A DNA stretch of 57,152 nt, the filler included, from Sphacelaria rigidula (lineage: Eukaryota): NCBI GenBank assembly GCA_964200075.2. It is 8 parts of 8 records of this genome, joined end to end, with 100 filler letters (N's around TTAATTAATTAA, not from the genome) between each part and the next. Parts side by side here need not be neighbours in the genome. Positions count along the whole stretch, not along the records: positions 1 to 7,057 come from CAXNAA020016719.1; 7 more parts are not named here. One strand, written 5' to 3'. The translations under genes and the position numbers were made by a program. This document shows, piece by piece, positions 1 through 57,152 of the stretch. The notes below the pieces were generated by a model, which saw nothing but the letters and a program-made list of their open reading frames with translations, ran no database searches and had not been told where the DNA came from. Every line of letters begins with the position of its first letter. The first letter of the stretch is position 1.

Positions 1-24
1 GTCCCGGCTCTGTAGGGATGCGAG

Positions 25-69
25 GTCAATGGTCTCGTGACTATGGCATGCATGATCATGAGTACACCC
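25..69 (-). repeat. Terminus of an unidentified repeat (GGGTGTACTCATGATCATGCATGCCATAGTCA...), second copy at 14159-14202
   Basis: TGACTATGGCATGCATGATCATGAGTACACCC here is the reverse complement of 14159-14190. Both copies lie at contig edges. Confidence 0.75.
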
Positions 70-1399
70 CCCCCTGGTTGGTGAGGGAGCCTCGCGGGAG
101 CGCCGCCGGAGGCTAGAAATATTGCGGTATTTGGCTTGTTTTCCCTTCAAAAATGTGCTTCTTTGTAAAAAATGTGACCCCTCACATTGGGGAGCTAAGA
201 GGCTCATTAGATGACATCACAATGTGAGTCAAAGCGGTGAGCGATTCGGAAATCATTCATCTGCAGCAGGCAGCACCAGGCGCTCTCCGTGAGGAGTGGA
301 TGATAGTAACAAGGGAGTTAGCTTAAGGCTGGCAGCACGGGGGGATGAGAGCGCAAAACTATTCACGTCCGGGCCGACAAACACACACACATGTAGTTGA
401 ACAGCAAGTAGCCATTGTTTATTCCGTATTTTGTGGTCACGGGTTAGCGTTTGTTATTATTCTTGTTTTTGGGTGTCGTGGAATGAAACGACAAACCTTG
501 GCATGTATCCGTTATACTCGTATCACTTCGAGGTGTAGTGAGCATGTGCTGCATCATGTCCATGATGCTCCTGGTGCAATTGACATGTGGCATTTGGGGT
601 TTGGCGTTCGGCAGTCGCGCATCAAGCATCCCGCCGTGTATAAGTCACAGCTCCTTTTAATTCATTCATTTTCCTCATTCGACGGATCAGGTGTCGACCT
701 ACACGCTACGGTCGAAAAAGTATGACAAACTGCAAAACTACGAGGTACCAACGGAGCAGACGGGACAAAAAAAAGCAGAAAGCATCTGAAGTAGTCAGCT
801 ATCAATAGTGACTGGCCCAGCGAACCCGTTCTTCATGTGCTACGGTACTACCATAGAACGCGACACCTATACACCACTGCTTCGCGCGTCAACGCAAACA
901 ATTCCCGTCGACGCCTTCGAAGCGCCGTCCGTCTCAATTGAAACCACATATTCCTCTGCAACTGTAAAGTGCAGGCCTCAGTTGTAGTCAAATTGTATAC
1001 AATGGTGTAAGCATATTTGTTATAAACTCACCCCACAAGAACTTGTATAAAAATAGCTGGTAACGGCTAACCTCAAATCAACTGGATAAACTGACGCCCT
1101 CGTCGCCAGTTCCAGTTTAACTCCAGTCCCAGTTCAATCGACAGTATAAATTGGTCCAGTTCATACCTTTATCAATTTTTGTACCTTGCTCTGTCGTGTC
1201 GTCTTCCCTCAGCTCAAGGACGTATTGGTGAACAATTTTTGAGTCTCGGCAAAACTTTATTTGAAAGGGTGTGATCAGTAGCATCATACCACACTACGCG
1301 ACGTGCGCTTTGACCACTGCCGTCTAATACACTTATGCACTGACGGCCGCATGGTATATCCGCGGTGCTTCGGGTGTCGCTTTGCGCGTGTATGCACAG

Positions 1400-1548
1400 C
1401 AAGTTCACAAAGGGCGTGTTAACAGCGTCAAGTTCAGCCCACCTTCATCTCGGTGGGGGGACGCGCTCAGCTCGTCGTTGCTTGCTTCTGTTGGTGATGA
1501 CGGTGTATTGTCAGTGCAAAGGCTTGGCGACGATTCGTGCCATAATAG
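1400..1548 (+). CDS. Penultimate exon of a WD40-repeat protein (MEP50/WDR77-like)
   Basis: CAG acceptor at 1397-1399 and GTAAG donor at 1549. Translates QVHKGRVNSVKFSP...LLASVGDDGVLSV, a WD40 repeat. Ends in phase 2 and joins the next exon in frame. Confidence 0.8.
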
Positions 1549-1811
1549 GTAAGAGACACTAGGAGTCGAGTTTAGCTCATATGCCACATCTCGTACGCCT
1601 CTACAGTTTTCATGCTTTTGTCCACCAAACCGCAAGAGTTATACTGACTGTGTTGGATCCCGTTTGCTTCAGCTTCATATTGTTGGAGTACACTAAACTG
1701 CAACTGCTTTCGGCATGGGCGTTCCTGTCACTCAAAACAAAGTTTGAACATGACCTCACTGCCAAGCTCTGCGTATGCGCGAATCTTTCATATTTTGCAC
1801 CCGTCGATCAG

Positions 1812-1944
1812 GTCCGTGTTGCATTCAGACTACATTCGGGCGCTCGCCTGGAATGATGCAAGCAATCTAGTTACCGGCGGGTGGGACAACACTGTGCGCA
1901 CAGTGCAACTTAGCGCTGTCAGCCCTGAATCGGTGCAGAACTAA
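1812..1944 (+). CDS. Terminal exon of the same WD40-repeat protein
   Basis: AG acceptor at 1810-1811, phase 2 (AG+G = Arg). Translates SVLHSDYIRALAWNDASNLVTGGWDNTVRTVQL...*, a clear WD repeat resembling the last repeat of MEP50. Upstream exons not identified. Confidence 0.82.
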
Positions 1945-2695
1945 TAGCTGGACACGACCCGCCGTCAGCAGTATAGTGAGGTCCCACAGATGATATCTCA
2001 GCCGTATGAAGCGGGGATGGTCATCCAACGATAAGGGGAGAAGATTTTTCAACCAAAAAAATACCCCAAAAGAGCCACGTTGAGCGTGAGGCAGCATAGA
2101 GCTTTTGGATTCCTCTTGATGTTCATATTCAGCGACATGTTGGTACCTTGGCGATGCGTTACCTCAAGAAACATGTGCTTTGTTGTACTTTATAGCGTAC
2201 GAACCCCCTTGTATAGGGCAACACTTTATAATCCTACCGTGGCTTGACTAGGTCGCGTAGCCCGCACCAGGTGATCGCAAGAGTTTCGGACTGTGATCGA
2301 GCCACGGTGTAGCTGAGGAGTATCCCCGTCGTCGATTGGTGATCCGTGTAATAAGAGTCTCGTCTATGGAGAGTGCGTTTTGGCAATGATATCGTTTCGC
2401 CGCTAGAACGATCGACTTTTTAGTAGTTTACCACGAACTCATTGCATTCGAATGCCCACAGTTATTTCTCCAGCCGAATATTGGCCTCTTTGAGCCACAA
2501 TTGAGTAAGAACAAGAACCCACTCCCGCCGTAGGATGGCTGTCCGAAACTATTTTCGCCATTTTACTTTCCACATCGACACCAACAGCATGCTACGAAGT
2601 CGTTACGAAGACTTCCTGAAGCGACCGACGTCTCATATTATCTCCTTTGTTCGGGCGACAATCTGGTCACCACCCTCCTCCCACTGGCTAAGGAC

Positions 2696-2836
2696 TGTGA
2701 CGATTTTAAAAGATAACCAACTAGACCACTGACCAGTCAGTGCCGACTGCTCAGTAGTCTAGTTGGTTGTCCCTTAAACCGTCACAAAAGTTAGTCGTTG
2801 GTTCGATTCCCGTCGGACGCATTTTCTTTGAAGAAG
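2696..2836 (+). mobile_element. Truncated copy of the palindromic-LTR mini-retroelement (one LTR plus start of internal region)
   Basis: TGTGACG...CGTCACA palindrome at 2696-2786 followed by AAAGTTAGTCGTTGGTTCGATTCCCGTCGGACGCA, matching 4891-5040. Confidence 0.85.
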
Positions 2837-2939
2837 CTCACACGCACACATACACTGACGAACCACCACAAGCCGCAAAAGCAACAGTAGCAGTACTGTT
2901 GTACGGAGATCGCCGTTGAAGTTATCGCACACGCTTCAC

Positions 2940-3908
2940 GCCCGCGCATAACAGAGCTGGCACACCATTTTTGAACCTACCCACCCAAAACAGAGCAGGC
3001 GGCATGCCACGGCGCGCACACGCAAAACACAGCTCACACGCACACGTACACTGACGAAACACCACTACCTAGCCGCAAAAGCAACAGCAGCAGCGGTACT
3101 GTAGTACGGAGACCGCCGTTGAACTTATCGCACACGCTTCACGTGCCTAGCAGGCAACTGAATCATCACGTACTCTTGTGTGTTTGGATCAATTGTTGTG
3201 TGTTTGTTTCAAATGTTTGTAGTGAAGATATATATTATATTCCGGGTGTGTTCGCCGTTATCTCGCTGTTCTTCGCTGCGTTCATTGTGTTGGCGTGTTG
3301 GTCAGGGACAACAAGAGCAGTCTTGAAAACGCTTTCGATGGCGATATCAGCAAACCATCTGCTGTCGTCCTGATTGTTGAAGTCGCTTGTGCTCACGGCA
3401 AGGCTTTCAGAACCGTAAATGCCACCGTCCCGCACAATATTTTCTGTATAGCGCACCGTACTGTCTACTACTACTTACTGTCTGCGGTTAGGGGCAAATG
3501 CTACGCGGCACTCTGTGTACTAAATACCAGAAACAATTGATCCAAGCACACAATGATTGATCTTGACACACAAGAGTGCGTACTTCAGTTGCCTGTATTG
3601 TCTCTGGAACATACTTTTACTACAAACATTTGATCCGAACACACAACAATTGATCCAAACACACAATAGTACGTGATGGTTCAGTCGCCTGCTAGGCGCG
3701 TGAAGCGTGTGCGATAAGTTCAACGGCAGTTTTTGTACTACAGTACTGCTGCTGTTGCTTTTTCGGCTAGCTACTGGTGGATCGTCAGTGCATGTGTGCG
3801 TGTGAGCTGTGTTGTGGGTGTGCGTTCTGTGGCATGCCCTATGTGCCTGCTCTGTTTCGGGTGGGTGGGTTCGAAAATGGTGTGCCGGCTCTGTTGCGTA
3901 CGGGCGGA
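2940..3908. repeat. Long inverted repeat / foldback element (arms ~2940-3227 and ~3612-3908) with a tandem partial duplication at 2836-2940
   Basis: The arms are reverse complements. The ORF track shows near-identical peptides MNLSHTLH...CVWINCCVF on opposite strands (3119+ and 3723-). Confidence 0.85.
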
Positions 3909-4020
3909 TTCGAAAATGGTGTTGGTAGGACCGGCGGGTCTACACAAATTCGATGTGAGACTGGTCCTAGACTGCTGGCAGGTTCTGTTTTTTGGACAGC
4001 GCTGGCGTGAATACGGCGGG

Positions 4021-4290
4021 TGCTCTTTTCGGGGCAAAAACGACGGAGAAGGGTCGAAAAAAAACTTTTCAACACGTCATGTTTTTTGATAACTTGACCG
4101 TTTGTTATTGAAGAAGTTTTTGTGGCCAAGAACGAAACTGTGACCTACGGAAAACGCAAAGGTGCTCTGGAACGGCCTCAGCGAGTAGAGCAAGTCATTC
4201 CAAGGTGTCAACATTCGCTGAGCCCTCTTTTCGGGGCAAAAACGACGGAGAAGGGTAAGAAAAATACTTTTCAACAAGTTATATTTTTCG
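4021..4290. repeat. Direct repeat CTCTTTTCGGGGCAAAAACGACGGAGAAGGGT, two copies ~200 bp apart
   Basis: Copies at ~4023-4055 and ~4224-4256, with similar downstream sequence. Confidence 0.7.
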
Positions 4291-4890
4291 ATACATAAGG
4301 AGCCTAACAAAGGAAAAGGAAAAAAGAAAACTGGAAGCGCGATGCGAAGCAGAACAATCTATTTTATATTCATGTCTTTGACTACTGGCATGATCATATG
4401 ATGGAATTCGTTCGCTGTCAATGAAAAAGTGAAGTTGGCAACAAGTGCTATGGAGGTTATATGTGTGTTGCCATGTATCGTATATCCTGTATAATGTATC
4501 ACCCGACTAGGAAGGCCCCCAGACCCGACGGGTAAGGTGGAAGGTGAGGATGCCGGGGTCAGAGGAATGCTACGGTGGGAGTGCAGAAATATTCTCCGAG
4601 GTTAGAATTGTTAGGAGCCTTTATCTCATCCAAAACACGATTCATGAAATATGTGAGAGTACGCCAGGTTTACTATTTCAATGTGCTAGAGACATCGCGG
4701 ATGAATTTGCGAACAAGGGTTACCATGTTCTTGCGCATCTAGAACCTTCGGGAGTCCCTGAGCCAGACAAGATTTCGCGCAAAAAGTGTATTCGTATCGT
4801 GGCATTGTTCGTCAGAGAATGAACTACCTACACCCTATTGCCAGCTTTGACCTGAATAAAACAGCCGATCATCGATATTGAGGATGGACC

Positions 4891-5802
4891 TGTGACGGTT
4901 TAAGAGATAACCAACTAGACTACTGACCAGTCAGCACTGACTGGTCAGTAGTCTGACTGGTCAGAAGTCTAGTTGGTTGTCCTTTAAACCGTCACAAGAG
5001 TTAGTCGCTGGTTCGATTCCCGTCGGACGCACTTTCATTGAAGAAAAAAAGAAGAGAGAAAACCTCGGTAAAAAATTGACTCAAAGAAAAGGGTGGGCTA
5101 TGTTTGGAGTGTACTGCTAGGGATCCAAGTGTACACACTCTGGAATGAGTGGGGGAGACGAGTAACTCAAGGGTACGGTGAAAGCGGCAACACTAGAGGT
5201 CCTGATGGCAGTCGATAGAGCGCTGGCAAGGGGAGTCGCCCTCCTCAGAGTGAAAGAAAGTGATGGGGACTGAATCCCCACGACTAACTTTTGTGATGGT
5301 TCAAGAGACAACCAACTAGACTACTGACCGCTTACTGGTCAGTAGTCCAGTTGGTTGTCTCTTAAACCGTCACAAAAGTTAGTCGCTGGTTCGATTCCCG
5401 TCGGACGCACTTCCTTTGAAGAAAAAAGAGGAGAGAAAACCTCTGATAGAAAGTTGGCCCCAAGGAGAGAAACCTCAGTAAAAATTGGCCCAAAGAAAAA
5501 GGGTGGGGCATAGCCTGGTGGCTATGTTTGGAGTGTACTACTAAGGTCCCAAATGCGCACACTCTCGGAATGAGTGGGGGAGACGAGTAAGCCTAGAATA
5601 CGGTGAAAGCGACGACACTAGAGGTGCTGATAGCAGTCGATAGAGCGCTGGCAAGGGGAGTTGCTCTCCTCGGAGTGAAAGTGACGGGGAGTGAACCTCC
5701 ACGACTAACTTTTGTGGTGGTTTAAGAGACAACCAACTAGACTACTGACCTGTCAGCGCTGACTGGTCAGTAGTCTAGTTGGTTGTCTCTTAAACCGTCA
5801 CA
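4891..5802 (+). mobile_element. Tandem TRIM-like non-autonomous LTR element with palindromic LTRs (LTR 4891-4996, internal 4997-5291, LTR 5292-5374, internal 5375-5712, LTR 5713-5802)
   Basis: Three TG...CA-bounded direct repeats alternate with two homologous ~300-340 bp spacers. GACC lies on both flanks (4887-4890, 5803-5806) as a 4-bp TSD. No credible ORF. Confidence 0.85.
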
Positions 5803-5845
5803 GACCTTTCCATTGAGGATGAGAACCCGCAGGATTGAAATCGTC

Positions 5846-6160
5846 GTATCCACACAAAATCTTCGAAATATGGTTCCATCCCTTCACCCACTACGACGTC
5901 GCTCGTCGTAGCTATTGACAACTGCTACACGCCCTAGTAATTTGGATTTCGATTACCGAATTGTTGAGGTCCTAGGGGTAAAACCAATTTCGAAGAATTT
6001 CGGCGATCGGATCAGATCACCTCAAATTCCCCATTTTTTCTTCATATAGGACCCCAACATTTCGGTTACCCAAATCCAAATTTGTAGGGCGTGTAGTAGT
6101 TGTCAATAGCTACCATTAGGTAAAGGAATGAAACCATGTTTCGAAGATTGGGTGTGGATA
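5846..6160. repeat. Degenerate foldback/MITE-like inverted repeat
   Basis: GTAGCTATTGACAACTGCTACACGCCCTA (5908-5936) pairs with TAGGGCGTGTAGTAGTTGTCAATAGCTAC (6085-6113). Complementarity extends outward to TATCCACAC/GTGTGGATA. Confidence 0.75.
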
Positions 6161-6914
6161 TGTCACGAATAACGTGGTGGATGTCTAGAGGTGAAGGGTG
6201 CCAGTTCGTGGGCACCCGAGTAGTCATCTCAAAAGACATGCAAGCACCAGGATCCGACCGAGTTCGATGATGATTGTGCATGCAAGATGGTTTAAAGTAA
6301 CTCTCCACCTGCAGCGCATGCTCGAGGCAACACCAGCTGCAGGCAAGCCAGGCTTACTTTGGACGAAAAAGCGACACCTCTGATATCGCAGTCCATGGAT
6401 GGCGTAAATGCTTCTTGTATTATCGGCGACAGGCTAGTGGGTGCTGTACGTGCTGGGATCAATCCTAAAAGCTCTGTGAAAACATGGGTAGATAATCTGA
6501 CACAAAGCATGAGAAGAGTATGACACATGAGCCTAGTCGACTGGAAAATGACTAATAAATCCATGACATGCCCCCAGCCTTATATATAAGGTTAAACAAA
6601 AAGGATTTATGGGCTGGCGGGGCCGAAAAAAAAACGAAGCCTGTACATCAACGCCTTAAGATAAAACGAGAAAAACCTGCATAATTACAATGCAGGGGAA
6701 AACTCGATATGTAATGGATAGGTAAACCCTGTTAGACAGGGGAAAACCCCATCCGTTAGGAAAGGAAAAAAATATATAGCGCCCTTTCCAACGACAGAAA
6801 CAGCAGACAAGTACGGTTAACAGCCGATCCTAATTTTTGGGGTTGAACTAAAATATGAGGTTTAACCCGCAAATCGCTTCCGATGGGAAAATACCAAACA
6901 GTAACACGAAAGGA

Positions 6915-7050
6915 AGATGTTTTCCCCCAACACACCGCAGGAGGAGTTGGGCAGTTCGGGCTAGGTGCGCCCAACGAATGCGGTGTACACGCGTGTCGAT
7001 GGCGATATCACCAGAGAGAGAAGCAACGACAGAGAGGAAGCTCCTCGCCC
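6915..7050. repeat. Dispersed repeat fragments shared with 28629-28700 (inverted) and 48003-48080 (direct)
   Basis: GGCTAGGTGCGCCCAACGAATGCGGTGT versus ACACCGCATTCGTAAGGTGCACCTAGCC at 28629. GTGTCGATGGCGATATCACCAGAGA versus GTGTCGATGATGATATCACCAGAGA at 48004. Confidence 0.7.
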
Positions 7051-7057
7051 GGGTTCT

Positions 7058-7157
7058 NNNNNNNNNNNNNNNNNNNNNNNNNNNNNNNNNNNNNNNNNNN
7101 NTTAATTAATTAANNNNNNNNNNNNNNNNNNNNNNNNNNNNNNNNNNNNNNNNNNNN
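7058..7157. other. Artificial contig linker
   Basis: 44 N + TTAATTAATTAA (stops in all six frames) + 44 N. Confidence 0.98.
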
Positions 7158-7418
7158 CTCATGTATGCATCACGTGCAACTGACTTGAGCAACCGCGGTT
7201 CCCTTCCGACATCAAAACACAAACACGTTTGCTGGCCATCACCTGCTGCTGGTGCTGGTGTAGGGGCGGCTGGTGACACGGCTGCCATTCGGTGCGCTTG
7301 GTATCTCGTGTGTGCTTGTGTGTGAGTGCGTGGGGTGCTCACGTGTTCATGCGTCAGCTCGATCTTAGCCAAGGGCCTAGTTGTAATTGTGCCACGATGG
7401 TGACAACTACCCAGTTCA

Positions 7419-7640
7419 CCAAACAACTACTTGAACAGAATCGTGTGCAAGTAGTTGTCTCCAAACAACTAACTGCTCAGAATCGTGCGCAACTGGTTGC
7501 TTCCAAACTCTACTGTTCCAAAATCGTGCGCAACTACAGTAGTTGATTCCAAACAACTATTGTTACAAAATCGTACGCAACGAGTTGTTTCCAAACAATT
7601 ACTCTCTCAGAATCGTGCGCAACTAGTTGTTTGGAAACAA
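7419..7640. repeat. Minisatellite, ~5 copies of a 42-46 bp unit
   Basis: Unit approximately CCAAACAACTA-N-CAGAATCGTGCGCAACTAGTTGTTT. Confidence 0.85.
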
Positions 7641-9837
7641 GTAGTTAGTTGTTCTTCATAGTTGTACAGGATGTGAAAGGTTCGCTTGAGCCCAGGGAGC
7701 ACTTGGAGACATTTCCTAGGAGCCATGCTGTATCCCTAACCCCTGATATGGCGGGAAACGGAGAGGAGGGGGGCATGCTATGCATGTCTCTATTTGTCCC
7801 CGCCATATCGCAGTTACATTCGTGGGGACCTGTAGCTTTGGGCGTATATCTATGGTTGACACCATCTACGGTTGGCAGGAAGGAATGTTCCCGAATCCTA
7901 CGCCGTTTGTCGGTTGTGGCTGCTCATAGGGAACTGCTACTCAGCCGCAGAACTTTATATTGTGAGTTTAGAACCTTTCCGGTTCCACGTACCGGCGGTT
8001 GAAAATCGCACACTTTCATCTCATGTTGCCGTGGTTCTGTAGCGTGGAGTATGCTGCTGACACCTCAACGACCGAGGTCAGCACAAGCTGAGAAACTGGC
8101 TGTCAGATTGTTCACTGATGTCAGTGGATGCTGATGAAATAGTACTGCTTGTGTGGATTTAGTAAATTTGTGGTAACGGCTGGGATGACGTGCAGCTCCT
8201 GCCAGCAAGGCAACAGGAGAAGAGAGAGGAGTTGTGAGGCCGTTGTAGGTGAGGCAGTTGTGAGTGTGGAGGAGAGGGAGAGATAGTGAAAGCGGGGATA
8301 GAAGGAGAGGGACATTCCCTTATTTTCTGATGAATCTTGCCAGCGTGGTGGTGAATCTTGTCTCATGAATCGTTCGAGGGCGTGTTATCGCACGTCACCG
8401 GGGCGCTGAGTTCATAGGTACAGGTCATTATAAAGTAGTCAAACTGGAATCATTGTTTCTGTCGTTGTTTTCCATGATTGTTGTGGGGATTTTCTCTGGA
8501 TACGTGCGTTACTCGAAGCATATCTGCCGCAGGTGAGCAAGATTGCATTATTTGGTTATTTATTGTCCGGGCCAGGTCTGGACTAGATTTTCCTCCGTTG
8601 GCTTGCTACAGCCCAGGACAGTAGCAGAAGGAAAGCTGAAAAGAATGTGCAGTCAGAAACGATGATATTTTGATGAGCGCCAACAGGGCACCAAGTCAAA
8701 GCAAGCAAAGCATACACCTTCGAGAGGAAGCGGCACTCTAGCACACGGGAACGTGCACACGAGAGATATACCTTATTGCGTTAGCCATCTGATGTCCCGT
8801 GTTTAGAGTGCATGGTTGTCTCCACCGTTGTACCGCAACATGTTTCTGTCGCGATACCGACAGTATCCCCATCGCAAGAAGATTCGCCAGCGCTGGCCAG
8901 CCAGCTGTCACCGTGCTTGTCATGCATGTCTGTATGGCATCGATCAGCACGAGCCATCAACAACAGCACGACAGCCCACAAAAAGGAGCCAGAAGAATTG
9001 ATGCGTATAGAGTCCTTGTCGGGTCATGTCCCGTTCGACCAACATGAAACAAGACACAACGACGACGATGGAGCCATCTTAAATCATGCCCCGCATCCAA
9101 GGCCGTGCAGGATGCAGCACCAAAACCTGAGCGCAAATAGAGACTGCAACACCACCCCTGACCTCCGCAACCATACCGCGGGCACGGGACACTCAAAGCA
9201 AACGTTGGGTACACTGCCCCGTATACCAAGAGACAGAGCACCGGTTGTGGGACCGCTGTCATCTTGGATATCATCCTGCCTCCGCACGGTGCTGCACTGC
9301 GGCTGCGGGCACCAGAAGACTGGCAAAACCACGTGTGACGGAACCTATACTAAAATTAAGTTTGTACTTTGAAATGTATCATTAAACGTAAATGGGCTGG
9401 TCAAAACTTTTGATCAATTTACTTGGAATAAGTCTTGGTACTGCGAAAATAAACCCGTACCTGTGGACCCGCCGCCGTCACCAGCCGCAGAAATCGTCAT
9501 GATTATTTTTAATATTTCCACACATTACTCCTATCTCTCGAACCCGTAGTCACAAACGAAAGGATGTTATATCACTTGACTGGTACTGCGTCAGATGGTA
9601 CGTCCAATGAGTGCAAGGGCCCCATCGCTCTTTCGAGTACCCCAAACCTGCCGGATTACACTTTTAAATATCAACCGTTTCTCCACCCGAATACGAGCTT
9701 GGCCAGCCTAGAAGCAGATTTGAAGTTTGCAGGCCCATTCGCATTTGAAACTTGGAGTTGGAGATCCTAAGATTTGGCACAGGCTAGTTCACGCTCATCA
9801 CCCCAAAAAAACAATCATCGGCAAACCTCACACCGTT

Positions 9838-10456
9838 TCAAGAAGTTAGACCCTGAAATTTTGGACAGATGTTCTACGGGGCATTACGCAACTTTCGAAG
9901 GTCGAGGTTCTCATACTTTTTGTCCTTTTCACCGTTTTGGGGGGGTCCCAGTTTCCTCGGGGAAACATCGATCCAATCATACCCCCGTCAAACGGTAAAA
10001 AAATGAGAAATAAAAACCTCGTGCATGAAAAGTTCCATAATGACCTATAGCACAATTGTGCAAAATTTCAGGGTCTAACTCCTTGATTCGGCGTGAGGTG
10101 TTACGCTTTTGTGCGATGGACTTTGCCATGCCGCGGTGAAACCGCAAACTATTTGATTTTAGTACGAAAACTGCGGTTTTGGGCCTTCTTTGACGTGAAC
10201 ATGTAAATGTGAGCATCAGTTGATCGAGTTTTGAGACAAAATTTTGTGGGGTCCTTCCTTGGGTAACGCGGCGACAAATCGTCCGATAAAAAATTAAGAA
10301 CAACGTCGTAGTGCCGGTTTTTCGGGGTCCCAGAGTGGAGACTACTTTGAAGAACGACTGGGATCCCGTCGGGCCCCGAAAAACGAAAAATACTCGAGAC
10401 GTAAAGAAACCTCGTCCATAGAAAGTTGCGTAATGACACATTACAGGGTCCAACTT
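9838..10456. repeat. Inverted and direct ~70-bp repeats, probably a decayed DNA-transposon derivative
   Basis: AGTTAGACCCTGAAATTTTG (~9844) versus CAAAATTTCAGGGTCTAACT (~10061). A third related copy lies at ~10408-10456. Confidence 0.6.
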
Positions 10457-11457
10457 GTACTAACGGCGTGTTCCGCGTTTGTGGAGGACGTGGGCTTGAA
10501 ACGTGAAACTCCTAACTACTTGGTTTTAGTATTTAAACGTCTTGATCGGTGAAACTCACGTCAAGGCATGAAAAACTGTGTTAAGTTTTCGAGTTTCTCA
10601 ACCAAACTTTGTAGATATGTTCCTTGGGTTATTGGATTATTGGGTTATCCCGCGACGCATCATTTTATTATTTTTCTTCTGGGGCTCTCTGTATCGCCTT
10701 CCGGAGGTCTTTATACTGGGACCCCCGGAAGGTGGTGGAAAACAGAGGAACTCTGAAATATTGTCAAGAATTACAATTGTCTCTGCTTGGAGCATAAATA
10801 TCTACCAAACTGTCAAGTTTGAGGGCGATCTGAGATTTTCTACAACAGATGGAGAGGACACCGTCACCACGGCTCCCTTAGTCTCCCGTGCGTATCATTG
10901 GTGGAAATTAGACGACGCCGAAACGCGACATCACCGAAACATCACGGTTTCGGATATGATTCGACCCCCGTAGTAACCGTTTTCTAATATATATATATAT
11001 ATATATATTTGTTTCGTAGGATTCCCGAGCCGATGGTGGTTACTACGATGTGAAGCATGTGAAGGTTGGGTGAAACTTGGGCTTGCAAATCGTAATTTTG
11101 ATCTCGGAACAATTTGACGGCCGCTGATTGGTCGATATACCCTTTCGCCCTTAGCGCTACCACTATGGCCTTACACACAAATCCGGCTATGTCACGCTCT
11201 TCAGCTGTCGATGGCGGTCAGTATGAAATCATGTATGCGACTATTGAGTAGGTATTGCGGAAGGCATTAGCTGATGACACAGTTTTGGTGACAAGCGCGT
11301 GAACCAGCCTGTATGAACAATCAAGGAGGAAACAATAAAATAAGTTATGCATGGACCCGAAGATCTTTTGTTCGTGATTCAACGGCATTTGTCGGAAGCC
11401 TAAAAAGTGAGCAGTGCCTTTGATTCATGAAAACAAAAATGCCACAGGCACCGTGCG

Positions 11458-11812
11458 CAAGGTAGGTACCCGGTACGGGTATTTGGGATATCTCATACCC
11501 TACCGATACCAGTCTAATCCGGTATTTTGAAATGTCATACCTACGATACCTACGAACCCACGGTATTTTGAGATTTCAGTACCTACCATACCCGCTCAGT
11601 CGGGTATTTTGAAATGTCATACCTACGATACCACGGTATTTCGAGATTTGAATACCTACCGTACCCACCCAATCCGGTATTTTCAAATGTTGTACCTACG
11701 ATACCTACGATACCACGGTATTTCAAGATTTGAATACCTATCGTACCCGCCCAATCCGGTATGTTGAAATGTCATACCTACGATACCTACGATACCAGGG
11801 TACCGTAAGTTG
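11458..11812. mobile_element. MITE-like element made of tandem CGGTATTT...TACCTACGATACC subunits
   Basis: About 8-9 subunits of ~35-45 bp alternating in two types. Imperfect terminal inverted repeats CAAGGTAGGTACCCGGTA / TACCAGGGTACCGTAAGTTG. No convincing TSD. Confidence 0.65.
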
Positions 11813-13156
11813 CTCTGTGATCGCACAGGGCGTGAATTTTGCATAGGGGTCGTGAGAACGCACCCCTGTGCGATAAAAACACGGTTTGAAATGATTAAAT
11901 TGTTTTTTCGCACAGGGGGCGTTGTTTTCGCACAGGGGTGTGATCTCAAGGATGACATGCGTCTCAGCCACCTTCCGGGCGTGAGGACGCGTACGCGCGG
12001 ATGGGTCTTTGGGGCGGACAGTCTGAGTTGCCACGATTTTGGCTTTATTCCACTCGGTCGTCATGGGGCTTGTCTGGACTACGTACTGCGGTGTGGCAGT
12101 GCAGAGACAAGAAACACCCGGAGCGGTCTTCTTTTTCAATTTATATTACTCCAGTTCTCGTCGTGCACCTTGGATGAAACCACCAAAGCCAAAACCTTTC
12201 ACCAAACGCCAACAACAACAGCTTTGTGGCATGTGGCGGCCGGGGAATTCACGAGTATTTCGCCGCTTTTTCCGTAATTCGCCGCCTCGTCGGGTTTTGA
12301 AAATCCCGCCGCATTTTTCTTGGCTCGTGCGGTGTGCTTGATGCTGTCGTGCTGTGGCTTTGTGCGCGTGTGTACTTGCTATGTTTCAGGCATCTTCAGA
12401 CCTTGTTCCTAGGGTAGTACTGTTGCGGATTGTTCCTTTACACCCGCGAAGATTAACTCTGTATCGCACATGGCGGGGTTATCGCACAGGGTGTGCGTTC
12501 AAAGACCCTGGTGTCATCGAAATTATTTACTCAATATCACACATGTCGTTGAGAATGCACAGGGGTGTGCGATGGAGAAGCAGTACCAAATGATTTAATT
12601 CGATTTTCGCACAGGGGGCGATGTGGAAAAACAAAAGAAACGAGAGGTCGCAGGAGGCATACAAAATACACGAAAATGTGCCAAAATATCAGTAAAATAA
12701 CCTTGCATATTTATATACCGTCAATACTGCGCAATTAATGGGTGCTCTGAAAAAATACAACCACACTGGGAGGGGCAAACCCTACTCTCGCGTACCGCGG
12801 CACCTGCTCTCACGTACTACTGCAATACGTGGGTGCCAGGAATTACGGCCATACCTCCTCGAAATATAAATCGAATCATTTAATCTCAACTTGGCACATA
12901 CTACTGCACTATATTCAGAGCGCTTTAGTCTCCGCACCCGCGTCAACAACCACGGGAATCACCACGCGGTACCCATAATCGATCTATGGATTGGGTGTCT
13001 AACCCTATCAGCTGATTGCAACAAATCCAGCTGTGACCAGGGCGGGGAATGTATAAAGAAGGAAAATCATGCAAATGTCCGACAGCAGCAAGGAAAAAGA
13101 GTCCCACGTATTGAACGTAGAGAACGAAAACAAAACTTAGCCAAATAACATGCTAC

Positions 13157-14158
13157 TCATATCGCTCCAATAATGTATGGGCGCAGGCATGTTGCATCAG
13201 CTGTCACTCGTGCCCTGACTCTCGTTCTCCCCCTCTGGAGACAATCGGGGTCGTCCTTCATGTCATTTGGGGTTGCTGCGCCAACGGCATCGATGAAGTC
13301 GTTCGCCTCGCGCAGCTCAGGATCGGCCCCAGTGAAGCGCTTTGGGATGAATGATGATATTGATGCGGTAGTGAAAGCAGGCACCGCGACCGGTATCTTG
13401 GCGAAGTTGAGGTGGAGGAGCAGCAACATTTCAACGTAAAAATCGTCGAGGCGGCTTCTCCGACTCGACAAAAGCTGCCCCGCGCCACCGAAGTCACGCT
13501 CGATCTGTGCTGCAGAAGCTTGGTTACCGAACGTCTGCTGCGCTACACTGCGCAAGCGTCTAAACCGAATCTTCCCCTGGCGCGCGCCCAGTACCTGAGG
13601 GCCTCCCGCGGGGGGACATCAGAAGGCTTCACGCTGAGATTCCGGAACCGCGTGATCTCGTCATCCAAAAGCTTCCCAACTCTCTTCGGGGGATAGCTCT
13701 TCCTCTGCCCTGTCCGCCGCATCGTCGCTGGCAAACATCCCCCACTCGTTGTCGTTGCTGCTTTTCGAAGCGTTGCTCGGGTGGGTCACCGTCATCTTCA
13801 GGCGCTCGGCCTCTCGCGCCTCATCGGTATCTTCACGTCTGCTCATCTCCGATAGCCCCGCCTTGATCGCCCGGGCGCGAATGTCTGTCCAAGTGTCCGC
13901 GCGCGTACGAGACACGACACCCGCCGGCGTTGGAACTGTCGCTTTGCTGCTGGCGGGCAGCCCGCTGTCGTCGCCCGCAACCAGCTTCAGCAGGTCCAGG
14001 TGCTTGCCCGAGTGGAACGGCGGCGTAAGCATGACAGTCGCGTCTTTGAAAAAAGAGGGGTCTACAGTGGTGTCGTCCCACACACGGCCAACGAACCTCG
14101 ACACGAAAGCGGCGGAGAGTTCACAGCGGGTAATACGTGCGACGTCGGTGAGGTCGTT
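13157..14158 (-). pseudogene. hAT-superfamily transposase, C-terminal part with hATC dimerisation domain, frameshifted
   Basis: Three overlapping frames: ...FFKDATVMLTPPF..., LDDEITRF...ALRYW, and LRSVAQQTFGNQASAAQIERDFGGAGQLLSSRRSRL, matching the hATC A-x-S-x-x-x-E-R-x-F...R-x-R-L motif. Confidence 0.88.
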
Positions 14159-14214
14159 GGGTGTACTCATGATCATGCATGCCATAGTCATAACCATTGA
14201 CTGTGACATGCATG

Positions 14215-14314
14215 NNNNNNNNNNNNNNNNNNNNNNNNNNNNNNNNNNNNNNNNNNNNTTAATTAATTAANNNNNNNNNNNNNNNNNNNNNNNNNNNNNN
14301 NNNNNNNNNNNNNN
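14215..14314. other. Artificial contig linker
   Basis: 44 N + TTAATTAATTAA + 44 N. Confidence 0.98.
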
Positions 14315-15184
14315 TTATTCTGTGGTATCGCCACCTCCAGAGACAGCCACGGCTTATACACTGCCTCATGGGTGTCTAACCAGGGGGGGGGGTTGACAGG
14401 GGGAACGGTGCCTATTCCCAGAATACCCGTTTAGTCCACCAAGTCAACCATGTGTTTCCGGAAGTTTCCCGTGGAAAATTCCGAGCCGGGAACGAGACCT
14501 GATAGGCGGGGAGTGATCATTTTGATGTTGTAATTGGTCAGAACGGTCACTTGTTCCCCTACAGATGGACCACAGGTGGAATACCACACGGTGAAGCTGT
14601 ATTATACACTTCGGTCACGACCACTCAACAGTAGAAAACATAGGCAAGAGCGTGCTCTTGACTCTGCTCGAAGTCTTTGCCGCCTGCCCGACCCCTCTTG
14701 TGTTGCCACCCAAGCCCCAGACTGGCTGAGGTGTTGTAGAGCGCTACGCAAAGACATCAGCAGCGTGCAGTAGACTGTGTTTAGTGGAAAGTGATGGCAC
14801 GTTGAATGTTTCATACAGCTGTATTCAGCTGCTGGTGAAAAGAGTTCGCATGTAAATGTACGGTCGAGTAGCAGCAGTACAGACAGTAATAGTAGGGCGT
14901 ACAGTTGAGGACGGTGCAACATGCATGCGAGATCAACACACGCTTACGGTGCCAGCCCAGAAAGTACCGAGACTGCTCCGAAAGCAAGGATAGGGGGAGA
15001 GGATGAATGTTGTGTACATATACCGCAGCAGTGGCGGCTGCCAGCGTGCCCCGCTTGCTAACCATAAAAGCATGCACCTACGACAACTGGATATTGGTCA
15101 GCGATGACATTCATGCTGACTCTTCATGCACTTGACTGCAGGCTCAAGACCGGTCAGGGGTTCTGTGGGACTATTTTCTCTCTC

Positions 15185-15415
15185 TAAAAAATCCGACCTC
15201 ACGGTCGACCAGGGAAAGGGACCGTTGAACCCCTCTCGCGATAAAAAATAAGGCAAGCACCGCAGAAGGAAGGTGGTGTACTAAAACACACACATATATA
15301 TATATATATATCCTGCGTTTGCCTTCCTCATTTGTGACCCCGGCTGATGCGCCCACGTATACCGAAAGATGTAGACTGGCGTTCAGAATAAATGGGATGG
15401 CAACAAACACAACAT
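15185..15415 (+). mobile_element. tRNA-derived SINE family copy (body and tail, head missing)
   Basis: ACGGTCGACCAGGGAAAGGGACCGTTGAACCCCTCTCGCGATAAAAAA and GTGACCCCGGCTGATGCGCCCACGTATACCGAAAGATG match 37020-37240 and 42800-42840. Confidence 0.8.
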
Positions 15416-16056
15416 ATATATATATATATATATATGTATGTCTAACATCCATATGTCCATGAAAAAATGTGCTCTATCCTTCATAGAAACAGCTGCTCTG
15501 AACCCCAGTTGTGCCACAGTCCATATGAGACCATCTGGGGGGGAGGGGAGGCGGGTCGTGATCAAAGGGTTAACTATGGCGGTGAAGCGAAAGACTGGCT
15601 TGACCGGCAATCGTCGTCCTTGAACTCGCGCTGCATGTTGAGTACTCTACGTTTATTTGCTTGGATGTGATCGCAGAGAGACAAGTAGTGTTCCGAAACG
15701 ACTATTGATCGCTTTGTTCATGTGCAGCAGGTGTATAGAGCGTTTGTTAAAAGTAAATGTACAGTGGCCGAGAAATAATGAAGGATCGAACGACGACTCC
15801 GTCGGTATCGCGCGCGCGAGCCGAGCTCTACAGGACAGAACAGGACAGGAAGCACGATGTCAGATGCAGCACTGGACATGCCAGCGGAGGAAAGTATGGC
15901 ATCATGCCGGAGAACCACAGCCATGCAGCACACACACTACTGCAAGGTTGCTTGACCGCATACACTTACACTGTAACTGTGTTGTACTGCAACGCTCAAA
16001 AAATTGTACGTTTGCACGTCCGTTGTTGACACTCGAGTTGCTCCACCCTCACTTAC

Positions 16057-16259
16057 GTTTTACCATACTTGGCCTCAAAGTTCGCCGCGAACCCGCCGCC
16101 CGCTGATATATTCAGAGATCCGCCGCCGCCTACACTAGAGCGTACTCCGAGCAACTGCCCAACAGCACTCAACAACTTGAAAAACAAGCCCTTCACGCTG
16201 TTGGTAAGCCCTCTCTCATCGGTCACAGAGCCCAGTCCCCCTCTCTCCACGGTACTCTC
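16057..16259 (-). CDS. Internal exon of a signal-peptide-bearing protein, possibly UBX/FAF2-like
   Basis: Pyrimidine tract plus CAG acceptor, GTAAGT donor. Translates ESTVERGG...GLFFKLLSAVGQLLGV...GFAANFEAKYGKT. In frame with the exon ending at 17463. Confidence 0.6.
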
Positions 16260-16654
16260 CTGATCGTTCTGGTGGAGAACGGGGGTGGGGAAAGTGCGGT
16301 GGACACATCGAACTTTAAGCGACCGGACCCCTAGCTGGACGCTGAACGGGCGGGCTTTGAATGGGTTCGGCAAGGTTACTTTTTAAGAGAACGCCCGCAA
16401 GTCATGGTCGTTTGTGCATAAGCCGCGGCCAGTGGCTTATTGCCGTCTCAGTACAGCAACATACCAGCGGCGATTGCGTAAGCAAAAGCGTGCGACATCG
16501 ACCAAAAAACAGGTGTTGGTAGACACAGAACAGGTCTGTGCCATAACCCGTCACCATCAGCTGCATGCATGCGGCCGGGTATGTTTCAGGTTGTCAGCAC
16601 ACAATGCAGGATAATGCATCAAACGAAACAAACGACGTGCACCCTCCTCACTCA

Positions 16655-16830
16655 GGCCGTGTCTTAACGAGACCAAGAAAAGAAAGTGCAAAGAGGAGCG
16701 CACGTCCACAAGGAACTTTGACTAGTCGTCGCAACCATAGATCCCCGCCGCGATCAATCAATATGCTGCTTTTCGACGCTTCTTCCTTTTCCCGTTTCTT
16801 TTCTGGTCTCGATGAAAGACGGCCTCAGGG
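16655..16830. repeat. Palindromic dispersed repeat (MITE-like), second copy at ~32880-33035
   Basis: Shared core CGCAACCATAGA(T)CCCGCC..GATCAATC, flanked by complementary purine-rich and pyrimidine-rich arms in both copies. Confidence 0.7.
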
Positions 16831-17462
16831 CGTGTCTTTAAAGATGGTTGAAATCACGACCAATCAGATCGGGATTTCTGTTTAGCACCGCACTTTTTCG
16901 ATCGAAAAATGATGTGCTAGGACACGGCCTCAATCATGATAAAGGGGCACTATACATCCCTTGGCTATATTTTTTTTTTCTTTCTCACTCCCGCCAAGTG
17001 CCTATGTAACTGTGGCGTCCATCCAGGTCTACAAAAGGCATCCCTCCAAAACTCGCGGAACAATCCGCGGATGAAACCTCGGAGCAGGAGGCGTGGGCGT
17101 TCGCAGGGTTTGTAGAGGAAGGCCCTGCATAAGCACGAGACCTATGCATAGAGATATTCTTCATGAGTTTTCCCCAATGCCATAGATATTGGCGTCACTG
17201 TTACCGCCATGCTGAATGAGACCGAGCTTGGAAATTGAGTCGTTCGGGGGTGTAATCTCCCGTAAGTACACGTTACACGTGCAACGCGCACGACGTTTTG
17301 CATGAACACACATCCATATACATACACCACCAGAGCGTCAGACCCATCAAACCTTTCTGGCTTACCAACCTCAACAATCAGCAACAACAGCGCTCCTCAC
17401 TCTCAACTCTTCCAAGGCTGTACTGCTATGCTGGCTATAAAACAGATCCTACAAAACCTCAC

Positions 17463-17822
17463 CTCATTCTCTTCACTAGCATCAGTCCCGGCACCACCCC
17501 GCACGGCTCCGACAGTAGTCGCAGCTGCCGAGCACCGGTGTTTGCCGTTCTCTTGCCCGCCCCAAAGCTCAGCACTACTACTTCGCCTACCGTGTGCTCT
17601 CGTCTTCCCAGACGCTACCCAGCCACCAAGTGACGTCGATGGAGGAAATCCGCCCGCCGCCACCGCCGCCGCCGCCGTCCGTGCCACCCCCAGGAATGCA
17701 ACTGCTGTTCCGATAAGGACTACCGAGGCTGGCCGCCCGGCGTTTCTATACCGTTGTCTCCGTTTTTTTCTGCCTTCACTGCATATGCTGGAGCAGTTGC
17801 AGCAGGTTCGCATCATCGTCAT
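17463..17822 (-). CDS. Probable first coding exon with N-terminal signal peptide and transit-like peptide
   Basis: Basic stretch, then hydrophobic VVLIGTAVAFLGVARTAAAAVAAGGF, then Ser/Arg/Gly-rich region with VRGG. GAG|GTGAGG donor in phase 0. Start codon uncertain. Confidence 0.55.
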
Positions 17823-20800
17823 AGTGTGGGAAGCTTCTCCGGTACGATAACCCTCGACCATCACCACCCTCGCCGATATCTGCAAGAATCACACCGCATC
17901 TACATGTTGGCAACGGCGTCCCCATATCACAACACTATCCTCCTACCCCCCCTAAGAAAATTCCATGTACCCCATTACACAAACAATGTAGTACCCTGAT
18001 CGACCGGCCAAATCAAAAGACGATGTTGACAGGAACGGACCTGCCTGCTAGGCTTTGAATTTTGAAAGACTCGCGAGAATACATTACACACCGTCGGAGA
18101 TATCTGTCGGCAATCCTTCCCTGAGGTCTGGTACTCGTACTAATGGCGGCGAGGCGACCTCGTGCTGCCATTGGCCGAGCGCGGATGACATCCCAAGAGA
18201 AGCAACTGCAACAACGGCAACAACGGCAACAGCGGCAACAGCATCAGCTAAACGCCTTCGACGGCTGGACTGCGCACGTCCGATACTTCTTGGCTCAGTA
18301 CCCGCTTGAAACGAGGCACTTCGTTGCCCAGGTGGGGTTGATGGGGAAAGCTAGCGGCATTGGTGGTTTTGTTGGTGTTAGTGATGGTATTGTTCATGCT
18401 GCTGCTGCACGCTAAAATCAGGGTGTGGTTGGTTTGAAAAATTGAAGTAGATTTGAAATTGTGTTTAAAATTGAGATCAACGGCCATTTTTCGGGTGGTG
18501 CGCTCAAGGATTCGAGTTTGAAATCCAACCCCCGGGCATGTCAGCCTGCGCCAGGGCACCGTTTGTCACCGCTTGCGCTCGTGTCTCTTCGGGTCGGGTG
18601 GCTTGCGTGTAACGTTTGAAAACACCGGGTGATTGCGGGGGGACCAATTAATTCAGCGAAGCGTCGTCGTGTACAGTGCAGGCCTACTCTCCACAACTTA
18701 CCCTTAACATTTTTTCTTGTGCACATGAGTCGCACCCGTCTGCCCAGCTGTCGGCATCCGTCGCCTGGATTGCAAGTCGGTTGTTGTGTTGCACGTCGGC
18801 AAAATCAAACCTTTGTACAGGACTGCGCATGGGTAAGTGTGACTTTTTCGCCGTAGACGTCAAGCTTCACACGACTCGAGGGTTCGAACTTGTTTGGCGT
18901 GGGTGATGAACTTCTTACTCCTGTCGGGAGTGACATGCAGGTTTGTGCAGGTTTTTCATACGTAACCTCTCCCACATGTGCGCAGGTCGAGCAACTTCCT
19001 CTGTCCGTGAGCAAGAGGGTAGAGCGACCACCCAGCAGCGGCTATGTACATCCTACCGTCGTACTTGACCGTAGATACAGCTCCAACCGTTACAGCATGC
19101 GTTTCTGACGTGCTCAGTCTGCGCTGTGCGTTATTTTTGAGGCATTAACTCGGCAGGGCTTTCGAACATCGCGATTTATAATACACATTTTTGCATTTTT
19201 GGTGTCCATTTCGGAGTGGGTGTGCATGTTTCGGAGAAAGTTCCGAGTACAACTTCATAACGCTCCGAGATTGCCTCATGTTTTTTTTGGGCTGCGATAG
19301 AATGCGGCTAAATTGAAATAAGAAACGCTGTGATAGGTCCACGTCATTTCTTCTAGATGGCTTCATCAAATTATTGATAATTCTTGGTACGCAACTGGAA
19401 GCCTGAAAATGAAAGCTCTTGGCTTTTCAGCTGGAAAACGCGGCGCGAACAGCCGCACGCCAGGAAGAAGACAGTCTCTTATTTTTGGCCTCATGGTTGT
19501 AATGCGCAACCGTTGGCAACGTGTGGGGAACATGTCAGGGCATGCCCCCGTCATCTACAGACACTAACGCTGGACGACTGAACCCTCAGTCAAGGGTAGC
19601 CACGGCCCACCCCAGGATGGGGCTATGCTTGCTTTGGTACCAAAAACAGACAGCGCTGCTTCATTTCAAGGCTGATTGAAAAATCAACCGAACATACAAT
19701 GTACCAGCTGACAAGAAGTTATGTTTTGGTCTATTGAGCTTTGTGTCGTGCGTCGTCTATGTTGTGATCAACGTGTGAACAGCTTCGGGGCGAGGGGTGA
19801 TATTCGCCGCGGTTTGTAACGCCCATCTCCGCTTTTGCTGGGCTTTGTAAAAGTCATCATGACTCAAAACGAGTCACGACGAGCAGAATCAGTTAGTTAG
19901 ACCGCATTTCTCGCCATTTTTTTATTAATTTATAAGACAGTCCCGCTCCAGGAGAAGAAGCAGCGGCAGTTGTCGTTGTTTTTTGGAACCGATCTTCCGA
20001 CAAAGGGAAACGGCTGATCCAATTTTCGACCATTTTCGCCTTTCATTCCATTTTTCTACCGAGCCAAGGCCTGTAATTGCGTTGTTGCGCACTTGCGCTT
20101 CCAAGCCCGTTGCTACATCTGAAGAAAAAAGAAACGCCACTGAGCTACTGTTTGAGACCACAGAAACAGGCTTGCCATGTAATTAATCTGCAGGTATCTG
20201 TCTCTCCGATATGTGCCAGAGAGGGTGGGTCGTCGGTAATCAGGATTATATAGTGACCCTCGGTGACGGACACGGCTGTGAAACACTCAAAAAGCTCCAT
20301 ATCCAGTATACTAGATTAACACGACATCCGCCTCCTGTTCGTCCTGAAACGCTGCTGCGCTGTATATGGCAAACCAGCGCCTTGCCGCGTACGGCATCCG
20401 GAGTTTGCTGGCCTCCCACCGGCAGGAGGACATCACCCTCGAGCTATTGGCTTCGGTTACAGGTGCGTTGGATATATTAAAGCAAATGAAAAATGTTGGT
20501 TCCACTGAGTGTGAAGCGTAGGTCAAGTGTCGGAGGTATGTGTTCCGTTCCCCTATTTCGCCTGATATATGTCTTGTAAGGATGCCGTAGCCCTAGGTAG
20601 AGTATGCGTAGCCTGGTTGATCTGTTTTCCCCCGCTACCAGACGAGGGTTATAACCCCCCCCCCACATACACACACACACATGGCCAGCAACAAGAGTGC
20701 TTGCATACAGGCGATTAAGGATACGCGTGTTGGATAACTCATATATTCAGGGGATATAATGCGGGCACTCGTGGCACATTATTTGACACTCCCGTTATTT

Positions 20801-21371
20801 ATTTACTTTTTCTCATCTCCCTCATACCTTTCAACTCCCCCTTCTCCATCCTTCGGACGAGCTCGTGATTACAAGGGGTCAACCCACCTCCCGTTACTAC
20901 TGCTGCGGTATCACACCGACAACCGAGTGGGGCAATGTTGTGCTTTCTTTTTTATAGACGGGAGAGTTGAGATGAATAGCGTACTGTCTATGCTGTGGAA
21001 AATTAAGTCACGATTCAATGCAGATCATACGACACTGGCTCCACCCACAAGGTCACATTTGTAAGAAATGAGGGGATCATGGACGCCATTCTGTTGATGC
21101 TTCTGGGAAATATACTGCGATGTATCAGGAATCGCCCGTTGGTCTCCAAGCATTTATCTGATCTCGCCGGTTCTATATCGTGTATGGTCCACTCACTGCC
21201 TCCAGCGATTCACCCCCCCCCCTCCCCCCCCACAAAGGAGTAGAGAGGAGAAGTCATATAGTGGCAGAATGTGAAGTATACAAGGAGGAACGGGACGTGT
21301 AAGAGGGGGAAATGCGGGACGGGAACAAAGGTGGCGTGAAATCGTTTGATACATTATACAATAGGGACAAA

Positions 21372-21471
21372 NNNNNNNNNNNNNNNNNNNNNNNNNNNNN
21401 NNNNNNNNNNNNNNNTTAATTAATTAANNNNNNNNNNNNNNNNNNNNNNNNNNNNNNNNNNNNNNNNNNNN
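21372..21471. other. Artificial contig linker
   Basis: 44 N + TTAATTAATTAA + 44 N. Confidence 0.98.
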
Positions 21472-22899
21472 AGGCCAGTGGATTCTGGAGAAGTCCCTCA
21501 CTGAATAGCCCTCTTGTCCAGATCGTCTGGCAGAGGCTATAGTCCACGGTGCAGGCGAAACAGCACGTCTTTTTGCCACACGCGTCGTCCGCCTCGCAGC
21601 ACCCGCCATGAGTTCTTCGGGGGAAAAACGCAAGGAAACTATGATTTCTGCCGTAAGCGGCAACGAGGTACGCAGCCAATTCACGGCCTGAAGGAATTGC
21701 ATGAGTTCTGCGGCCGTCTCCGGGCGCCGCATGTCAGAAAAGCTTTGCAATCTGACAGGGTCATGAGATACGCGTCCGTGTGAGTACTCTTCCCCACACC
21801 ACACGAATTCACCAGCGAAAAAGGTACACTTGTGCGCAGCCGCAGACAAACCAACACTCTTTAAACGAGCCAATATAGCTTCAGGCGTGTCTGAAAGTTC
21901 GTCTTCCGTGTCCGCGAAAAAAAGCACATCATCCACCCATGTCTTGTCTTTTAAGCCGACGACAGGTTCTGTCATGATGCCTTGAAAATATGCCGTGGCA
22001 TTTAGCACGCCTCGCGGCACTCGATTCAGGCTAAACAGGCGAAAATAAGTCGTGATGGTGAAAATCACCTGCGCCTCCTCCGCCAACGGCATCTGCCAGT
22101 AACCTTGGAGGAGGTCGAACTTGCCAAAATGACGAGTACGCAACAGATCACGTATGCCCGACCTTTGATTGGGCATCATACCCAGCGACTTCTCAACCTA
22201 CTCATTTACGGCCTTGTAGTCGCTCACCAGGCGAAACGAGTCCTCCTTCGGAACCGCCATAGCCGGACTGGACCACACCGCGTGCAAGTTCCGGAACACC
22301 AATCCGAGCGCCAAAAGAGCCGCCATGCACGACGCCAACCAACTCGACTTCACCGGATTGTACCGCCGCGGCTTCAGCTTCACCGCGGACGCCCCGGGTT
22401 TTAGCTGAGCACGCATGGGCTCCACTTGCGCAGGGGGATCACCCCGCAGCGCACGACGAAACGCGTTGACGCGGCGATGCAAGATGCCACGCAGGCGCTC
22501 TGCTTTTGACACGCTGAGGCCTTTCGCCACAGCATCCGTCACGCTCTCCTCAAGAGCGACCTTCCGAGCGGACTCCTTTTCCGTCGGATCCATGAACATC
22601 TCCGAGCCGCGCTCCACCAAGTGTTCCGCCGCCTCATCCCGCTCCTCGATCATCTGCCTCCTAGCCTGCTGACAAGCGTTCACCGACAAGCTCACGCGAC
22701 GACTGCCCAAAAAGGCGGACGTCTCCACGCACGGACCAGGCGGAGATATCCGCGCATTCATGGAGCCCCACAACTGCGCATACGAGTCGACTCTAAGATC
22801 CTGAAGCGTCAGAAACCCCAGAAGAATGACGCCATCCGACCCCGACATGATCGTAAACGATATCGGAGGCAACGGCGCCGGCCCCCAGGAAGTCGTCAA
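21472..22899 (-). pseudogene. Gypsy pol (end of protease and reverse transcriptase), disrupted
   Basis: ORFs 22198-22899 and 21472-22179 are separated by an in-frame stop. RT motifs as above. Confidence 0.92.
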
Positions 22900-24743
22900 A
22901 GCCAGCTGCAGCGGAACAGTACGTTACGTGACGGAAACATAATAACCCGACGCGCTGACGGCCTGCCGCGCCCCGAGCAAAAACGGAATGCGCAGCGGCA
23001 CATCCTGGAGAAAATGCTCCACATCTACACAATCTGCACCAAATAACTCGTGATGTGGGCACCAGAATCCAACAAAGCCCGAACCGCAATGGCTCCACGC
23101 TTCCGCTGATTAGGAAGACACAGTTCCACAGGAACGTACTTGTCCGCAAACTTCACTGGCACTTTATCGGCCGACCGATGCGCCGCTAATCCCACTTGAC
23201 GCCACGGGTGCGCAAGCTGCGCTGGCGAAGACGCCCCGGCGGGTTCAAACAGCACCGCCGGTGAGCACGACCCCCAGCCAGCAGACCGAGAATTTGGCGA
23301 AACTCCGACCAGCGCATCAGCAGGCGTCGCGCCTGGCGCTGCTGTCGGGGTCGCCACCGGCGCCACCACCGGCACCGGCGCAGTGTTCGACACTGTATAA
23401 GTCGGTCCCACCCGCATCGCTCGTTGCGGAGCAGCAGCACCTACGGCGGCGCCGAATCCAGAACCAGACCCATGCTGCGCCGCTGCTCTTGCTGCCCTTG
23501 CTGTCCTTGCTGCTGCTGCTGCTGCTGAGAACTCGACTGCGACCCTCCATCGTCGGAGAATCCGCGCCACCACCCCAATCACCTCGTCGTTTGCCCTTGT
23601 GCTGACGATGATGATGGCGCGCGGCATGAGACTGCCCAGACTCCCCACCGGAAGACGTTGGGCAATCGCGCGCGTAATGGCCGACCTGGCCACAGCGGTG
23701 GCAGTTGATGGTCGAGGCGCGGCCGGCCGATTTCGAGCCGTGGTGGCGCAAAGACTCAGGCGTGGAGGTGGACGACTGGCTGAACACCTCTATCTTCTGC
23801 CACCTCTTGGCCTCGGCCACGACGGTGTCTATTACCAGGTGAGTGTTGGCGTTCCGGTTTGTCTCTTGCTGCAACTTGACAAGCACGGCTTGCTTAAATT
23901 TTCCGGCGCCAACCCCTCCACCTAAGCCTTGGTGATTACTGCAGCCGGGCCCGGAATGAACTCACCATCGGAGGAACGATATACTAGTTCAACGCAACGT
24001 TTGGATTTTCTGAGAAGTACTTCTCCAGAATGGAGAAGATTGGCCCTATCCGCCCTAACAGTGTCTTTCCCCAGGACGCTACGGCGACCGCTTTCGCCAC
24101 GGGCGCGGAGGCTTGGGTCAGCTTCACCTCGGCGCCCGCCGCATGCCCAGCATGCTTTTTGACCGCCGCCACCAATTGCGGCGGGGTGATTGTGCTCTCA
24201 TCATGTTACACTCGAGCAAACACTCTCTGCACATGCGTCGGCACTTGTTGAGGCATCAACACTATCTGATATCGCACAGCACCCCCTGCGTTAGCGTGCT
24301 CCACACGCTTCTTGTACTCCAAGTACTTGATGTAAAAAGTGCGAGATGCATTCTCGGAGTACCTACCCCGGTATTTGGGAGGTCGCGACTCTTCCCACAT
24401 AATCATGGGCGTCACGCTGGACGCAGCACGCGAGCCGGTCGCCATAGCAGCAGCCGCCTACCTGCGAACCTTTCGCAGGCCAGCGGACCGTTGCAAATTA
24501 ACACTTCACCCTTGCTTCGTCGCCGCACTACACAGTCGTAGGAGCCTCCAAACTCCCGCTGCACGCAGCTTCAGCAAGTCTCTAGTCTGGAGCAATCAAA
24601 GGCTAACCGCCTTTCGGCAACCACCTCAGCTTCGACCCCCTCCACGCATCCGTGGTGAATCAGGTCGTCTCCAGCCACCAGACTCTTCCGCTGAAACTCC
24701 GGCAGGTTCCGTTCGGTACTAGTACTAGCACGGATACCGATAC

Positions 24744-24899
24744 TGTGACGCTAGCCAGGAGAAAACTGCTGAATCACTGTTGTTTGAGGTCCTCCCCAGT
24801 AGTATTAGCCTTAGTTTCAGTTGTCAGCCTTTACAACCTTTCATTACCCGGAGTGCCCTTGTACGCACAACCTCATAGACCCTCTCTTAAACCGTCACA
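24744..24899 (-). repeat. 5' LTR of the gypsy element (156 bp)
   Basis: Bounded by a 7-bp inverted repeat TGTGACG...CGTCACA, upstream of gag. Followed on the minus strand by CGGTATCCGTGC, 9/12 identical to the initiator-Met PBS TGGTATCAGAGC. Confidence 0.75.
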
Positions 24900-24904
24900 A
24901 CCCG

Positions 24905-27650
24905 CAGGGTTGTTGAAAGTTTCAGTAAATTGATTCAAAATGCTAGAGTATAGCCACTGTTTTTTATTCGTTGAGTATAAGTGGATCTTAGGAAATTTTC
25001 TGTTCGCAGATGCAGAAGGATCCTTGATGCTTGATTGATATGTGAATGTCATTTTCACAGCATGTGGACCAAGTGCAACCTGGAGAAAAACGCGGGAATG
25101 GTTTGAACCGCAAACTATCCAAGCAGTGAATCAACTACTGAAGAAGTACAACAGCAGATCCTTGGGCGCGCGTGAGGACCCACTCGAGCTCATTGCCGAC
25201 ATTAAGGCCATGCAGGCCAAAATTCGGGTGCTGCTTCCAAGCCATGCATCCAGCCAGGAAGCTGTCAGTGTTCGTATTATCGCGGCCGTGGCATCAAATG
25301 CAGGTTACGAGATTAAGACCCGCACGATGGGTTACGACGGGACTATCACACATGCAGAGTTGGTACGCATCATGGAGTCTCGTTATAGTCAGCTGCAGGA
25401 GTTTGCGGGGGCAGAAAAAATGGAGGCAGATGCGGCGAAGAAGGCTGCCGCATCATCGAAGGCCCTTCTTGCTGCGAACAACGGACGGAAAGGTGGCGGA
25501 AATAGCAAATTTAAATGCCGTGCTTATGGTGAGATTGGTCATGTAAGATCTCGGTGTCAAGCTGTCTGTACTAATTGCAGAGGAAAACCCCACAGTGCTA
25601 ATAAGTGCCGATCGTCGACAAAAGTGGAAGACAGTTAAGACGAGGAGAAGGAGGGGGAGATTGCATGCCTCAGAACTATTGAAATTGGTGATGATGCCGG
25701 TCACCACAACATCTTCGGGATGGATCCCACTGATGGCACTTTAGTGTGGATGGATTCCATTGATAACGCATCCTCCGTCGCGTTTTAGCTGTACTATACC
25801 GCTATTACAAGTGCAAATCCTTCGACATGTTTGGTTGCTGTGAGGGCTTGCTGGGTCTGGGTGGAGAGCTAGATATGACCGCTGTTGGAGGTGATATATT
25901 CTGGGCGAGGGGAAATGCCTGGAAGTCGAAGGCGTGTTTGATGGCTAAGGAGGCTCTAGCATGTTTGGGTTGAGGTGTTCGGGGGACAAGGAAATACGCG
26001 AATCACCTCGCATGAGAAAACGAAATGAGCAATGGACACACGGGTGGGCGAGCTGATGGGACTTGACCTGGTGCGCACAGAGACTGCTGATCGGTCGTCT
26101 AACGAAGGCTGGATCCCAATCACTGTATGGTGTGAAAAATGTGGGGTTGTTTTTATGTAGCCCCAGGAGCACGTTGTGGTATTGTTCTCACAGGTAGATA
26201 CGGATTCAAAAATGGGAAGTTCACAAAATAGCAAGTAGACAGCGTGAGGGCCAACTAAGAATGTCCTTGAGACGTGTGTATTAAGCGATGATATATATAT
26301 ATGATGTCTCTGAAGAGTGAGGTGGGATGCTGTCACTCGAGGCTTGATCAAAGAAAAACCCGCGCTCGGATGAGAGGATAATGAAGTGTCAAACTGTCAT
26401 TTGTGGGTAGGTCAGGTAAAGTAATGATCGAGATGAGTCTAGCCTAAAATATGAGTTTCAAAAAGGCTGGAATTGTGCCAGGAAAAACCAAGCTTGAGTG
26501 GAGAGCTTTAGAGAAGTAATCGGATGATGCTGTTACTTGTGAATTGGCATATTTGACAAAAAAGGCTCGTTAGAGTATAGACTACGCTATGTGTAAGTTG
26601 GAATATAAGAAAATATTGTCAAAATGGGGCTCACGTTCGAGACAGGGCGTAGTGGAGTGCAATACTGTACTACTGCCATTTTTAAGAGTCGGTGACATAC
26701 GAGGGGGCATGCATGCAATATGCCCAACCTGATGGTAAGTTGGTCGTTTTTAGTCACGAAGTATACACATGAAGCTGCATGTCGTGTAAACTGACCGTGA
26801 GTGCGGCTTGTTCGAAGACAGATGTTCCTATTGCATATAATAATTCTTTCCAGGTGGGCTAAATACAGGCAGGTACTGTCCCTGTGACCAGAAATTTGGA
26901 TTTTTAGATCCATAAAGGATCTTTAAAAGGGAAGAAGGGCTGTGTACTGCGGTAGTTATGATCGTTTTTGAGTATCAAATACTCGATCATTGTTTTGAGT
27001 TTGTTATCAGAGCTGGAAGGAACAACTGAATGATTTCCTAATCTGACCAACACGGGTGGTCACTAGGAACCTTGGGCAACGTCTGTAACATCAAAATTTG
27101 AGGTTGCAGGCACCCCAATGGCAACCCGTGAAGCATATGTCGCTGTAGTATAAACTGGAGATATCTGAATAGGGAGGAAGGAGCCGATAATAAGTAGATA
27201 CCGGTATCAGATTTTTGTCATTCCCGGTTCATATGCGAGTATAAAATATTGTGATGTACATTTGTGAACTATGCGACGCACGGTATAAGCAGGTGCAACT
27301 GTGGAAAACCTGTTCGTAAGGTTTTTGTGCAGGTGGTTGTTTTATGGAAAATAGAGGAAAGTTACAGAAAGTACTCGACAAAAGTAGGACTTCACCATGG
27401 GTTATAGGGAGATTGACAAGATGGATTCGCTCGTGATGTGTTTTTTGTTGTTTCCATGTTGATCGTGGTTGCTTTTATTAGCAGATTGATTCCATGTGGG
27501 AGGATGTTGATTGTTTCAGTAAATGGATTCACAAGGCTAGAGTATAGCCACTGTTGTTTATTCGCTGAGTGTAAGTGGATCTTAACAAAGTTTCTGTACG
27601 CAGATGCAGAAGAATAGTAGTATAGTGAATGTTTCATTGATTTTTTCTGT
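24905..27650 (+). mobile_element. Decayed, internally deleted Ty1/copia-like LTR element
   Basis: Direct repeats at ~24907-25020 and ~27503-27614 (GCTAGAGTATAGCCACTGTT...GCAGATGCAGAAG) flank a gag-like ORF. Outer boundaries approximate. Confidence 0.7.
25042..25638 (+). pseudogene. Copia-type gag remnant with zinc knuckles
   Basis: Helical gag-like region followed by CRAYGEIGHVRSRC (degenerate CCHC) and CTNCRGKPHSANKC. Confidence 0.75.
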
Positions 27651-27934
27651 AGACAAGCATATTCATTCACTCCATGTAGTACACATATTTTTCTACCGCT
27701 GAACTGCTCATGGCCGGGCTTGATCGGCAAGCCATGCCTCGTGTACCGTGCCGACATTGATGCTACCTATACCCTGCGACCTGCGCTACGCTAATAGACA
27801 GAATATCTCAACAAGGGTACCATCGTCGTGTCCCCGGTCATTATCCAGATTCCTCCCAGAATCCTCTGGAATCCCCGTGTCTCCGGTCATTTTCCAGATC
27901 ATCACTACCAGCCCAACATAACAGCGTAATTTCG

Positions 27935-28470
27935 TCACAGTCCACATATACCGAAAGGTGGAGACTGGAGTCCAGAGTAGATGAGACGACAACACACACA
28001 GCACACTGTGCGCAGTACACTTTCAACATCGTTTTCGCACTGGCTGTAGAAATATTTGTCCAGGGTCTGCTAAATTTCCACATATCATGCAAGATCTGGT
28101 AAACTTCTACTTACAATGCAGGGTCTGGTACATTTACACATGTATGTAAATGTTACTCAGTGAGATCGGGAAAAAATCCGAGAAGTCTGGGCGAACTGCA
28201 GGTGAGGCAATCGCTAAAATATTCACCTGCTAACTCCGCTCCAGTGCACTGTAGGATATCGCCAGAAGGACACTACCACAACCACCTTGCCGGTTGCCAG
28301 ACTGTCAAGACGTAGAATCCGCTGGCATTGCTTGTCGGGTACGTGGGGAAGGGTCCGTGGCAAAACACAGTGGTCGCGTCAAGCAGCTGCACGCTCGGCG
28401 TTCTCACTCAAGACTTCGATTTGGAGGATGATACTAGGTAGTGTGGCGAAATCACGCCATCACGGTTGAG
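27935..28470 (+). repeat. Composite dispersed repeat (SINE tail plus ~450 bp), inverted copy at ~49345-49925
   Basis: TGCAGGTGAGGCAATCGC..AAATATTCACCTG, CACTACCA.AACCACCTTGCCGG and AATGCAGGGTCTGGTACAT occur in the same order behind a SINE tail in both copies. Confidence 0.8.
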
Positions 28471-28528
28471 TATATGGTGGATTCTGGATGATGACCAGGG
28501 TACAAGGGCATCCTGTAGATGATGAACC

Positions 28529-28628
28529 NNNNNNNNNNNNNNNNNNNNNNNNNNNNNNNNNNNNNNNNNNNNTTAATTAATTAANNNNNNNNNNNNNNNN
28601 NNNNNNNNNNNNNNNNNNNNNNNNNNNN
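28529..28628. other. Artificial contig linker
   Basis: 44 N + TTAATTAATTAA + 44 N. Confidence 0.98.
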
Positions 28629-29587
28629 ACACCGCATTCGTAAGGTGCACCTAGCCACAGCTGCTCAACTGCTGCGGATATTTGGGGGGGAAGATGGCTT
28701 CGCTCGGTCGTAAGTGTTTTGCGTCATCCCTGCAATAGAGAAATGCCACTTCAACCTGATTTTTGTGATGGACCCCATTTTTTAGGATCCGCTGTTATTT
28801 GAACAAAATAAAAAGCCAAGCACACGCAGCAGCTGGGAACTCCCACGCTCGGGATTGTCTTCGCCAATGTCATCCATATGAGGCGCCTCATGCAGTCTGA
28901 AAACTGGCTCTAATGCGATCTATGGCATTTTCTTCGTGACAGTGTCGGGGTTGGTTGGGGAGGGAGGCTATCGCGGCAACACTCAGCAAGTCTTTCAGAG
29001 GAGATCCAATCTGCTATGGCCCGCATTCCGCCAGAATCCGCCATGAACGGCTCAAAAAGGTCCCTTGTCCGAGAGCCAGTTTTCCGACCGTAAGAGGCAG
29101 CCTTTCAGTTTTCAAGCCACGGCGACGATTGGGAGAGCCGCCCGATGATCATATTGTGTCTGTGCTGTGACCGTTGTAGAGCGCGGTGAGAGATGCATGT
29201 ATAAAATAACATCGAGAGAAAACACATCTTCTGAAGCTTATTTCACGCCGTGTACAGGTAGTGCTTTGGCAAGAGCCATGGGCGTTGCTATTCAGCGCGT
29301 GAAACTTGTCCGCGCATAGGGGAGGCCCGCTTGTTCGCCAAAGATGGCCGCTACAAAAACGGTCTAAAACATCGCGACATTTTCAAGATCGCAAATTGCA
29401 GCATGACTGTTTGATGATGTACAGTACACGACAACGCGTTGATGAGACCATCTAACAACTATGAAACGCAGTACATCTGTTGTGCGGTACACTTCACCTC
29501 CTTCTCTGGGTAATGTCACGATAACCCCCCGCCGCCGCTCCCCCCGAAACCAGCCCCAAAACTACAGTTGTCCTGGAGAAAAATGTA

Positions 29588-29805
29588 TTGTGTGGGAGGC
29601 CCGCGTGCCAAGGGGGTCGCATCGTAATTCAAGACACCTCAGGATCGACGTGTTTCAAACTAATCAGGCCAGTCCTTGCCGGGAACACGCCCCTGACCAT
29701 AACCCCAACACTAACTCTAACCCTTACCCTAACCCTAACCGGTTAGGGATGTTGAAATTCCGATGCGGTCCCCCAGTCTAAGCACGTGGTCCTCCCACGC
29801 ATTGC
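29588..29805 (-). mobile_element. MITE with internal telomere-like (CCCTAA)n tract, older copy
   Basis: Reverse-complement homologue of 30207-30423. CTAACCCTTACCCTAACCCTAACC at ~29717-29740. Confidence 0.75.
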
Positions 29806-30206
29806 AAAATGGCCATACAGCGCATGCCAGCTGGTTACAGACTGCGTGAAGCGCATTACGTGGGCGACATCGGCGAGAACGATCCCAGGCGTGTGAGATC
29901 TGCTCGGTGTGCTCAGCTTTTTGTTGTTTTCATCCTCATCATGTAGGTTTCGCCTCCACAAACCAGCCACTTTTCTGGGCGGGGGGCTATCGCGGCACCA
30001 CTCCCTTGTTGGGAAAGCCGTCTGTCGAGGATACCACACGCTACAAATCAGTCCACGGCCATCACAAGATCCTAGCCAGATCTTCGCGCGAAACTCTATG
30101 CAAAGCCATGGCACCGTGATGGCTACGCAGTACAACTCATTATGATTAAGCCTCTATCACTGCTCTCCTACTGCACAGTGCTCTCAAACGAAAAGGCATT
30201 GATGTA

Positions 30207-30423
30207 CGTTGTAATGCGTGAGAGGACCGCGTGCTTAGAGGACCGCGTCGGAATTTAAACATATTTATGGTTATGGTTAGGGTTAGGGTTAGTGTTGGGG
30301 TTAGGGTCAGGGGCGTGGTACCTGCAGGGACTGGCCCGATTGGTTCGAAAAACGTCGATCCTGGGGTGATTCGGACCACGGCGCGGTCCTCTAAGCACGC
30401 GGTCCTCTCACGCATTTCATACG
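30207..30423 (+). mobile_element. MITE with ~35-40 bp TIRs, TA flanks and internal degenerate (TTAGGG)n
   Basis: AATGCGTGAGAGGACCGCGTGCTTAGAGGACCGCG (30213-) is a perfect inverted repeat of the sequence ending at 30416. TA on both sides. GGTTAGGGTTAGGGTTAG inside. Confidence 0.85.
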
Positions 30424-33400
30424 TAACTATGCTATACACAATCTTGCCGTACGCCGAGAGACTTGCAAACGGCCTGGCATGCCCTCTGCCTGCCCCGTGT
30501 CTCTCTGAAGTACGTCATGATATCAATCGCTTGCATTGTTTTGTTGGGGGCTTCGTCGTCCATCTACAAATATTTTACACGTTACGGCGCAACATTTATG
30601 TGGCCTGTGCCAGACCGTATTCCAGCCCACGAGAACTTGCTGCACGCATTGTGCGGTCTTCTCTTCCGGCGTCTTCTTCGCAGGTGACTGATAGGAAGAT
30701 TACATACTATGTAAGAACATGGTTAGATTGCGCCCACGGGCACACGGTCAAAGGCGGCCCACAGCTCGAAAACATCGAATTTTCATCTCTAGACCTTAAT
30801 CCGTGGTCGCGCATTGTCTCTCGTCATTTAGGATTTAGGTCCTTACTGCTTCTCATTCTCGCTCAGTCCACGTCAGAGGCAACCGCTGAGACACACACGT
30901 GAAAACTGCCCGTTCTCACGGCACCGCCTCCGTGCAATCCAGGTAGATTTGCACACTACAGCGTAGGTGAATGCGCTCCGATCGTGCCCATGGTGGTGGG
31001 CAACGGTACCCTACAGCTCGGTCGAGATATTATAATTCAAAAAGTTCGGGCGAGAGATGCTCGGTGAACATAAAGATCTGCACTTTTTTGCGCGTGTCGA
31101 TCTTTCCGACGGTTTCACCCGCTTTACGCATGAATTAAAGTCAATACCTGACCCACGGAATCCAAAATTTGCCGTTGACTCTTGACCCCTAGTAGAACCA
31201 GATCATCGCCTATCTTGCGTACACCTTCCGACCTCAAAGTCGAAAGAAGTACAACGGCCTGCGGAGAGCAGGGTGAGACGTTTCAAGGCAACGGTAGCTG
31301 CCACGGTGAGATGGAGAGAGTGCTGGCCCGTTCCCCACGAGAGGTGGTGGGTGTTTTTTGTCGTGGCCTCCATAACTCGAATTACAGACAGTAGGCAGTA
31401 TTACATATGTAACGTTCCTTGGCGCCGTCATGACAGAGTGCGGCAGACGGCGGACTCTGAGCGGTGGTCAATCAGCAATCTCCACTACTGATCCGTCTCC
31501 TCTGATGGCTTCCAGCTCTGACTTTTCCGTGATAGAAAAAGATCTCAACTTCTTAGAGAGATCGTGATCCATCGAGAAGATCATCGATGATGAGACTGTT
31601 GCCAATTGGCATGGTAATCCTTGGCGCAGCGTGGTGGAGTGACCCACACCGCTTGCTTTGTCTCGTGAAGAACTCGTAATGGCGGACGGGTATTTAGACA
31701 CCGCCGTCATATGCACTGCGCGCAGGTTCAAATTTTTTGTTTGAACGTTACTGCAAAACAAACGTGCAGATGGAAGTATCGACACCTGAGTGCTGTTGTG
31801 CGGTGTGCTCTGCGACTAGATGTCTCGAGTAGTTCTCTATTGTACAAACGTGATGAGAAGACGTTTTGGGGGATACTTCATGTCTAGGCCGTCCCCGTCG
31901 TCCGCGCACGTTCCTTCTACGAGCTTTCACGCGCCCAACCTCCCGAGCCGGAGCAACACAGTACAGTACTGTTATGAGTGCATGGCATCTTCGGTAGGGT
32001 TGTTGTGAAGATGAGAAAATGGTTTGAAGTTTTTTTTCTCAGTACAGCCATACCGTCCTTGCGAACTGTTGGTTTTATTGAAGGGGTAGGATAATGCTTT
32101 GGAAAGGCGGGTACTATGAAAATGGCCGGTGGATTTTGCCGAGAGACAGAACGTGGTCGGGATTATCAGTCCATGGCGGTCATCAGCTGTCCGAGAGAAG
32201 ATGGACTGGATGCGTCGTTTTGTTCTTCATGGTACGATTGTACTATTTATTTTGCCGTGTTCTTTCGCGTCGATTTCTGTTTCCTTTTTTGCGCCCCCGC
32301 ATTGCTGACCTGCGGGGTGTATAACCAGTTATTCCGTGTTGTCGGGACAAATCCATGGTCTGCAGAGCCCAGACAGTCCGTATCCCTACAATCATGGTTG
32401 ACGGATCTTTCTAATGGCACGAACGCTAACCCCAAGCCAACCCATGATAGGTCAAGACCATCGTGCTTGATCATGAGAGAATATCCTCGTTGAAGAGCTT
32501 ATGTTGACGAACTGGCACACCTTGAGTCGGCAACTTCGGTGCCGATGCCGATTTGGACAAAAACGCCTCCTCCTCACCACATGAGCACTCGGTAATGTCC
32601 GCCTCGCGAAAGATCCGAATATTCATGTTTAATCGTACTAAAATGACGTGTGATGGAACCGTTGGTTTGGGGATACGAACTCGCGCAAGGCCGTGTCACA
32701 TCAGACATATCTGCGGCTTGAGGTGCCCGATACATTTTCACGCCAAGACCATCAGGGCATCTGGGTTACGCATACCTTTTTCAAGTGAAATTAAATTCGG
32801 TTCAGCAGATGGCCTTCTCTAGCCGTCTCCGCGTTATCGGGAAATGACTGAAGTATGCCGGGAATCTCGAGCTCTAGACACCTCGTGCGTCGAGGCCAAG
32901 AAAAGAAGCAAGAAAAGGAACAAGCATCCAAAAGGAGCATTTTGATTCGTCTCCGCAACCATAGACCCGCCCGGTGATCAATCGATGTATGCCTCTTTTT
33001 GTACGCTTGTTCCTTTTCCTGCATTTTTCGTGGCAGGGGTCATGGCAAAAGGCAGTGTCTTGGGGTCCGTGTTGTCGATTTCAAGAATGTGGGAGGGCGA
33101 CGTGATGATGATCGTGATTGTGGGGGTTGAGGAGTTTTTTCGTCTGGTGATGATTACGCTTGGTCGGGGGTTGGTGCCAGATTCTCATCTTCGCCGAAAT
33201 CATTCCTACGAAAATTGATCATGTGGAAATTGATGCTGATTTTCGTGAGAGCGGATGAACATTTATATGAGGATGCGAAGAGGCGCGTCACATGGTTGTT
33301 GTTTGACTAATCATGAGGCGCACAGGTGACTTTCTATCACGTGCAGTAGCCATGCGTGGGAGACACACTCGACGTGCACAGCTCCCGTGAAGAGATGCGC

Positions 33401-35542
33401 ACAGCTACATCTGCCAGAACTTCGCTGAGTGACGCGGCATGGATGTATCGGCGGGTAGTACGGACTAGCACTTTCCAGCACGGTGGCTATAATATGCAAA
33501 GAGCAGCACCACCACCACCAGCAGTACCGGCACCGGCTGATTCAGACCCAACTCCAGCCGTACACATCTACCGGTAGTTGAAATACTGCTGCTAATGCTT
33601 TTTCTCCCTCTCGTGCGAGAGGCGGTCCGCGTTCCGACCTGCGACAATACCTTAAGGTCATACACCCTTGCGCGCGATTGCCGCCTTGCTTGAAGTCCTT
33701 GGTCTGTTCGAGTGCCCATACTGTCACTGTTTGCTGTATCACTAGTTTCCCGCCCTCAATTAGAACTACTGTAGGCTTTTGCTTCTTATGCAGGCATATG
33801 ATTCGCCAACATTTTGGGTTCTTGTTTTTTGGTATTTTACACTAAAATCAAGTAATTGCAACGCCTCCGCGGAGTTTCCGTGTCACAATGACCCCTTTTG
33901 AACGAGACGCATATTTGGGGGGTGGAGGGGAAGCCTATAAAGCAAACGCCAAATTGCGCGTGATTTGGGGTCATAAAGTTTTGAATCGTCACTTCACCAT
34001 CACTATCGCGAATCATGGAGTGATTTCGAGTATCACTTTCTGTGTCTTTAACCCTTTTGGGATCGGACTTCCAGAAACATGGGGTTTGCACGCAGGGGTC
34101 CTCCTGTTACTCGGGATCATCGTCAGTTGTTTTCAAGTAAGAATGGTACCGATTCACAACAAAAGCCATCGCGTGCAAACACCATATTTCCGGGAGTTCG
34201 GGCATATAAGGGCTAAAAAACCGCCTTACCGAGGAATAAAAACAAGCACGAAGAGTGATCCAGGAGTAAGAAGCATGTTCATTCGTCGCCGCGGTATCAC
34301 GCCCCTATGAAGAAGGCGGCGCTTTTTTTCCATGCGGCGGAGCTGTTGAACAATTACTTCGTATTTCGAGGCTATTCGTAAAGACTTTCCTGGCCTGTTT
34401 GTAATGAAGAGTAAGATCAACCATCGGCGCAACGACCCTTGCTGTGGTACATACCTGTCACACAGTCTGGACCTGAAGCACGCCGTAGGTTGCATACCAT
34501 AACACCTGTGTGACAACATCTTGGGCGTTCAAACAACATCACATTGGTGAGGTATTAGAGAGACTCGGAAAACTCTTTTTTGTCATTTCACAGGGCAAAT
34601 ATCTTAAGATCAATCAGCCTGGACAAAAAAACGATTCCCCCAAAAGTGGCATAACCTCAACTTTCTTCGGTGAGTGTTTTCATTATCATTCTGCAGTCTA
34701 ATCCTGAGATATTTGCACTCTGAACTTACAAAAAAGCGTTTTGTGAAACTCTGCATTGTGTATGGGGTGTGAAATCTTCATCTTCAGTCACCGGTGTGAC
34801 GGAGTGCGCACCGACAGGACCCCCCATGCAGGGGTCTGGTCATAATGGGGTGTGATAACAGTAGTGTAAACACCGACATTCAGATCTTTAGCCGGGCTGA
34901 CAACCCCAACCGCCCCTCGCGTGCACAGAACCGGAGCCTCCGCGGATCATATGCGACTCACCCCAGGGGCTGTGGTGTTTTTTTTCATTGTATGATAAAT
35001 TGGCTCTTTTTTCCCTTTTTTTTGAACCCACTGACGATATTTGTTTTTTTTTAATCGGCATGAGTTCGACTTCAAAATGACCGAAAATGATGCCGATACA
35101 CATGAACAAAAATTCAATGTAGATGGGTTTCAAAAGGGTTGAATATATATATATATAGCATACGGTTGTGGTGTTGTGTAATTTTTCTGAAATGTTTGTG
35201 GTATCTTTAGTGAGCGGGTTCTCGTCTACGGTCCGAGCATCTTCTATCGCAGTCTCCAAAATACCAAGAACATACAAAGATACCAATCCGCGGATATTTT
35301 CTAAAACGGAGCGGATATCCGGAGTGGACGGAGCGGCGCACTTCTCTACTCTCCACCCTAATGGCGACAGTCGGACCATCACACCACCGGGGTGCGGCGG
35401 TCACAGTACTGGTCTTGCAACAAAACTTGCGCAATATGGAGTCGTTGACCGTCGGTTGGTGTGCTACAAGGAGGGGACCTGAAGACCATAATTTTCCTCA
35501 CAACTTTCTCCCGTCTAAGCCCTTAGACCACGAGGTCAAACC

Positions 35543-35684
35543 GGTTGCCCCGTGGCTCAGTTGGTAACCTCGAAACCTTTTTACGGTTGTGTCGTGGGTT
35601 TAACGCTCGGAGCGATCTGGGATTTTTTCTCACACCGTGCCCAACCGTGGAGAGCGCCCATGTCGTGGGTACACAAAATTCGAC
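35543..35684 (+). mobile_element. tRNA-derived SINE, 5' head (cut by contig end)
   Basis: A box TGGCTCAGTTGG at 35553-35564 and a degenerate B box. Homologous to 42655-42800 and 36926-37020. Confidence 0.85.
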
Positions 35685-35784
35685 NNNNNNNNNNNNNNNN
35701 NNNNNNNNNNNNNNNNNNNNNNNNNNNNTTAATTAATTAANNNNNNNNNNNNNNNNNNNNNNNNNNNNNNNNNNNNNNNNNNNN
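35685..35784. other. Artificial contig linker
   Basis: 44 N + TTAATTAATTAA + 44 N. Confidence 0.98.
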
Positions 35785-36925
35785 TCGAGTGGTTAGGCAA
35801 CGCAGGTTTTGGGTCCCCCCCCCCCCCCCCCCCAGTGACGTTTCCAGCCGTTTGACGCAGTGGCTTTGGCGCTGGTCAGTTTTATCAGTCAATCCGATAT
35901 CTGTCAGTGCGGCACCAGTCACATTCGAATATGGAACATAATATCATGTTTCCGGAAATCAACGATCTGTTTGATCGGCAACTGTCACATGCCGAGCCAT
36001 TTGTTTTGTTGGAGCTCACCGCGTGCCCCGCCTGGTGCCCTGGGTTAGTGTATATATATATATATATATTTCGCTATGGCTTCGACCTTGTTCTCGCTCA
36101 GCGTTGCGGCGTCAGTCGCACTATCATTACGTACTTGAATATTACCGCTAGCACATATGCCTTGACTGAGATCGGTCCGGCCAAGCGCCCGAACGCAGGC
36201 CTTGATATCTTGAAAGCGATGCCGATTTCACAACTTCATTAATTGACGCCGTCAACAAATGGACACCTCCGGCGGTCCAAGGCTTTATTTCGCTATCAGC
36301 CCCTTTCTTCTCATTATCCGCATCTTTCACAGACTGACCCAACTGCACTTCAACACTAAACCCAGCCTGACCCAGAGAAAGGCAGACCTCGAACACTCGG
36401 GCAGCGAGGGTGTTCTATCGCTCCGTAGGCAGAGAGTGCTTTGCTCTACGGCGTAGGTACAAACCCTTCGACCCAGTGGAGGTGTTTATTTATTTGTAGA
36501 ATCGGCACCATTTTCAGGCCCTTTTCGAGCAAAAGTGATGATGCTGATTCCACAAATGAACACTCCCGGCGCTAAGGGGATTTACCGGAAGACCGCGATC
36601 TGTTAAGTCGGCATCATTTTCACTTGAAAAAAGCATGCATAGTCCAGATGGACTACAATCGCGGTGTGAGGGTCAACCCTCAGCGACCCTGCAGGTGGAC
36701 TGAGATGGACTATGCCACATCTGGGGTTCAGAACAGTTCTTTCCTCGCTATGCAAAAACGACTTTTCTCATAATCATGTGGATGCTGGGCATCTATATAG
36801 AAAATAGTCCCGGAGAACTCCTGACCCGCTTTGACCGTGCAGTCAATAGCGTACAGGGTCAGTATGCGTGCGGTATGCCTCCGCTGGATACAACGGCAAG
36901 AGGCAGCGTGCCATCGTCCTCCACT

Positions 36926-37245
36926 GGGTCGTGGGTTCAAATCTCCGAGCCATCTGGGATTTTTTCTCACCCAATGCCCAAAAGTGGACAGCGACTTTGT
37001 CGTGGGTACACAAAACTCGACTCAACGGTCGACGAGGAAAAGAGACTGCTGGACCCCTCTCGCGATAAAAAACGAAAGGCAAGCAGCGCAGAAGGAAGGC
37101 GGGAAACTATCACAACAAAAAAAGGAAAACCTCCTGTGTCGACCTTTCTCCTGTGTGACCCCGGCTGGTGCGCCCACATACACCGAAAGATGTCGACCGG
37201 CGCCCAGAAAAGATGGGATGACGACACGCACGCAAACACAGAGTG
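36926..37245 (+). mobile_element. tRNA-derived SINE, near full length (A box lost)
   Basis: B box GGTTCAAATC at ~36934. Body and tail match the other copies. Confidence 0.85.
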
Positions 37246-37263
37246 TCGATGCTGGTGTAGTCC

Positions 37264-37580
37264 TTAACCCTTAGACCGCGATGTGGGTAGTCCATCTGGA
37301 TCAGGCATAATTTTTTCAAGTGAAATTGATGGTGATTGAGCAGTTGACCTACCCTCGCAGTCAAAGGGTCAACCCTTTGACCGCTACAATAGGTCACCTG
37401 CTGAATCGGTATCAATATTCACTTGGAAAAGGATGCATGATCCAGGTGGACTACCCGCATCGCGGTCCAAGGGTTATCCCTTAGACGGCGAGAGTAGGTC
37501 ACCTGTTGAGGCATCACTTCCACTTGAAAAATATGCGTGATCCAGATCGACTACCCTCCTCGCGGTCTAAGGGTCAACCC
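37264..37580. mobile_element. Tandem array of ~100-bp piggyBac-like MITE units; related decayed unit at ~36590-36690
   Basis: TTAA|CCCTTAGACCGCG...CGCGGTC(C/T)AAGGG|T(T/C)A(A/T). Units joined at GGG-TCAA-CCC and GGG-TTAT-CCC. CCC...GGG ends with TTAA sites are the piggyBac signature. Confidence 0.75.
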
Positions 37581-39730
37581 TTTTGGCACCTTCTACTCCA
37601 CAATCGTGTGTTAGCGGCAGGTAAAAATGTTTTCGTGAGATTGAGAGTAGGGCGTTGATTGAGAATGGGTTCTATCATTCGCTTTCAGTATGCCAACTAT
37701 TCATTCCGTGTGTGCTTCTCTTTGCCTGTATCACTTGCGTGTGCTCACAGCTACACGTCGATATCTTACTCAAGAATATCAAGGGCTTGACATAATCTTT
37801 TTTCATGGCAGTCACCAATCTCGATTGTTCTGAACATCGGGGGGAACAGACACGAAGAGACCGACTTCTGGGGCTCATCCAGGCTCGTGGGGCAATATTT
37901 GCCTTTCGTCATCGAAAGAGAACGGCATGGATCCAAAATTCATATCGAGAAAAAGTGGACTGCATCCAAAAATCAGAACCCTACCGTTATTTCCGTTGTT
38001 GTTCCTCATATATATCATGCCACTGCGTCGCTTTTCGTCCGCGCTTGCGATGCGCTGGCATACAAGGAGTCTAGTTGGGTTGGCCGAACCCAATGCACAC
38101 CGAGAACACTCAGGCAAGGGCGGTACATATATTCCCTGAACGAAGTGAGGCCTTGGTGGACCCCACATTGGCGCCTGTGACGCCGATTTCAACAAAAACG
38201 CGTTCTGCGCACCCGAGGAGCACACGGGACTGTCAGCCCTACTAATATTCCGATTCTCGTTGTACACACTCAAATCAAGTAATATCAACCATGAACATTT
38301 GTAGCCCAACCCCGGTAACTGAAACCAGGAAGCTGAACCATTTTTGGGGGGGGATACGGATCGAAATTGGGCCAACATGATGTGCTCAACATGCGACAGA
38401 GCCATATGCACTGATGAACGTCACCGAGGATGGCCCTTACACAGACGATTGGAGTACAAATAGTCACCGGGTGTGCGATGTGGGCTGGGTGGGTGTTGGC
38501 ACCTCGTCATGTTTCAAGAACAAGCTAGATTGTGACGAACGAACGTAAGCTGTGTGTGCCACTACTGTACATTCTGTGATTTTTCGAGTTATGATCTATC
38601 AATTGCCGTGCACAAGAGTGCTTTTTAGAGTCCGCGGATGAGCAGTCATGTCTGGCAGTCACGTATAAGACAACATAATGCCGTTTCAACAAATAGACAG
38701 CACCCTCGGCGTTTTGGAGGTCAAGTATTCATATTGGTTTCTTCAGTTGGGGAGACCGTCGTTCTCATGATTTCAGTTGGGGTGAGGAACCTTGGTAATG
38801 TGTCACGTTTTTTATCACCCCCGACATCATATGTGGGCTCATGTGAACGCTGGGGTCCCATGTATGAAGAAAAAAACTTACGGGGTCAGGGCCTTTCCGA
38901 AATGTTCATAGCATAACATTTTCGGTGACGAAGTTGGGTTCCGCTGCATTTTCGATGTCGACAAACCACGCAACACCCCTTCACTTCGTCACCGGAACTA
39001 CTTCACTCTTTGTGGATGTAGATGGCTCCACCATATCGGAAACAGAGGACGAGTCAGACTCGACTCATACGAGTCATCGGCAACGAACTCACGTCTAATT
39101 TAACAATCCACAACTACGACTGGGGCTCGTTACACGTGTGAAGACTCGACACTGCAGACTTGACACTGCAGATTCTCGGAGTTGGTGTTGGACTGACTGT
39201 CCTTAGTCACACCTGCCTCCGTTCGAGGTTGTTCGTGACGAAAAAAGCTGGGGACGTCGGCTGTGACGCGCCCCTCGAATAGTTACCATCCTTAACTTTT
39301 ATTTTAATAAGCGACGGTGTGGACGGTGGTGCTCCGACACCGTGTAGGCGTCGGCCGTCTCAGAACCCCAAATTCATTGCATCTGAGGAGAACGAAGGAG
39401 TAAATTGGACTGTCAACACAACAGTGCCCGCATTTTTGGAGTAGATTCTGTTAGTTTCAGTCACACAGATTTTGTGTAGCCGTGCATGCAATGAAAAACG
39501 GTTGGGCACAAAGCATGGTGGTGCAAGTTCGGAATTTGCTGTCATGTCTTTGACCAGTGAAGTTGCAGAGTGTGGAGGCTCACAGCCAAGGTAAACGCGA
39601 ATTATTATCTCCGCGAGTAGTAAGTACGAGGCGCTCGTCCTATGCGTTCATGATAAACCGCACATGCATGTCGACCACTCCCGAAAGTGGTACTCACTGC
39701 GCAATTTCGTGCGAACGTGTGCCGATGCAG

Positions 39731-40033
39731 GCACTTCTTGTCAAGCTACCCACGTCTTGTGAGCCGTTGCCGGGTGCTGGTGAAAGAAGACACCTGGAAA
39801 CGGGTCGACACGATAGACTCAACAGGGAAAATGAGAGCCCACGATCATGCGTTTGTCAAGGCTGGACCACACTTCATGTACGGGCGCAGCGAAGGGACAA
39901 GAGGCGCAGATGGATTGTTGAACATCGCTGTATTTGGTGGCGTGAAGAATTTCACGCTTTTCAAGACTACCCAATCCTCGTTTACTAACTTCCACGTGGA
40001 CAACAACACTTCGCTTCCTGAAGCGACGGACAG
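39731..40033 (+). CDS. UOX: Urate oxidase (uricase), internal exon
   Basis: CAG acceptor and GTTAG donor. HFLSSYP...W...HDHAF...LFKTTQSSF...SLPEATDR match conserved uricase motifs (H-x-H-x-F, KTTxSxF, LPExxDR). Confidence 0.93.
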
Positions 40034-40403
40034 GTTAGCAAGAGGATGGGAATACGATTGTCCGGGAGAGAGATGGGTTGATCGCGTAAGACTACGGCCT
40101 CGTCCCGAGAAAGGAAAAAGGTTGAAAGTGTACCAAATTTGTACCTACATATGTATAGCTGCACGTTCGAGCAGACGCTTCTCCTCGGGGGAACAGGCGG
40201 TGTTCGTACCATATTGTAGTTCTGCCTTTGGAGTAGAGTGCTATGAATCGTTAAAGTACACGATGAGAGAGCATTTTATGTGTTCAGATAACTTCTGCTG
40301 GAAACGTAGCGGGTTTTGATGGAAGTTCTTACTCTGATCCTTCAACAATACTTTTCGCGTGAAAAGAAAGCGAGGCGAACAAAATCTCTTCAAAATATAT
40401 GTG

Positions 40404-40607
40404 GTGCTATCTGAAAGGATTCCGACACGCTTGAGGCGATTTTTGGTGGGCACACTTTGACTCTCGGCTGAAAAGAAACATATCGCTCACACTTTTTAGA
40501 TTCGTGGCATCTGCAAGCATTGTGCGATTTATTGTTTCGCGACCAAAAGTCAAGTTGCACGCACAACAAGTCGCCCCCACGTATGCCGGAATCCTCCCCG
40601 ATAGCAC
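40404..40607. repeat. ~200-bp degenerate hairpin (MITE-like) in the uricase intron
   Basis: GTGCTATC..AGGATTCCG.CA versus TGCCGGAATCCT...GATAGCAC, with complementarity continuing toward the centre. Confidence 0.65.
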
Positions 40608-41298
40608 AACAAATCATCATGAGGTGGTATTATCCGCCTCGCCGTCTTTTGACCCGATAAATGCTGCAGCAGGGTCAAAACAGACCCGTCTGATGCAAAA
40701 ACGTTCTCGTTTCCAGAAGAAATGGTTCCAGAACGCTCAGTTTTTTCAGAGATGAAATTGGAACGTCACATCGTAAGTCGGGTGACTGCGCTTGTGTGCG
40801 ATACTTGAAGGGTTACCCTGATAACATCAGCGTGGCATTGCGTGCGCTATGCGATCCCGAGGCACGATCCTTTTTTCGCAGTGGAACCGAGTAAACTCTA
40901 CAAAACTTCAAGAGATGTAAACTGGTTGCCATTTCAATGGGTTTGCTTCGAATATCTGGCACATCTAGACAGCCATTTGGCAGCGCTTCCGATTCACCAG
41001 TTATTTCCCCCGACAAGTATCATACTCCAGGGTATTTTGTGTATGCTTGTCATCCTGCAACCCGTATTGGAATCGTATCGAACGACACAAACTCGGATGT
41101 GCTGTACGACTGTACATGTGACGACAGCAGACCGAAGGGATAACTGGGTCAGATAAAAGCATGTTGATATCCTGTGATGTCATTTTCCCGTCAAGGTTTG
41201 CGACATCATCCGTATCCTCCGTTTCGGACGTGAGTGCGACTGTCGATTGTGACATAACTGCACAACCGTGCGCGCTCTTTGAATTCGTTCCCTCACAG

Positions 41299-41665
41299 GC
41301 TATTGGGTACATGCATGGATGGGGAGTGGTCATACGACAAGGCGGGTTCGTGCTCGTTCTTACAGGACCGCAGTCGGATCATGGACGCACTGGTGAACAA
41401 GTTCGCTGGGCCTGCTGATACGGGGGTCGCAAGCCCTTCTGTCCAGCATACATGCTTTCAAATGGGGTCGGCTATACTGGCGGCGGTTCCCTCTATCAGC
41501 GAGGTCACACTGTACATGCCAAATGTGCACAATCTACCATTTGACCTCAGCAAGTATGGATTGGTGAACGCTGATCAGACCGGTCTACCGAGTATTTTTT
41601 ACCCGGTGGATGAGCCCCACGGAATAATCCAAGCTACAATCCAGCGTCCCAAGTCAAAGCTGTAA
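41299..41665 (+). CDS. UOX: Urate oxidase (uricase), terminal exon with peroxisomal PTS1 (SKL)
   Basis: Phase-2 join restores DR-LLGT. Contains FAGP..G..SPSVQ, MPNVH and PVDEPHGIIQA, and ends SKL*. Confidence 0.95.
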
Positions 41666-42654
41666 CAACGAGGAAGAACGTGAAACAAATATTTTTGCAA
41701 CGTGAGTAGCTTGACGTTTCTCGCTTTTCGGGTCTTGTCAGTAGTGTCACTGATAAGAACGCAGTTCGATATCTTGGCTCTACATCGCTGTGCTGAGTTG
41801 GCCTCTCATAGCACAGAACATCATTCTTGACTGTCGTCTTCCGTGTTTACTGGTTGGTAGTACCTGTCTCTTCTTGTCTGGTGGCCATGTACGCGTAGTT
41901 CTAGCGAAGGGTTCGATTTCTGTGAAATGGAGCGCGCCTTGTTTCGTGCTGTCTTCTTTCTGGATGTCGTTCATCATGGGTCGCTCTTGTTATCTTGGTG
42001 TCTGCGTTTTTGCAGTTTAAAGGAATACTTCGAAGTAATGGGTATTGTGTGGGGTATCGCCGTGTAGCTCTCCTGTTTTACGGTCCAGGAAGGGTTACAG
42101 TGTATCATGCTCATCTGTGATGATGATTCTACCCTGATGTTCTCCATCTTGACTCTTTTTTGTGTGCGTTGCGCTACGTAATGGTATGGACTGATTTGAG
42201 CTATTTTTTTTGTAACAACAAAATGACCTTCTCTTTCTCATGGCTTGATGTACCATTTTGTTTCATTTCCCGCTACTCGCCGATCCTGTTTTGACGTTGT
42301 CCTGATTCTCACGTTCGTGTTTTTTTCGTTACGAACTACCCTCGTTTACTATTATTGTTTGTAGTTGTTTGTTCTTCACGATCGTTACGTCACAATTTAG
42401 CTGCCTGTACTTGCGTATGGTCGTGAAGGGTGGGCCCAAGACAAACAGCGCTCAACCATATTCTTCACTCTGTGCTTCGGGCGTTTCCTGTTTTTTGGGG
42501 TTGACGCACATCGCCAATTTGGGGACCTCACACACATTGTCGATTCGGGGATCTTCACTTGAAAACCACAGATGATATACAAGGTTTTCGGCGCTTCGCG
42601 TTATCGCTCAATTTGACCGTATTCAGCTCTAGGGATAATATATGGAGTGAAGCC

Positions 42655-42840
42655 GGTCGCCCCGGTGGCTCAGTTGGTATCCTCGAAACCTTCTGACGGG
42701 CGGGTTGTGGATTCAAAATCTCGGAGCGAACTGGGAATTTTTCTCACACCATGCCCAACAGTGGAGAGCGACCATGTCGTGAGTACACAAAGTTCGACTT
42801 AACGGTCGACGAGGGAAAGGGACTGCCGAACCCCTCTAGA
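42655..42840 (+). mobile_element. tRNA-derived SINE, head and body (cut by contig end)
   Basis: TCGCCCCG/CGGAGCGA acceptor-like stem, A box TGGCTCAGTTGG at 42666-42677 and B-box-like GGATTCAAAATC. Confidence 0.85.
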
Positions 42841-42940
42841 NNNNNNNNNNNNNNNNNNNNNNNNNNNNNNNNNNNNNNNNNNNNTTAATTAATTAANNNN
42901 NNNNNNNNNNNNNNNNNNNNNNNNNNNNNNNNNNNNNNNN
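42841..42940. other. Artificial contig linker
   Basis: 44 N + TTAATTAATTAA + 44 N. Confidence 0.98.
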
Positions 42941-45900
42941 ACCATCGCTGAAAGTGTGGGGATAGCACTGTTTTAGGCTTGAACCTCATCTCAAAGTTAA
43001 ACCTCAATTCGCACAATTTGTTGTTCAAAGCTGTTTACCTCCTACGATACAACGGCAGTGTTGGTATTACACTCTCCGACGATCCTCAACTTTTGGGAGT
43101 TGCACGAGTTCGCCGAAATGGCATACCAGTACTTACGGGTCATTATCTTGCTGAAATGCTACCCCGTATTAGCCTACCAGCCAACACAGAACATTTTGTC
43201 CCGGCGGGACAACAACTCCTCCCTCTTACGGGTCATGCTTGGAACCCGGCGATATTTGAGGAATCGCCGCTGCTCCTCGGATGCACATCCCACTCGAGAC
43301 GTGCGTAACAGAGCCTGCCGAGCCCAACGCACCATCTCCGACGGCGTCAGTCCATTGTGTCGATGAACCTTTTTTCGATATCGCTTCTGCGACTCCACCC
43401 CATGTCCACGCCGTGGATCCTGCCGAGTCAAACGATCCTCCTCCTGAAAAGCTTCAACGCTCATCAACATATTCTCGGAATCATTTCTTGCAAAAGTGGT
43501 CTCAACTGCCGCCACACATGCGTGATATCAATTTTGACCTTCATGGACCCGGCTGGGAACCGGCAGTCATCTGAGAACTCAGTGATGTCCTGCTACAGTA
43601 CCAAGACTGATTTTCTCGATCCAAGACGGATCTTGGGCACTGCAAAACGCTGCCCTTTGAGGTTACCCTCCAACCCGGCGTCTCATCAATCTCTTCTCGA
43701 CCGTACCGGACAAACCCAATCCTTACCAAGAAGGTCAATACCATCTTGGATGCACATTCGGGAGCGGGATTAATACAACATTCCTTCTCTCTTTGGGCCT
43801 CGCCCCTTGTGGTCGGTCCGCAAAAGGATGTAAACATGCGCATAACCGTGAATTACCAACGGTTGAACCGCGTCACTGAGATTGGTAAACTTCCAATCCT
43901 CCGCGTTGATGAAGTCTTCGACTCCTTATGCGAAGGCGAAATATTCAGCACCTTCGACCTCGCTTCTGTCTTTTTTTTTAGAATGCTATCCCCCCTGACA
44001 CAGTCCCACTAACGGCCTCTTGTACCTCGTCCGGGCTCTACGAGTGGCTTCGAATGCCACAAGGCGCTGCCACTGCTCCGGATGCTTTCATCGCTTAATG
44101 CAACGCGTCACCGAGGGCCTCGAGCACATCATCATGTACCTAGATGACGCTATCGCTTTTGATGCCTCACCTATTGCACACATCCGCACTCTACGAGAAC
44201 TTCTCTCTCGCACACGAACACACGACTTGAAACTGCCTCCATCCAAAGGTCGCCTCGGTGCGACTGACTTAAATTTCCTGCGTCCATTCAATTTCGCCAG
44301 CAGGACTACATCCGGATACAAACAAAGTCAGGGCGATGACGGACTTACCGATGACAACCAACATCTCTCGACTTCGCTCATTGTTGGGCGGACTATCCTA
44401 CTACCGCAAACGTTTACCGAATTCATCTAAACGGATTCGCCCCCTTACTGAGTTACTCAAGAAATGAGCCGTGTTTACCTTCACAACCGATATGGAGAAT
44501 ACCACCGAAAGCCGGTACTCTGTTTTCCTAATTGGGAGGCAAAACAAGATGGCTCTCGCCATCGTTATCTCCACATTGACGCCAGCACAGACGGATTTGG
44601 AGGAGTTTTGAATCAACCTCAGGTTGATGGCTCCGTTCGAACCATCCTCTACATCAGCCGCGCCACCCTGCCCAGCGAGGCCAACTGGAGCCCGCTAGAA
44701 TTGGAAGGTGGAGTGATCACTTGGGCCACTAAGCGCCTTCGGCGATATTTGTTTCACGTGCCCTTTGAGATTTATACCGATCATGGAGCACTCGAACAAC
44801 TCGCCAAGGTTGGCGAACACAACCCGCGTGTGCAAAAATGGCTGGAGTTTCTGACAGCATTTCACTATACCATTAAGCACCGTCCAGGCAAAATCAACGA
44901 GAACGCTGATCTTCTTTCTCGACTACCCCTGCCGCCTACGGCCGCAGATTTCAGCCCGGCTTGCTGTTCAACTGACCTGATGAACCCGGAATCTACCCGA
45001 TTAGACGTTCTTCAACGCCCGTTTATGCCCTCGATCTCCAGTGCCCAGAAACTGGTATGCATGTGGGAGGACCTCGCCCTCTACCATATGACACCATCTT
45101 GGGTGAGTGAAAGCCCACAACTGCGGGCTTTGTGGACTTCCGTACTTTTGGTACTCACGCGAAGCTTTCCACGGGAAAACCTTCGGTCACCCATCTAATC
45201 TTCGACAACACGCGCTCCCGGTCTGCGCCCGCCCCACCCCTCCGAGTGCCCCGCCGCCACTGATAACACCTGCAAATTCCACGAGCCACGCAGGACCTGT
45301 CCCACGGACCAGCACGCAACGCTCCGCGAAAGCTCGGACAATCTTCGCTGCGCACTGATACAGCCCCGCCGCGCATAACGGTGGCACTAACATCTACCGC
45401 TCCCGAGCATAGAGTCGACGACTCAGCTCCTGCTCCCGGGGCAGATATTGACGTCGGCATTTCTGTCCCGTCGCCTATTCCCCCGCTGCCTACCGCACCA
45501 TGTTTGGTCAGCTCTCCAGCAGAAGGTAAACTGCGCGAGTTTTTCGCCAGCTACTCTCACTGCGACTGGGCTCGCGAAAAAAACTCGGAACCATTATGTC
45601 GAGCAGCCATCCGGTACTTTGACTGTCCAATCCCTTTTCCGTCCGCCATTCTGGCCCCGGTGGGCACACTGCCACCACCAGATATCTCTGACGTACGAAC
45701 TCGTGCGTAAAGGCACTACTGTTAATACGGATGAAGGCGAACAACTACTCGTGCGTCGCTCCACGCCTTTGACGGGCGCAATTTCCGTCTCAACCATGAG
45801 ACGCCACGCACGACTACTCGATGGCGAACCAATGCCCATATATCTCCCATTATTAATGCGCCCCTAGGTCATGAAAGGCTGTCACACAGACTTGTCATGT

Positions 45901-47063
45901 CACCTTGGCGTCACCCGCACCCTAGCGCTCTTGGAACGATTTTACTGGTGGGTTGGCATGGAAATTTCCACCCGCTTCTGGGTTCGGCGATGCTTCAAAG
46001 GCCAAGCCCTAAAACCTTCACGACAGACAGTACGCTGGTCCGTCATCTCTATGGGACTCCCCAATGCCCCAGACCACCTTGTGTCCTTTGACTACTTTGG
46101 CCCTCTACGGACCACTGGTCGCGTCAACACCTATATCTTACTCTTCACTGACCGCTTCAGCCGCCACGTGTCCATGTACGCGGTAACCGCTGCATATTTC
46201 ACTGCCGCCGGAACGGCCGATATATCGGTCCACGGCTACATTAAGCACTACGGTTGCCCGAAACGACTCCTTTCAGACCAATTTCTCTCAGATCTCTCTG
46301 ATAAGCTCTACAAGCTCCTGGGCATCCGCAAAATTGCCACTAGCGCCTGCCACCCGAACGGTAACAATGGTACCGAAAGAGTTAATCACACCATGGCCCA
46401 GATGATCTCTATGGTCGTCAATGACCGCCAAAATGACTGGGACCTACATCTCTCGCACATCATGGTGTCCTACAACAACTCGATTAACGCCGCCACAGGC
46501 CTTTCCCGGAACGAACTCCGTCTTGGACGTTACCCTCGGTTGCCCATCACCGCGTTTGAGCGACACACGTTCGATGGCCACCAAGGATTGGATCAGGATC
46601 AGATATCCTATCACGAACTAGCGCACTCACGACAATGCAAATCGTTCACCCTCGTGCGCGAACAACACGCTATCAACGCCACGCGCCTTGAGAGATCCAA
46701 CACTGCTCTCTACAACGTCCTGGACAAATGCCTCGACTGGAAAGTTGGTGATTGGGTTTGGATCTACAACAGTTTGTCGACCATCCGCCAAGGCACCAGC
46801 AAAGCCGCCAACGAAACAACTTTGAAGACAAAATTGCCCATCAACTGGACAGGACCTTTCAAGTTCCTGACAGTTGGATCATCGCCATCATCACTGGATG
46901 ATAAACCCGTTGGTGACAAACTGCTCTACCTCGACCTGCCTCACGACCTCCAGGGCAAGGACACCAAACCCCGCGTCTCGGTGCACAGATGCAAAGCCTG
47001 CAGGAACCCGCATGATAAAAGCGAGATGCCCAAGCATCTACCTGCCGGACTCAAACGGTACGT
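42941..47063 (+). mobile_element. Second Ty3/gypsy retrotransposon, pol region (RT, RNase H, integrase), degenerate
   Basis: RT WASPLVV, RITVNYQRLN, FDLAS and YLDD (43746-44300). RNase H DAS..GFG, ELE, YTDH and NADLLSR (44464-44940). Integrase follows RNase H. Many frameshifts. Confidence 0.95.
45871..47063 (+). pseudogene. Gypsy integrase (HHCC zinc-finger remnant and DDE core)
   Basis: CHTDLSCHLGVTRT...FYWW, FDYFGPL, FTDRFSR, LLSD, NNGTERVNHT, WTGPF. Small deletion after LSD. The ORF tail beyond ~47063 looks unrelated. Confidence 0.92.
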
Positions 47064-49112
47064 TGTCAGGTACGAGTGTGAACTTGTAAATAAGATATCA
47101 ATTGGGGTGTCGTGCCACACCCAAGCACTACACCCCCCTCCCAGCAAGGGAGTCTAACATCGATGAGACTGACTGATAGAGTGTGAGAGGTCGGATACTG
47201 TGAGGATTGAGATAAAGTAATCAAGAAGAGACATTATCTACCTACGCGTGACATTCTGATACCTTTGACACGTGTGTGAGGGTGGTACGCAGTGTAAACA
47301 TATACTGCATAACACTTGTGCCTATTGTGCGGCTTGTTTGTCCAGCCTGTTGACTGGCCCCCCGCCTTGCCTATTGAGCCTGCGCTTGCCATACGTCCAG
47401 CACAATCCCATGACACTTCCCCCTGATTAGACGATAAGTACGATATGCGGATCACGCCCCAACTTGTTTGTGTCGATGAGATATGGCCGCGAGAGTTTGA
47501 ATCCGTTTTCAGGCTGGTCCAGGTCGTATTGATCCCCTGAAGGACCACCCGAAAAAACTACAGATTCGGTCACCATCTAAGAGGTTGGTAGTTGTGAACT
47601 TCAGCCTCATAGAAAAAAGGTTGCCCATGAGAACGGGTGCCCAGTTCAGAGGTTCCAACAAGGTCGACAGCCCACCATAAACGGCCGCTACAAAGAAGAA
47701 CGTCATTTTGTATTTGCCGCGCATTATCGATGATAGATGTTCAGTCGTGCATTCAAAGTTGATAATTTTGTTTGATGCAAGAGGCTTTGTCACCTTCTAT
47801 TGTCTCCGAGTGGAAGCTATCGCTGTTGCGGAGGCAAGCGGCGATATGAACATGATGGAGGATTCTGAAAAGTGGGGGTCGAGACTGACAATGGGATTGA
47901 AGCTGCCTTCCGAAAAGGCACATTTCCCCCGAAACTTGCGGATCTTTTGTTGCTGTTGCCGCTAAGCACGTGTGGCTAGTTTCAATCAATACTGTGTACA
48001 GGTGTGTCGATGATGATATCACCAGAGAAGCAATGATATCACAGGAGAAGCAACGGTGGAGAGAAAGTTCCTCGTCCGTGCCCGTTTTGTGTCCTCGTTC
48101 GGCGATTTCCAATCGCTGGAAAGAGTTTCATCACGCTACCAGCACATACCCAGTTTGCCATCGTCGGCACACGAAGGGCAGATGGTTTCGTGTGCAGCTC
48201 CCTAAGAAGATCCGTGTGCCCAGGGTTGCCGTATTTTGACTGATGATCGTCTCTTGTCTGTGGCGCTGACCAATGCAATTCTCTCTCTGCCTCTCTTTTC
48301 GGATAGGACATACCTCTATGCGCTACAAAACACCGTCGAAAAACAGGGCGATGTTCCCGTCACCACTACTGTTCTCACACACACGCACGTGCGAGCAAGG
48401 ACGGTTTGCGGCAAGATCTAATCGCATGTCGGGGGGGTGTTGTTGTTTTCGTCGTTGATATTGCCCGACGTTTAGCACAAGGACACGAGTCATGCACATC
48501 CCAGTTGGGGGCATGCATAAGAGATCAGACACCCATGGAGACCTTCTTAGCATGCGGAGTGAGACACTTTCTACGACAGCCTCCCCCAAAAACCAGCCCA
48601 AAAGTGTCACGAAAAACATGGTCATACAGCGCCTGATGTTTGGGTTCAGGCTGCATGAAGCGCTTCATAGTGGCGACATTGGCTAGAACGAACCCAAGCG
48701 TGGTAATCCCCAGCTGTTCGTTGTGCTCGGCTTTTCCCGTTTTGATTTACATGGAAGTGTTGCCTTCCAAAACATGCACGTTTGGGGGGGGCGGCTATCG
48801 TAGAAAGTGTCGTGAAAAATGATAAATCTGGCGGTGGCTTAGCTGTGGCTAGCGTGACCCATATGGGGGCTGGCATACTGCACTATGTGCGCTCATCTGA
48901 TATACAGTTGGTCGCGTGCGCAGAGGTGTGTATGTGTGTTTCTTACAAGATTCGACTCTGAGGAGGCCATCGCGAGTTGAGACGAGATATGTTTCCACCA
49001 GGGACAAAGTTTATCCATCTGCCGTTTCATTTGTGACCCACGCCAAGAGCTGTTCCAATTCCAATTTCACAAAGTAAAGTTGGTTTCTGCTGTGGGTAAA
49101 AATTCGACTAAG

Positions 49113-49236
49113 TGGTTTTTTGCGACTCCGTTTTTGCGTCAGGATTCTTGCGATCTGATTCTTGCGACCGGATTCTTGCGATAGTTTTTTTGCGTCAAAA
49201 TTCTTGCGGCCTGATTCTTGCGATAGTTTTTTTGCT
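49113..49236. repeat. Short tandem repeat, ~14-bp unit around GATTCTTGCG
   Basis: About 9 iterations of (GA/TT)TTCTTGCG. Confidence 0.8.
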
Positions 49237-49344
49237 AGATTTTTCCACTCTAAAACCCCTATCGATTTCGTTTTGGGGGGATCACTTCGTCAAACGGACA
49301 TCAAACGCATCATGCTCCTAGGGAGACCTGGACAAACAGCAGTT

Positions 49345-49925
49345 GCCGCTGCCCACCTAGTATCATTCTCCAAATAGAAGCCTTGAGTAAGAACCTCCAG
49401 CGTTCGGTGCCCATGCACAAGGATGATTTACATCGAGTATCATGCTCCAAAACGTACCTGACCAGGGGGCCATACCCCCGTACAGACAGTAGCAATGCTA
49501 GAGGATCCTACGTCCTGACAGTCTGTGACAGTCTGGCAGCCGGCAAGGTGGTTATGGTAGTGCCCTTCAAGCGATATCAACTTACAGTGCACTGGAGCAG
49601 AGCTTACAGGTGAATATTTCGGCGATTGCCTCACCTGCAATTTGCCCAGCAGAACGTTTCTCGATAAAACCGAGTAACATCACATACGTGTACAGGTAGG
49701 AACGTACAAGGCCCTCCGTTTCATTATAAGTCGAGATGTACCAGACCCTGCATTATATATGGAAATGTACCCAACCGTGGACAAAACATATCTACATACA
49801 GTACGAACACGATGTTGAACCTGTACTACGCAACGTCGAGTGTGCTGTGTATGTTGTCGTCCCATTAGTTCTGGATGCTGGTCTCTACTTTTCGGTATAT
49901 GTGGGCGCACCAGCCGCGACTGTGT
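49345..49925 (-). repeat. Composite dispersed repeat (inverted homologue of 27935-28470, SINE tail at ~49840-49925)
   Basis: CTTTTCGGTATATGTGGGCGCACCAGCCG is the reverse complement of the SINE tail. The remainder matches 28100-28460. Confidence 0.8.
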
Positions 49926-49996
49926 AACCATACAGCTTCGCCCAAGATACAGGCGGCCATTACAGCGGCAGAGGCGGCCTTTCACTCCTGCGTGCG

Positions 49997-50096
49997 NNNN
50001 NNNNNNNNNNNNNNNNNNNNNNNNNNNNNNNNNNNNNNNNTTAATTAATTAANNNNNNNNNNNNNNNNNNNNNNNNNNNNNNNNNNNNNNNNNNNN
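49997..50096. other. Artificial contig linker
   Basis: 44 N + TTAATTAATTAA + 44 N. Confidence 0.98.
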
Positions 50097-50680
50097 AACT
50101 TTGCATCCTATTTCTACCCCCTTTTTCTCCCATGACTCTTGGATTCCGACGATATCTAGGTCGTGTTTACTCACTCGTCTCGCCATCTCTCCTCGTTTGT
50201 GCTTGTCTGTGGCGAATCCACACGCGTTCCACGATCCTATTCTCAACTTCCTCTCCGAATCGTTATCTGCTCCTTCCCCTTCCCCTTCCGGGCATTTACC
50301 CGTTCCTGCCTCTCCTTCCCTCCGTTTGCCCGTGCACTGCGTCTTAGGTTTGTTATTCCGTTAGGAATGCATACTCTCCATCCTACCCTTCTAACCCATG
50401 CCGATACTTTACTTGTTTCTATCCTTCCCCACTCCTTGCTCGCTCTCTGTTTTACTGTGACTCGGAAGTGCTGTCCCTCCCCTTCCACTTTTCCTGTTGC
50501 CAAACAGTATAACCCAACTACATCGCATTTCTTTTTGAACTCCATCCTCGTCATGTCGCTACGAACTCCGAATACCGGCACTACTGATACCTTGCCCGAC
50601 CAATCTTTACTCCGCCATCCGCTCTGCCTTACTGTCTCCCTCTCGATTTCCGTCGAGAGAATCTCCAGTTTGTTCATTTT
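50097..50680 (-). mobile_element. Non-LTR retrotransposon (LINE) 5' region with start of APE endonuclease
   Basis: LRIGSWNACG...DLDIVGIQESW matches APE motifs I-II (WN, D-I-x-x-x-Q-E). Preceded by a basic 144-aa ORF in another frame. Confidence 0.88.
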
Positions 50681-51829
50681 AGTTGTATTGGGGGAGGGGG
50701 GTGAGTTCTCGTGATTCTGTATGCCGTGGTCATGAGACCGTTGGGGGAAGGGGGGCAGGGGGGGGAGGGAGGGTGTTCAAGTTTTGGGATACCGTGATGT
50801 ATTTTTTGCCCGAAAACAGAAATACCTACCCCCACCAAACGTTTCAACATTGTTACTCACCAGCTCAGCGAGAGGGGTCTGACCCACAACTCGGACTCGC
50901 TATGCCTCCAGTTCTCACGAACTAACACTCGCCAAAAATCCGACTGGAAGTGACGGAATGTCGAGACTGTACTTTACGGAAATCAAACAGTGTCACATGC
51001 ATCACATTTCTCACGCTCAGTTGGGTTTCTGGCAAGTGGCCGTTTGCAAAACCTAGGGTTGAAAAAGTGGGCTAGGCTCCCCTGAGTGAGGTGATGCCTA
51101 ACGTCTAAGACATGTGGGGGCGTCATTGCTTGTTTTGGGGGTAGAAAGCCCTGCCAACTGTCCCAAGGCTGAAATATCCGAAGAAGCAAACGACTTGTCC
51201 CGTGAAGAGTGGCCTACGAGGCGAGGGCATGTGTGTTTTTTTGTCTCTTGCATGTTACGAAGCACACGGTGGGACCAGTTGTTGTGAGACCTTGATACCT
51301 GCCTTCGCATTCCGTCACGGGAAGATCTTGAAGCCAGGTTCATTCCTGCCATTGGCGTCACCCCTGTGTCTCGGGAGGGAGTCGTCGAAGGGGGGGGTCG
51401 CCCACATGATTTGATAGATATGTTGTTGGAAGATGACCATGCCCGTGCCTCATTTTGAGGAGCGATGCAGGAAGAAGAATGATACGTTGTCTTCCCACCC
51501 GTATCTGATACATACTCCCTCTTCACGCCGTGTTGATGGGTGTCTGCACGAACGAATACGGTGTGCGGAATGACTATGGTGGCTATGTAGGCAATATACT
51601 GCCGGGGAGAGCGTTCCTTGACGAAAAAAAGACTGCCGTCCTGCGCGCGCAGTAGCACACACTCACTCCGTGAATTGGCTGCAAAATATGGATTGGCGGT
51701 AACTGTGTCAGCCCTGGCAAGAAGACGAACACTGAATACCTTGAATTGGTCGTGTGCGTCCTCGTTCTCTAACCTCTCAAGCATCCCGCTTGTCGCCCTT
51801 TTACTCATTTTTTTCTTGTCTTGTCAAAG

Positions 51830-52738
51830 GCCTACATGCTTTTCTACGAGCGCTGCGACAAGGATCCCGCGTCCGCGCCGCCGAAGGTCGGCGCGGCGGA
51901 GGAAACGACCACCGATACCAAAGCCCGACACACAACCCCCGACCCAGCGCACACCACCAACGACGACGGGATAGCAGTGCAGGAGACACAAAAAGTCAAA
52001 GATAACGACGACGACGACGACGACGACGGCAGTGACGTTGGACTTTCACTTGATGATATGGATGAGCCACCCAGCTCGCACACCAACATCAACAACGTCC
52101 AACGCGGGGCGGCGGCGATTAGTAATCGTGACGGTAATAGCGGTGTCGGGGCACCAAGCAGCTGTGTATCGCCTCCGGCTGCCGCCGCCAGGATGGCTTG
52201 GGCTGCTGCTGTCGGGGGAACCGGCGTGACTACGAACAAAACCGTTGGCGGCAGTACTCTGTCACTGCTGCCCCCGCTTCCGCCGGTGGACGAAAACACG
52301 GTGTCTTCGGCAATCGTCGCCGATCCGCTGTTGTCATCCGAAGCCTCCGACGATGCCGTGCCGCTCCTCATCGGACCCGACGTGTCTACCAGTCGTAATG
52401 ATGTGACCACCCCACAAGATGATATTAATGTCGGCGGTACCGCGGACAATGACCAACAACCCTCGCTGCTGGCGCCGTCGATGGTGGAGCCGCCGCCGCC
52501 GCCGCCGGTCGCCGATGCCGAGGTTGACACTGCTGCGGATGGTGATGACGGTGGTGTTAGCGTGGCTGAGGTGGGAGCGGTAGTACCAGCAGGCGACATC
52601 GAGCAGCCACGAAGATGTCCGCAGATGCCCAACGGACCAGCAGCAGTACACGCTACCACTACTGCAAACATTGCGAGCGGGGGAGAGGAAAGCTTGCAAG
52701 AACCGGTGTTGATGGACGAGGGCGGAGCGGTGGAATGA
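51830..52738 (+). CDS. Terminal exon of a ubiquitin-specific protease (USP/C19) with long disordered acidic tail
   Basis: Long pyrimidine tract and AG acceptor at 51828-51829, immediately followed by AYMLFYER (C-terminal USP box). 302 stop-free codons of Asp/Pro/Ala-rich sequence. Confidence 0.8.
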   Translation, partial: AYMLFYERCDKDPASAPPKVGAAEETTTDTKARHTTPDPAHTTNDDGIAVQETQKVKDNDDDDDDDGSDVGLSLDDMDEPPSSHTNINNVQRGAAAISNRDGNSGVGAPSSCVSPPAAAARMAWAAAVGGTGVTTNKTVGGSTLSLLPPLPPVDENTVSSAIVADPLLSSEASDDAVPLLIGPDVSTSRNDVTTPQDDINVGGTADNDQQPSLLAPSMVEPPPPPPVADAEVDTAADGDDGGVSVAEVGAVVPAGDIEQPRRCPQMPNGPAAVHATTTANIASGGEESLQEPVLMDEGGAVE

Positions 52739-55700
52739 TGAGGGGAAACGCAGCCGCCGCAGAATAGTCGCGGTGGGGCTGTAAGGTACACTGCAGAAAA
52801 AAAGGCGACTATGTGATGAGCCTCGATTGGGGACGATGAATCGAGACTGGTGGAGAGAGGGTGAAGTGGGGCTGCCCTTTCTGGATCCTTATTTCAAGCA
52901 AAGCGTGGTGGTTGGCGGATCACGGCGGAGGGAATCTGGGGGTGGGGGTAGGGACGGCAAGGAGGAAGCGGCGCTCGGGGGGGGGGTGCCCACTGTAACT
53001 ACGAAGGCGTCTGAAACGGATATATGGATATATACCGCTTGCAGATTAGTTGGTCGATTCGTGACTTCTATCAAGCGCTGGCTGCTTGCCTACAGGCGTT
53101 TGTATTAACCGGAAGAAATGAGTTTTGTGCTTGTATGCGTCCGTTGTAAATCCCTATTGCATATCGGCTCGTGTGTGTCGTCCGCAGTAAAAGGGACGAT
53201 GCGGCACGTCGAACGGCTACCGTATACATTCGTTTTTTCTGCTGCTACGACTCCTGCCGCTACTACTGATACTGCTGGTACTATTGCTAGCGTCTCAGGG
53301 GGTGTTTTTTTTTTCAATTTCCTCCCTTTTGTTGTGGCTTGAACGTTACGTTACCTGAGCGGTGGTTTTTTGGTCGTGTTTTTTCATATTGCGGCGACAA
53401 GAAGGATATTCATGTTCTGCTTGGATTTTTTTCTATGCTGTCAGTTGTTTAGACTTTAGATGGTATCGAACCGCGCACACGCGAGAAACACCGCCATTGC
53501 ACACCGAGCAGATGTCAAAAGTTTATGGAGAGATGGGATCGGAAAGGGAAGAGGAAGAGGGAGAGTAAATATATACAGTATATATCTAGAGACGAGATGG
53601 GATGAGAATGACGTGAACGATATATCAGAGGGCATCGCAGGTGCACGTGTATCATCACATTGGATCTGTGATGATAAGAGTGGCATCGCGAACCACGATG
53701 TTGTTTGCAGTGCTGCCTGTTTGGTTTCAATTCTGGTTTTGTTTTTGGAAAACAGCACGGTTACATGCAGTGAGCACAGTACAGTACGCCATTTTTTTTG
53801 CATAAAAAGTAGCGACTACTACTGAGCGTCAAAATGACAATAGACGTATGAAGCATGCATGTCGTAGATCTCTGTGGCTTACAGGACGGATTGATATTGA
53901 GCGGAATGTGCACCCGCGGTCGATCGTTGAATCTATCGTTTGATTCGATTTAATTCCATTATATTTTGATGAGTGTATAAGTAGAGCGGGAAAAGCAATG
54001 ACCCCCCTCCCCCCCCCCCCTGCCGCCCCCGCCCCCTCTGCCTCGTGTGACTGTTTCCACCACGAGCTGGATAGCTTGTTACAAAAAAGTGGTGGGTCTT
54101 GACTTGGAGTATGACCTTGTGTTTTCGACCTTTGGGCTGAAGTAAGTTTTGTAGGGTAGATGGGAACGGCGGAGGGCTCACGTGTTGCAAGAGAAAATAC
54201 AGGCTAGATATGATGTCTATTCTATCCGTTTCTCGGATATGGTTTACAGTGGGCAGCCTTGAGGACGTGACGGCGGAACAGAGAGGCGGAGGGCATGCTG
54301 TACAGTACATGGTACATGGTTTTCGACGTGCGCGTGTGTGTTTAGTGCCAATCGCTTGACTACACGTTTGCATAGACCGCAATACGTGGAGGCGTTTTTT
54401 GTTGTTGTCTGTGATGCAGGGTTGTTTTGACCTGGAGTCGTGCGGTGGCGCTCTTGTTCTTGCTTTTCTTCACCTCTCGAGACATCATACTGTACATGTT
54501 TGATGTTATTGCGTGTAGAATGCATGTTCACCACAGTGAGTAAGTGGGTCGGCGGCGAGTTGCTGAGTGAAATCAATGTCGTTGGCATAAAGACGTACAC
54601 ATACTGTATATTCTGCCGCGTGTGTTATAAATCGCAGTTGAAGTCGTCCTCAGGGGATATGTGGTCGAGTAGGTACGGTAAAGCTACGTCCGTCGTTGTA
54701 TCTCTAGATCTACGCAGTTACACGCTGCACTGTGCACGGGCGTAAATGGAACATGACAGACTTCGAGAGCGCCCAAAGTGAGCTGGCGACAGTACCACAT
54801 GTGGAGGGTTGCGGCACCACCCACGCCCATGTTGGGGTTTCATCGCAAGCTGGTGGTCAGCACATCATCCAGTCAGGGTTGTGCGCTGACTGTATACACT
54901 CGAAACAGAAGCCACTCTTCACAAGTAGTAAAGCAGGAATACTGGGCGAAAATTGTACCCGTCACGATTGTGCGTAATACTTGCGTGTACAAGAAGCAAA
55001 GGTCGTACTCACCTGGATGGAAGTGATTTGTAGCCTGCGCGGGAGGCAAAGAGCTAAAATCAGGGTTTTCGCGAGATGGAGAGTCTAGCGTTTCATGGAA
55101 GGTGATAATAATGGGAAATCCTGATTCACTCATCGATTGGTGTTTCTTGGGAAATACTTCGCCGAGCCAGGCGAGGAGCGGCTCAAATGCAAGCTCTTAG
55201 CGGTGTGATGAATCCAACGTATTTTGTTTTTGTTTCGGCCTTGTCGATTAGACGAAACCTAGAAGTCCAGATTTCCAGAAATGTTCGATAAATTCCTGAA
55301 ATAGTTTCACTCCCGGAATGCCCTTTCAGGCCTTATACGAGGCCTTACACGCTTTGTGTAGTAGTAGCTTGCCACTGAAGCCTTTGATACCCATGAGTAG
55401 AATATCGACGTGTAGCTAGCTGCAAGCACCCGGCAGCCTTGAAGGCAAATATGGACACAAGGACACACACAAATGAAAAACTGGTCAAATCAGAGCGAGC
55501 AACACATGATAAAACAACTCATGCTCGATGAATGCTCGACTCTCAATCTGGCGAAAACCATGTTTAAAGTAGCCACCCTTCAACACGCTACCAAAGTTAT
55601 GTGTGGAATAATGCTGGATTATATCCAAATTCGTACGATGAGCTGGATTCAAGACTAGACCACCTGAACAGCCTGGAACACTCATGAATGAAAACCATTA

Positions 55701-55946
55701 TGCGCTGCTGTGCTGTACACGCCGCTCATGACGCGCTTGATAGTGCATCAATCAATCGGTCGATCAGTCAATGACTCTACCCTTGTGCATCTTTCAACCA
55801 TCAAGCTTGTGCATTTTGCGTCACAACCCATGCTCGACACAAAGTTTGTGCTTTCAAACGGTGTCACCCGCGCACCGATATTGCATGTAGACGTCTCCTT
55901 CGCTGAAGTCACGTTCGGCAGCAGTCACCCCCCCTCGCTCGCTGTC

Positions 55947-56273
55947 TTACTCTCTTATGGTTTGATACCCCACGTCACTCACGACTTCTAAAAAAGTCGG
56001 CTCAATCTGATGCAGTGCCTCGAAGAGCAGCAACGCTCCCGCGCCGACTCCAAACGCTACGAGGTGAGCTACCGAGGTTATCATGTCTTCCACTGCGGCG
56101 TAGTATACGCAGACGATGACCCACACCGCGAGAGCCAAGATAGTCGAACGGTGGCAGATGTAGTACTTCCAAACGGTATGTCTCATTTTCCTCAGACCGA
56201 GGAACAAGAAGCCAGCGTGGGCACTCCAGACCGCGCTTATCCCTACGTTGTTGGTACTGCAATCGGCGAAGAT
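55947..56273 (-). CDS. Terminal exon of a rhomboid-like multi-pass membrane protein
   Basis: Pyrimidine tract and AAG acceptor. Three hydrophobic segments with VGISA (GxS) and SVAHLVAF (His), 57 residues apart. Confidence 0.55.
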   Translation of the reverse strand: MFADCSTNNVGISAVWSAHAGFLFLGLRKMRHTVWKYYICHRSTILALAVWVIVCVYYAAVEDMITSVAHLVAFGVGAGALLLFEALHQIEPTFLEVVSDVGYQTIRE

Positions 56274-57152
56274 CTTGCGTGGAGCGCGGGGATGCGGAGA
56301 CAGGGGAATAGAAGGGACGGGGGGGGACGGGGGCACGTGTTTGCTCAGTAGATAAGAAATAATGAGTTGAGACGTGCTTGGGTTCTGGGGCTACAATGAG
56401 ACGCGTTGTCAGTAAATGCTCTGGAAAATAACGAGGGGGGACGAGGAGAACGGGGGCACAGATTCCACCGGTGGAGTCATCGTAGCTCTAATACAGCATG
56501 TAGCACAGTACTTCGAGACTTCCGGACCTTCCTTGATCGATCGCATGCAGGGTACAGCTTTGAAGTCCATGGCGGAAAGGAGGAAAGTAAACGCGGCGCT
56601 CTTCGTGGAGCTGATCTGGAAACAAACAGCATCGTATTTCATGTATCGTATCATTCATGCACCCGCCTTTTCGTCACCTGCATGCCGAAGAGCACCAGCG
56701 TGAACGGAATCCAAAACCAAGGAGCCGCCCACTCGTACCTATTGGCAGACTCTCCTGCTTTCCATGTACAAAGCACAAGGACTCCCATCGTCAGTGCCAG
56801 GGTGGTATCTACAAAACACGAGGGAAGGGGAGACGGGGAAAGACAATCAGCGGTTTCAGACTTTCAATAGGAAATAGTGTGGAAGACACATCCTTGCAGT
56901 GACATATCAGAGACTGATGCCACACATGTATGAAGAACCAGCGCAAGCAGGGACAAGGTAGGCACAGTCCGGAGGACCCTGAAATACTAACGAAACTAGA
57001 CAACTCGGGGTGATGCCAGGAAGAGCCTAATATTAGGACGGTTCAACATTCACTGGTCGCCCTTGGCGACCACTTCTCGTCTGACCCCTTCTTGCCTACA
57101 TATACAAGAGGAAATCATCGCCAGCCTCGGAATTCCTTCGGCATCAGGACGG

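Follow-up and report, generated by a model that had tools for sequence, protein, structure and literature searches.

A very abundant non-coding mobile element of Sphacelaria rigidula with palindromic terminal repeats that are direct and inverted at the same time

The analysed window is a stretch of 57,152 nt of Sphacelaria rigidula DNA, made up of parts of eight records of assembly GCA_964200075.2. Its positions 4891–5802 hold a palindrome-spacer-palindrome-spacer-palindrome array (P1-S1-P2-S2-P3) that is bounded by TGTGA...TCACA, with TGTGACGG... as its outer end on the left and ...CCGTCACA on the right. The array is an old insertion into another repeat and belongs to a very abundant family of non-coding mobile elements. 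An earlier note made from the sequence had described a non-coding mini-retroelement here, with terminal repeats alternating with internal regions, TG...CA ends and GACC on both sides. Layout, ends and flanking letters are all present where it placed them, and the element is indeed non-coding, its sole open reading frame (ORF) spanning 49 aa. The array and the repeat that hosts it comprise the following features, with the strand in brackets:

4528–4890 (no strand): left part of the host repeat, high-copy; depth rises from 32 to >10^4 at ~4528, and joints bridge to 5806–5811
4887–4890 (no strand): left copy of the 4-bp target-site duplication GACC, supported by paralogous empty sites
4891–4996 (no strand): P1, terminal palindromic repeat of 106 nt with an 18-nt internal duplication near its centre; starts TGTGACGG
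4997–5291 (+): S1, non-coding spacer of 295 nt, the head of which (4999–5032) resembles a tRNA 3' half
5292–5374 (no strand): P2, middle palindromic repeat of 83 nt, common to both units, with its centre deleted or altered
5375–5712 (+): S2, second spacer, 338 nt, with a private 31-nt tandem duplication at 5429–5495
5713–5802 (no strand): P3, terminal palindromic repeat of 90 nt; finishes CCGTCACA
5803–5806 (no strand): right copy of the 4-bp target-site duplication GACC, supported by paralogous empty sites
5807–6190 (no strand): right part of the host repeat, with inverted repeats of its own at 5847–5888/6119–6160 and 5908–5974/6047–6113

The two 45-nt arms of P3 are 93% complementary and meet without a loop (0 nt). 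On the right the arm is identical to the consensus arm of the earlier note, in which the consensus repeat is its own reverse complement. The left arm deviates at three positions: at 5718 and 5751 nearly all family contigs carry the consensus letter, and 5717 is mixed. As single strands P1, P2 and P3 fold at -44.5, -48.8 and -44.1 kcal/mol (z = -13.6, -16.0 and -15.8), equally good folds being found in 0 of 200 shuffles, and a 32-nt arm probe had 7 matches in the window versus 0.00 expected. The outer ends of the array are inverted repeats over 72 nt at 92%. As the earlier note had proposed for each terminus, every terminal repeat is both direct and inverted. Its palindrome does not end at TG/CA as first described, but reaches ~11 nt further, into the spacer on either side (CGACTAACTTT / AAAGTTAGTCG), and a weaker symmetry goes on for another ~25 nt. 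The two ends of a spacer are the same sequence in opposite orientations, the S1 tail (~5266–5291) being an inverted, diverged copy of the S1 head; at P2 the true palindrome extends over 5281–5385 with 49-nt arms at 94%.

Although the whole spacers are only 85.9% identical (250 of 291 aligned letters, with 41 or 14.1% differing), positions 5377–5410 of S2 are identical to the 34-nt head of S1. Other family copies skip 5445–5480 of S2. At the listed sites where S1 or S2 departs from the family majority, the other unit has the majority letter, so both units descend from one consensus-like sequence. Each unit has decayed by ~7% from the family majority, and P1 and P3 differ at 8 of 90 arm positions (8.9%).

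In contigs from paralogous copies of the repeat on its flanks, 4885–4889 is connected to 5806–5811 and the array is absent, with 10 types of bridging joint seen in up to 4 sequencing runs. Of the 12 listed rows of joints, 11 show a net loss of 916 nt and one of 915 nt, counted as the length skipped less any letters in between. Since 916 equals 912 plus 4, the 4-bp target duplication is real and the GACC pair is more than a 1-in-256 coincidence, which settles in its favour the earlier claim of a duplication around the whole array. Where the earlier note had looked to orthologous empty sites, those recovered are paralogous. The array and both flanks are highly repeated in the contigs of three DNA runs, and many flank copies are without the array. 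The 1.9-kb stretch around it attracted 16,607 (X1), 20,199 (X2) and 15,889 (X4) contigs, with 35–104 distinct contigs from the DNA runs at single positions in the palindromes. Summed word depth, which is not a copy number, reaches 3x10^4 to 8.5x10^5 in the element bins versus 32 in the unique left flank (X1). Run X5 is RNA only by guess, and its contigs over 5292–5578 are no indicator of expression. Among the best 15 of 389 joints and the best 24 of 2781 loose ends, none lies at an inner palindrome boundary.

Two copies of the family could be read directly, the complete one described above and a partial one; the window holds an isolated fragment as well:

2696–2835 (+): partial family copy, with the palindrome at 2696–2786, then ~48 nt of spacer head, then unrelated DNA
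24883–24899 (+): stand-alone fragment of 17 nt that matches the outer end of a right arm in full (...CCGTCACA)

The partial copy has an A box at 2755, a B box at 2800 and GGAC as its left flank (2692–2695), and it shares with P1 two variants that are absent from P2 and P3. Together with GACC/GGTC at the array, this flank hints at a GGWC target. A subfamily argument against an LTR route can be drawn from these two variants, which is not decisive because the probability of chance sharing is ~0.05 by a rough estimate, the copies lie 2 kb apart so that gene conversion is possible, and the total decay of P1 (~7%) equals that of the spacers. The same window contains an RVT_1 ORF as well as Gypsy-type RNase H and integrase ORFs, the only integrase ORF adjoining the RNase H ORF. 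No LTR pair was found around the Gypsy-type ORFs in the window, nor any autonomous partner with the ends of the array, which are shared there by family fragments only. Apparent periodic repeats of 7157 nt in the window were rejected, as they are masked N runs.

Both units carry motifs of the RNA polymerase III type:

4965–4976 (+): A-box-like motif of unit 1, one substitution off the regular expression, 45 nt upstream of the B box at 5010
5010–5020 (+): B box GGTTCGATTCC of unit 1, exact motif match
5289–5292 (+): T4 run at the exact S1/P2 junction, the first one after the boxes of unit 1
5343–5354 (+): A box TAGTCCAGTTGG of unit 2, matching the regular expression, 45 nt upstream of the B box at 5388
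5388–5398 (+): B box GGTTCGATTCC of unit 2, exact motif match
5710–5713 (+): T4 run at the S2/P3 junction, the first one after the boxes of unit 2

The B box has three matches in the window versus 0.43 expected; all three lie within element copies, and each of the 3 copies has it in exact form. A and B boxes at the 45-nt spacing match the regular expression in two of the three copies, the third being one substitution off, and any A..B pair at all was found in 0 of 200 shuffles. Box A (TRGCY...YGG) and box B (GGTTC) of the Helenus type are conserved in the element, where the A-box expression allows Y at the fourth position and the matched copies read TAGT versus TRGC in Helenus. The A box lies inside the palindromic repeat, once per strand, and the B box 14 nt beyond its CA end. 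ARAGORN predicted no tRNA gene. With the Rfam covariance models the best tRNA-type matches were tRNA-Sec at 16 and 11 bits (E = 7–9), Vault reached 11 bits, and no hammerhead or other ribozyme was detected. In public collections an arm 21-mer had no exact match in viral or metagenome contigs, and a head 25-mer none in metagenome contigs. A head 22-mer matched once in prokaryote genomes, at the 3' end of a bacterial tRNA-Arg(CCG) and about at chance level by our estimate; we rejected this match as a sign of ancestry, as it tells only of the T-arm plus acceptor form.

We tentatively read the array as a non-autonomous element inserted by a retroviral-type integrase, with a slight lean to a polymerase III/RNA (TRIMp3-like) route, and would put this combined reading a little short of an even chance. 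TGTNR ends and 4-bp duplications, known from Gypsy LTRs as well as from Ginger (PMC2836005, available text), support insertion by an integrase: TGTGA...TCACA together with such a duplication is the signature of retroviral-type DDE integrases, from which we infer that the element is non-autonomous and inserted in trans. Each 45-nt arm would correspond to one integrase end and each terminal repeat to two such ends fused back-to-back, thereby offering a left and a right end, which would explain why the repeat is both direct and inverted. The form with three repeats and two spacers could have arisen via unequal crossing-over between repeats or by the use of non-adjacent repeats as ends. More tentatively, the right arm and the first 35 nt of the spacer may act as a tRNA-gene-like polymerase III promoter. 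Transcription would begin near the palindrome centre and would meet no T4 on the plus strand of the spacer until the TTTT that abuts the next palindrome. The promoter boxes and the position of T4 incline us to copying through a polymerase III RNA as in TRIMp3 (Helenus/Cassandra-like). The Gypsy-type ORFs of the window were counted as context for this RNA route.

Several observations weigh against the RNA route. Upon inspection no TGG-type primer-binding site (PBS) follows the left repeat, the letters after CACA being AAAGTTAGTCGCTGG..., though a PBS of the anticodon-loop type, fitted to the alga's own tRNA set, may still exist. Read from either strand, ...CACA is followed by AAAGTTAGTCG, and the tRNA-like stretch runs in the sense direction rather than antisense. 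Likewise no polypurine tract (PPT) was seen to abut the downstream repeat: each downstream palindrome is preceded by CCACGACTAACTTT, and the nearest purine-rich run lies ~23 nt away. LTR-type genomic RNA requires U3-R, and the TTTT before the downstream repeat would stop polymerase III ahead of it, which counts against such an RNA. Moreover, symmetric long inverted ends suit a DNA transposon at least as naturally. The B box outside the repeat, in contrast to Helenus, the negative tRNA searches and the lack of an autonomous partner in the window count on the same side. With no TGG-type PBS, no PPT and spacer ends that are the same sequence inverted, the label retroelement used in the earlier note is unproven. 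Between the routes our lean is slight, RNA being plausible if less than even and DNA somewhat improbable.

On the DNA route, the array would be a Ginger-like (integrase-related transposase) non-autonomous DNA transposon or MITE with the 45-nt arm as its terminal inverted repeat, a reading that we consider possible but on the unlikely side. The 90-nt palindrome would then be the minimal element, two inverted ends fused by internal deletion, and palindrome-spacer-palindrome a composite that moves as DNA via its outermost ends, with the A and B boxes a mere relic of the source DNA. Fusion of two perfect inverted ends would yield a loopless perfect palindrome with no extra assumptions. The 72-nt inversion of the outer ends at 92%, an inverted symmetry that spans the whole palindrome plus both spacer ends, the lack of PBS/PPT asymmetry and the bare 17-nt end fragment at 24883–24899 all agree with this, and TGTNR termini, long inverted ends and 4-bp duplications match Ginger1/Ginger2 as given in the available text of PMC2836005. 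However, the target GACC differs both from CCGG/CCGT (Ginger1) and from the AT-rich target of Ginger2, as far as one complete insertion can tell, and no such transposase was seen in the window, where the sole integrase ORF adjoins an RNase H ORF and is hence Gypsy-type. Nor does the partial copy at 2696 represent a solo palindrome flanked by a duplication of its own, and an exact B box at tRNA-like spacing to the A box in decayed copies would go unexplained if transcription were irrelevant. A tRNA-derived SINE, that is, a polymerase III transcript copied by a LINE and locally duplicated, with the palindromes as inverted duplications of the SINE head, would account for the boxes at tRNA spacing, the unit of ~350–380 nt with T4 at its end and a partial copy at 2696 that shares the palindrome plus head only; the RVT_1 ORF in the window fits as well. 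We regard it as very improbable nonetheless, given boundaries formed by the outer TG/CA of full palindromes rather than by a transcription start and an A-rich/LINE-like tail, a fixed 4-bp target duplication and no match to a tRNA model. Least probable of all is that the locus is primarily a hairpin small-RNA (miRNA/siRNA precursor) locus and not a transposon. Perfect 45-bp hairpins and weak matches to plant MIR precursors (MIR831 at 41.4 bits, MIR4240 at 39 bits) speak for it, but these scores, which fall far short of the 100- and 200-bit gathering thresholds, stem from the long hairpin only, mutations in the arms are uncompensated, and the copies are very many and behave as insertions.

Independent of the question of RNA or DNA is how the second unit arose. 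A monomer (palindrome-spacer-palindrome) could have inserted and gained its second unit later by unequal crossing-over between palindromes, a possibility on which our judgement is evenly balanced. The same process has been invoked for tandem TRIM arrays (Wukong), in which the form with three repeats and two spacers (L3I2) is commonest according to the available part of PMC4717578, and the descent of both units from one consensus-like sequence, seen at the listed sites, is in line with it. On the other side, the S1/S2 difference of 14.1% (41/291) is not below the P1/P3 difference of 8.9% (8/90); to the extent that such small numbers can tell, the duplication is thus no more recent than the insertion. 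The dimer may have inserted as one unit, as the earlier note suggested, but unequal crossing-over soon after insertion of a monomer fits equally.

A speculative variant of the RNA route would be an orientation-free, self-priming polymerase III retroelement, which we think very improbable, if marginally less so than a SINE. The 3' end of the RNA (...CGACUAACUUUU) is complementary to 12 nt at the primer-binding position after the right arm (AAAAGUUAGUCG). An RNA running from the palindrome centre to TTTT might fold back its 3' end and prime reverse transcription of the right arm; the left arm would then be synthesised and the perfect palindromic 'LTR' remade by snap-back, with neither tRNA priming nor strand transfer. 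Under such a mechanism the genomic RNA could come from either strand, as boxes and ends are the same on both.

Overall, we place the element among the known miniature transposons, as an unusual variant rather than a class of its own. What is new is the continuation of the palindromy into the spacers, tRNA-type A and B boxes 45 nt apart, T4 at the next palindrome and the lack of a PBS and a PPT. As the family is very abundant in the alga, its correct classification affects algal repeat annotation; in automated pipelines the first rule to apply would decide whether it is labelled TRIM, MITE or unclassified. It offers a clean natural case of one sequence that is both direct and inverted terminal repeat with integrase-type ends, and thus a useful test object for how much LTR an integrase-dependent element needs and for the recruitment of polymerase III promoters by miniature terminal-repeat elements (TRIMp3). 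More speculatively, the stability of the genome, small-RNA production and TFIIIC binding could be influenced by perfect 45-bp hairpins with B boxes, dispersed in their thousands. By their titles and the first lines of their abstracts, the papers found on palindromic LTRs deal only with LTR-LTR junctions or LTR end motifs. The structure was not described in the parts seen of the literature on brown-algal TRIM, MITE or Ginger elements and on foldback, tRNA-derived or 4-bp-duplication elements, though it may have been published elsewhere. Sower, to which the earlier note had referred as an Ectocarpus LARD, is called an unclassified repeat, and not a LARD, in the accessible portion of PMC3145265.

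TRIMs are recognised by two terminal direct repeats of ~100–250 bp, TG...CA, a total of <1 kb and no coding capacity. The repeats here measure 83–106 bp and the spacers 295 and 338 bp, with one ORF of 49 aa, and GACC lies within the 4–6 bp given for TRIM target duplications (PMC4717578, available part). By the same source, tandem TRIMs occur in 35 of 43 plant genomes, L3I2 makes up 63 of 93 tandem arrays in maize, and L3I2 arrays within one duplication are common. The likeness to tandem-array TRIMs drawn in the earlier note is hence well founded: as in the L3I2 arrays of Zma-SMART, Wukong and Cassandra, at least as described there, each unit is <1 kb and non-coding, the middle repeat is shared and one duplication encloses the array. 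What sets the array apart from these is its terminal repeat, a palindrome that is loopless and nearly perfect, together with the lack of an adjoining PBS or PPT and with spacer ends that mirror one another as inverted copies. Some TRIMs carry tRNA-like or 5S promoters (TRIMp3), and animal Helenus, which has 4-bp duplications, is thought to depend on Gypsy elements (PMC10886601, as far as available). The array resembles Helenus (tRNA-like LTR), Ajax and Cassandra (5S-like LTR) in being a miniature terminal-repeat element with polymerase III boxes of the small-RNA-gene type. With Helenus it further shares a conserved A box (TRGY..., GG) and B box (GGTTC) that form no functional tRNA, and the 4-bp target-site duplication of the animal elements (PMC10886601). 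In Helenus, by the same available text, the LTR contains both boxes and the tRNA-like part, and the element has a PBS and a PPT; in the array the repeat contains the A box only, the B box standing 14 nt outside. Like tRNA-derived SINEs (SINE2), the element has A and B boxes at tRNA spacing, a unit of ~350 nt and a terminal T-run, but in place of a 5' end at the polymerase III start, an A-rich/LINE-like tail and target duplications of variable length it has palindromes at both ends, TG...CA insertion ends and a fixed 4-bp duplication. Ginger1 and Ginger2 have inverted ends of 40–270 bp and 50–180 bp, respectively, 4-bp duplications and TGTNR termini like those of Gypsy LTRs, and insert at CCGG/CCGT (Ginger1) or AT-rich RTATAY (Ginger2), as set out in the available text of PMC2836005. 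The array differs from them in its target GACC, in the lack of a Ginger transposase in the window, and in its self-complementary palindromic ends and A/B boxes, neither of which that text describes for Ginger. It is like Ginger1 and Ginger2/TDD in its TGTNR termini (TGTGA at both ends), in inverted ends within the 40–270-bp range and in its 4-bp target-site duplication. With Ginger1 and Ginger2/TDD recognised as a bridge between LTR elements and TIR transposons (PMC2836005, PMC6839031, both as far as available), elements that blur this distinction are already known, and the undescribed class that the earlier note had envisaged is not supported.

We demonstrate that the 912-nt array at 4891-5802 is an insertion: it belongs to a very abundant family, and the 4-bp target duplication around it is genuine. 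It comprises three palindromic repeats (P1 to P3) and two spacers (S1 and S2), arranged as two units, and further traces of the element lie elsewhere in the window:

4891-4996, P1, palindromic repeat with an 18-nt duplication adjoining its centre
4997-5291, S1, spacer
5292-5374, P2, palindromic repeat with its centre deleted or altered; the palindrome reaches 5281-5385, with 49-nt arms (94%)
5375-5712, S2, spacer
5713-5802, P3, loopless 90-nt palindrome (inverted repeat I8) with 45-nt arms, 0 nt apart and 93% complementary
2696-2835, partial copy: palindrome plus 48 nt of the spacer's start (head), then unrelated DNA
24883-24899, bare end fragment: exact 17-nt outer arm end, ending CCGTCACA, with no other element part beside it

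The array starts with TGTGACGG and ends with CCGTCACA, with GACC flanking both sides. Folding P1, P2 and P3 as single strands gives energies between -44 and -49 kcal/mol and z scores of roughly -14 to -16, which 0 of 200 shuffles equalled, and a 32-nt arm probe matches the window 7 times, against 0.00 expected. The palindrome-ended array described in the earlier note is thus confirmed, and its interpretation there is supported in part. P1 and P2 are 90.4% identical (75/83), S1 and S2 85.9% (250/291 aligned letters), and an ORF scan of the array returned none above 49 aa. The inverted symmetry passes beyond TG and CA: every inner palindrome has CGACTAACTTT at its left and AAAGTTAGTCG at its right, and beyond these, diverged inverted copies continue for roughly another 25 nt on either side.

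Contigs of four public sequencing runs (one alga; an 'algae metagenome') were aligned to window positions 4400-6300 at 80% likeness, and 16,607, 20,199 and 15,889 contigs aligned there from runs X1, X2 and X4, respectively. The array itself is highly repeated, as are both flanks (about 4528-4890 and 5807-6190), which form the host repeat; summed word depth, which is not a copy number, ranges from 3x10^4 to 8.5x10^5 in element bins versus 32 for X1 in the unique left flank. Among the joints listed, ten kinds, found in up to all four runs, link 4885-4889 straight to 5806-5811 and are other copies of the host repeat without the array. Among the rows giving intervening letters, the skipped length minus these letters is 916 in 11 of 12 and 915 in one. 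Since the array measures 912 nt, a net loss of 916 leaves the paralogues with 4 nt where the array locus has 4 + 912 + 4. These paralogous empty sites confirm TG and CA as the boundaries, as well as the duplication of 4 bp, so that the GACC duplication proposed around the whole array stands (916 = 912 + 4 in 11/12). The host repeat has nested inverted repeats of its own (5847-5888/6119-6160 and 5908-5974/6047-6113), and many copies of its family stop at 4618, 5892, 6047, 6115 and 6160, indicating that it is modular.

The arms differ by single uncompensated substitutions, most of them transitions; the array copies are therefore decaying and their pairing is not under selection. Long palindromes typically suffer centre-directed changes, and the deletion in P2 and the duplication in P1 would be of this kind. 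Family-majority letters from the public contigs restore two of the three left-arm deviations of P3 (5718 and 5751; 5717 is mixed), and its right arm already equals the consensus arm given earlier. The family consensus is therefore a perfect palindrome, and the claim of a self-complementary repeat consensus holds. Two arm variants are common to P1 and the partial copy and absent in P2 and P3 (4908 and 2713 in left arms, 4982 and 2772 in right arms). These could reflect a subfamily, gene conversion between neighbours 2 kb apart, or chance (rough estimate about 0.05).

The left flank of the partial copy, GGAC, is near GGTC, the reverse complement of the array's GACC. AAGGAC before its TGTGACG (2690-2695) likewise resembles AAGGTC, the reverse complement of the array's right flank (5803-5808). 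The inserting enzyme may have a GGWC-like target preference, judged from two events only. The fragment at 24883-24899 may be what is left of a deleted copy, or a footprint of excision. A foldback of another kind directly follows the partial copy (2835-3906; arms 2835-3226 and 3616-3906, 86-87% alike) and has an internal tandem duplication; both 2828-2836 and 4108-4116 read the 9-mer TTGAAGAAG, possibly the mark of an insertion within the partial copy.

The spacer head carries an exact B box, GGTTCGATTCC, whose three window matches (0.43 expected) all lie within element copies. An A-box match lies in the right arm 45 nt upstream; two of the three copies match the regular expression, which the third misses by a single substitution. 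This distance is the spacing of A and B boxes in tRNA genes, and 0 of 200 shuffled windows contained such a pair. A minus-strand B-box match, GGTTCAATCC, appears in the spacer's end (tail) once three family-majority letters (5264, 5270, 5275) are substituted, which together with the head B box places each inner palindrome between two divergent tRNA-like modules. Past each promoter, the plus strand has its first T4 in the TTTT where the following palindrome joins (5289, 5710). Despite the 14% spacer difference, a 34-nt head including the B box is identical between units (4999-5032 and 5377-5410), where about 5 differences are expected; local gene conversion is possible, as is post-insertion constraint on the B-box region, e.g. 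factor binding. The tRNA-like stretch is not a tRNA: ARAGORN found none, Rfam gave nothing better than tRNA-Sec alignments of 16 and 11 bits and Vault at 11 bits, and a head 22-mer is shared with one bacterial tRNA-Arg, at its 3' end, a match at chance level by estimate.

The window also contains retroelement ORFs, a uricase-domain ORF and N runs:

44464-45198, plus strand, RT_RNaseH ORF, Gypsy-type
45871-47157, plus strand, Integrase_H2C2 ORF, Gypsy-type
21424-22179, minus strand, RVT_1 fragment, retroelement ORF
39687-40319, plus strand, uricase-domain ORF (Pfam PF01014, E = 1.2e-12), probably a host-gene exon
7058-7157, 14215-14314, 21372-21471, 28529-28628, 35685-35784, 42841-42940, 49997-50096, N runs

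No LTR pair was found in the window for the Gypsy-type ORFs or the RVT_1 element; an LTR-like stretch of 420-450 nt occurs in inverted orientation at 27942-28360 and 49462-49904. Two further self-complementary foldback or MITE-like repeats of 275-315 nt (9825-10099 and 37264-37577; arms 70-73%) have no TG...CA ends. The region is rich in palindromic repeats from several families. 'Direct repeats' recurring about 7157 nt apart were spurious, being paired 44-nt N runs (masked stretches).

A 4-bp duplication around TG...CA ends, more exactly TGTNR, is what retroviral-type DDE integrases leave behind, and insertion of the array in trans by an integrase-type enzyme is well supported. Both Gypsy LTR elements and Ginger DNA transposons show these ends and duplications, according to passages of PMC2836005. 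We tentatively suggest that copying could proceed via RNA, from a TRIMp3-like polymerase III transcript. The strongly non-random, well-kept polymerase III boxes, the unit of about 350-380 nt and the Gypsy-type genes in the window favour this route, for which passages of PMC10886601 offer precedents among TRIMp3 elements: Helenus, whose LTRs are tRNA-like and which makes 4-bp duplications in animals, and Cassandra, transcribed by polymerase III. However, the array has neither PBS nor PPT at the required places, the T4 stands just ahead of the downstream repeat, and the repeat does not include the B box. Ginger-type copying via DNA, which we consider slightly less likely, would suit the long, symmetric inverted ends and offers a simple source of the loopless palindrome, by an internal deletion that fused two inverted ends, but no transposase was seen in the window, the target at the one complete insertion seen is unlike Ginger's and the conserved promoter boxes are left without explanation; the remaining probability falls to other explanations. 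The dimer may have inserted whole or formed through unequal crossing-over. Divergence of S1 from S2 (14.1%) is not below that of P1 from P3 (8/90 arm positions), and wherever one unit deviates from the family-majority letter at a listed site, the other unit retains that letter.

To say that the element blurs the line between LTR and TIR, and that it could be an undescribed class, was an overstatement, because Ginger already bridges the two. This abundant and unusual structure is real; it opens no long-standing question. Its combination of a perfect loopless palindromic repeat, A boxes on both repeat strands with B boxes just outside, and complementary spacer ends at the PBS and PPT positions was not found in the papers searched, some of them by title and opening of the abstract; it may have been described before, for instance in Repbase, in Dfam or in supplementary repeat data for Ectocarpus. 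In maize, tandem TRIMs most often take the form of three repeats with two internal regions (L3I2) and one duplication around the array, and 35 of 43 plant genomes contain tandem TRIMs, as passages of PMC4717578 report. In contrast to TRIM and Helenus, the array has no PBS or PPT and its tRNA-like part is not contained in its repeat, and in contrast to Ginger the target of its one complete insertion does not fit the Ginger preference. Overall, the element would work in the manner of a TA-TRIM, a TRIMp3 or a MITE of the Ginger type, yet appears to depart from each in defining features.

Follow-up and report, generated by a model that had tools for sequence, protein, structure and literature searches.

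A small non-coding element at positions 4891-5802 of the window is best explained, with moderate confidence, as a TRIM-like parasite of a gypsy-type integrase that would carry an internal Pol III promoter derived from a tRNA. Its repeats and bodies have a defined anatomy, its promoter boxes originate from a tRNA, it was inserted with a 4-bp target-site duplication and its ends are common to the LTR of a gypsy-like element of the same window; the use of Pol III, the passage through an RNA intermediate and the identity of the partner are suggested by this arrangement. The window, i.e. the whole stretch of DNA that was analysed (57,152 nt), is made up of eight pieces, each 7,056-7,057 nt long, with linkers of the form N44-TTAATTAATTAA-N44 between them, and the small element sits in piece 1 (1-7057). 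Transposons abound in these eukaryotic pieces, with fragments of Ty3/gypsy-type RT, RNase H and integrase. A uricase fragment is also found among them. Comparisons were made with contigs under the label 'algae metagenome', from runs X1 and X2 (DNA) and from runs X5 and X7, which are guessed to be RNA and were available in contig form. Chance was estimated with shuffled sequence, tRNAs were called with ARAGORN, and RNA families were searched for with Rfam over positions 2400-6400 at E values up to 10. An independent tRNA scan covered the contigs of a metagenome collection, in which A and B blocks separated by 28-56 nt were sought. The features of the small element and of its second copy are the following.

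4891..5802, plus strand: composite element, LTR-internal I-LTR-internal II-LTR, 912 bp, defined by repeat anatomy and empty paralogous sites
4887..4890, unstranded: left GACC of the 4-bp target-site duplication, from flank comparison
5803..5806, unstranded: right GACC of the 4-bp target-site duplication, from flank comparison
4891..4996, unstranded: LTR P2, a 106-nt palindrome with TGTGA..TCACA ends and a central 16-nt internal duplication
4997..5031, plus strand: first 35 nt of internal I, tRNA 3'-half block, 34/35 identical to 5375-5409
5032..5291, plus strand: remainder of internal I, with 3' end CGACTAACTTT (5281-5291) and a junction-spanning TTTT (5289-5292)
5292..5374, unstranded: LTR P3, 83 nt, with arms 5292-5329 and 5337-5374 and A-box block 5343-5356
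5375..5409, plus strand: first 35 nt of internal II, an 11-nt box AAAGTTAGTCG (5375-5385) followed by the 22-mer (5388-5409)
5410..5712, plus strand: remainder of internal II, with a 22-nt polypurine run (5418-5439), 3' end CGACTAACTTT (5702-5712) and TTTT (5710-5713)
5713..5802, unstranded: LTR P4, a near-perfect, loop-free palindrome of 90 nt (45+45 nt, 93% complementary) with A-box block 5771-5784
2696..2835, plus strand: second, truncated copy, composed of P1 (2696-2786), the 35-nt block (2787-2821) and ~14 nt of internal sequence

The TG..CA palindromic repeat occurs in four copies in the window, each of 83-106 nt and with TGTGA..TCACA ends, and the basic unit is formed by one such LTR and an internal region of 295-338 nt. 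In the composite element three copies of the repeat alternate with two of the body, and therefore the repeat is the terminal unit. The truncated copy, P1 with 49 nt of body, is broken off by an unrelated inverted-repeat element of ~1 kb. No ORF of at least 150 aa is present in the composite element, and its RNA-family matches are of the hairpin type alone. The composite element is nested inside another repeat, with the 4-bp duplication on both sides, and contigs of X1 and X2 that carry paralogous copies of the flank jump directly from 4885-4889 to 5806-5807 (1-7 contigs per row). The joint from 4888 to 5806 is carried by 7 X1 and 4 X2 contigs and that from 4887 to 5806 by 5 X1 and 7 X2 contigs, while in 25 X1 records the left flank stands directly before 5806 (28/30 letters as in 4860-4889). 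By these empty paralogous sites, 4891-5802 is one real insertion with a GACC/GACC duplication. At an identity of at least 85%, positions 4700-6000 are matched by 9,152 contigs of X1 and 11,950 of X2, figures that are not copy numbers and that indicate that element and flank are both multi-copy. A DIRS-like or tyrosine-recombinase element was considered and rejected because a target duplication is present, and a retrozyme or ribozyme satellite was rejected because the Rfam scan returned no ribozyme match.

The same boundaries already contradict the reading of the locus as a tandem tRNA-derived SINE, made of head, body and short T-rich end, in which the palindromes would be artefacts of the junctions. 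Such a reading, to which we give hardly any credence, would accommodate a tRNA-like head of 74 nt that contains A and B boxes, then ~300 nt of body and a TTTT end. However, the empty sites place the ends of the mobile unit at TGTGA/TCACA in the palindrome arms and not at head and tail, the duplication is fixed at 4 bp, and an A-rich or LINE-like tail is absent from the element. Moreover, the three borders with unrelated DNA (2696, 4891 and 5802), which are independent boundaries, fall at the same symmetric position.

The sequence-only reading of this DNA had proposed a tRNA-derived promoter split across the junction of LTR and internal region, and its two blocks are real and occur together at three sites. 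The 14-nt A block TAGTCYAGTTGGTT is found in the right arm of all four repeats, exactly at 2755, 5343 and 5771 and with one mismatch at 4965, and its reverse complement is present in all four left arms; with up to two mismatches the window contains 10 matches to it, against 0.62 expected from shuffles. The 22-mer GGTTCGATTCCCGTCGGACGCA, corresponding to B box, T arm and acceptor, is found exactly at 2800-2821, 5010-5031 and 5388-5409; no match to it came up in 100 shuffles. The B block does follow the A block, as had been proposed, at a distance other than the ~40 nt then given: it starts 45 nt past the start of the A block, leaving a gap of 31 nt in the three units. From 7 nt before the A block through the final A the sequence measures 74 nt, compared with 73 nt in a typical tRNA-Glu gene. 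The two blocks also straddle the junction as proposed, with A inside the TG..CA repeat and B in the internal region, so that the B box (5388-5398) starts 14 nt past the LTR end at 5374, and likewise at 2800 and 5010. The stretch between them is formed by the repeat end TCTCTTAAACCGTCACA, as the same reading had it, plus 11-14 nt of internal sequence. No B block follows P4 (5713-5802), since the element ends with this repeat and gives way to flanking DNA. The three sites with both blocks are copies of one family and hence not independent events; the case against chance comes from the independent metagenome scan.

In that scan both blocks, at a spacing of 28-56 nt, were found at 47 places, 46 of them inside tRNAs called by ARAGORN and one without a tRNA call, which bears out the earlier proposal that the blocks are tRNA-derived and stand in tRNA register. 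The 46 tRNAs comprise 23 Glu(CTC), 19 Glu(TTC), 2 Gln, 1 Ser and 1 Gly. A tRNA-Gly(UCC) had been named as the donor type, and this part of the proposal finds no support, since the tRNAs that share both blocks are Glu in 42 and Gln in 2 of the 46 cases and a pattern so nearly exclusive to tRNAs of the Glu/Gln kind argues against such a donor. Of the 46 metagenome tRNAs, 40 have a gap of 30 nt between the boxes, as against 31 nt in the element. All 14 letters of the A box and all 11 of the B box are as in natural tRNA-Glu genes in the three units, and there are 42 such genes with which the element agrees fully in both blocks.

Outside the boxes little of a tRNA is retained. The 31 nt between the boxes give 14.2 matches when compared with tRNAs and 15.6 when shuffled, only 2-4 of the 7 nt before the A block match a tRNA 5' acceptor, a 5' acceptor strand complementary to the tRNA-like 3' end of the element is absent, and the 11 nt past the B box have 6-8 matches to tRNAs in most cases. 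The 74-mers fold into structures other than a cloverleaf, with minimum free energies of -11 to -16 kcal/mol, compared with -27 for a real tRNA-Glu. ARAGORN at default settings called no tRNA gene at the element sites, and under relaxed settings these sites were called only at thresholds of 80-85%, beside other spurious calls. No tRNA, 5S or ribozyme match was obtained with Rfam over 2400-6400 at E values up to 10, and the matches to the palindromes were to hairpin-type miRNA only, below gathering scores. The exact 22-mer gave no match in the metagenome contigs, and the acceptor end is therefore without counterpart in that collection; the 22-nt junction pattern gave none in prokaryotic genome contigs. 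The boxes alone are tRNA-like, and the functional tRNA cloverleaf is gone.

Each palindrome arm can be read as an integrase end (TGTGA...) joined to the D-arm and A-box part of a Glu/Gln-type tRNA, while the first 35 nt of the internal region would provide the B box, the T arm and the 3' strand of the acceptor. The right arm and these 35 nt therefore make up a module of the length of a tRNA gene, in which nothing but the promoter boxes and the distance between them has been preserved. The likeliest role for this module is that of an internal Pol III promoter. Pol III would start near the palindrome centre and proceed through the body of ~340 nt toward the TTTT at the next repeat boundary, and the resulting RNA would be copied and integrated by the proteins of the partner element. 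The start, which we take to lie 12-19 nt before the A box, would fall at the palindrome centre (5330-5336 in P3 and ~5757 in P4). The first plus-strand T4 of each unit coincides with the next repeat boundary (5289-5292 and 5710-5713). A body free of T4 is not significant, since 1418 of 2000 and 1376 of 2000 shuffles (69-71%) are T4-free as well; because most shuffles share this property, the absence of T4 from the body is no sign of selection for Pol III. With respect to the elements of a tRNA-type promoter, A and B boxes that match those of functional genes are present at a workable spacing, 31 nt in comparison with 30. Letter-perfect boxes at their natural spacing, with the rest of the tRNA lost, would be the signature of selection for a Pol III promoter. 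Retention of the boxes with loss of the structure is also known from SINE heads and from Helenus, according to the section of the Helenus paper drawn on here (PMC10886601, Results 3.5).

The element could instead be an inert fossil, that is, a TRIM of the gypsy integrase with dead tRNA boxes, produced for instance by recombination of a SINE or tRNA gene with a short LTR, in which case its transcription would be due to Pol II or to read-through from neighbouring DNA. We consider this unlikely. In the runs guessed to be RNA, contigs cover repeats in full, left arm included, which, if these are RNA, runs contrary to a start at the centre. A Pol III RNA reaching from the centre to T4 would also have neither the left arm nor the terminal redundancy that standard LTR replication needs, and the insignificance of the T4-free body fits a fossil too. 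Against it stand the full agreement of both boxes with natural tRNA-Glu genes in all three units (14/14 and 11/11) while other tRNA features decayed, the 31-nt spacing that all three units have kept, and the coincidence of the palindrome centre with the place, 12-19 nt ahead of the A box, at which Pol III is predicted to start.

The pattern of conservation was also considered. Within the window the 35-nt block shows one difference between P2 and P3 and one between P1 and P3, and the aligned body ~10%. Among the 40 of 89 rows listed, the 35-nt blocks of the two complete copies are off the family-contig majority at 0 of 70 positions, the remaining internal positions at 33 of 563, and the arms at 2 of 83 in P3 and 3 of 90 in P4. 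These low differences in arms and block imply that repeat and block are better kept than the body. On the rows listed the boxes appear to be as well kept as the integrase ends, and the argument from box conservation is a weak one.

One further exact copy of the 17-nt repeat end is present in the window, at 24883-24899 (BLAST E 0.002), where it belongs to a candidate partner element with the following features.

24745..24899, minus strand: candidate partner LTR, 155 nt, starting TGTGACGG... and ending ...CGTCACA (BLAST E 0.002)
21472..23961, minus strand: gag (zf-CCHC, 1.5e-07) and RT (RVT_1, 6e-13), 3' of the candidate LTR on the same strand (Pfam)

This LTR shares its first 17 nt and its last 7 nt (CGTCACA) with the LTR of the small element. 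It is followed by ~290 nt up to an ATG, then by a gag ORF with a CCHC knuckle and then by RT, the best solved relatives of which are the Ty3 RT structures 4ol8 and 7q5b. The earlier suggestion that the stretch between the boxes is an integrase-type end is thus supported, as a Ty3/gypsy-like gag-RT element has an LTR that starts with these 17 nt. The gypsy-like element is cut at a piece boundary and hence its second LTR is not visible. What is seen of the candidate is half an element, in one occurrence, with 17+7 nt in common with the small element. By its ends and its genes, the gag-RT element at 21472-24899 is a better candidate for the autonomous partner than anything else in the window. A target repeat common to the small element and the gypsy-like LTR, considered for a resemblance in ACCCGCAGG, was rejected because the similarity is not extended.

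Since the repeat is palindromic, long terminal repeats and terminal inverted repeats are indistinguishable by sequence. Furthermore, TGTNR termini and 4-bp duplications are common to gypsy LTR elements and Ginger DNA transposons, in the part of the Ginger description used here (PMC2836005). The small element might hence be a cut-and-paste MITE of the Ginger kind, with its 38-45-nt arms as TIRs for a transposase resembling the gypsy integrase and its boxes as what is left of a tRNA gene or SINE once captured, a remnant that plays no part in movement. For Ginger the same part of that paper gives TIRs of 40-270 bp, 4-bp duplications and TGTNR termini, all three of which have their equivalents here, and a MITE would also agree with the absence of a recognisable PBS or PPT from the element and with a symmetry that runs past the repeat on both sides. 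Nevertheless, we find this reading quite improbable. The targets reported for Ginger there are CCGG/CCGT or RTATAY, as opposed to GACC at the single site here, and the only matching terminus in the window is an LTR, by its gag and RT, rather than the end of a transposase gene. In addition, a MITE leaves unexplained both the head-to-tail order of body, repeat and body and the letter-perfect A and B boxes at tRNA spacing.

When the eight arms are aligned outward from their centres, identity extends 11 nt past the repeat wherever internal sequence follows. The sequence AAAGTTAGTCG follows P1 and P3 unaltered and P2 with a single change, and its complement CGACTAACTTT precedes P3 and P4. Further in, the 3' end of each internal region contains the B-box block in inverted and decayed form, as seen near the 3' end of internal II. 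This extended outward symmetry gives the ancestor the appearance of two head-to-head tRNA-like units. Beside the repeat no complement of a tRNA 3' end (TGG-type) was found on either strand. A PBS search with 92 non-host tRNAs yielded a best complementarity of 6-9 nt, versus a shuffle mean of 7.3-7.8, and a 9-nt match of the minus strand to the 3' end of tRNA-Gln is not above shuffles. Neither strand has a purine tract before the next repeat, both reading CGACTAACTTT there, and the one long run of purines, at 5418-5439, is located 44 nt past an LTR, the wrong place for a PPT. With no tRNA-3'-end complement and no purine tract, the canonical signals of LTR replication therefore appear to be missing.

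For 5330-5713 a panhandle is predicted: the 3' end CGACUAACUUUU is paired to the 12 nt past the right arm, and 44 nt at the 5' end overhang. None of 100 shuffles folds equally well (z -2.44). The panhandle is compatible with self-priming, yet it would be equally expected of any extended palindrome. The element might accordingly be a self-priming, Pol III-driven retroelement that dispenses with tRNA primer and PPT and restores a full palindromic LTR when only half of one is at hand, a scheme that we hold to be very unlikely. In such a scheme an RNA would run from the palindrome centre to the TTTT at the next LTR boundary, its 3' end CGACUAACUUUU would pair past the right arm, and the RT would copy the right arm into a left one. 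Repeated fold-back priming, through the complementarity of arm with arm and of box with box, would then generate full LTRs at both ends. The palindrome centre, as predicted Pol III start, could be the footprint of run-off and fold-back.

If the boxes work, the TRIM-like element would extend the TRIMp3 class to a lineage without an earlier report, and with a minimal design in which the promoter is split between repeat and body. If this reading is true, a repeat would amount to little beyond two back-to-back integrase ends, which bears on the minimal sequence needs of an LTR element. How the element is primed becomes a question in view of its self-complementarity and of the apparent lack of PBS and PPT. 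As a high-copy family, the element will moreover seed false tRNA-like and miRNA-hairpin calls in annotation.

The idea of a tRNA-based Cassandra is already in print. Kojima described in 2024 the Helenus elements, TRIMs with tRNA-derived sequence in their LTRs that were placed under the umbrella TRIMp3 (PMC10886601); the comparisons made here are with the main text of that paper, in which Helenus is listed for fungi, animals and Selaginella only (Table 1) and tandem arrays are given for one family, LTR-11_DR. Like Helenus, the small element is a short non-coding sequence (<~1.3 kb) with terminal repeats, with tRNA-derived A and B boxes in place of a functional tRNA, and with a tandem form. The TG..CA ends and a duplication within the 4-6 bp of Helenus are also shared, the 4 bp being as in the Gypsy-linked animal families, and in both cases the role of Pol III is suggested by the conservation of the boxes. 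In Helenus, however, the whole tRNA-like sequence lies in each LTR, whereas in the small element the internal region holds B box and tRNA 3' end, and Helenus has a PBS and a PPT where the small element has neither in recognisable form. The palindromic LTR of 83-106 nt and the complementary boxes of 11-12 nt that flank every LTR also set the small element apart from Helenus as there described. Therefore, by the features in that text, the element would be Helenus-like in its working but departs from three listed features: both boxes in the LTR, the PPT and, apparently, the PBS.

With Cassandra the element shares a promoter of a small-RNA gene built into the repeat of a non-autonomous LTR element (PMC10886601), and long tandem arrays of Cassandra have also been reported (PMC7215508, in the part consulted). 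The Cassandra promoter derives from 5S rRNA, whereas that of the small element is tRNA-derived and without a 5S Rfam match over 2400-6400 at E values up to 10. A split of the B-box type is absent from Cassandra as presented in these sources, while the predicted promoter of the small element is divided across the LTR boundary. Pol III transcription of Cassandra is reported there to be validated (PMC10886601); the promoter of the small element is a prediction. Ginger1 and Ginger2 resemble the element in TGTNR termini, 4-bp duplication and inverted arms of ~40 nt, and differ from it, in the part of PMC2836005 used here, in target sequence; no transposase is linked to the small element, and its terminus is matched in the window by the gag-RT element only. 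In the tRNA-derived SINEs (SINE2), too, a head of tRNA-gene length keeps its A and B boxes while its cloverleaf has decayed. What points to an integrase for the small element, and away from LINE-mediated target-primed reverse transcription, is the nature of its ends, its terminal repeats and a duplication fixed at 4 bp.

Self-priming LTR retrotransposons of the Tf1 type have a PBS site complementary to the 5' end of their own transcript. The small element is comparable in that the site adjoining its LTR, at the PBS position, is complementary to the element's own RNA and not to a tRNA 3' end; the complement is the 5' end of the transcript in Tf1 and the 11-12 nt just before the next LTR here. 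In the literature searched for further work on Helenus, for tRNA-like TRIMs of algae and for a palindromic LTR, no such case was met, the last topic yielding software and structural papers only, and the supplements of PMC10886601 may list closer layouts. Measured against the main text of that paper, the layout described here is unusual, with its palindromic LTR, a B box outside the LTR, flanking boxes and no recognisable PBS or PPT, and it belongs to a general kind of element that was already described in 2024.

The truncated copy of the small TRIM-like element, which comprises one palindromic LTR, a tRNA-like block and a short remnant of internal sequence, is broken directly after that block by another repeat, and the small element itself lies beside a foldback:

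2835-3838, inverted-repeat element of about 1 kb with long inverted repeats
5847-6160, MITE-like foldback with arms 5847-5888/6119-6160 and 5908-5974/6047-6113

The arms of the interrupting element reach 147 nt, with a complementarity of 87-90%, and direct repeats spaced about 200 nt apart are found inside it. The foldback is a member of the highly repeated flank family that was the target of the small element's insertion, and in each of the four public sequencing runs its summed depth was the highest. Within the small element, internal II, the second stretch between LTRs, contains a 31-nt tandem duplication at 5429-5495 that is absent from internal I, and positions 5445-5492 are skipped in some contigs of the family.

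Eight pieces, each 7,056-7,057 nt long, make up the window, with N44-TTAATTAATTAA-N44 linkers between them (7058-7157, 14215-14314, 21372-21471, 28529-28628, 35685-35784, 42841-42940 and 49997-50096). Repeats or ORFs touching a linker are artefacts, and genomic adjacency is not to be read between features of separate pieces. Further features are:

29691-29740 and 30265-30312, telomere-type repeat arrays facing each other
39687-40319, ORF partly matching the uricase domain (Pfam PF01014, 1.2e-12)
44464-47157, + strand, Ty3/gypsy-type element ORFs with RNase H and integrase zinc-binding domains

The interstitial arrays are inverted, eight CCCTAA units against eight TTAGGG units, about 525 nt apart. 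The uricase-matching ORF is probably an exon-sized piece of a host gene. The Ty3/gypsy-type element probably belongs to a family other than that of the gypsy-like gag-RT element at 21472-24899, because no LTR bearing the TGTGACGG terminus was found near 44464-47157.

The palindromic repeats at 5711-5804 and 5282-5384 match plant miRNA precursor families in Rfam below threshold: the gathering score is 100 for MIR831, which scored 41 and 37 bits, and 200 for MIR4240, which scored 39 bits. The small-element family could give rise to false annotations of miRNA hairpins, or to real hairpin small RNAs.

Follow-up and report, generated by a model that had tools for sequence, protein, structure and literature searches.

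A highly abundant palindrome-bounded non-coding mobile element of Sphacelaria rigidula with symmetric internal ends

Positions 4891-5802 (912 bp) of the window, by which we mean the entire 57,152-nucleotide stretch of Sphacelaria rigidula DNA analysed here, constitute a single insertion of a non-coding mobile element of very high abundance. Its palindromic end repeats are direct and inverted terminal repeats simultaneously. The new observation here is that, judged from sequence identity, the outer 17 nt of this palindrome equal the 5' end of an element with gag and a Ty3-like reverse transcriptase (RT). It is very probable that the 912-bp element is non-autonomous and owes its insertion to a retroviral-type integrase or to a closely related DDE enzyme. 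More tentatively, with what we consider somewhat less than an even chance, it represents a TRIM-like parasite of a retroviral-type integrase with non-canonical priming via its complementary ends.

Architecture, insertion and abundance of the element

The window consists of eight pieces of about 7.06 kb, which are joined by 100-nt N linkers around TTAATTAATTAA (7058-7157, 14215-14314, 21372-21471, 28529-28628, 35685-35784, 42841-42940 and 49997-50096), and adjacent pieces are not necessarily neighbours in the genome. The element in the first piece shows the layout P-int-P-int-P, in which three palindromes (P), all of the form TGTG...CACA, surround two related internal units. The first palindrome (P1, 4891-4996, 106 bp, TGTGACGG...CCGTCACA) contains a 16-nt internal duplication; its bounds are corrected here from 4891-4998. 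P2 (5292-5374, 83 bp) is self-complementary at 72/83 positions and P3 (5713-5802, 90 bp) at 84/90. The plus-strand internal units at 4997-5291 and 5375-5712 share a mean column identity of 86% with two indels. Unit 1 starts with AGAGTTAGTCG, carries a B box at 5010-5020 and a purine run at 5040-5062, and reads GGGGACTGAATCCCC and then CGACTAACTTT at its end (5281-5291). Unit 2 has its B box (GGTTCGATTCC) at 5388-5398, a purine run at 5418-5439 and, at its right end, a B-box-like motif on the minus strand (5697 to 5687) followed by CGACTAACTTT at 5702-5712. A duplication of 34-46 nt around 5446-5491 in unit 2 is absent in many family copies, as seen from contig joints linking 5445 to 5480 and 5445 to 5492.

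A partial third copy is located at 2696-2835 (plus strand) and comprises a palindrome (2696-2786) and the first 49 internal nt with A box and B box, after which unrelated repeats follow. Searches with blastn and nhmmer revealed no further copies in the window besides the three loci, and direct reading was limited to two full units and one partial copy. The centre of the palindrome differs between the four copies read (CA, CG, GCTTA and TGCCGA). Within the 912 bp there is no open reading frame (ORF) of at least 50 aa, and the sole ATG-initiated ORF of at least 40 aa encodes 49 aa. Short TG..CA terminal direct repeats, here three of 83-106 bp, around a short non-coding internal domain are a feature of TRIMs. 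The internal plus strand is 61% purine, and all A-runs are confined to one strand, a bias which fits an RNA-copied sense strand.

For the analysis of the insertion, contigs of four public runs, one labelled as algae metagenome and three from one organism, were placed on positions 4700-6000; X1, X2 and X3 are DNA runs, and contigs of X4, which is only presumed to be an RNA run, were not counted as evidence of expression. In all four runs, contigs link approximately 4885-4889 to approximately 5805-5813 and thereby omit 916-924 bases. The empty-site joint from 4887 to 5806 was found in 6 (X1), 3 (X2), 4 (X3) and 1 (X4) contigs, and the left-flank consensus stands directly before 5806 in 13 contigs of X3. 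The joined site holds 4 letters, while the filled site reads GACC, 912 bp, GACC. Sequence and contig joints therefore agree on a 4-bp target-site duplication (GACC at 4887-4890 and 5803-5806), and the entire P-int-P-int-P structure represents a single insertion into another repeat. Just behind 5803, contigs diverge into unrelated sequence (62 in X1, 48 in X2 and 57 in X3; agreement of the loose-end consensus 0.35), and therefore the family ends at CACA. A short target duplication of 3-6 bp, here GACC/GACC with 4 bp, is likewise a feature of TRIMs. Per DNA run, 7,772-10,568 contig pieces matched the 1.3-kb stretch, a count that includes the host and flank repeat.

The host of the insertion (4744-4890 and 5807-6160) is a second very abundant repeat, which also occurs without the element in contigs of the public runs. 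Its right part forms a nested foldback with the arms 5847-5888/6119-6160 and 5908-5974/6047-6113. Besides that, short tandem or dispersed direct repeats lie near the element at 7419-7638, 3842-3919, 4023-4293 and 3532-3667, with about 42-nt units repeated five times, 39-nt units repeated twice, 69-nt copies 202 nt apart and 23-nt units.

Symmetric internal ends in place of priming signals

The 11-mer AAAGTTAGTCG (5375-5385, plus strand) occupies the position where a primer-binding site (PBS) would be expected, and its reverse complement CGACTAACTTT is found at both 5281-5291 and 5702-5712. The counterpart in unit 1, AGAGTTAGTCG at 4997-5007, deviates by one mismatch. On re-reading the sequence, the letters and coordinates originally quoted for this pair and for the minus-strand readings of the right ends (AAAGTTAGTCGTGGAGGTTCACTCCCC, 5712 to 5686, and AAAGTTAGTCGTGGGGATTCAGTCCCC, 5291 to 5265) were all right. 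Together with the 11-mers, the palindrome forms arms of 49 nt (5281-5329/5337-5385), which were 94% complementary in the repeat search, an extension far beyond chance. The extension of the palindrome by 11 bp into the internal region was confirmed, but it understates the symmetry, as the inverted similarity reaches about 55 nt inward. Aligning the three plus-strand 5' internal ends with the two minus-strand 3' internal ends, we observed the 11-mer, then a T-arm/B-box-like block and then CTTTCAYT..GARGA, interrupted by a single 7-nt indel (CGGACGC), which is present at the plus-strand end only. Each unit has terminal inverted repeats (TIRs) of about 140 nt (palindrome and about 55 nt) beside its direct terminal repeats, and the repeat search reported a long inverted pair in the element with 72-nt arms at 92%. 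RNA folding of the monomer returned the long panhandle that the complementary ends had led to expect (z -9.2 and -15.8 against 100 shuffles), which is a trivial consequence of the inverted repeat of the ends. In all likelihood, the symmetric 11-mers are part of this long inverted repeat and not a degenerate PBS and polypurine tract (PPT).

At the element's own junctions we found neither a conventional tRNA-complementary PBS nor a purine tract next to the repeats, as had been predicted. The first 12 nt behind the 5' repeat contain no TGG; the internal region begins with AAAGTTAGTCGC, and the first TGG at +13 opens the sense-strand GGTTCGATTCC and not an anti-tRNA sequence. We take the positions of GGTTCGATTCC to be of the G53/C61 type, as in the T arm of a tRNA. 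At both junctions, only 8 of the last 20 nt before the 3' repeat are purines, and long purine runs (22-23 nt) instead lie 42-44 nt downstream of the 5' palindrome. A PBS for a CCA-tailed form of the tRNA-like module was also considered and rejected, because only the module's own complement was found.

In the TRIM-like reading, an RNA intermediate might be read from the plus strand, and pairing of its complementary 5' and 3' internal ends could replace both the tRNA primer site and the polypurine tract, with priming or strand transfer possibly proceeding through the paired ends. In the bipartite PBS of Ty3, the T arm and D arm of the primer are bound by the 3' half (PMC5371799), CYC5/CYC3 of Ty1 offers a precedent for 5'-3' pairing in reverse transcription (PMC3681743), and Tf1 uses an 11-base self-priming (PMC7175516). 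Reverse transcription in these systems thus relies, like the proposed route, on 11 complementary bases or on pairing of a 5'-repeat-adjacent sequence with one near the 3' end, and the partner candidate described below is Ty3-like, as in the precedent of the bipartite PBS. In contrast to Ty1 and Ty3 with their tRNA primer and to Tf1, which is primed by the RNA's own 5' end, the element has no tRNA-complementary site, and its 11-mer pairs with the 3' internal end and not, as in Tf1, with the repeat. Self-priming of the Tf1 type was rejected, as the first 38 internal nt share no complementary stretch of at least 7 nt with P2 or P3. The 11-mer shows no complementarity to any part of P, which counts against the TRIM-like reading in so far as priming is thus not of the Tf1 type. 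A further argument against this reading is that no complete reverse-transcription path to P-int-P in direct orientation was worked out. The inverted symmetry of about 55 nt inward, a trait of TIR-bearing DNA transposons, speaks against it as well. We know of no retro-mechanism that requires inverted symmetry reaching the internal region.

Pol III-like boxes and predicted transcripts

With GGTTCRANNCC as the consensus of the B box, the plus-strand B boxes at 5010-5020 and 5388-5398 match exactly. A-box-like sequences are located in P2 on the plus strand (TAGTCCAGTTGG, 5343-5354) and on the minus strand (TAGTCTAGTTGG, 5323 to 5312). An A box followed by a B box 28-42 nt further on was found only at 2755-2810 and 5343-5398 in the window and in 0/300 shuffles, and the P1 copy is one letter short of this pattern. 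The A box lies in the palindrome arm and the B box 45-47 nt further inward, and to judge by these motifs each internal end resembles a Pol III promoter of type 2.

On the minus strand, the B box misses one letter in unit 2 of this copy (GGTTCACTCCC, 5697 to 5687) and two letters in unit 1 (GATTCAGTCCC, 5276 to 5266). Family letters were derived from depth-weighted contig tables, using the best-supported rows among the matches listed. Among these matches, G>T at 5691 is supported by 67 contigs (X1 depth 305,765/306,488) and T>C at 5698 by 70 contigs (X1 depth 189,614/190,438), and the letters prevailing in the three DNA runs give a full match, GGTTCAATCCC. The second B-box-like motif on the opposite strand, whose conservation had been named beforehand as a test of the original prediction, is therefore conserved in the family and slightly decayed in this copy. 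The left palindrome arms hold the corresponding A box on the minus strand.

TTTT spans the junction between internal end and palindrome at 5710-5713 and again at 5289-5292, and these are the sole plus-strand runs of at least four T in the 912 bp. The absence of internal T4 is not significant, with approximately 60% of shuffles behaving likewise. In each unit, the minus strand contains 4-5 runs of at least four T, the first of them roughly 200 nt away from the palindrome centre, and because of these runs a minus transcript would be expected to stop well before the far end. In the prevailing family sequence, TTTCTTT stands on the plus strand directly after the tRNA-like module (5037 A>T and 5413 C>T, among the matches listed), and the copy at 2696 has TTTT at this position. 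Judging from these letters, TTTCTTT could end even the plus transcript at about 80 nt.

These observations bear directly on the full model of the original prediction, namely that convergent Pol III promoters and reverse transcription self-primed by a hairpin or panhandle yield head-to-tail multimers. Several of them are in its favour: the restriction of paired A and B boxes to this element (2 in the window), the canonical minus-strand B box in the family-prevailing letters, TTTT exactly at each junction of internal end and palindrome, the predicted panhandle, and a Vault RNA alignment (E 4.7, far below threshold) that covers A box, B box and T-run. However, the minus-strand T-runs make a full-length minus transcript unlikely and disfavour convergent full-length Pol III transcripts, and TTTCTTT or the TTTT of the 2696 copy could stop the plus transcript after the module. 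Convergent transcripts would furthermore form double-stranded RNA, and snap-back of the palindrome would yield inverted dimers, whereas the dimer observed here is direct. A special route to head-to-tail multimers is not needed either, since ordinary recombination accounts for them: Repeat(x)-internal(x-1) arrays are described as common in TRIMs and ascribed to repeat recombination (PMC6934838). Altogether, we regard this model as quite unlikely.

ARAGORN identified no tRNA gene in the window, and Rfam gave no tRNA match at E<=10, the 91-nt search included. The best plus-strand match in small windows was the Vault RNA alignment already mentioned, which aligns just A box, B box and T-run. The folds of the four tRNA-like modules did not surpass those of shuffles (z 0.06 to -1.5), and no cloverleaf is supported. 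In addition, all that Rfam reported for the hairpins were miRNA-precursor matches below threshold, the best scoring 41.4 bits where the gathering score is 100; there was no 5S match, and no hammerhead, the retrozyme trait, was among the 16 Rfam matches at E<=10 over 2650-5900. The box content might also be explained by a tRNA-derived SINE copied by a LINE, with A and B boxes at tRNA-like spacing and A-rich tracts after the head. This is highly improbable, as the sharp TGTG/CACA ends, the fixed 4-bp duplication, the lack of a 3' tail and of a cloverleaf (ARAGORN, Rfam and fold z-scores), and the 48-62 contigs per DNA run that diverge at the same base are at odds with it, and terminal direct repeats are not a SINE trait.

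One further possibility, which we consider unlikely, is a Pol III-transcribed, self-templating LTR-type retroelement. Here, a plus RNA would run from the palindrome centre, its start placed by A and B box, to TTTT at the junction of internal end and palindrome. The 3' end of this RNA (CGACUAACUUU) would pair with the 11-mer beside the 5' half-palindrome, and a reverse transcriptase could copy the arm. Turn-around at the palindrome centre and cutting at CA by a borrowed Ty3-type integrase would then rebuild the full palindromic repeats. Such a cycle would explain the near-perfect family palindrome with its variable centre, the complementary 11-mers at the PBS and PPT positions, plus-strand T-runs only at the junctions, and why tRNA site and purine tract are dispensable. 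Its weak point is that simple snap-back predicts inverted and not direct dimers.

Relationship to Ty3/gypsy-type elements and integrase-type DNA transposons

The terminal 16-mer of the element recurs exactly once outside of it in the window, at 24884-24899 on the minus strand, and the identity extends to 17 nt (TGTGACGGTTTAAGAGA, 24883-24899), which equals the outermost 17 nt of the palindrome. The site lies on another piece of the window, which is assumed to belong to the same genome. For a 16-mer, the chance expectation is 0.43 matches even at up to 3 mismatches. At this site lies the 5' end of an element that contains a gag-like ORF with a CCHC zinc knuckle (1.5e-07) and an RVT_1 reverse transcriptase (5.9e-13). 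The best solved relatives are Ty3 RT (4ol8, 3e-10), Ty3 Gag-Pol (7q5b) and foamy-virus Pol, and the partner candidate is therefore an LTR-type element and not a LINE. The shared LTR end together with the 4-bp duplication points to insertion by a retroviral-type integrase. In the TRIM-like reading, the outer 17 nt of the palindrome would reproduce the end of the 5' LTR of a Ty3/gypsy-type element and serve a borrowed integrase. The identity of this end with that of a gag-zinc-knuckle element with Ty3-like RT argues for this reading, as does, by analogy, the layout of three repeats and two internal units, which corresponds to the tandem pattern of TRIMs (PMC6934838). Against it stands that the two elements share nothing beyond terminal stretches: apart from the 17 nt and CGTCACA, with which a possible 156-nt LTR of the gag-RT element ends, nothing is common, and the post-LTR sequence is not shared.

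Concerning the partner candidate itself, 21472-24899 (minus strand) represents the 5' part of a Ty3/gypsy-type retrotransposon, which is cut by the piece end (21472) before the 3' LTR, and an in-frame stop lies at approximately 22195-22197 between its two ORFs. Downstream of the candidate 156-nt LTR, a TGG-type PBS is not apparent, and no second copy of the LTR is present in the window. About 8 nt beyond the end of this element begins a 114-nt direct repeat (24908-25021/27502-27615, 88%), so that a third repeat family abuts it; the paralog at 27502 showed no clean boundary. A second LTR-retrotransposon fragment is located at 44464-47157 (plus strand) and encodes RT-RNase H and integrase zinc-binding domains, and no TGTGACGGTTTAAGAG end is present near it.

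The most serious competing explanation is possible but somewhat weaker in our view: a non-autonomous cut-and-paste MITE or foldback DNA transposon mobilised by an integrase-like DDE transposase (Ginger1, Ginger2/TDD or IS481EU-like), in which the TIRs of about 140 nt would hold the transposase sites and the dimer would arise via recombination between palindromes. TGTNR ends and duplications of 3-6 bp mark LTR elements and integrase relatives alike, the latter including Ginger1 (4 bp), Ginger2 (4-5 bp) and IS481EU (PMC2836005, PMC10045372). The long inverted ends (72-nt arms, 92%, with the extension into the internal region), the lack of both PBS and PPT, and the small size and high copy number typical of MITEs fit a DNA transposon. 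Moreover, the element displays the features given for Ginger, namely TIRs within 40-270 bp, a duplication of 4 bp and TGTNR ends (PMC2836005), and IS481EU likewise has TGT..ACA ends and 4-bp duplications (PMC10045372). With Ginger1, Ginger2/TDD and IS481EU, the element thus has in common its TGTNR...YNACA ends, the 4-bp target duplication and TIRs whose length ranges from tens to hundreds of bp (PMC2836005, PMC10045372). Its target GACC, known from a single insertion with both flanks and thus too little to reveal a preference, is neither the CCGG/CCGT of Ginger1 nor the AT-rich RTATAY of Ginger2 (PMC2836005). The element further differs from Ginger and IS481EU in that its repeats are also direct and that the matching end, the sole one found with the same 17 nt, belongs to an element with gag and Ty3-like RT. 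An integrase-only gene was not seen in the window; the integrase and RT ORFs of the window all belong to LTR-type elements, and the integrase ORF follows the RNase H domain of an RT. A DNA transposon would also leave unexplained the purine and A-run strand bias and the near-perfect palindrome of the outer 90 bp at each end.

Returning to the TRIM-like reading, we compared the element with TRIMs as presented in PMC6934838, which includes TRIMs without a recognisable PBS, for example biv-TRIM. The element resembles these in its size of less than 1 kb per unit, its non-coding nature, the short TG..CA direct repeats, the short target duplication, the tandem repeat(x)-internal(x-1) array and, as for biv-TRIM, the lack of a recognisable PBS (PMC6934838). 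In contrast, its repeats are palindromes of 83-106 bp as compared to the usual 100-250 bp, both PBS and PPT are lacking whereas biv-TRIM retains a 7-bp PPT (PMC6934838), and its internal ends are mutually inverted over about 55 nt. A Pol III promoter look-alike in or at the terminal repeats of a small LTR-type element is also found in the Cassandra TRIMs of plants (PMC12486564). The boxes of the element differ from those of Cassandra in being of the tRNA type, straddling the border between repeat and internal region and occurring on both strands, without a 5S match. Cassandra itself carries a 5S-derived (type 1) Pol III promoter in its LTR and has both PBS and PPT. Elements of the DIRS/Ngaro type are not known to create a target duplication, and their repeats are inverted or split and accompanied by a complementary region in the interior; membership in this group was ruled out by the 4-bp duplication.

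A metagenome scan with the junction pattern returned 14 loci, all of them chance matches of at most 24 nt. Scans of viral contigs gave 0 matches and scans of genome contigs 0 real matches, with 1 chance match inside a bacterial coding region. In the openly accessible literature, the element's strings were found in no paper, and no description of a TRIM with palindromic LTRs or with tRNA-type boxes was found.

In this element, features of LTR retrotransposons and of integrase-type DNA transposons meet: of a Ty3/gypsy-type element, its direct and inverted end repeats contain just the end that the integrase recognises, and the standard priming signals are absent. If mobile via RNA, it would be an LTR-type element in which tRNA primer and polypurine tract are replaced, and thereby a compact model for non-canonical priming. 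If mobile as DNA, an LTR end would have been reused as a transposon end, which bears on the kinship of Ginger-like and LTR elements. In either case, thousands of copies with a perfect hairpin and a B box probably supply this genome, to judge from their sequence, with small RNAs and TFIIIC-type sites.

Inverted repeats also occur elsewhere in the window. At 29583-29740/30265-30420 we observed a 156-nt inverted repeat (79%) with telomere-like CCCTAA/TTAGGG runs in its arms, and a further inverted pair of 41 nt lies at 30210-30250/30379-30419.
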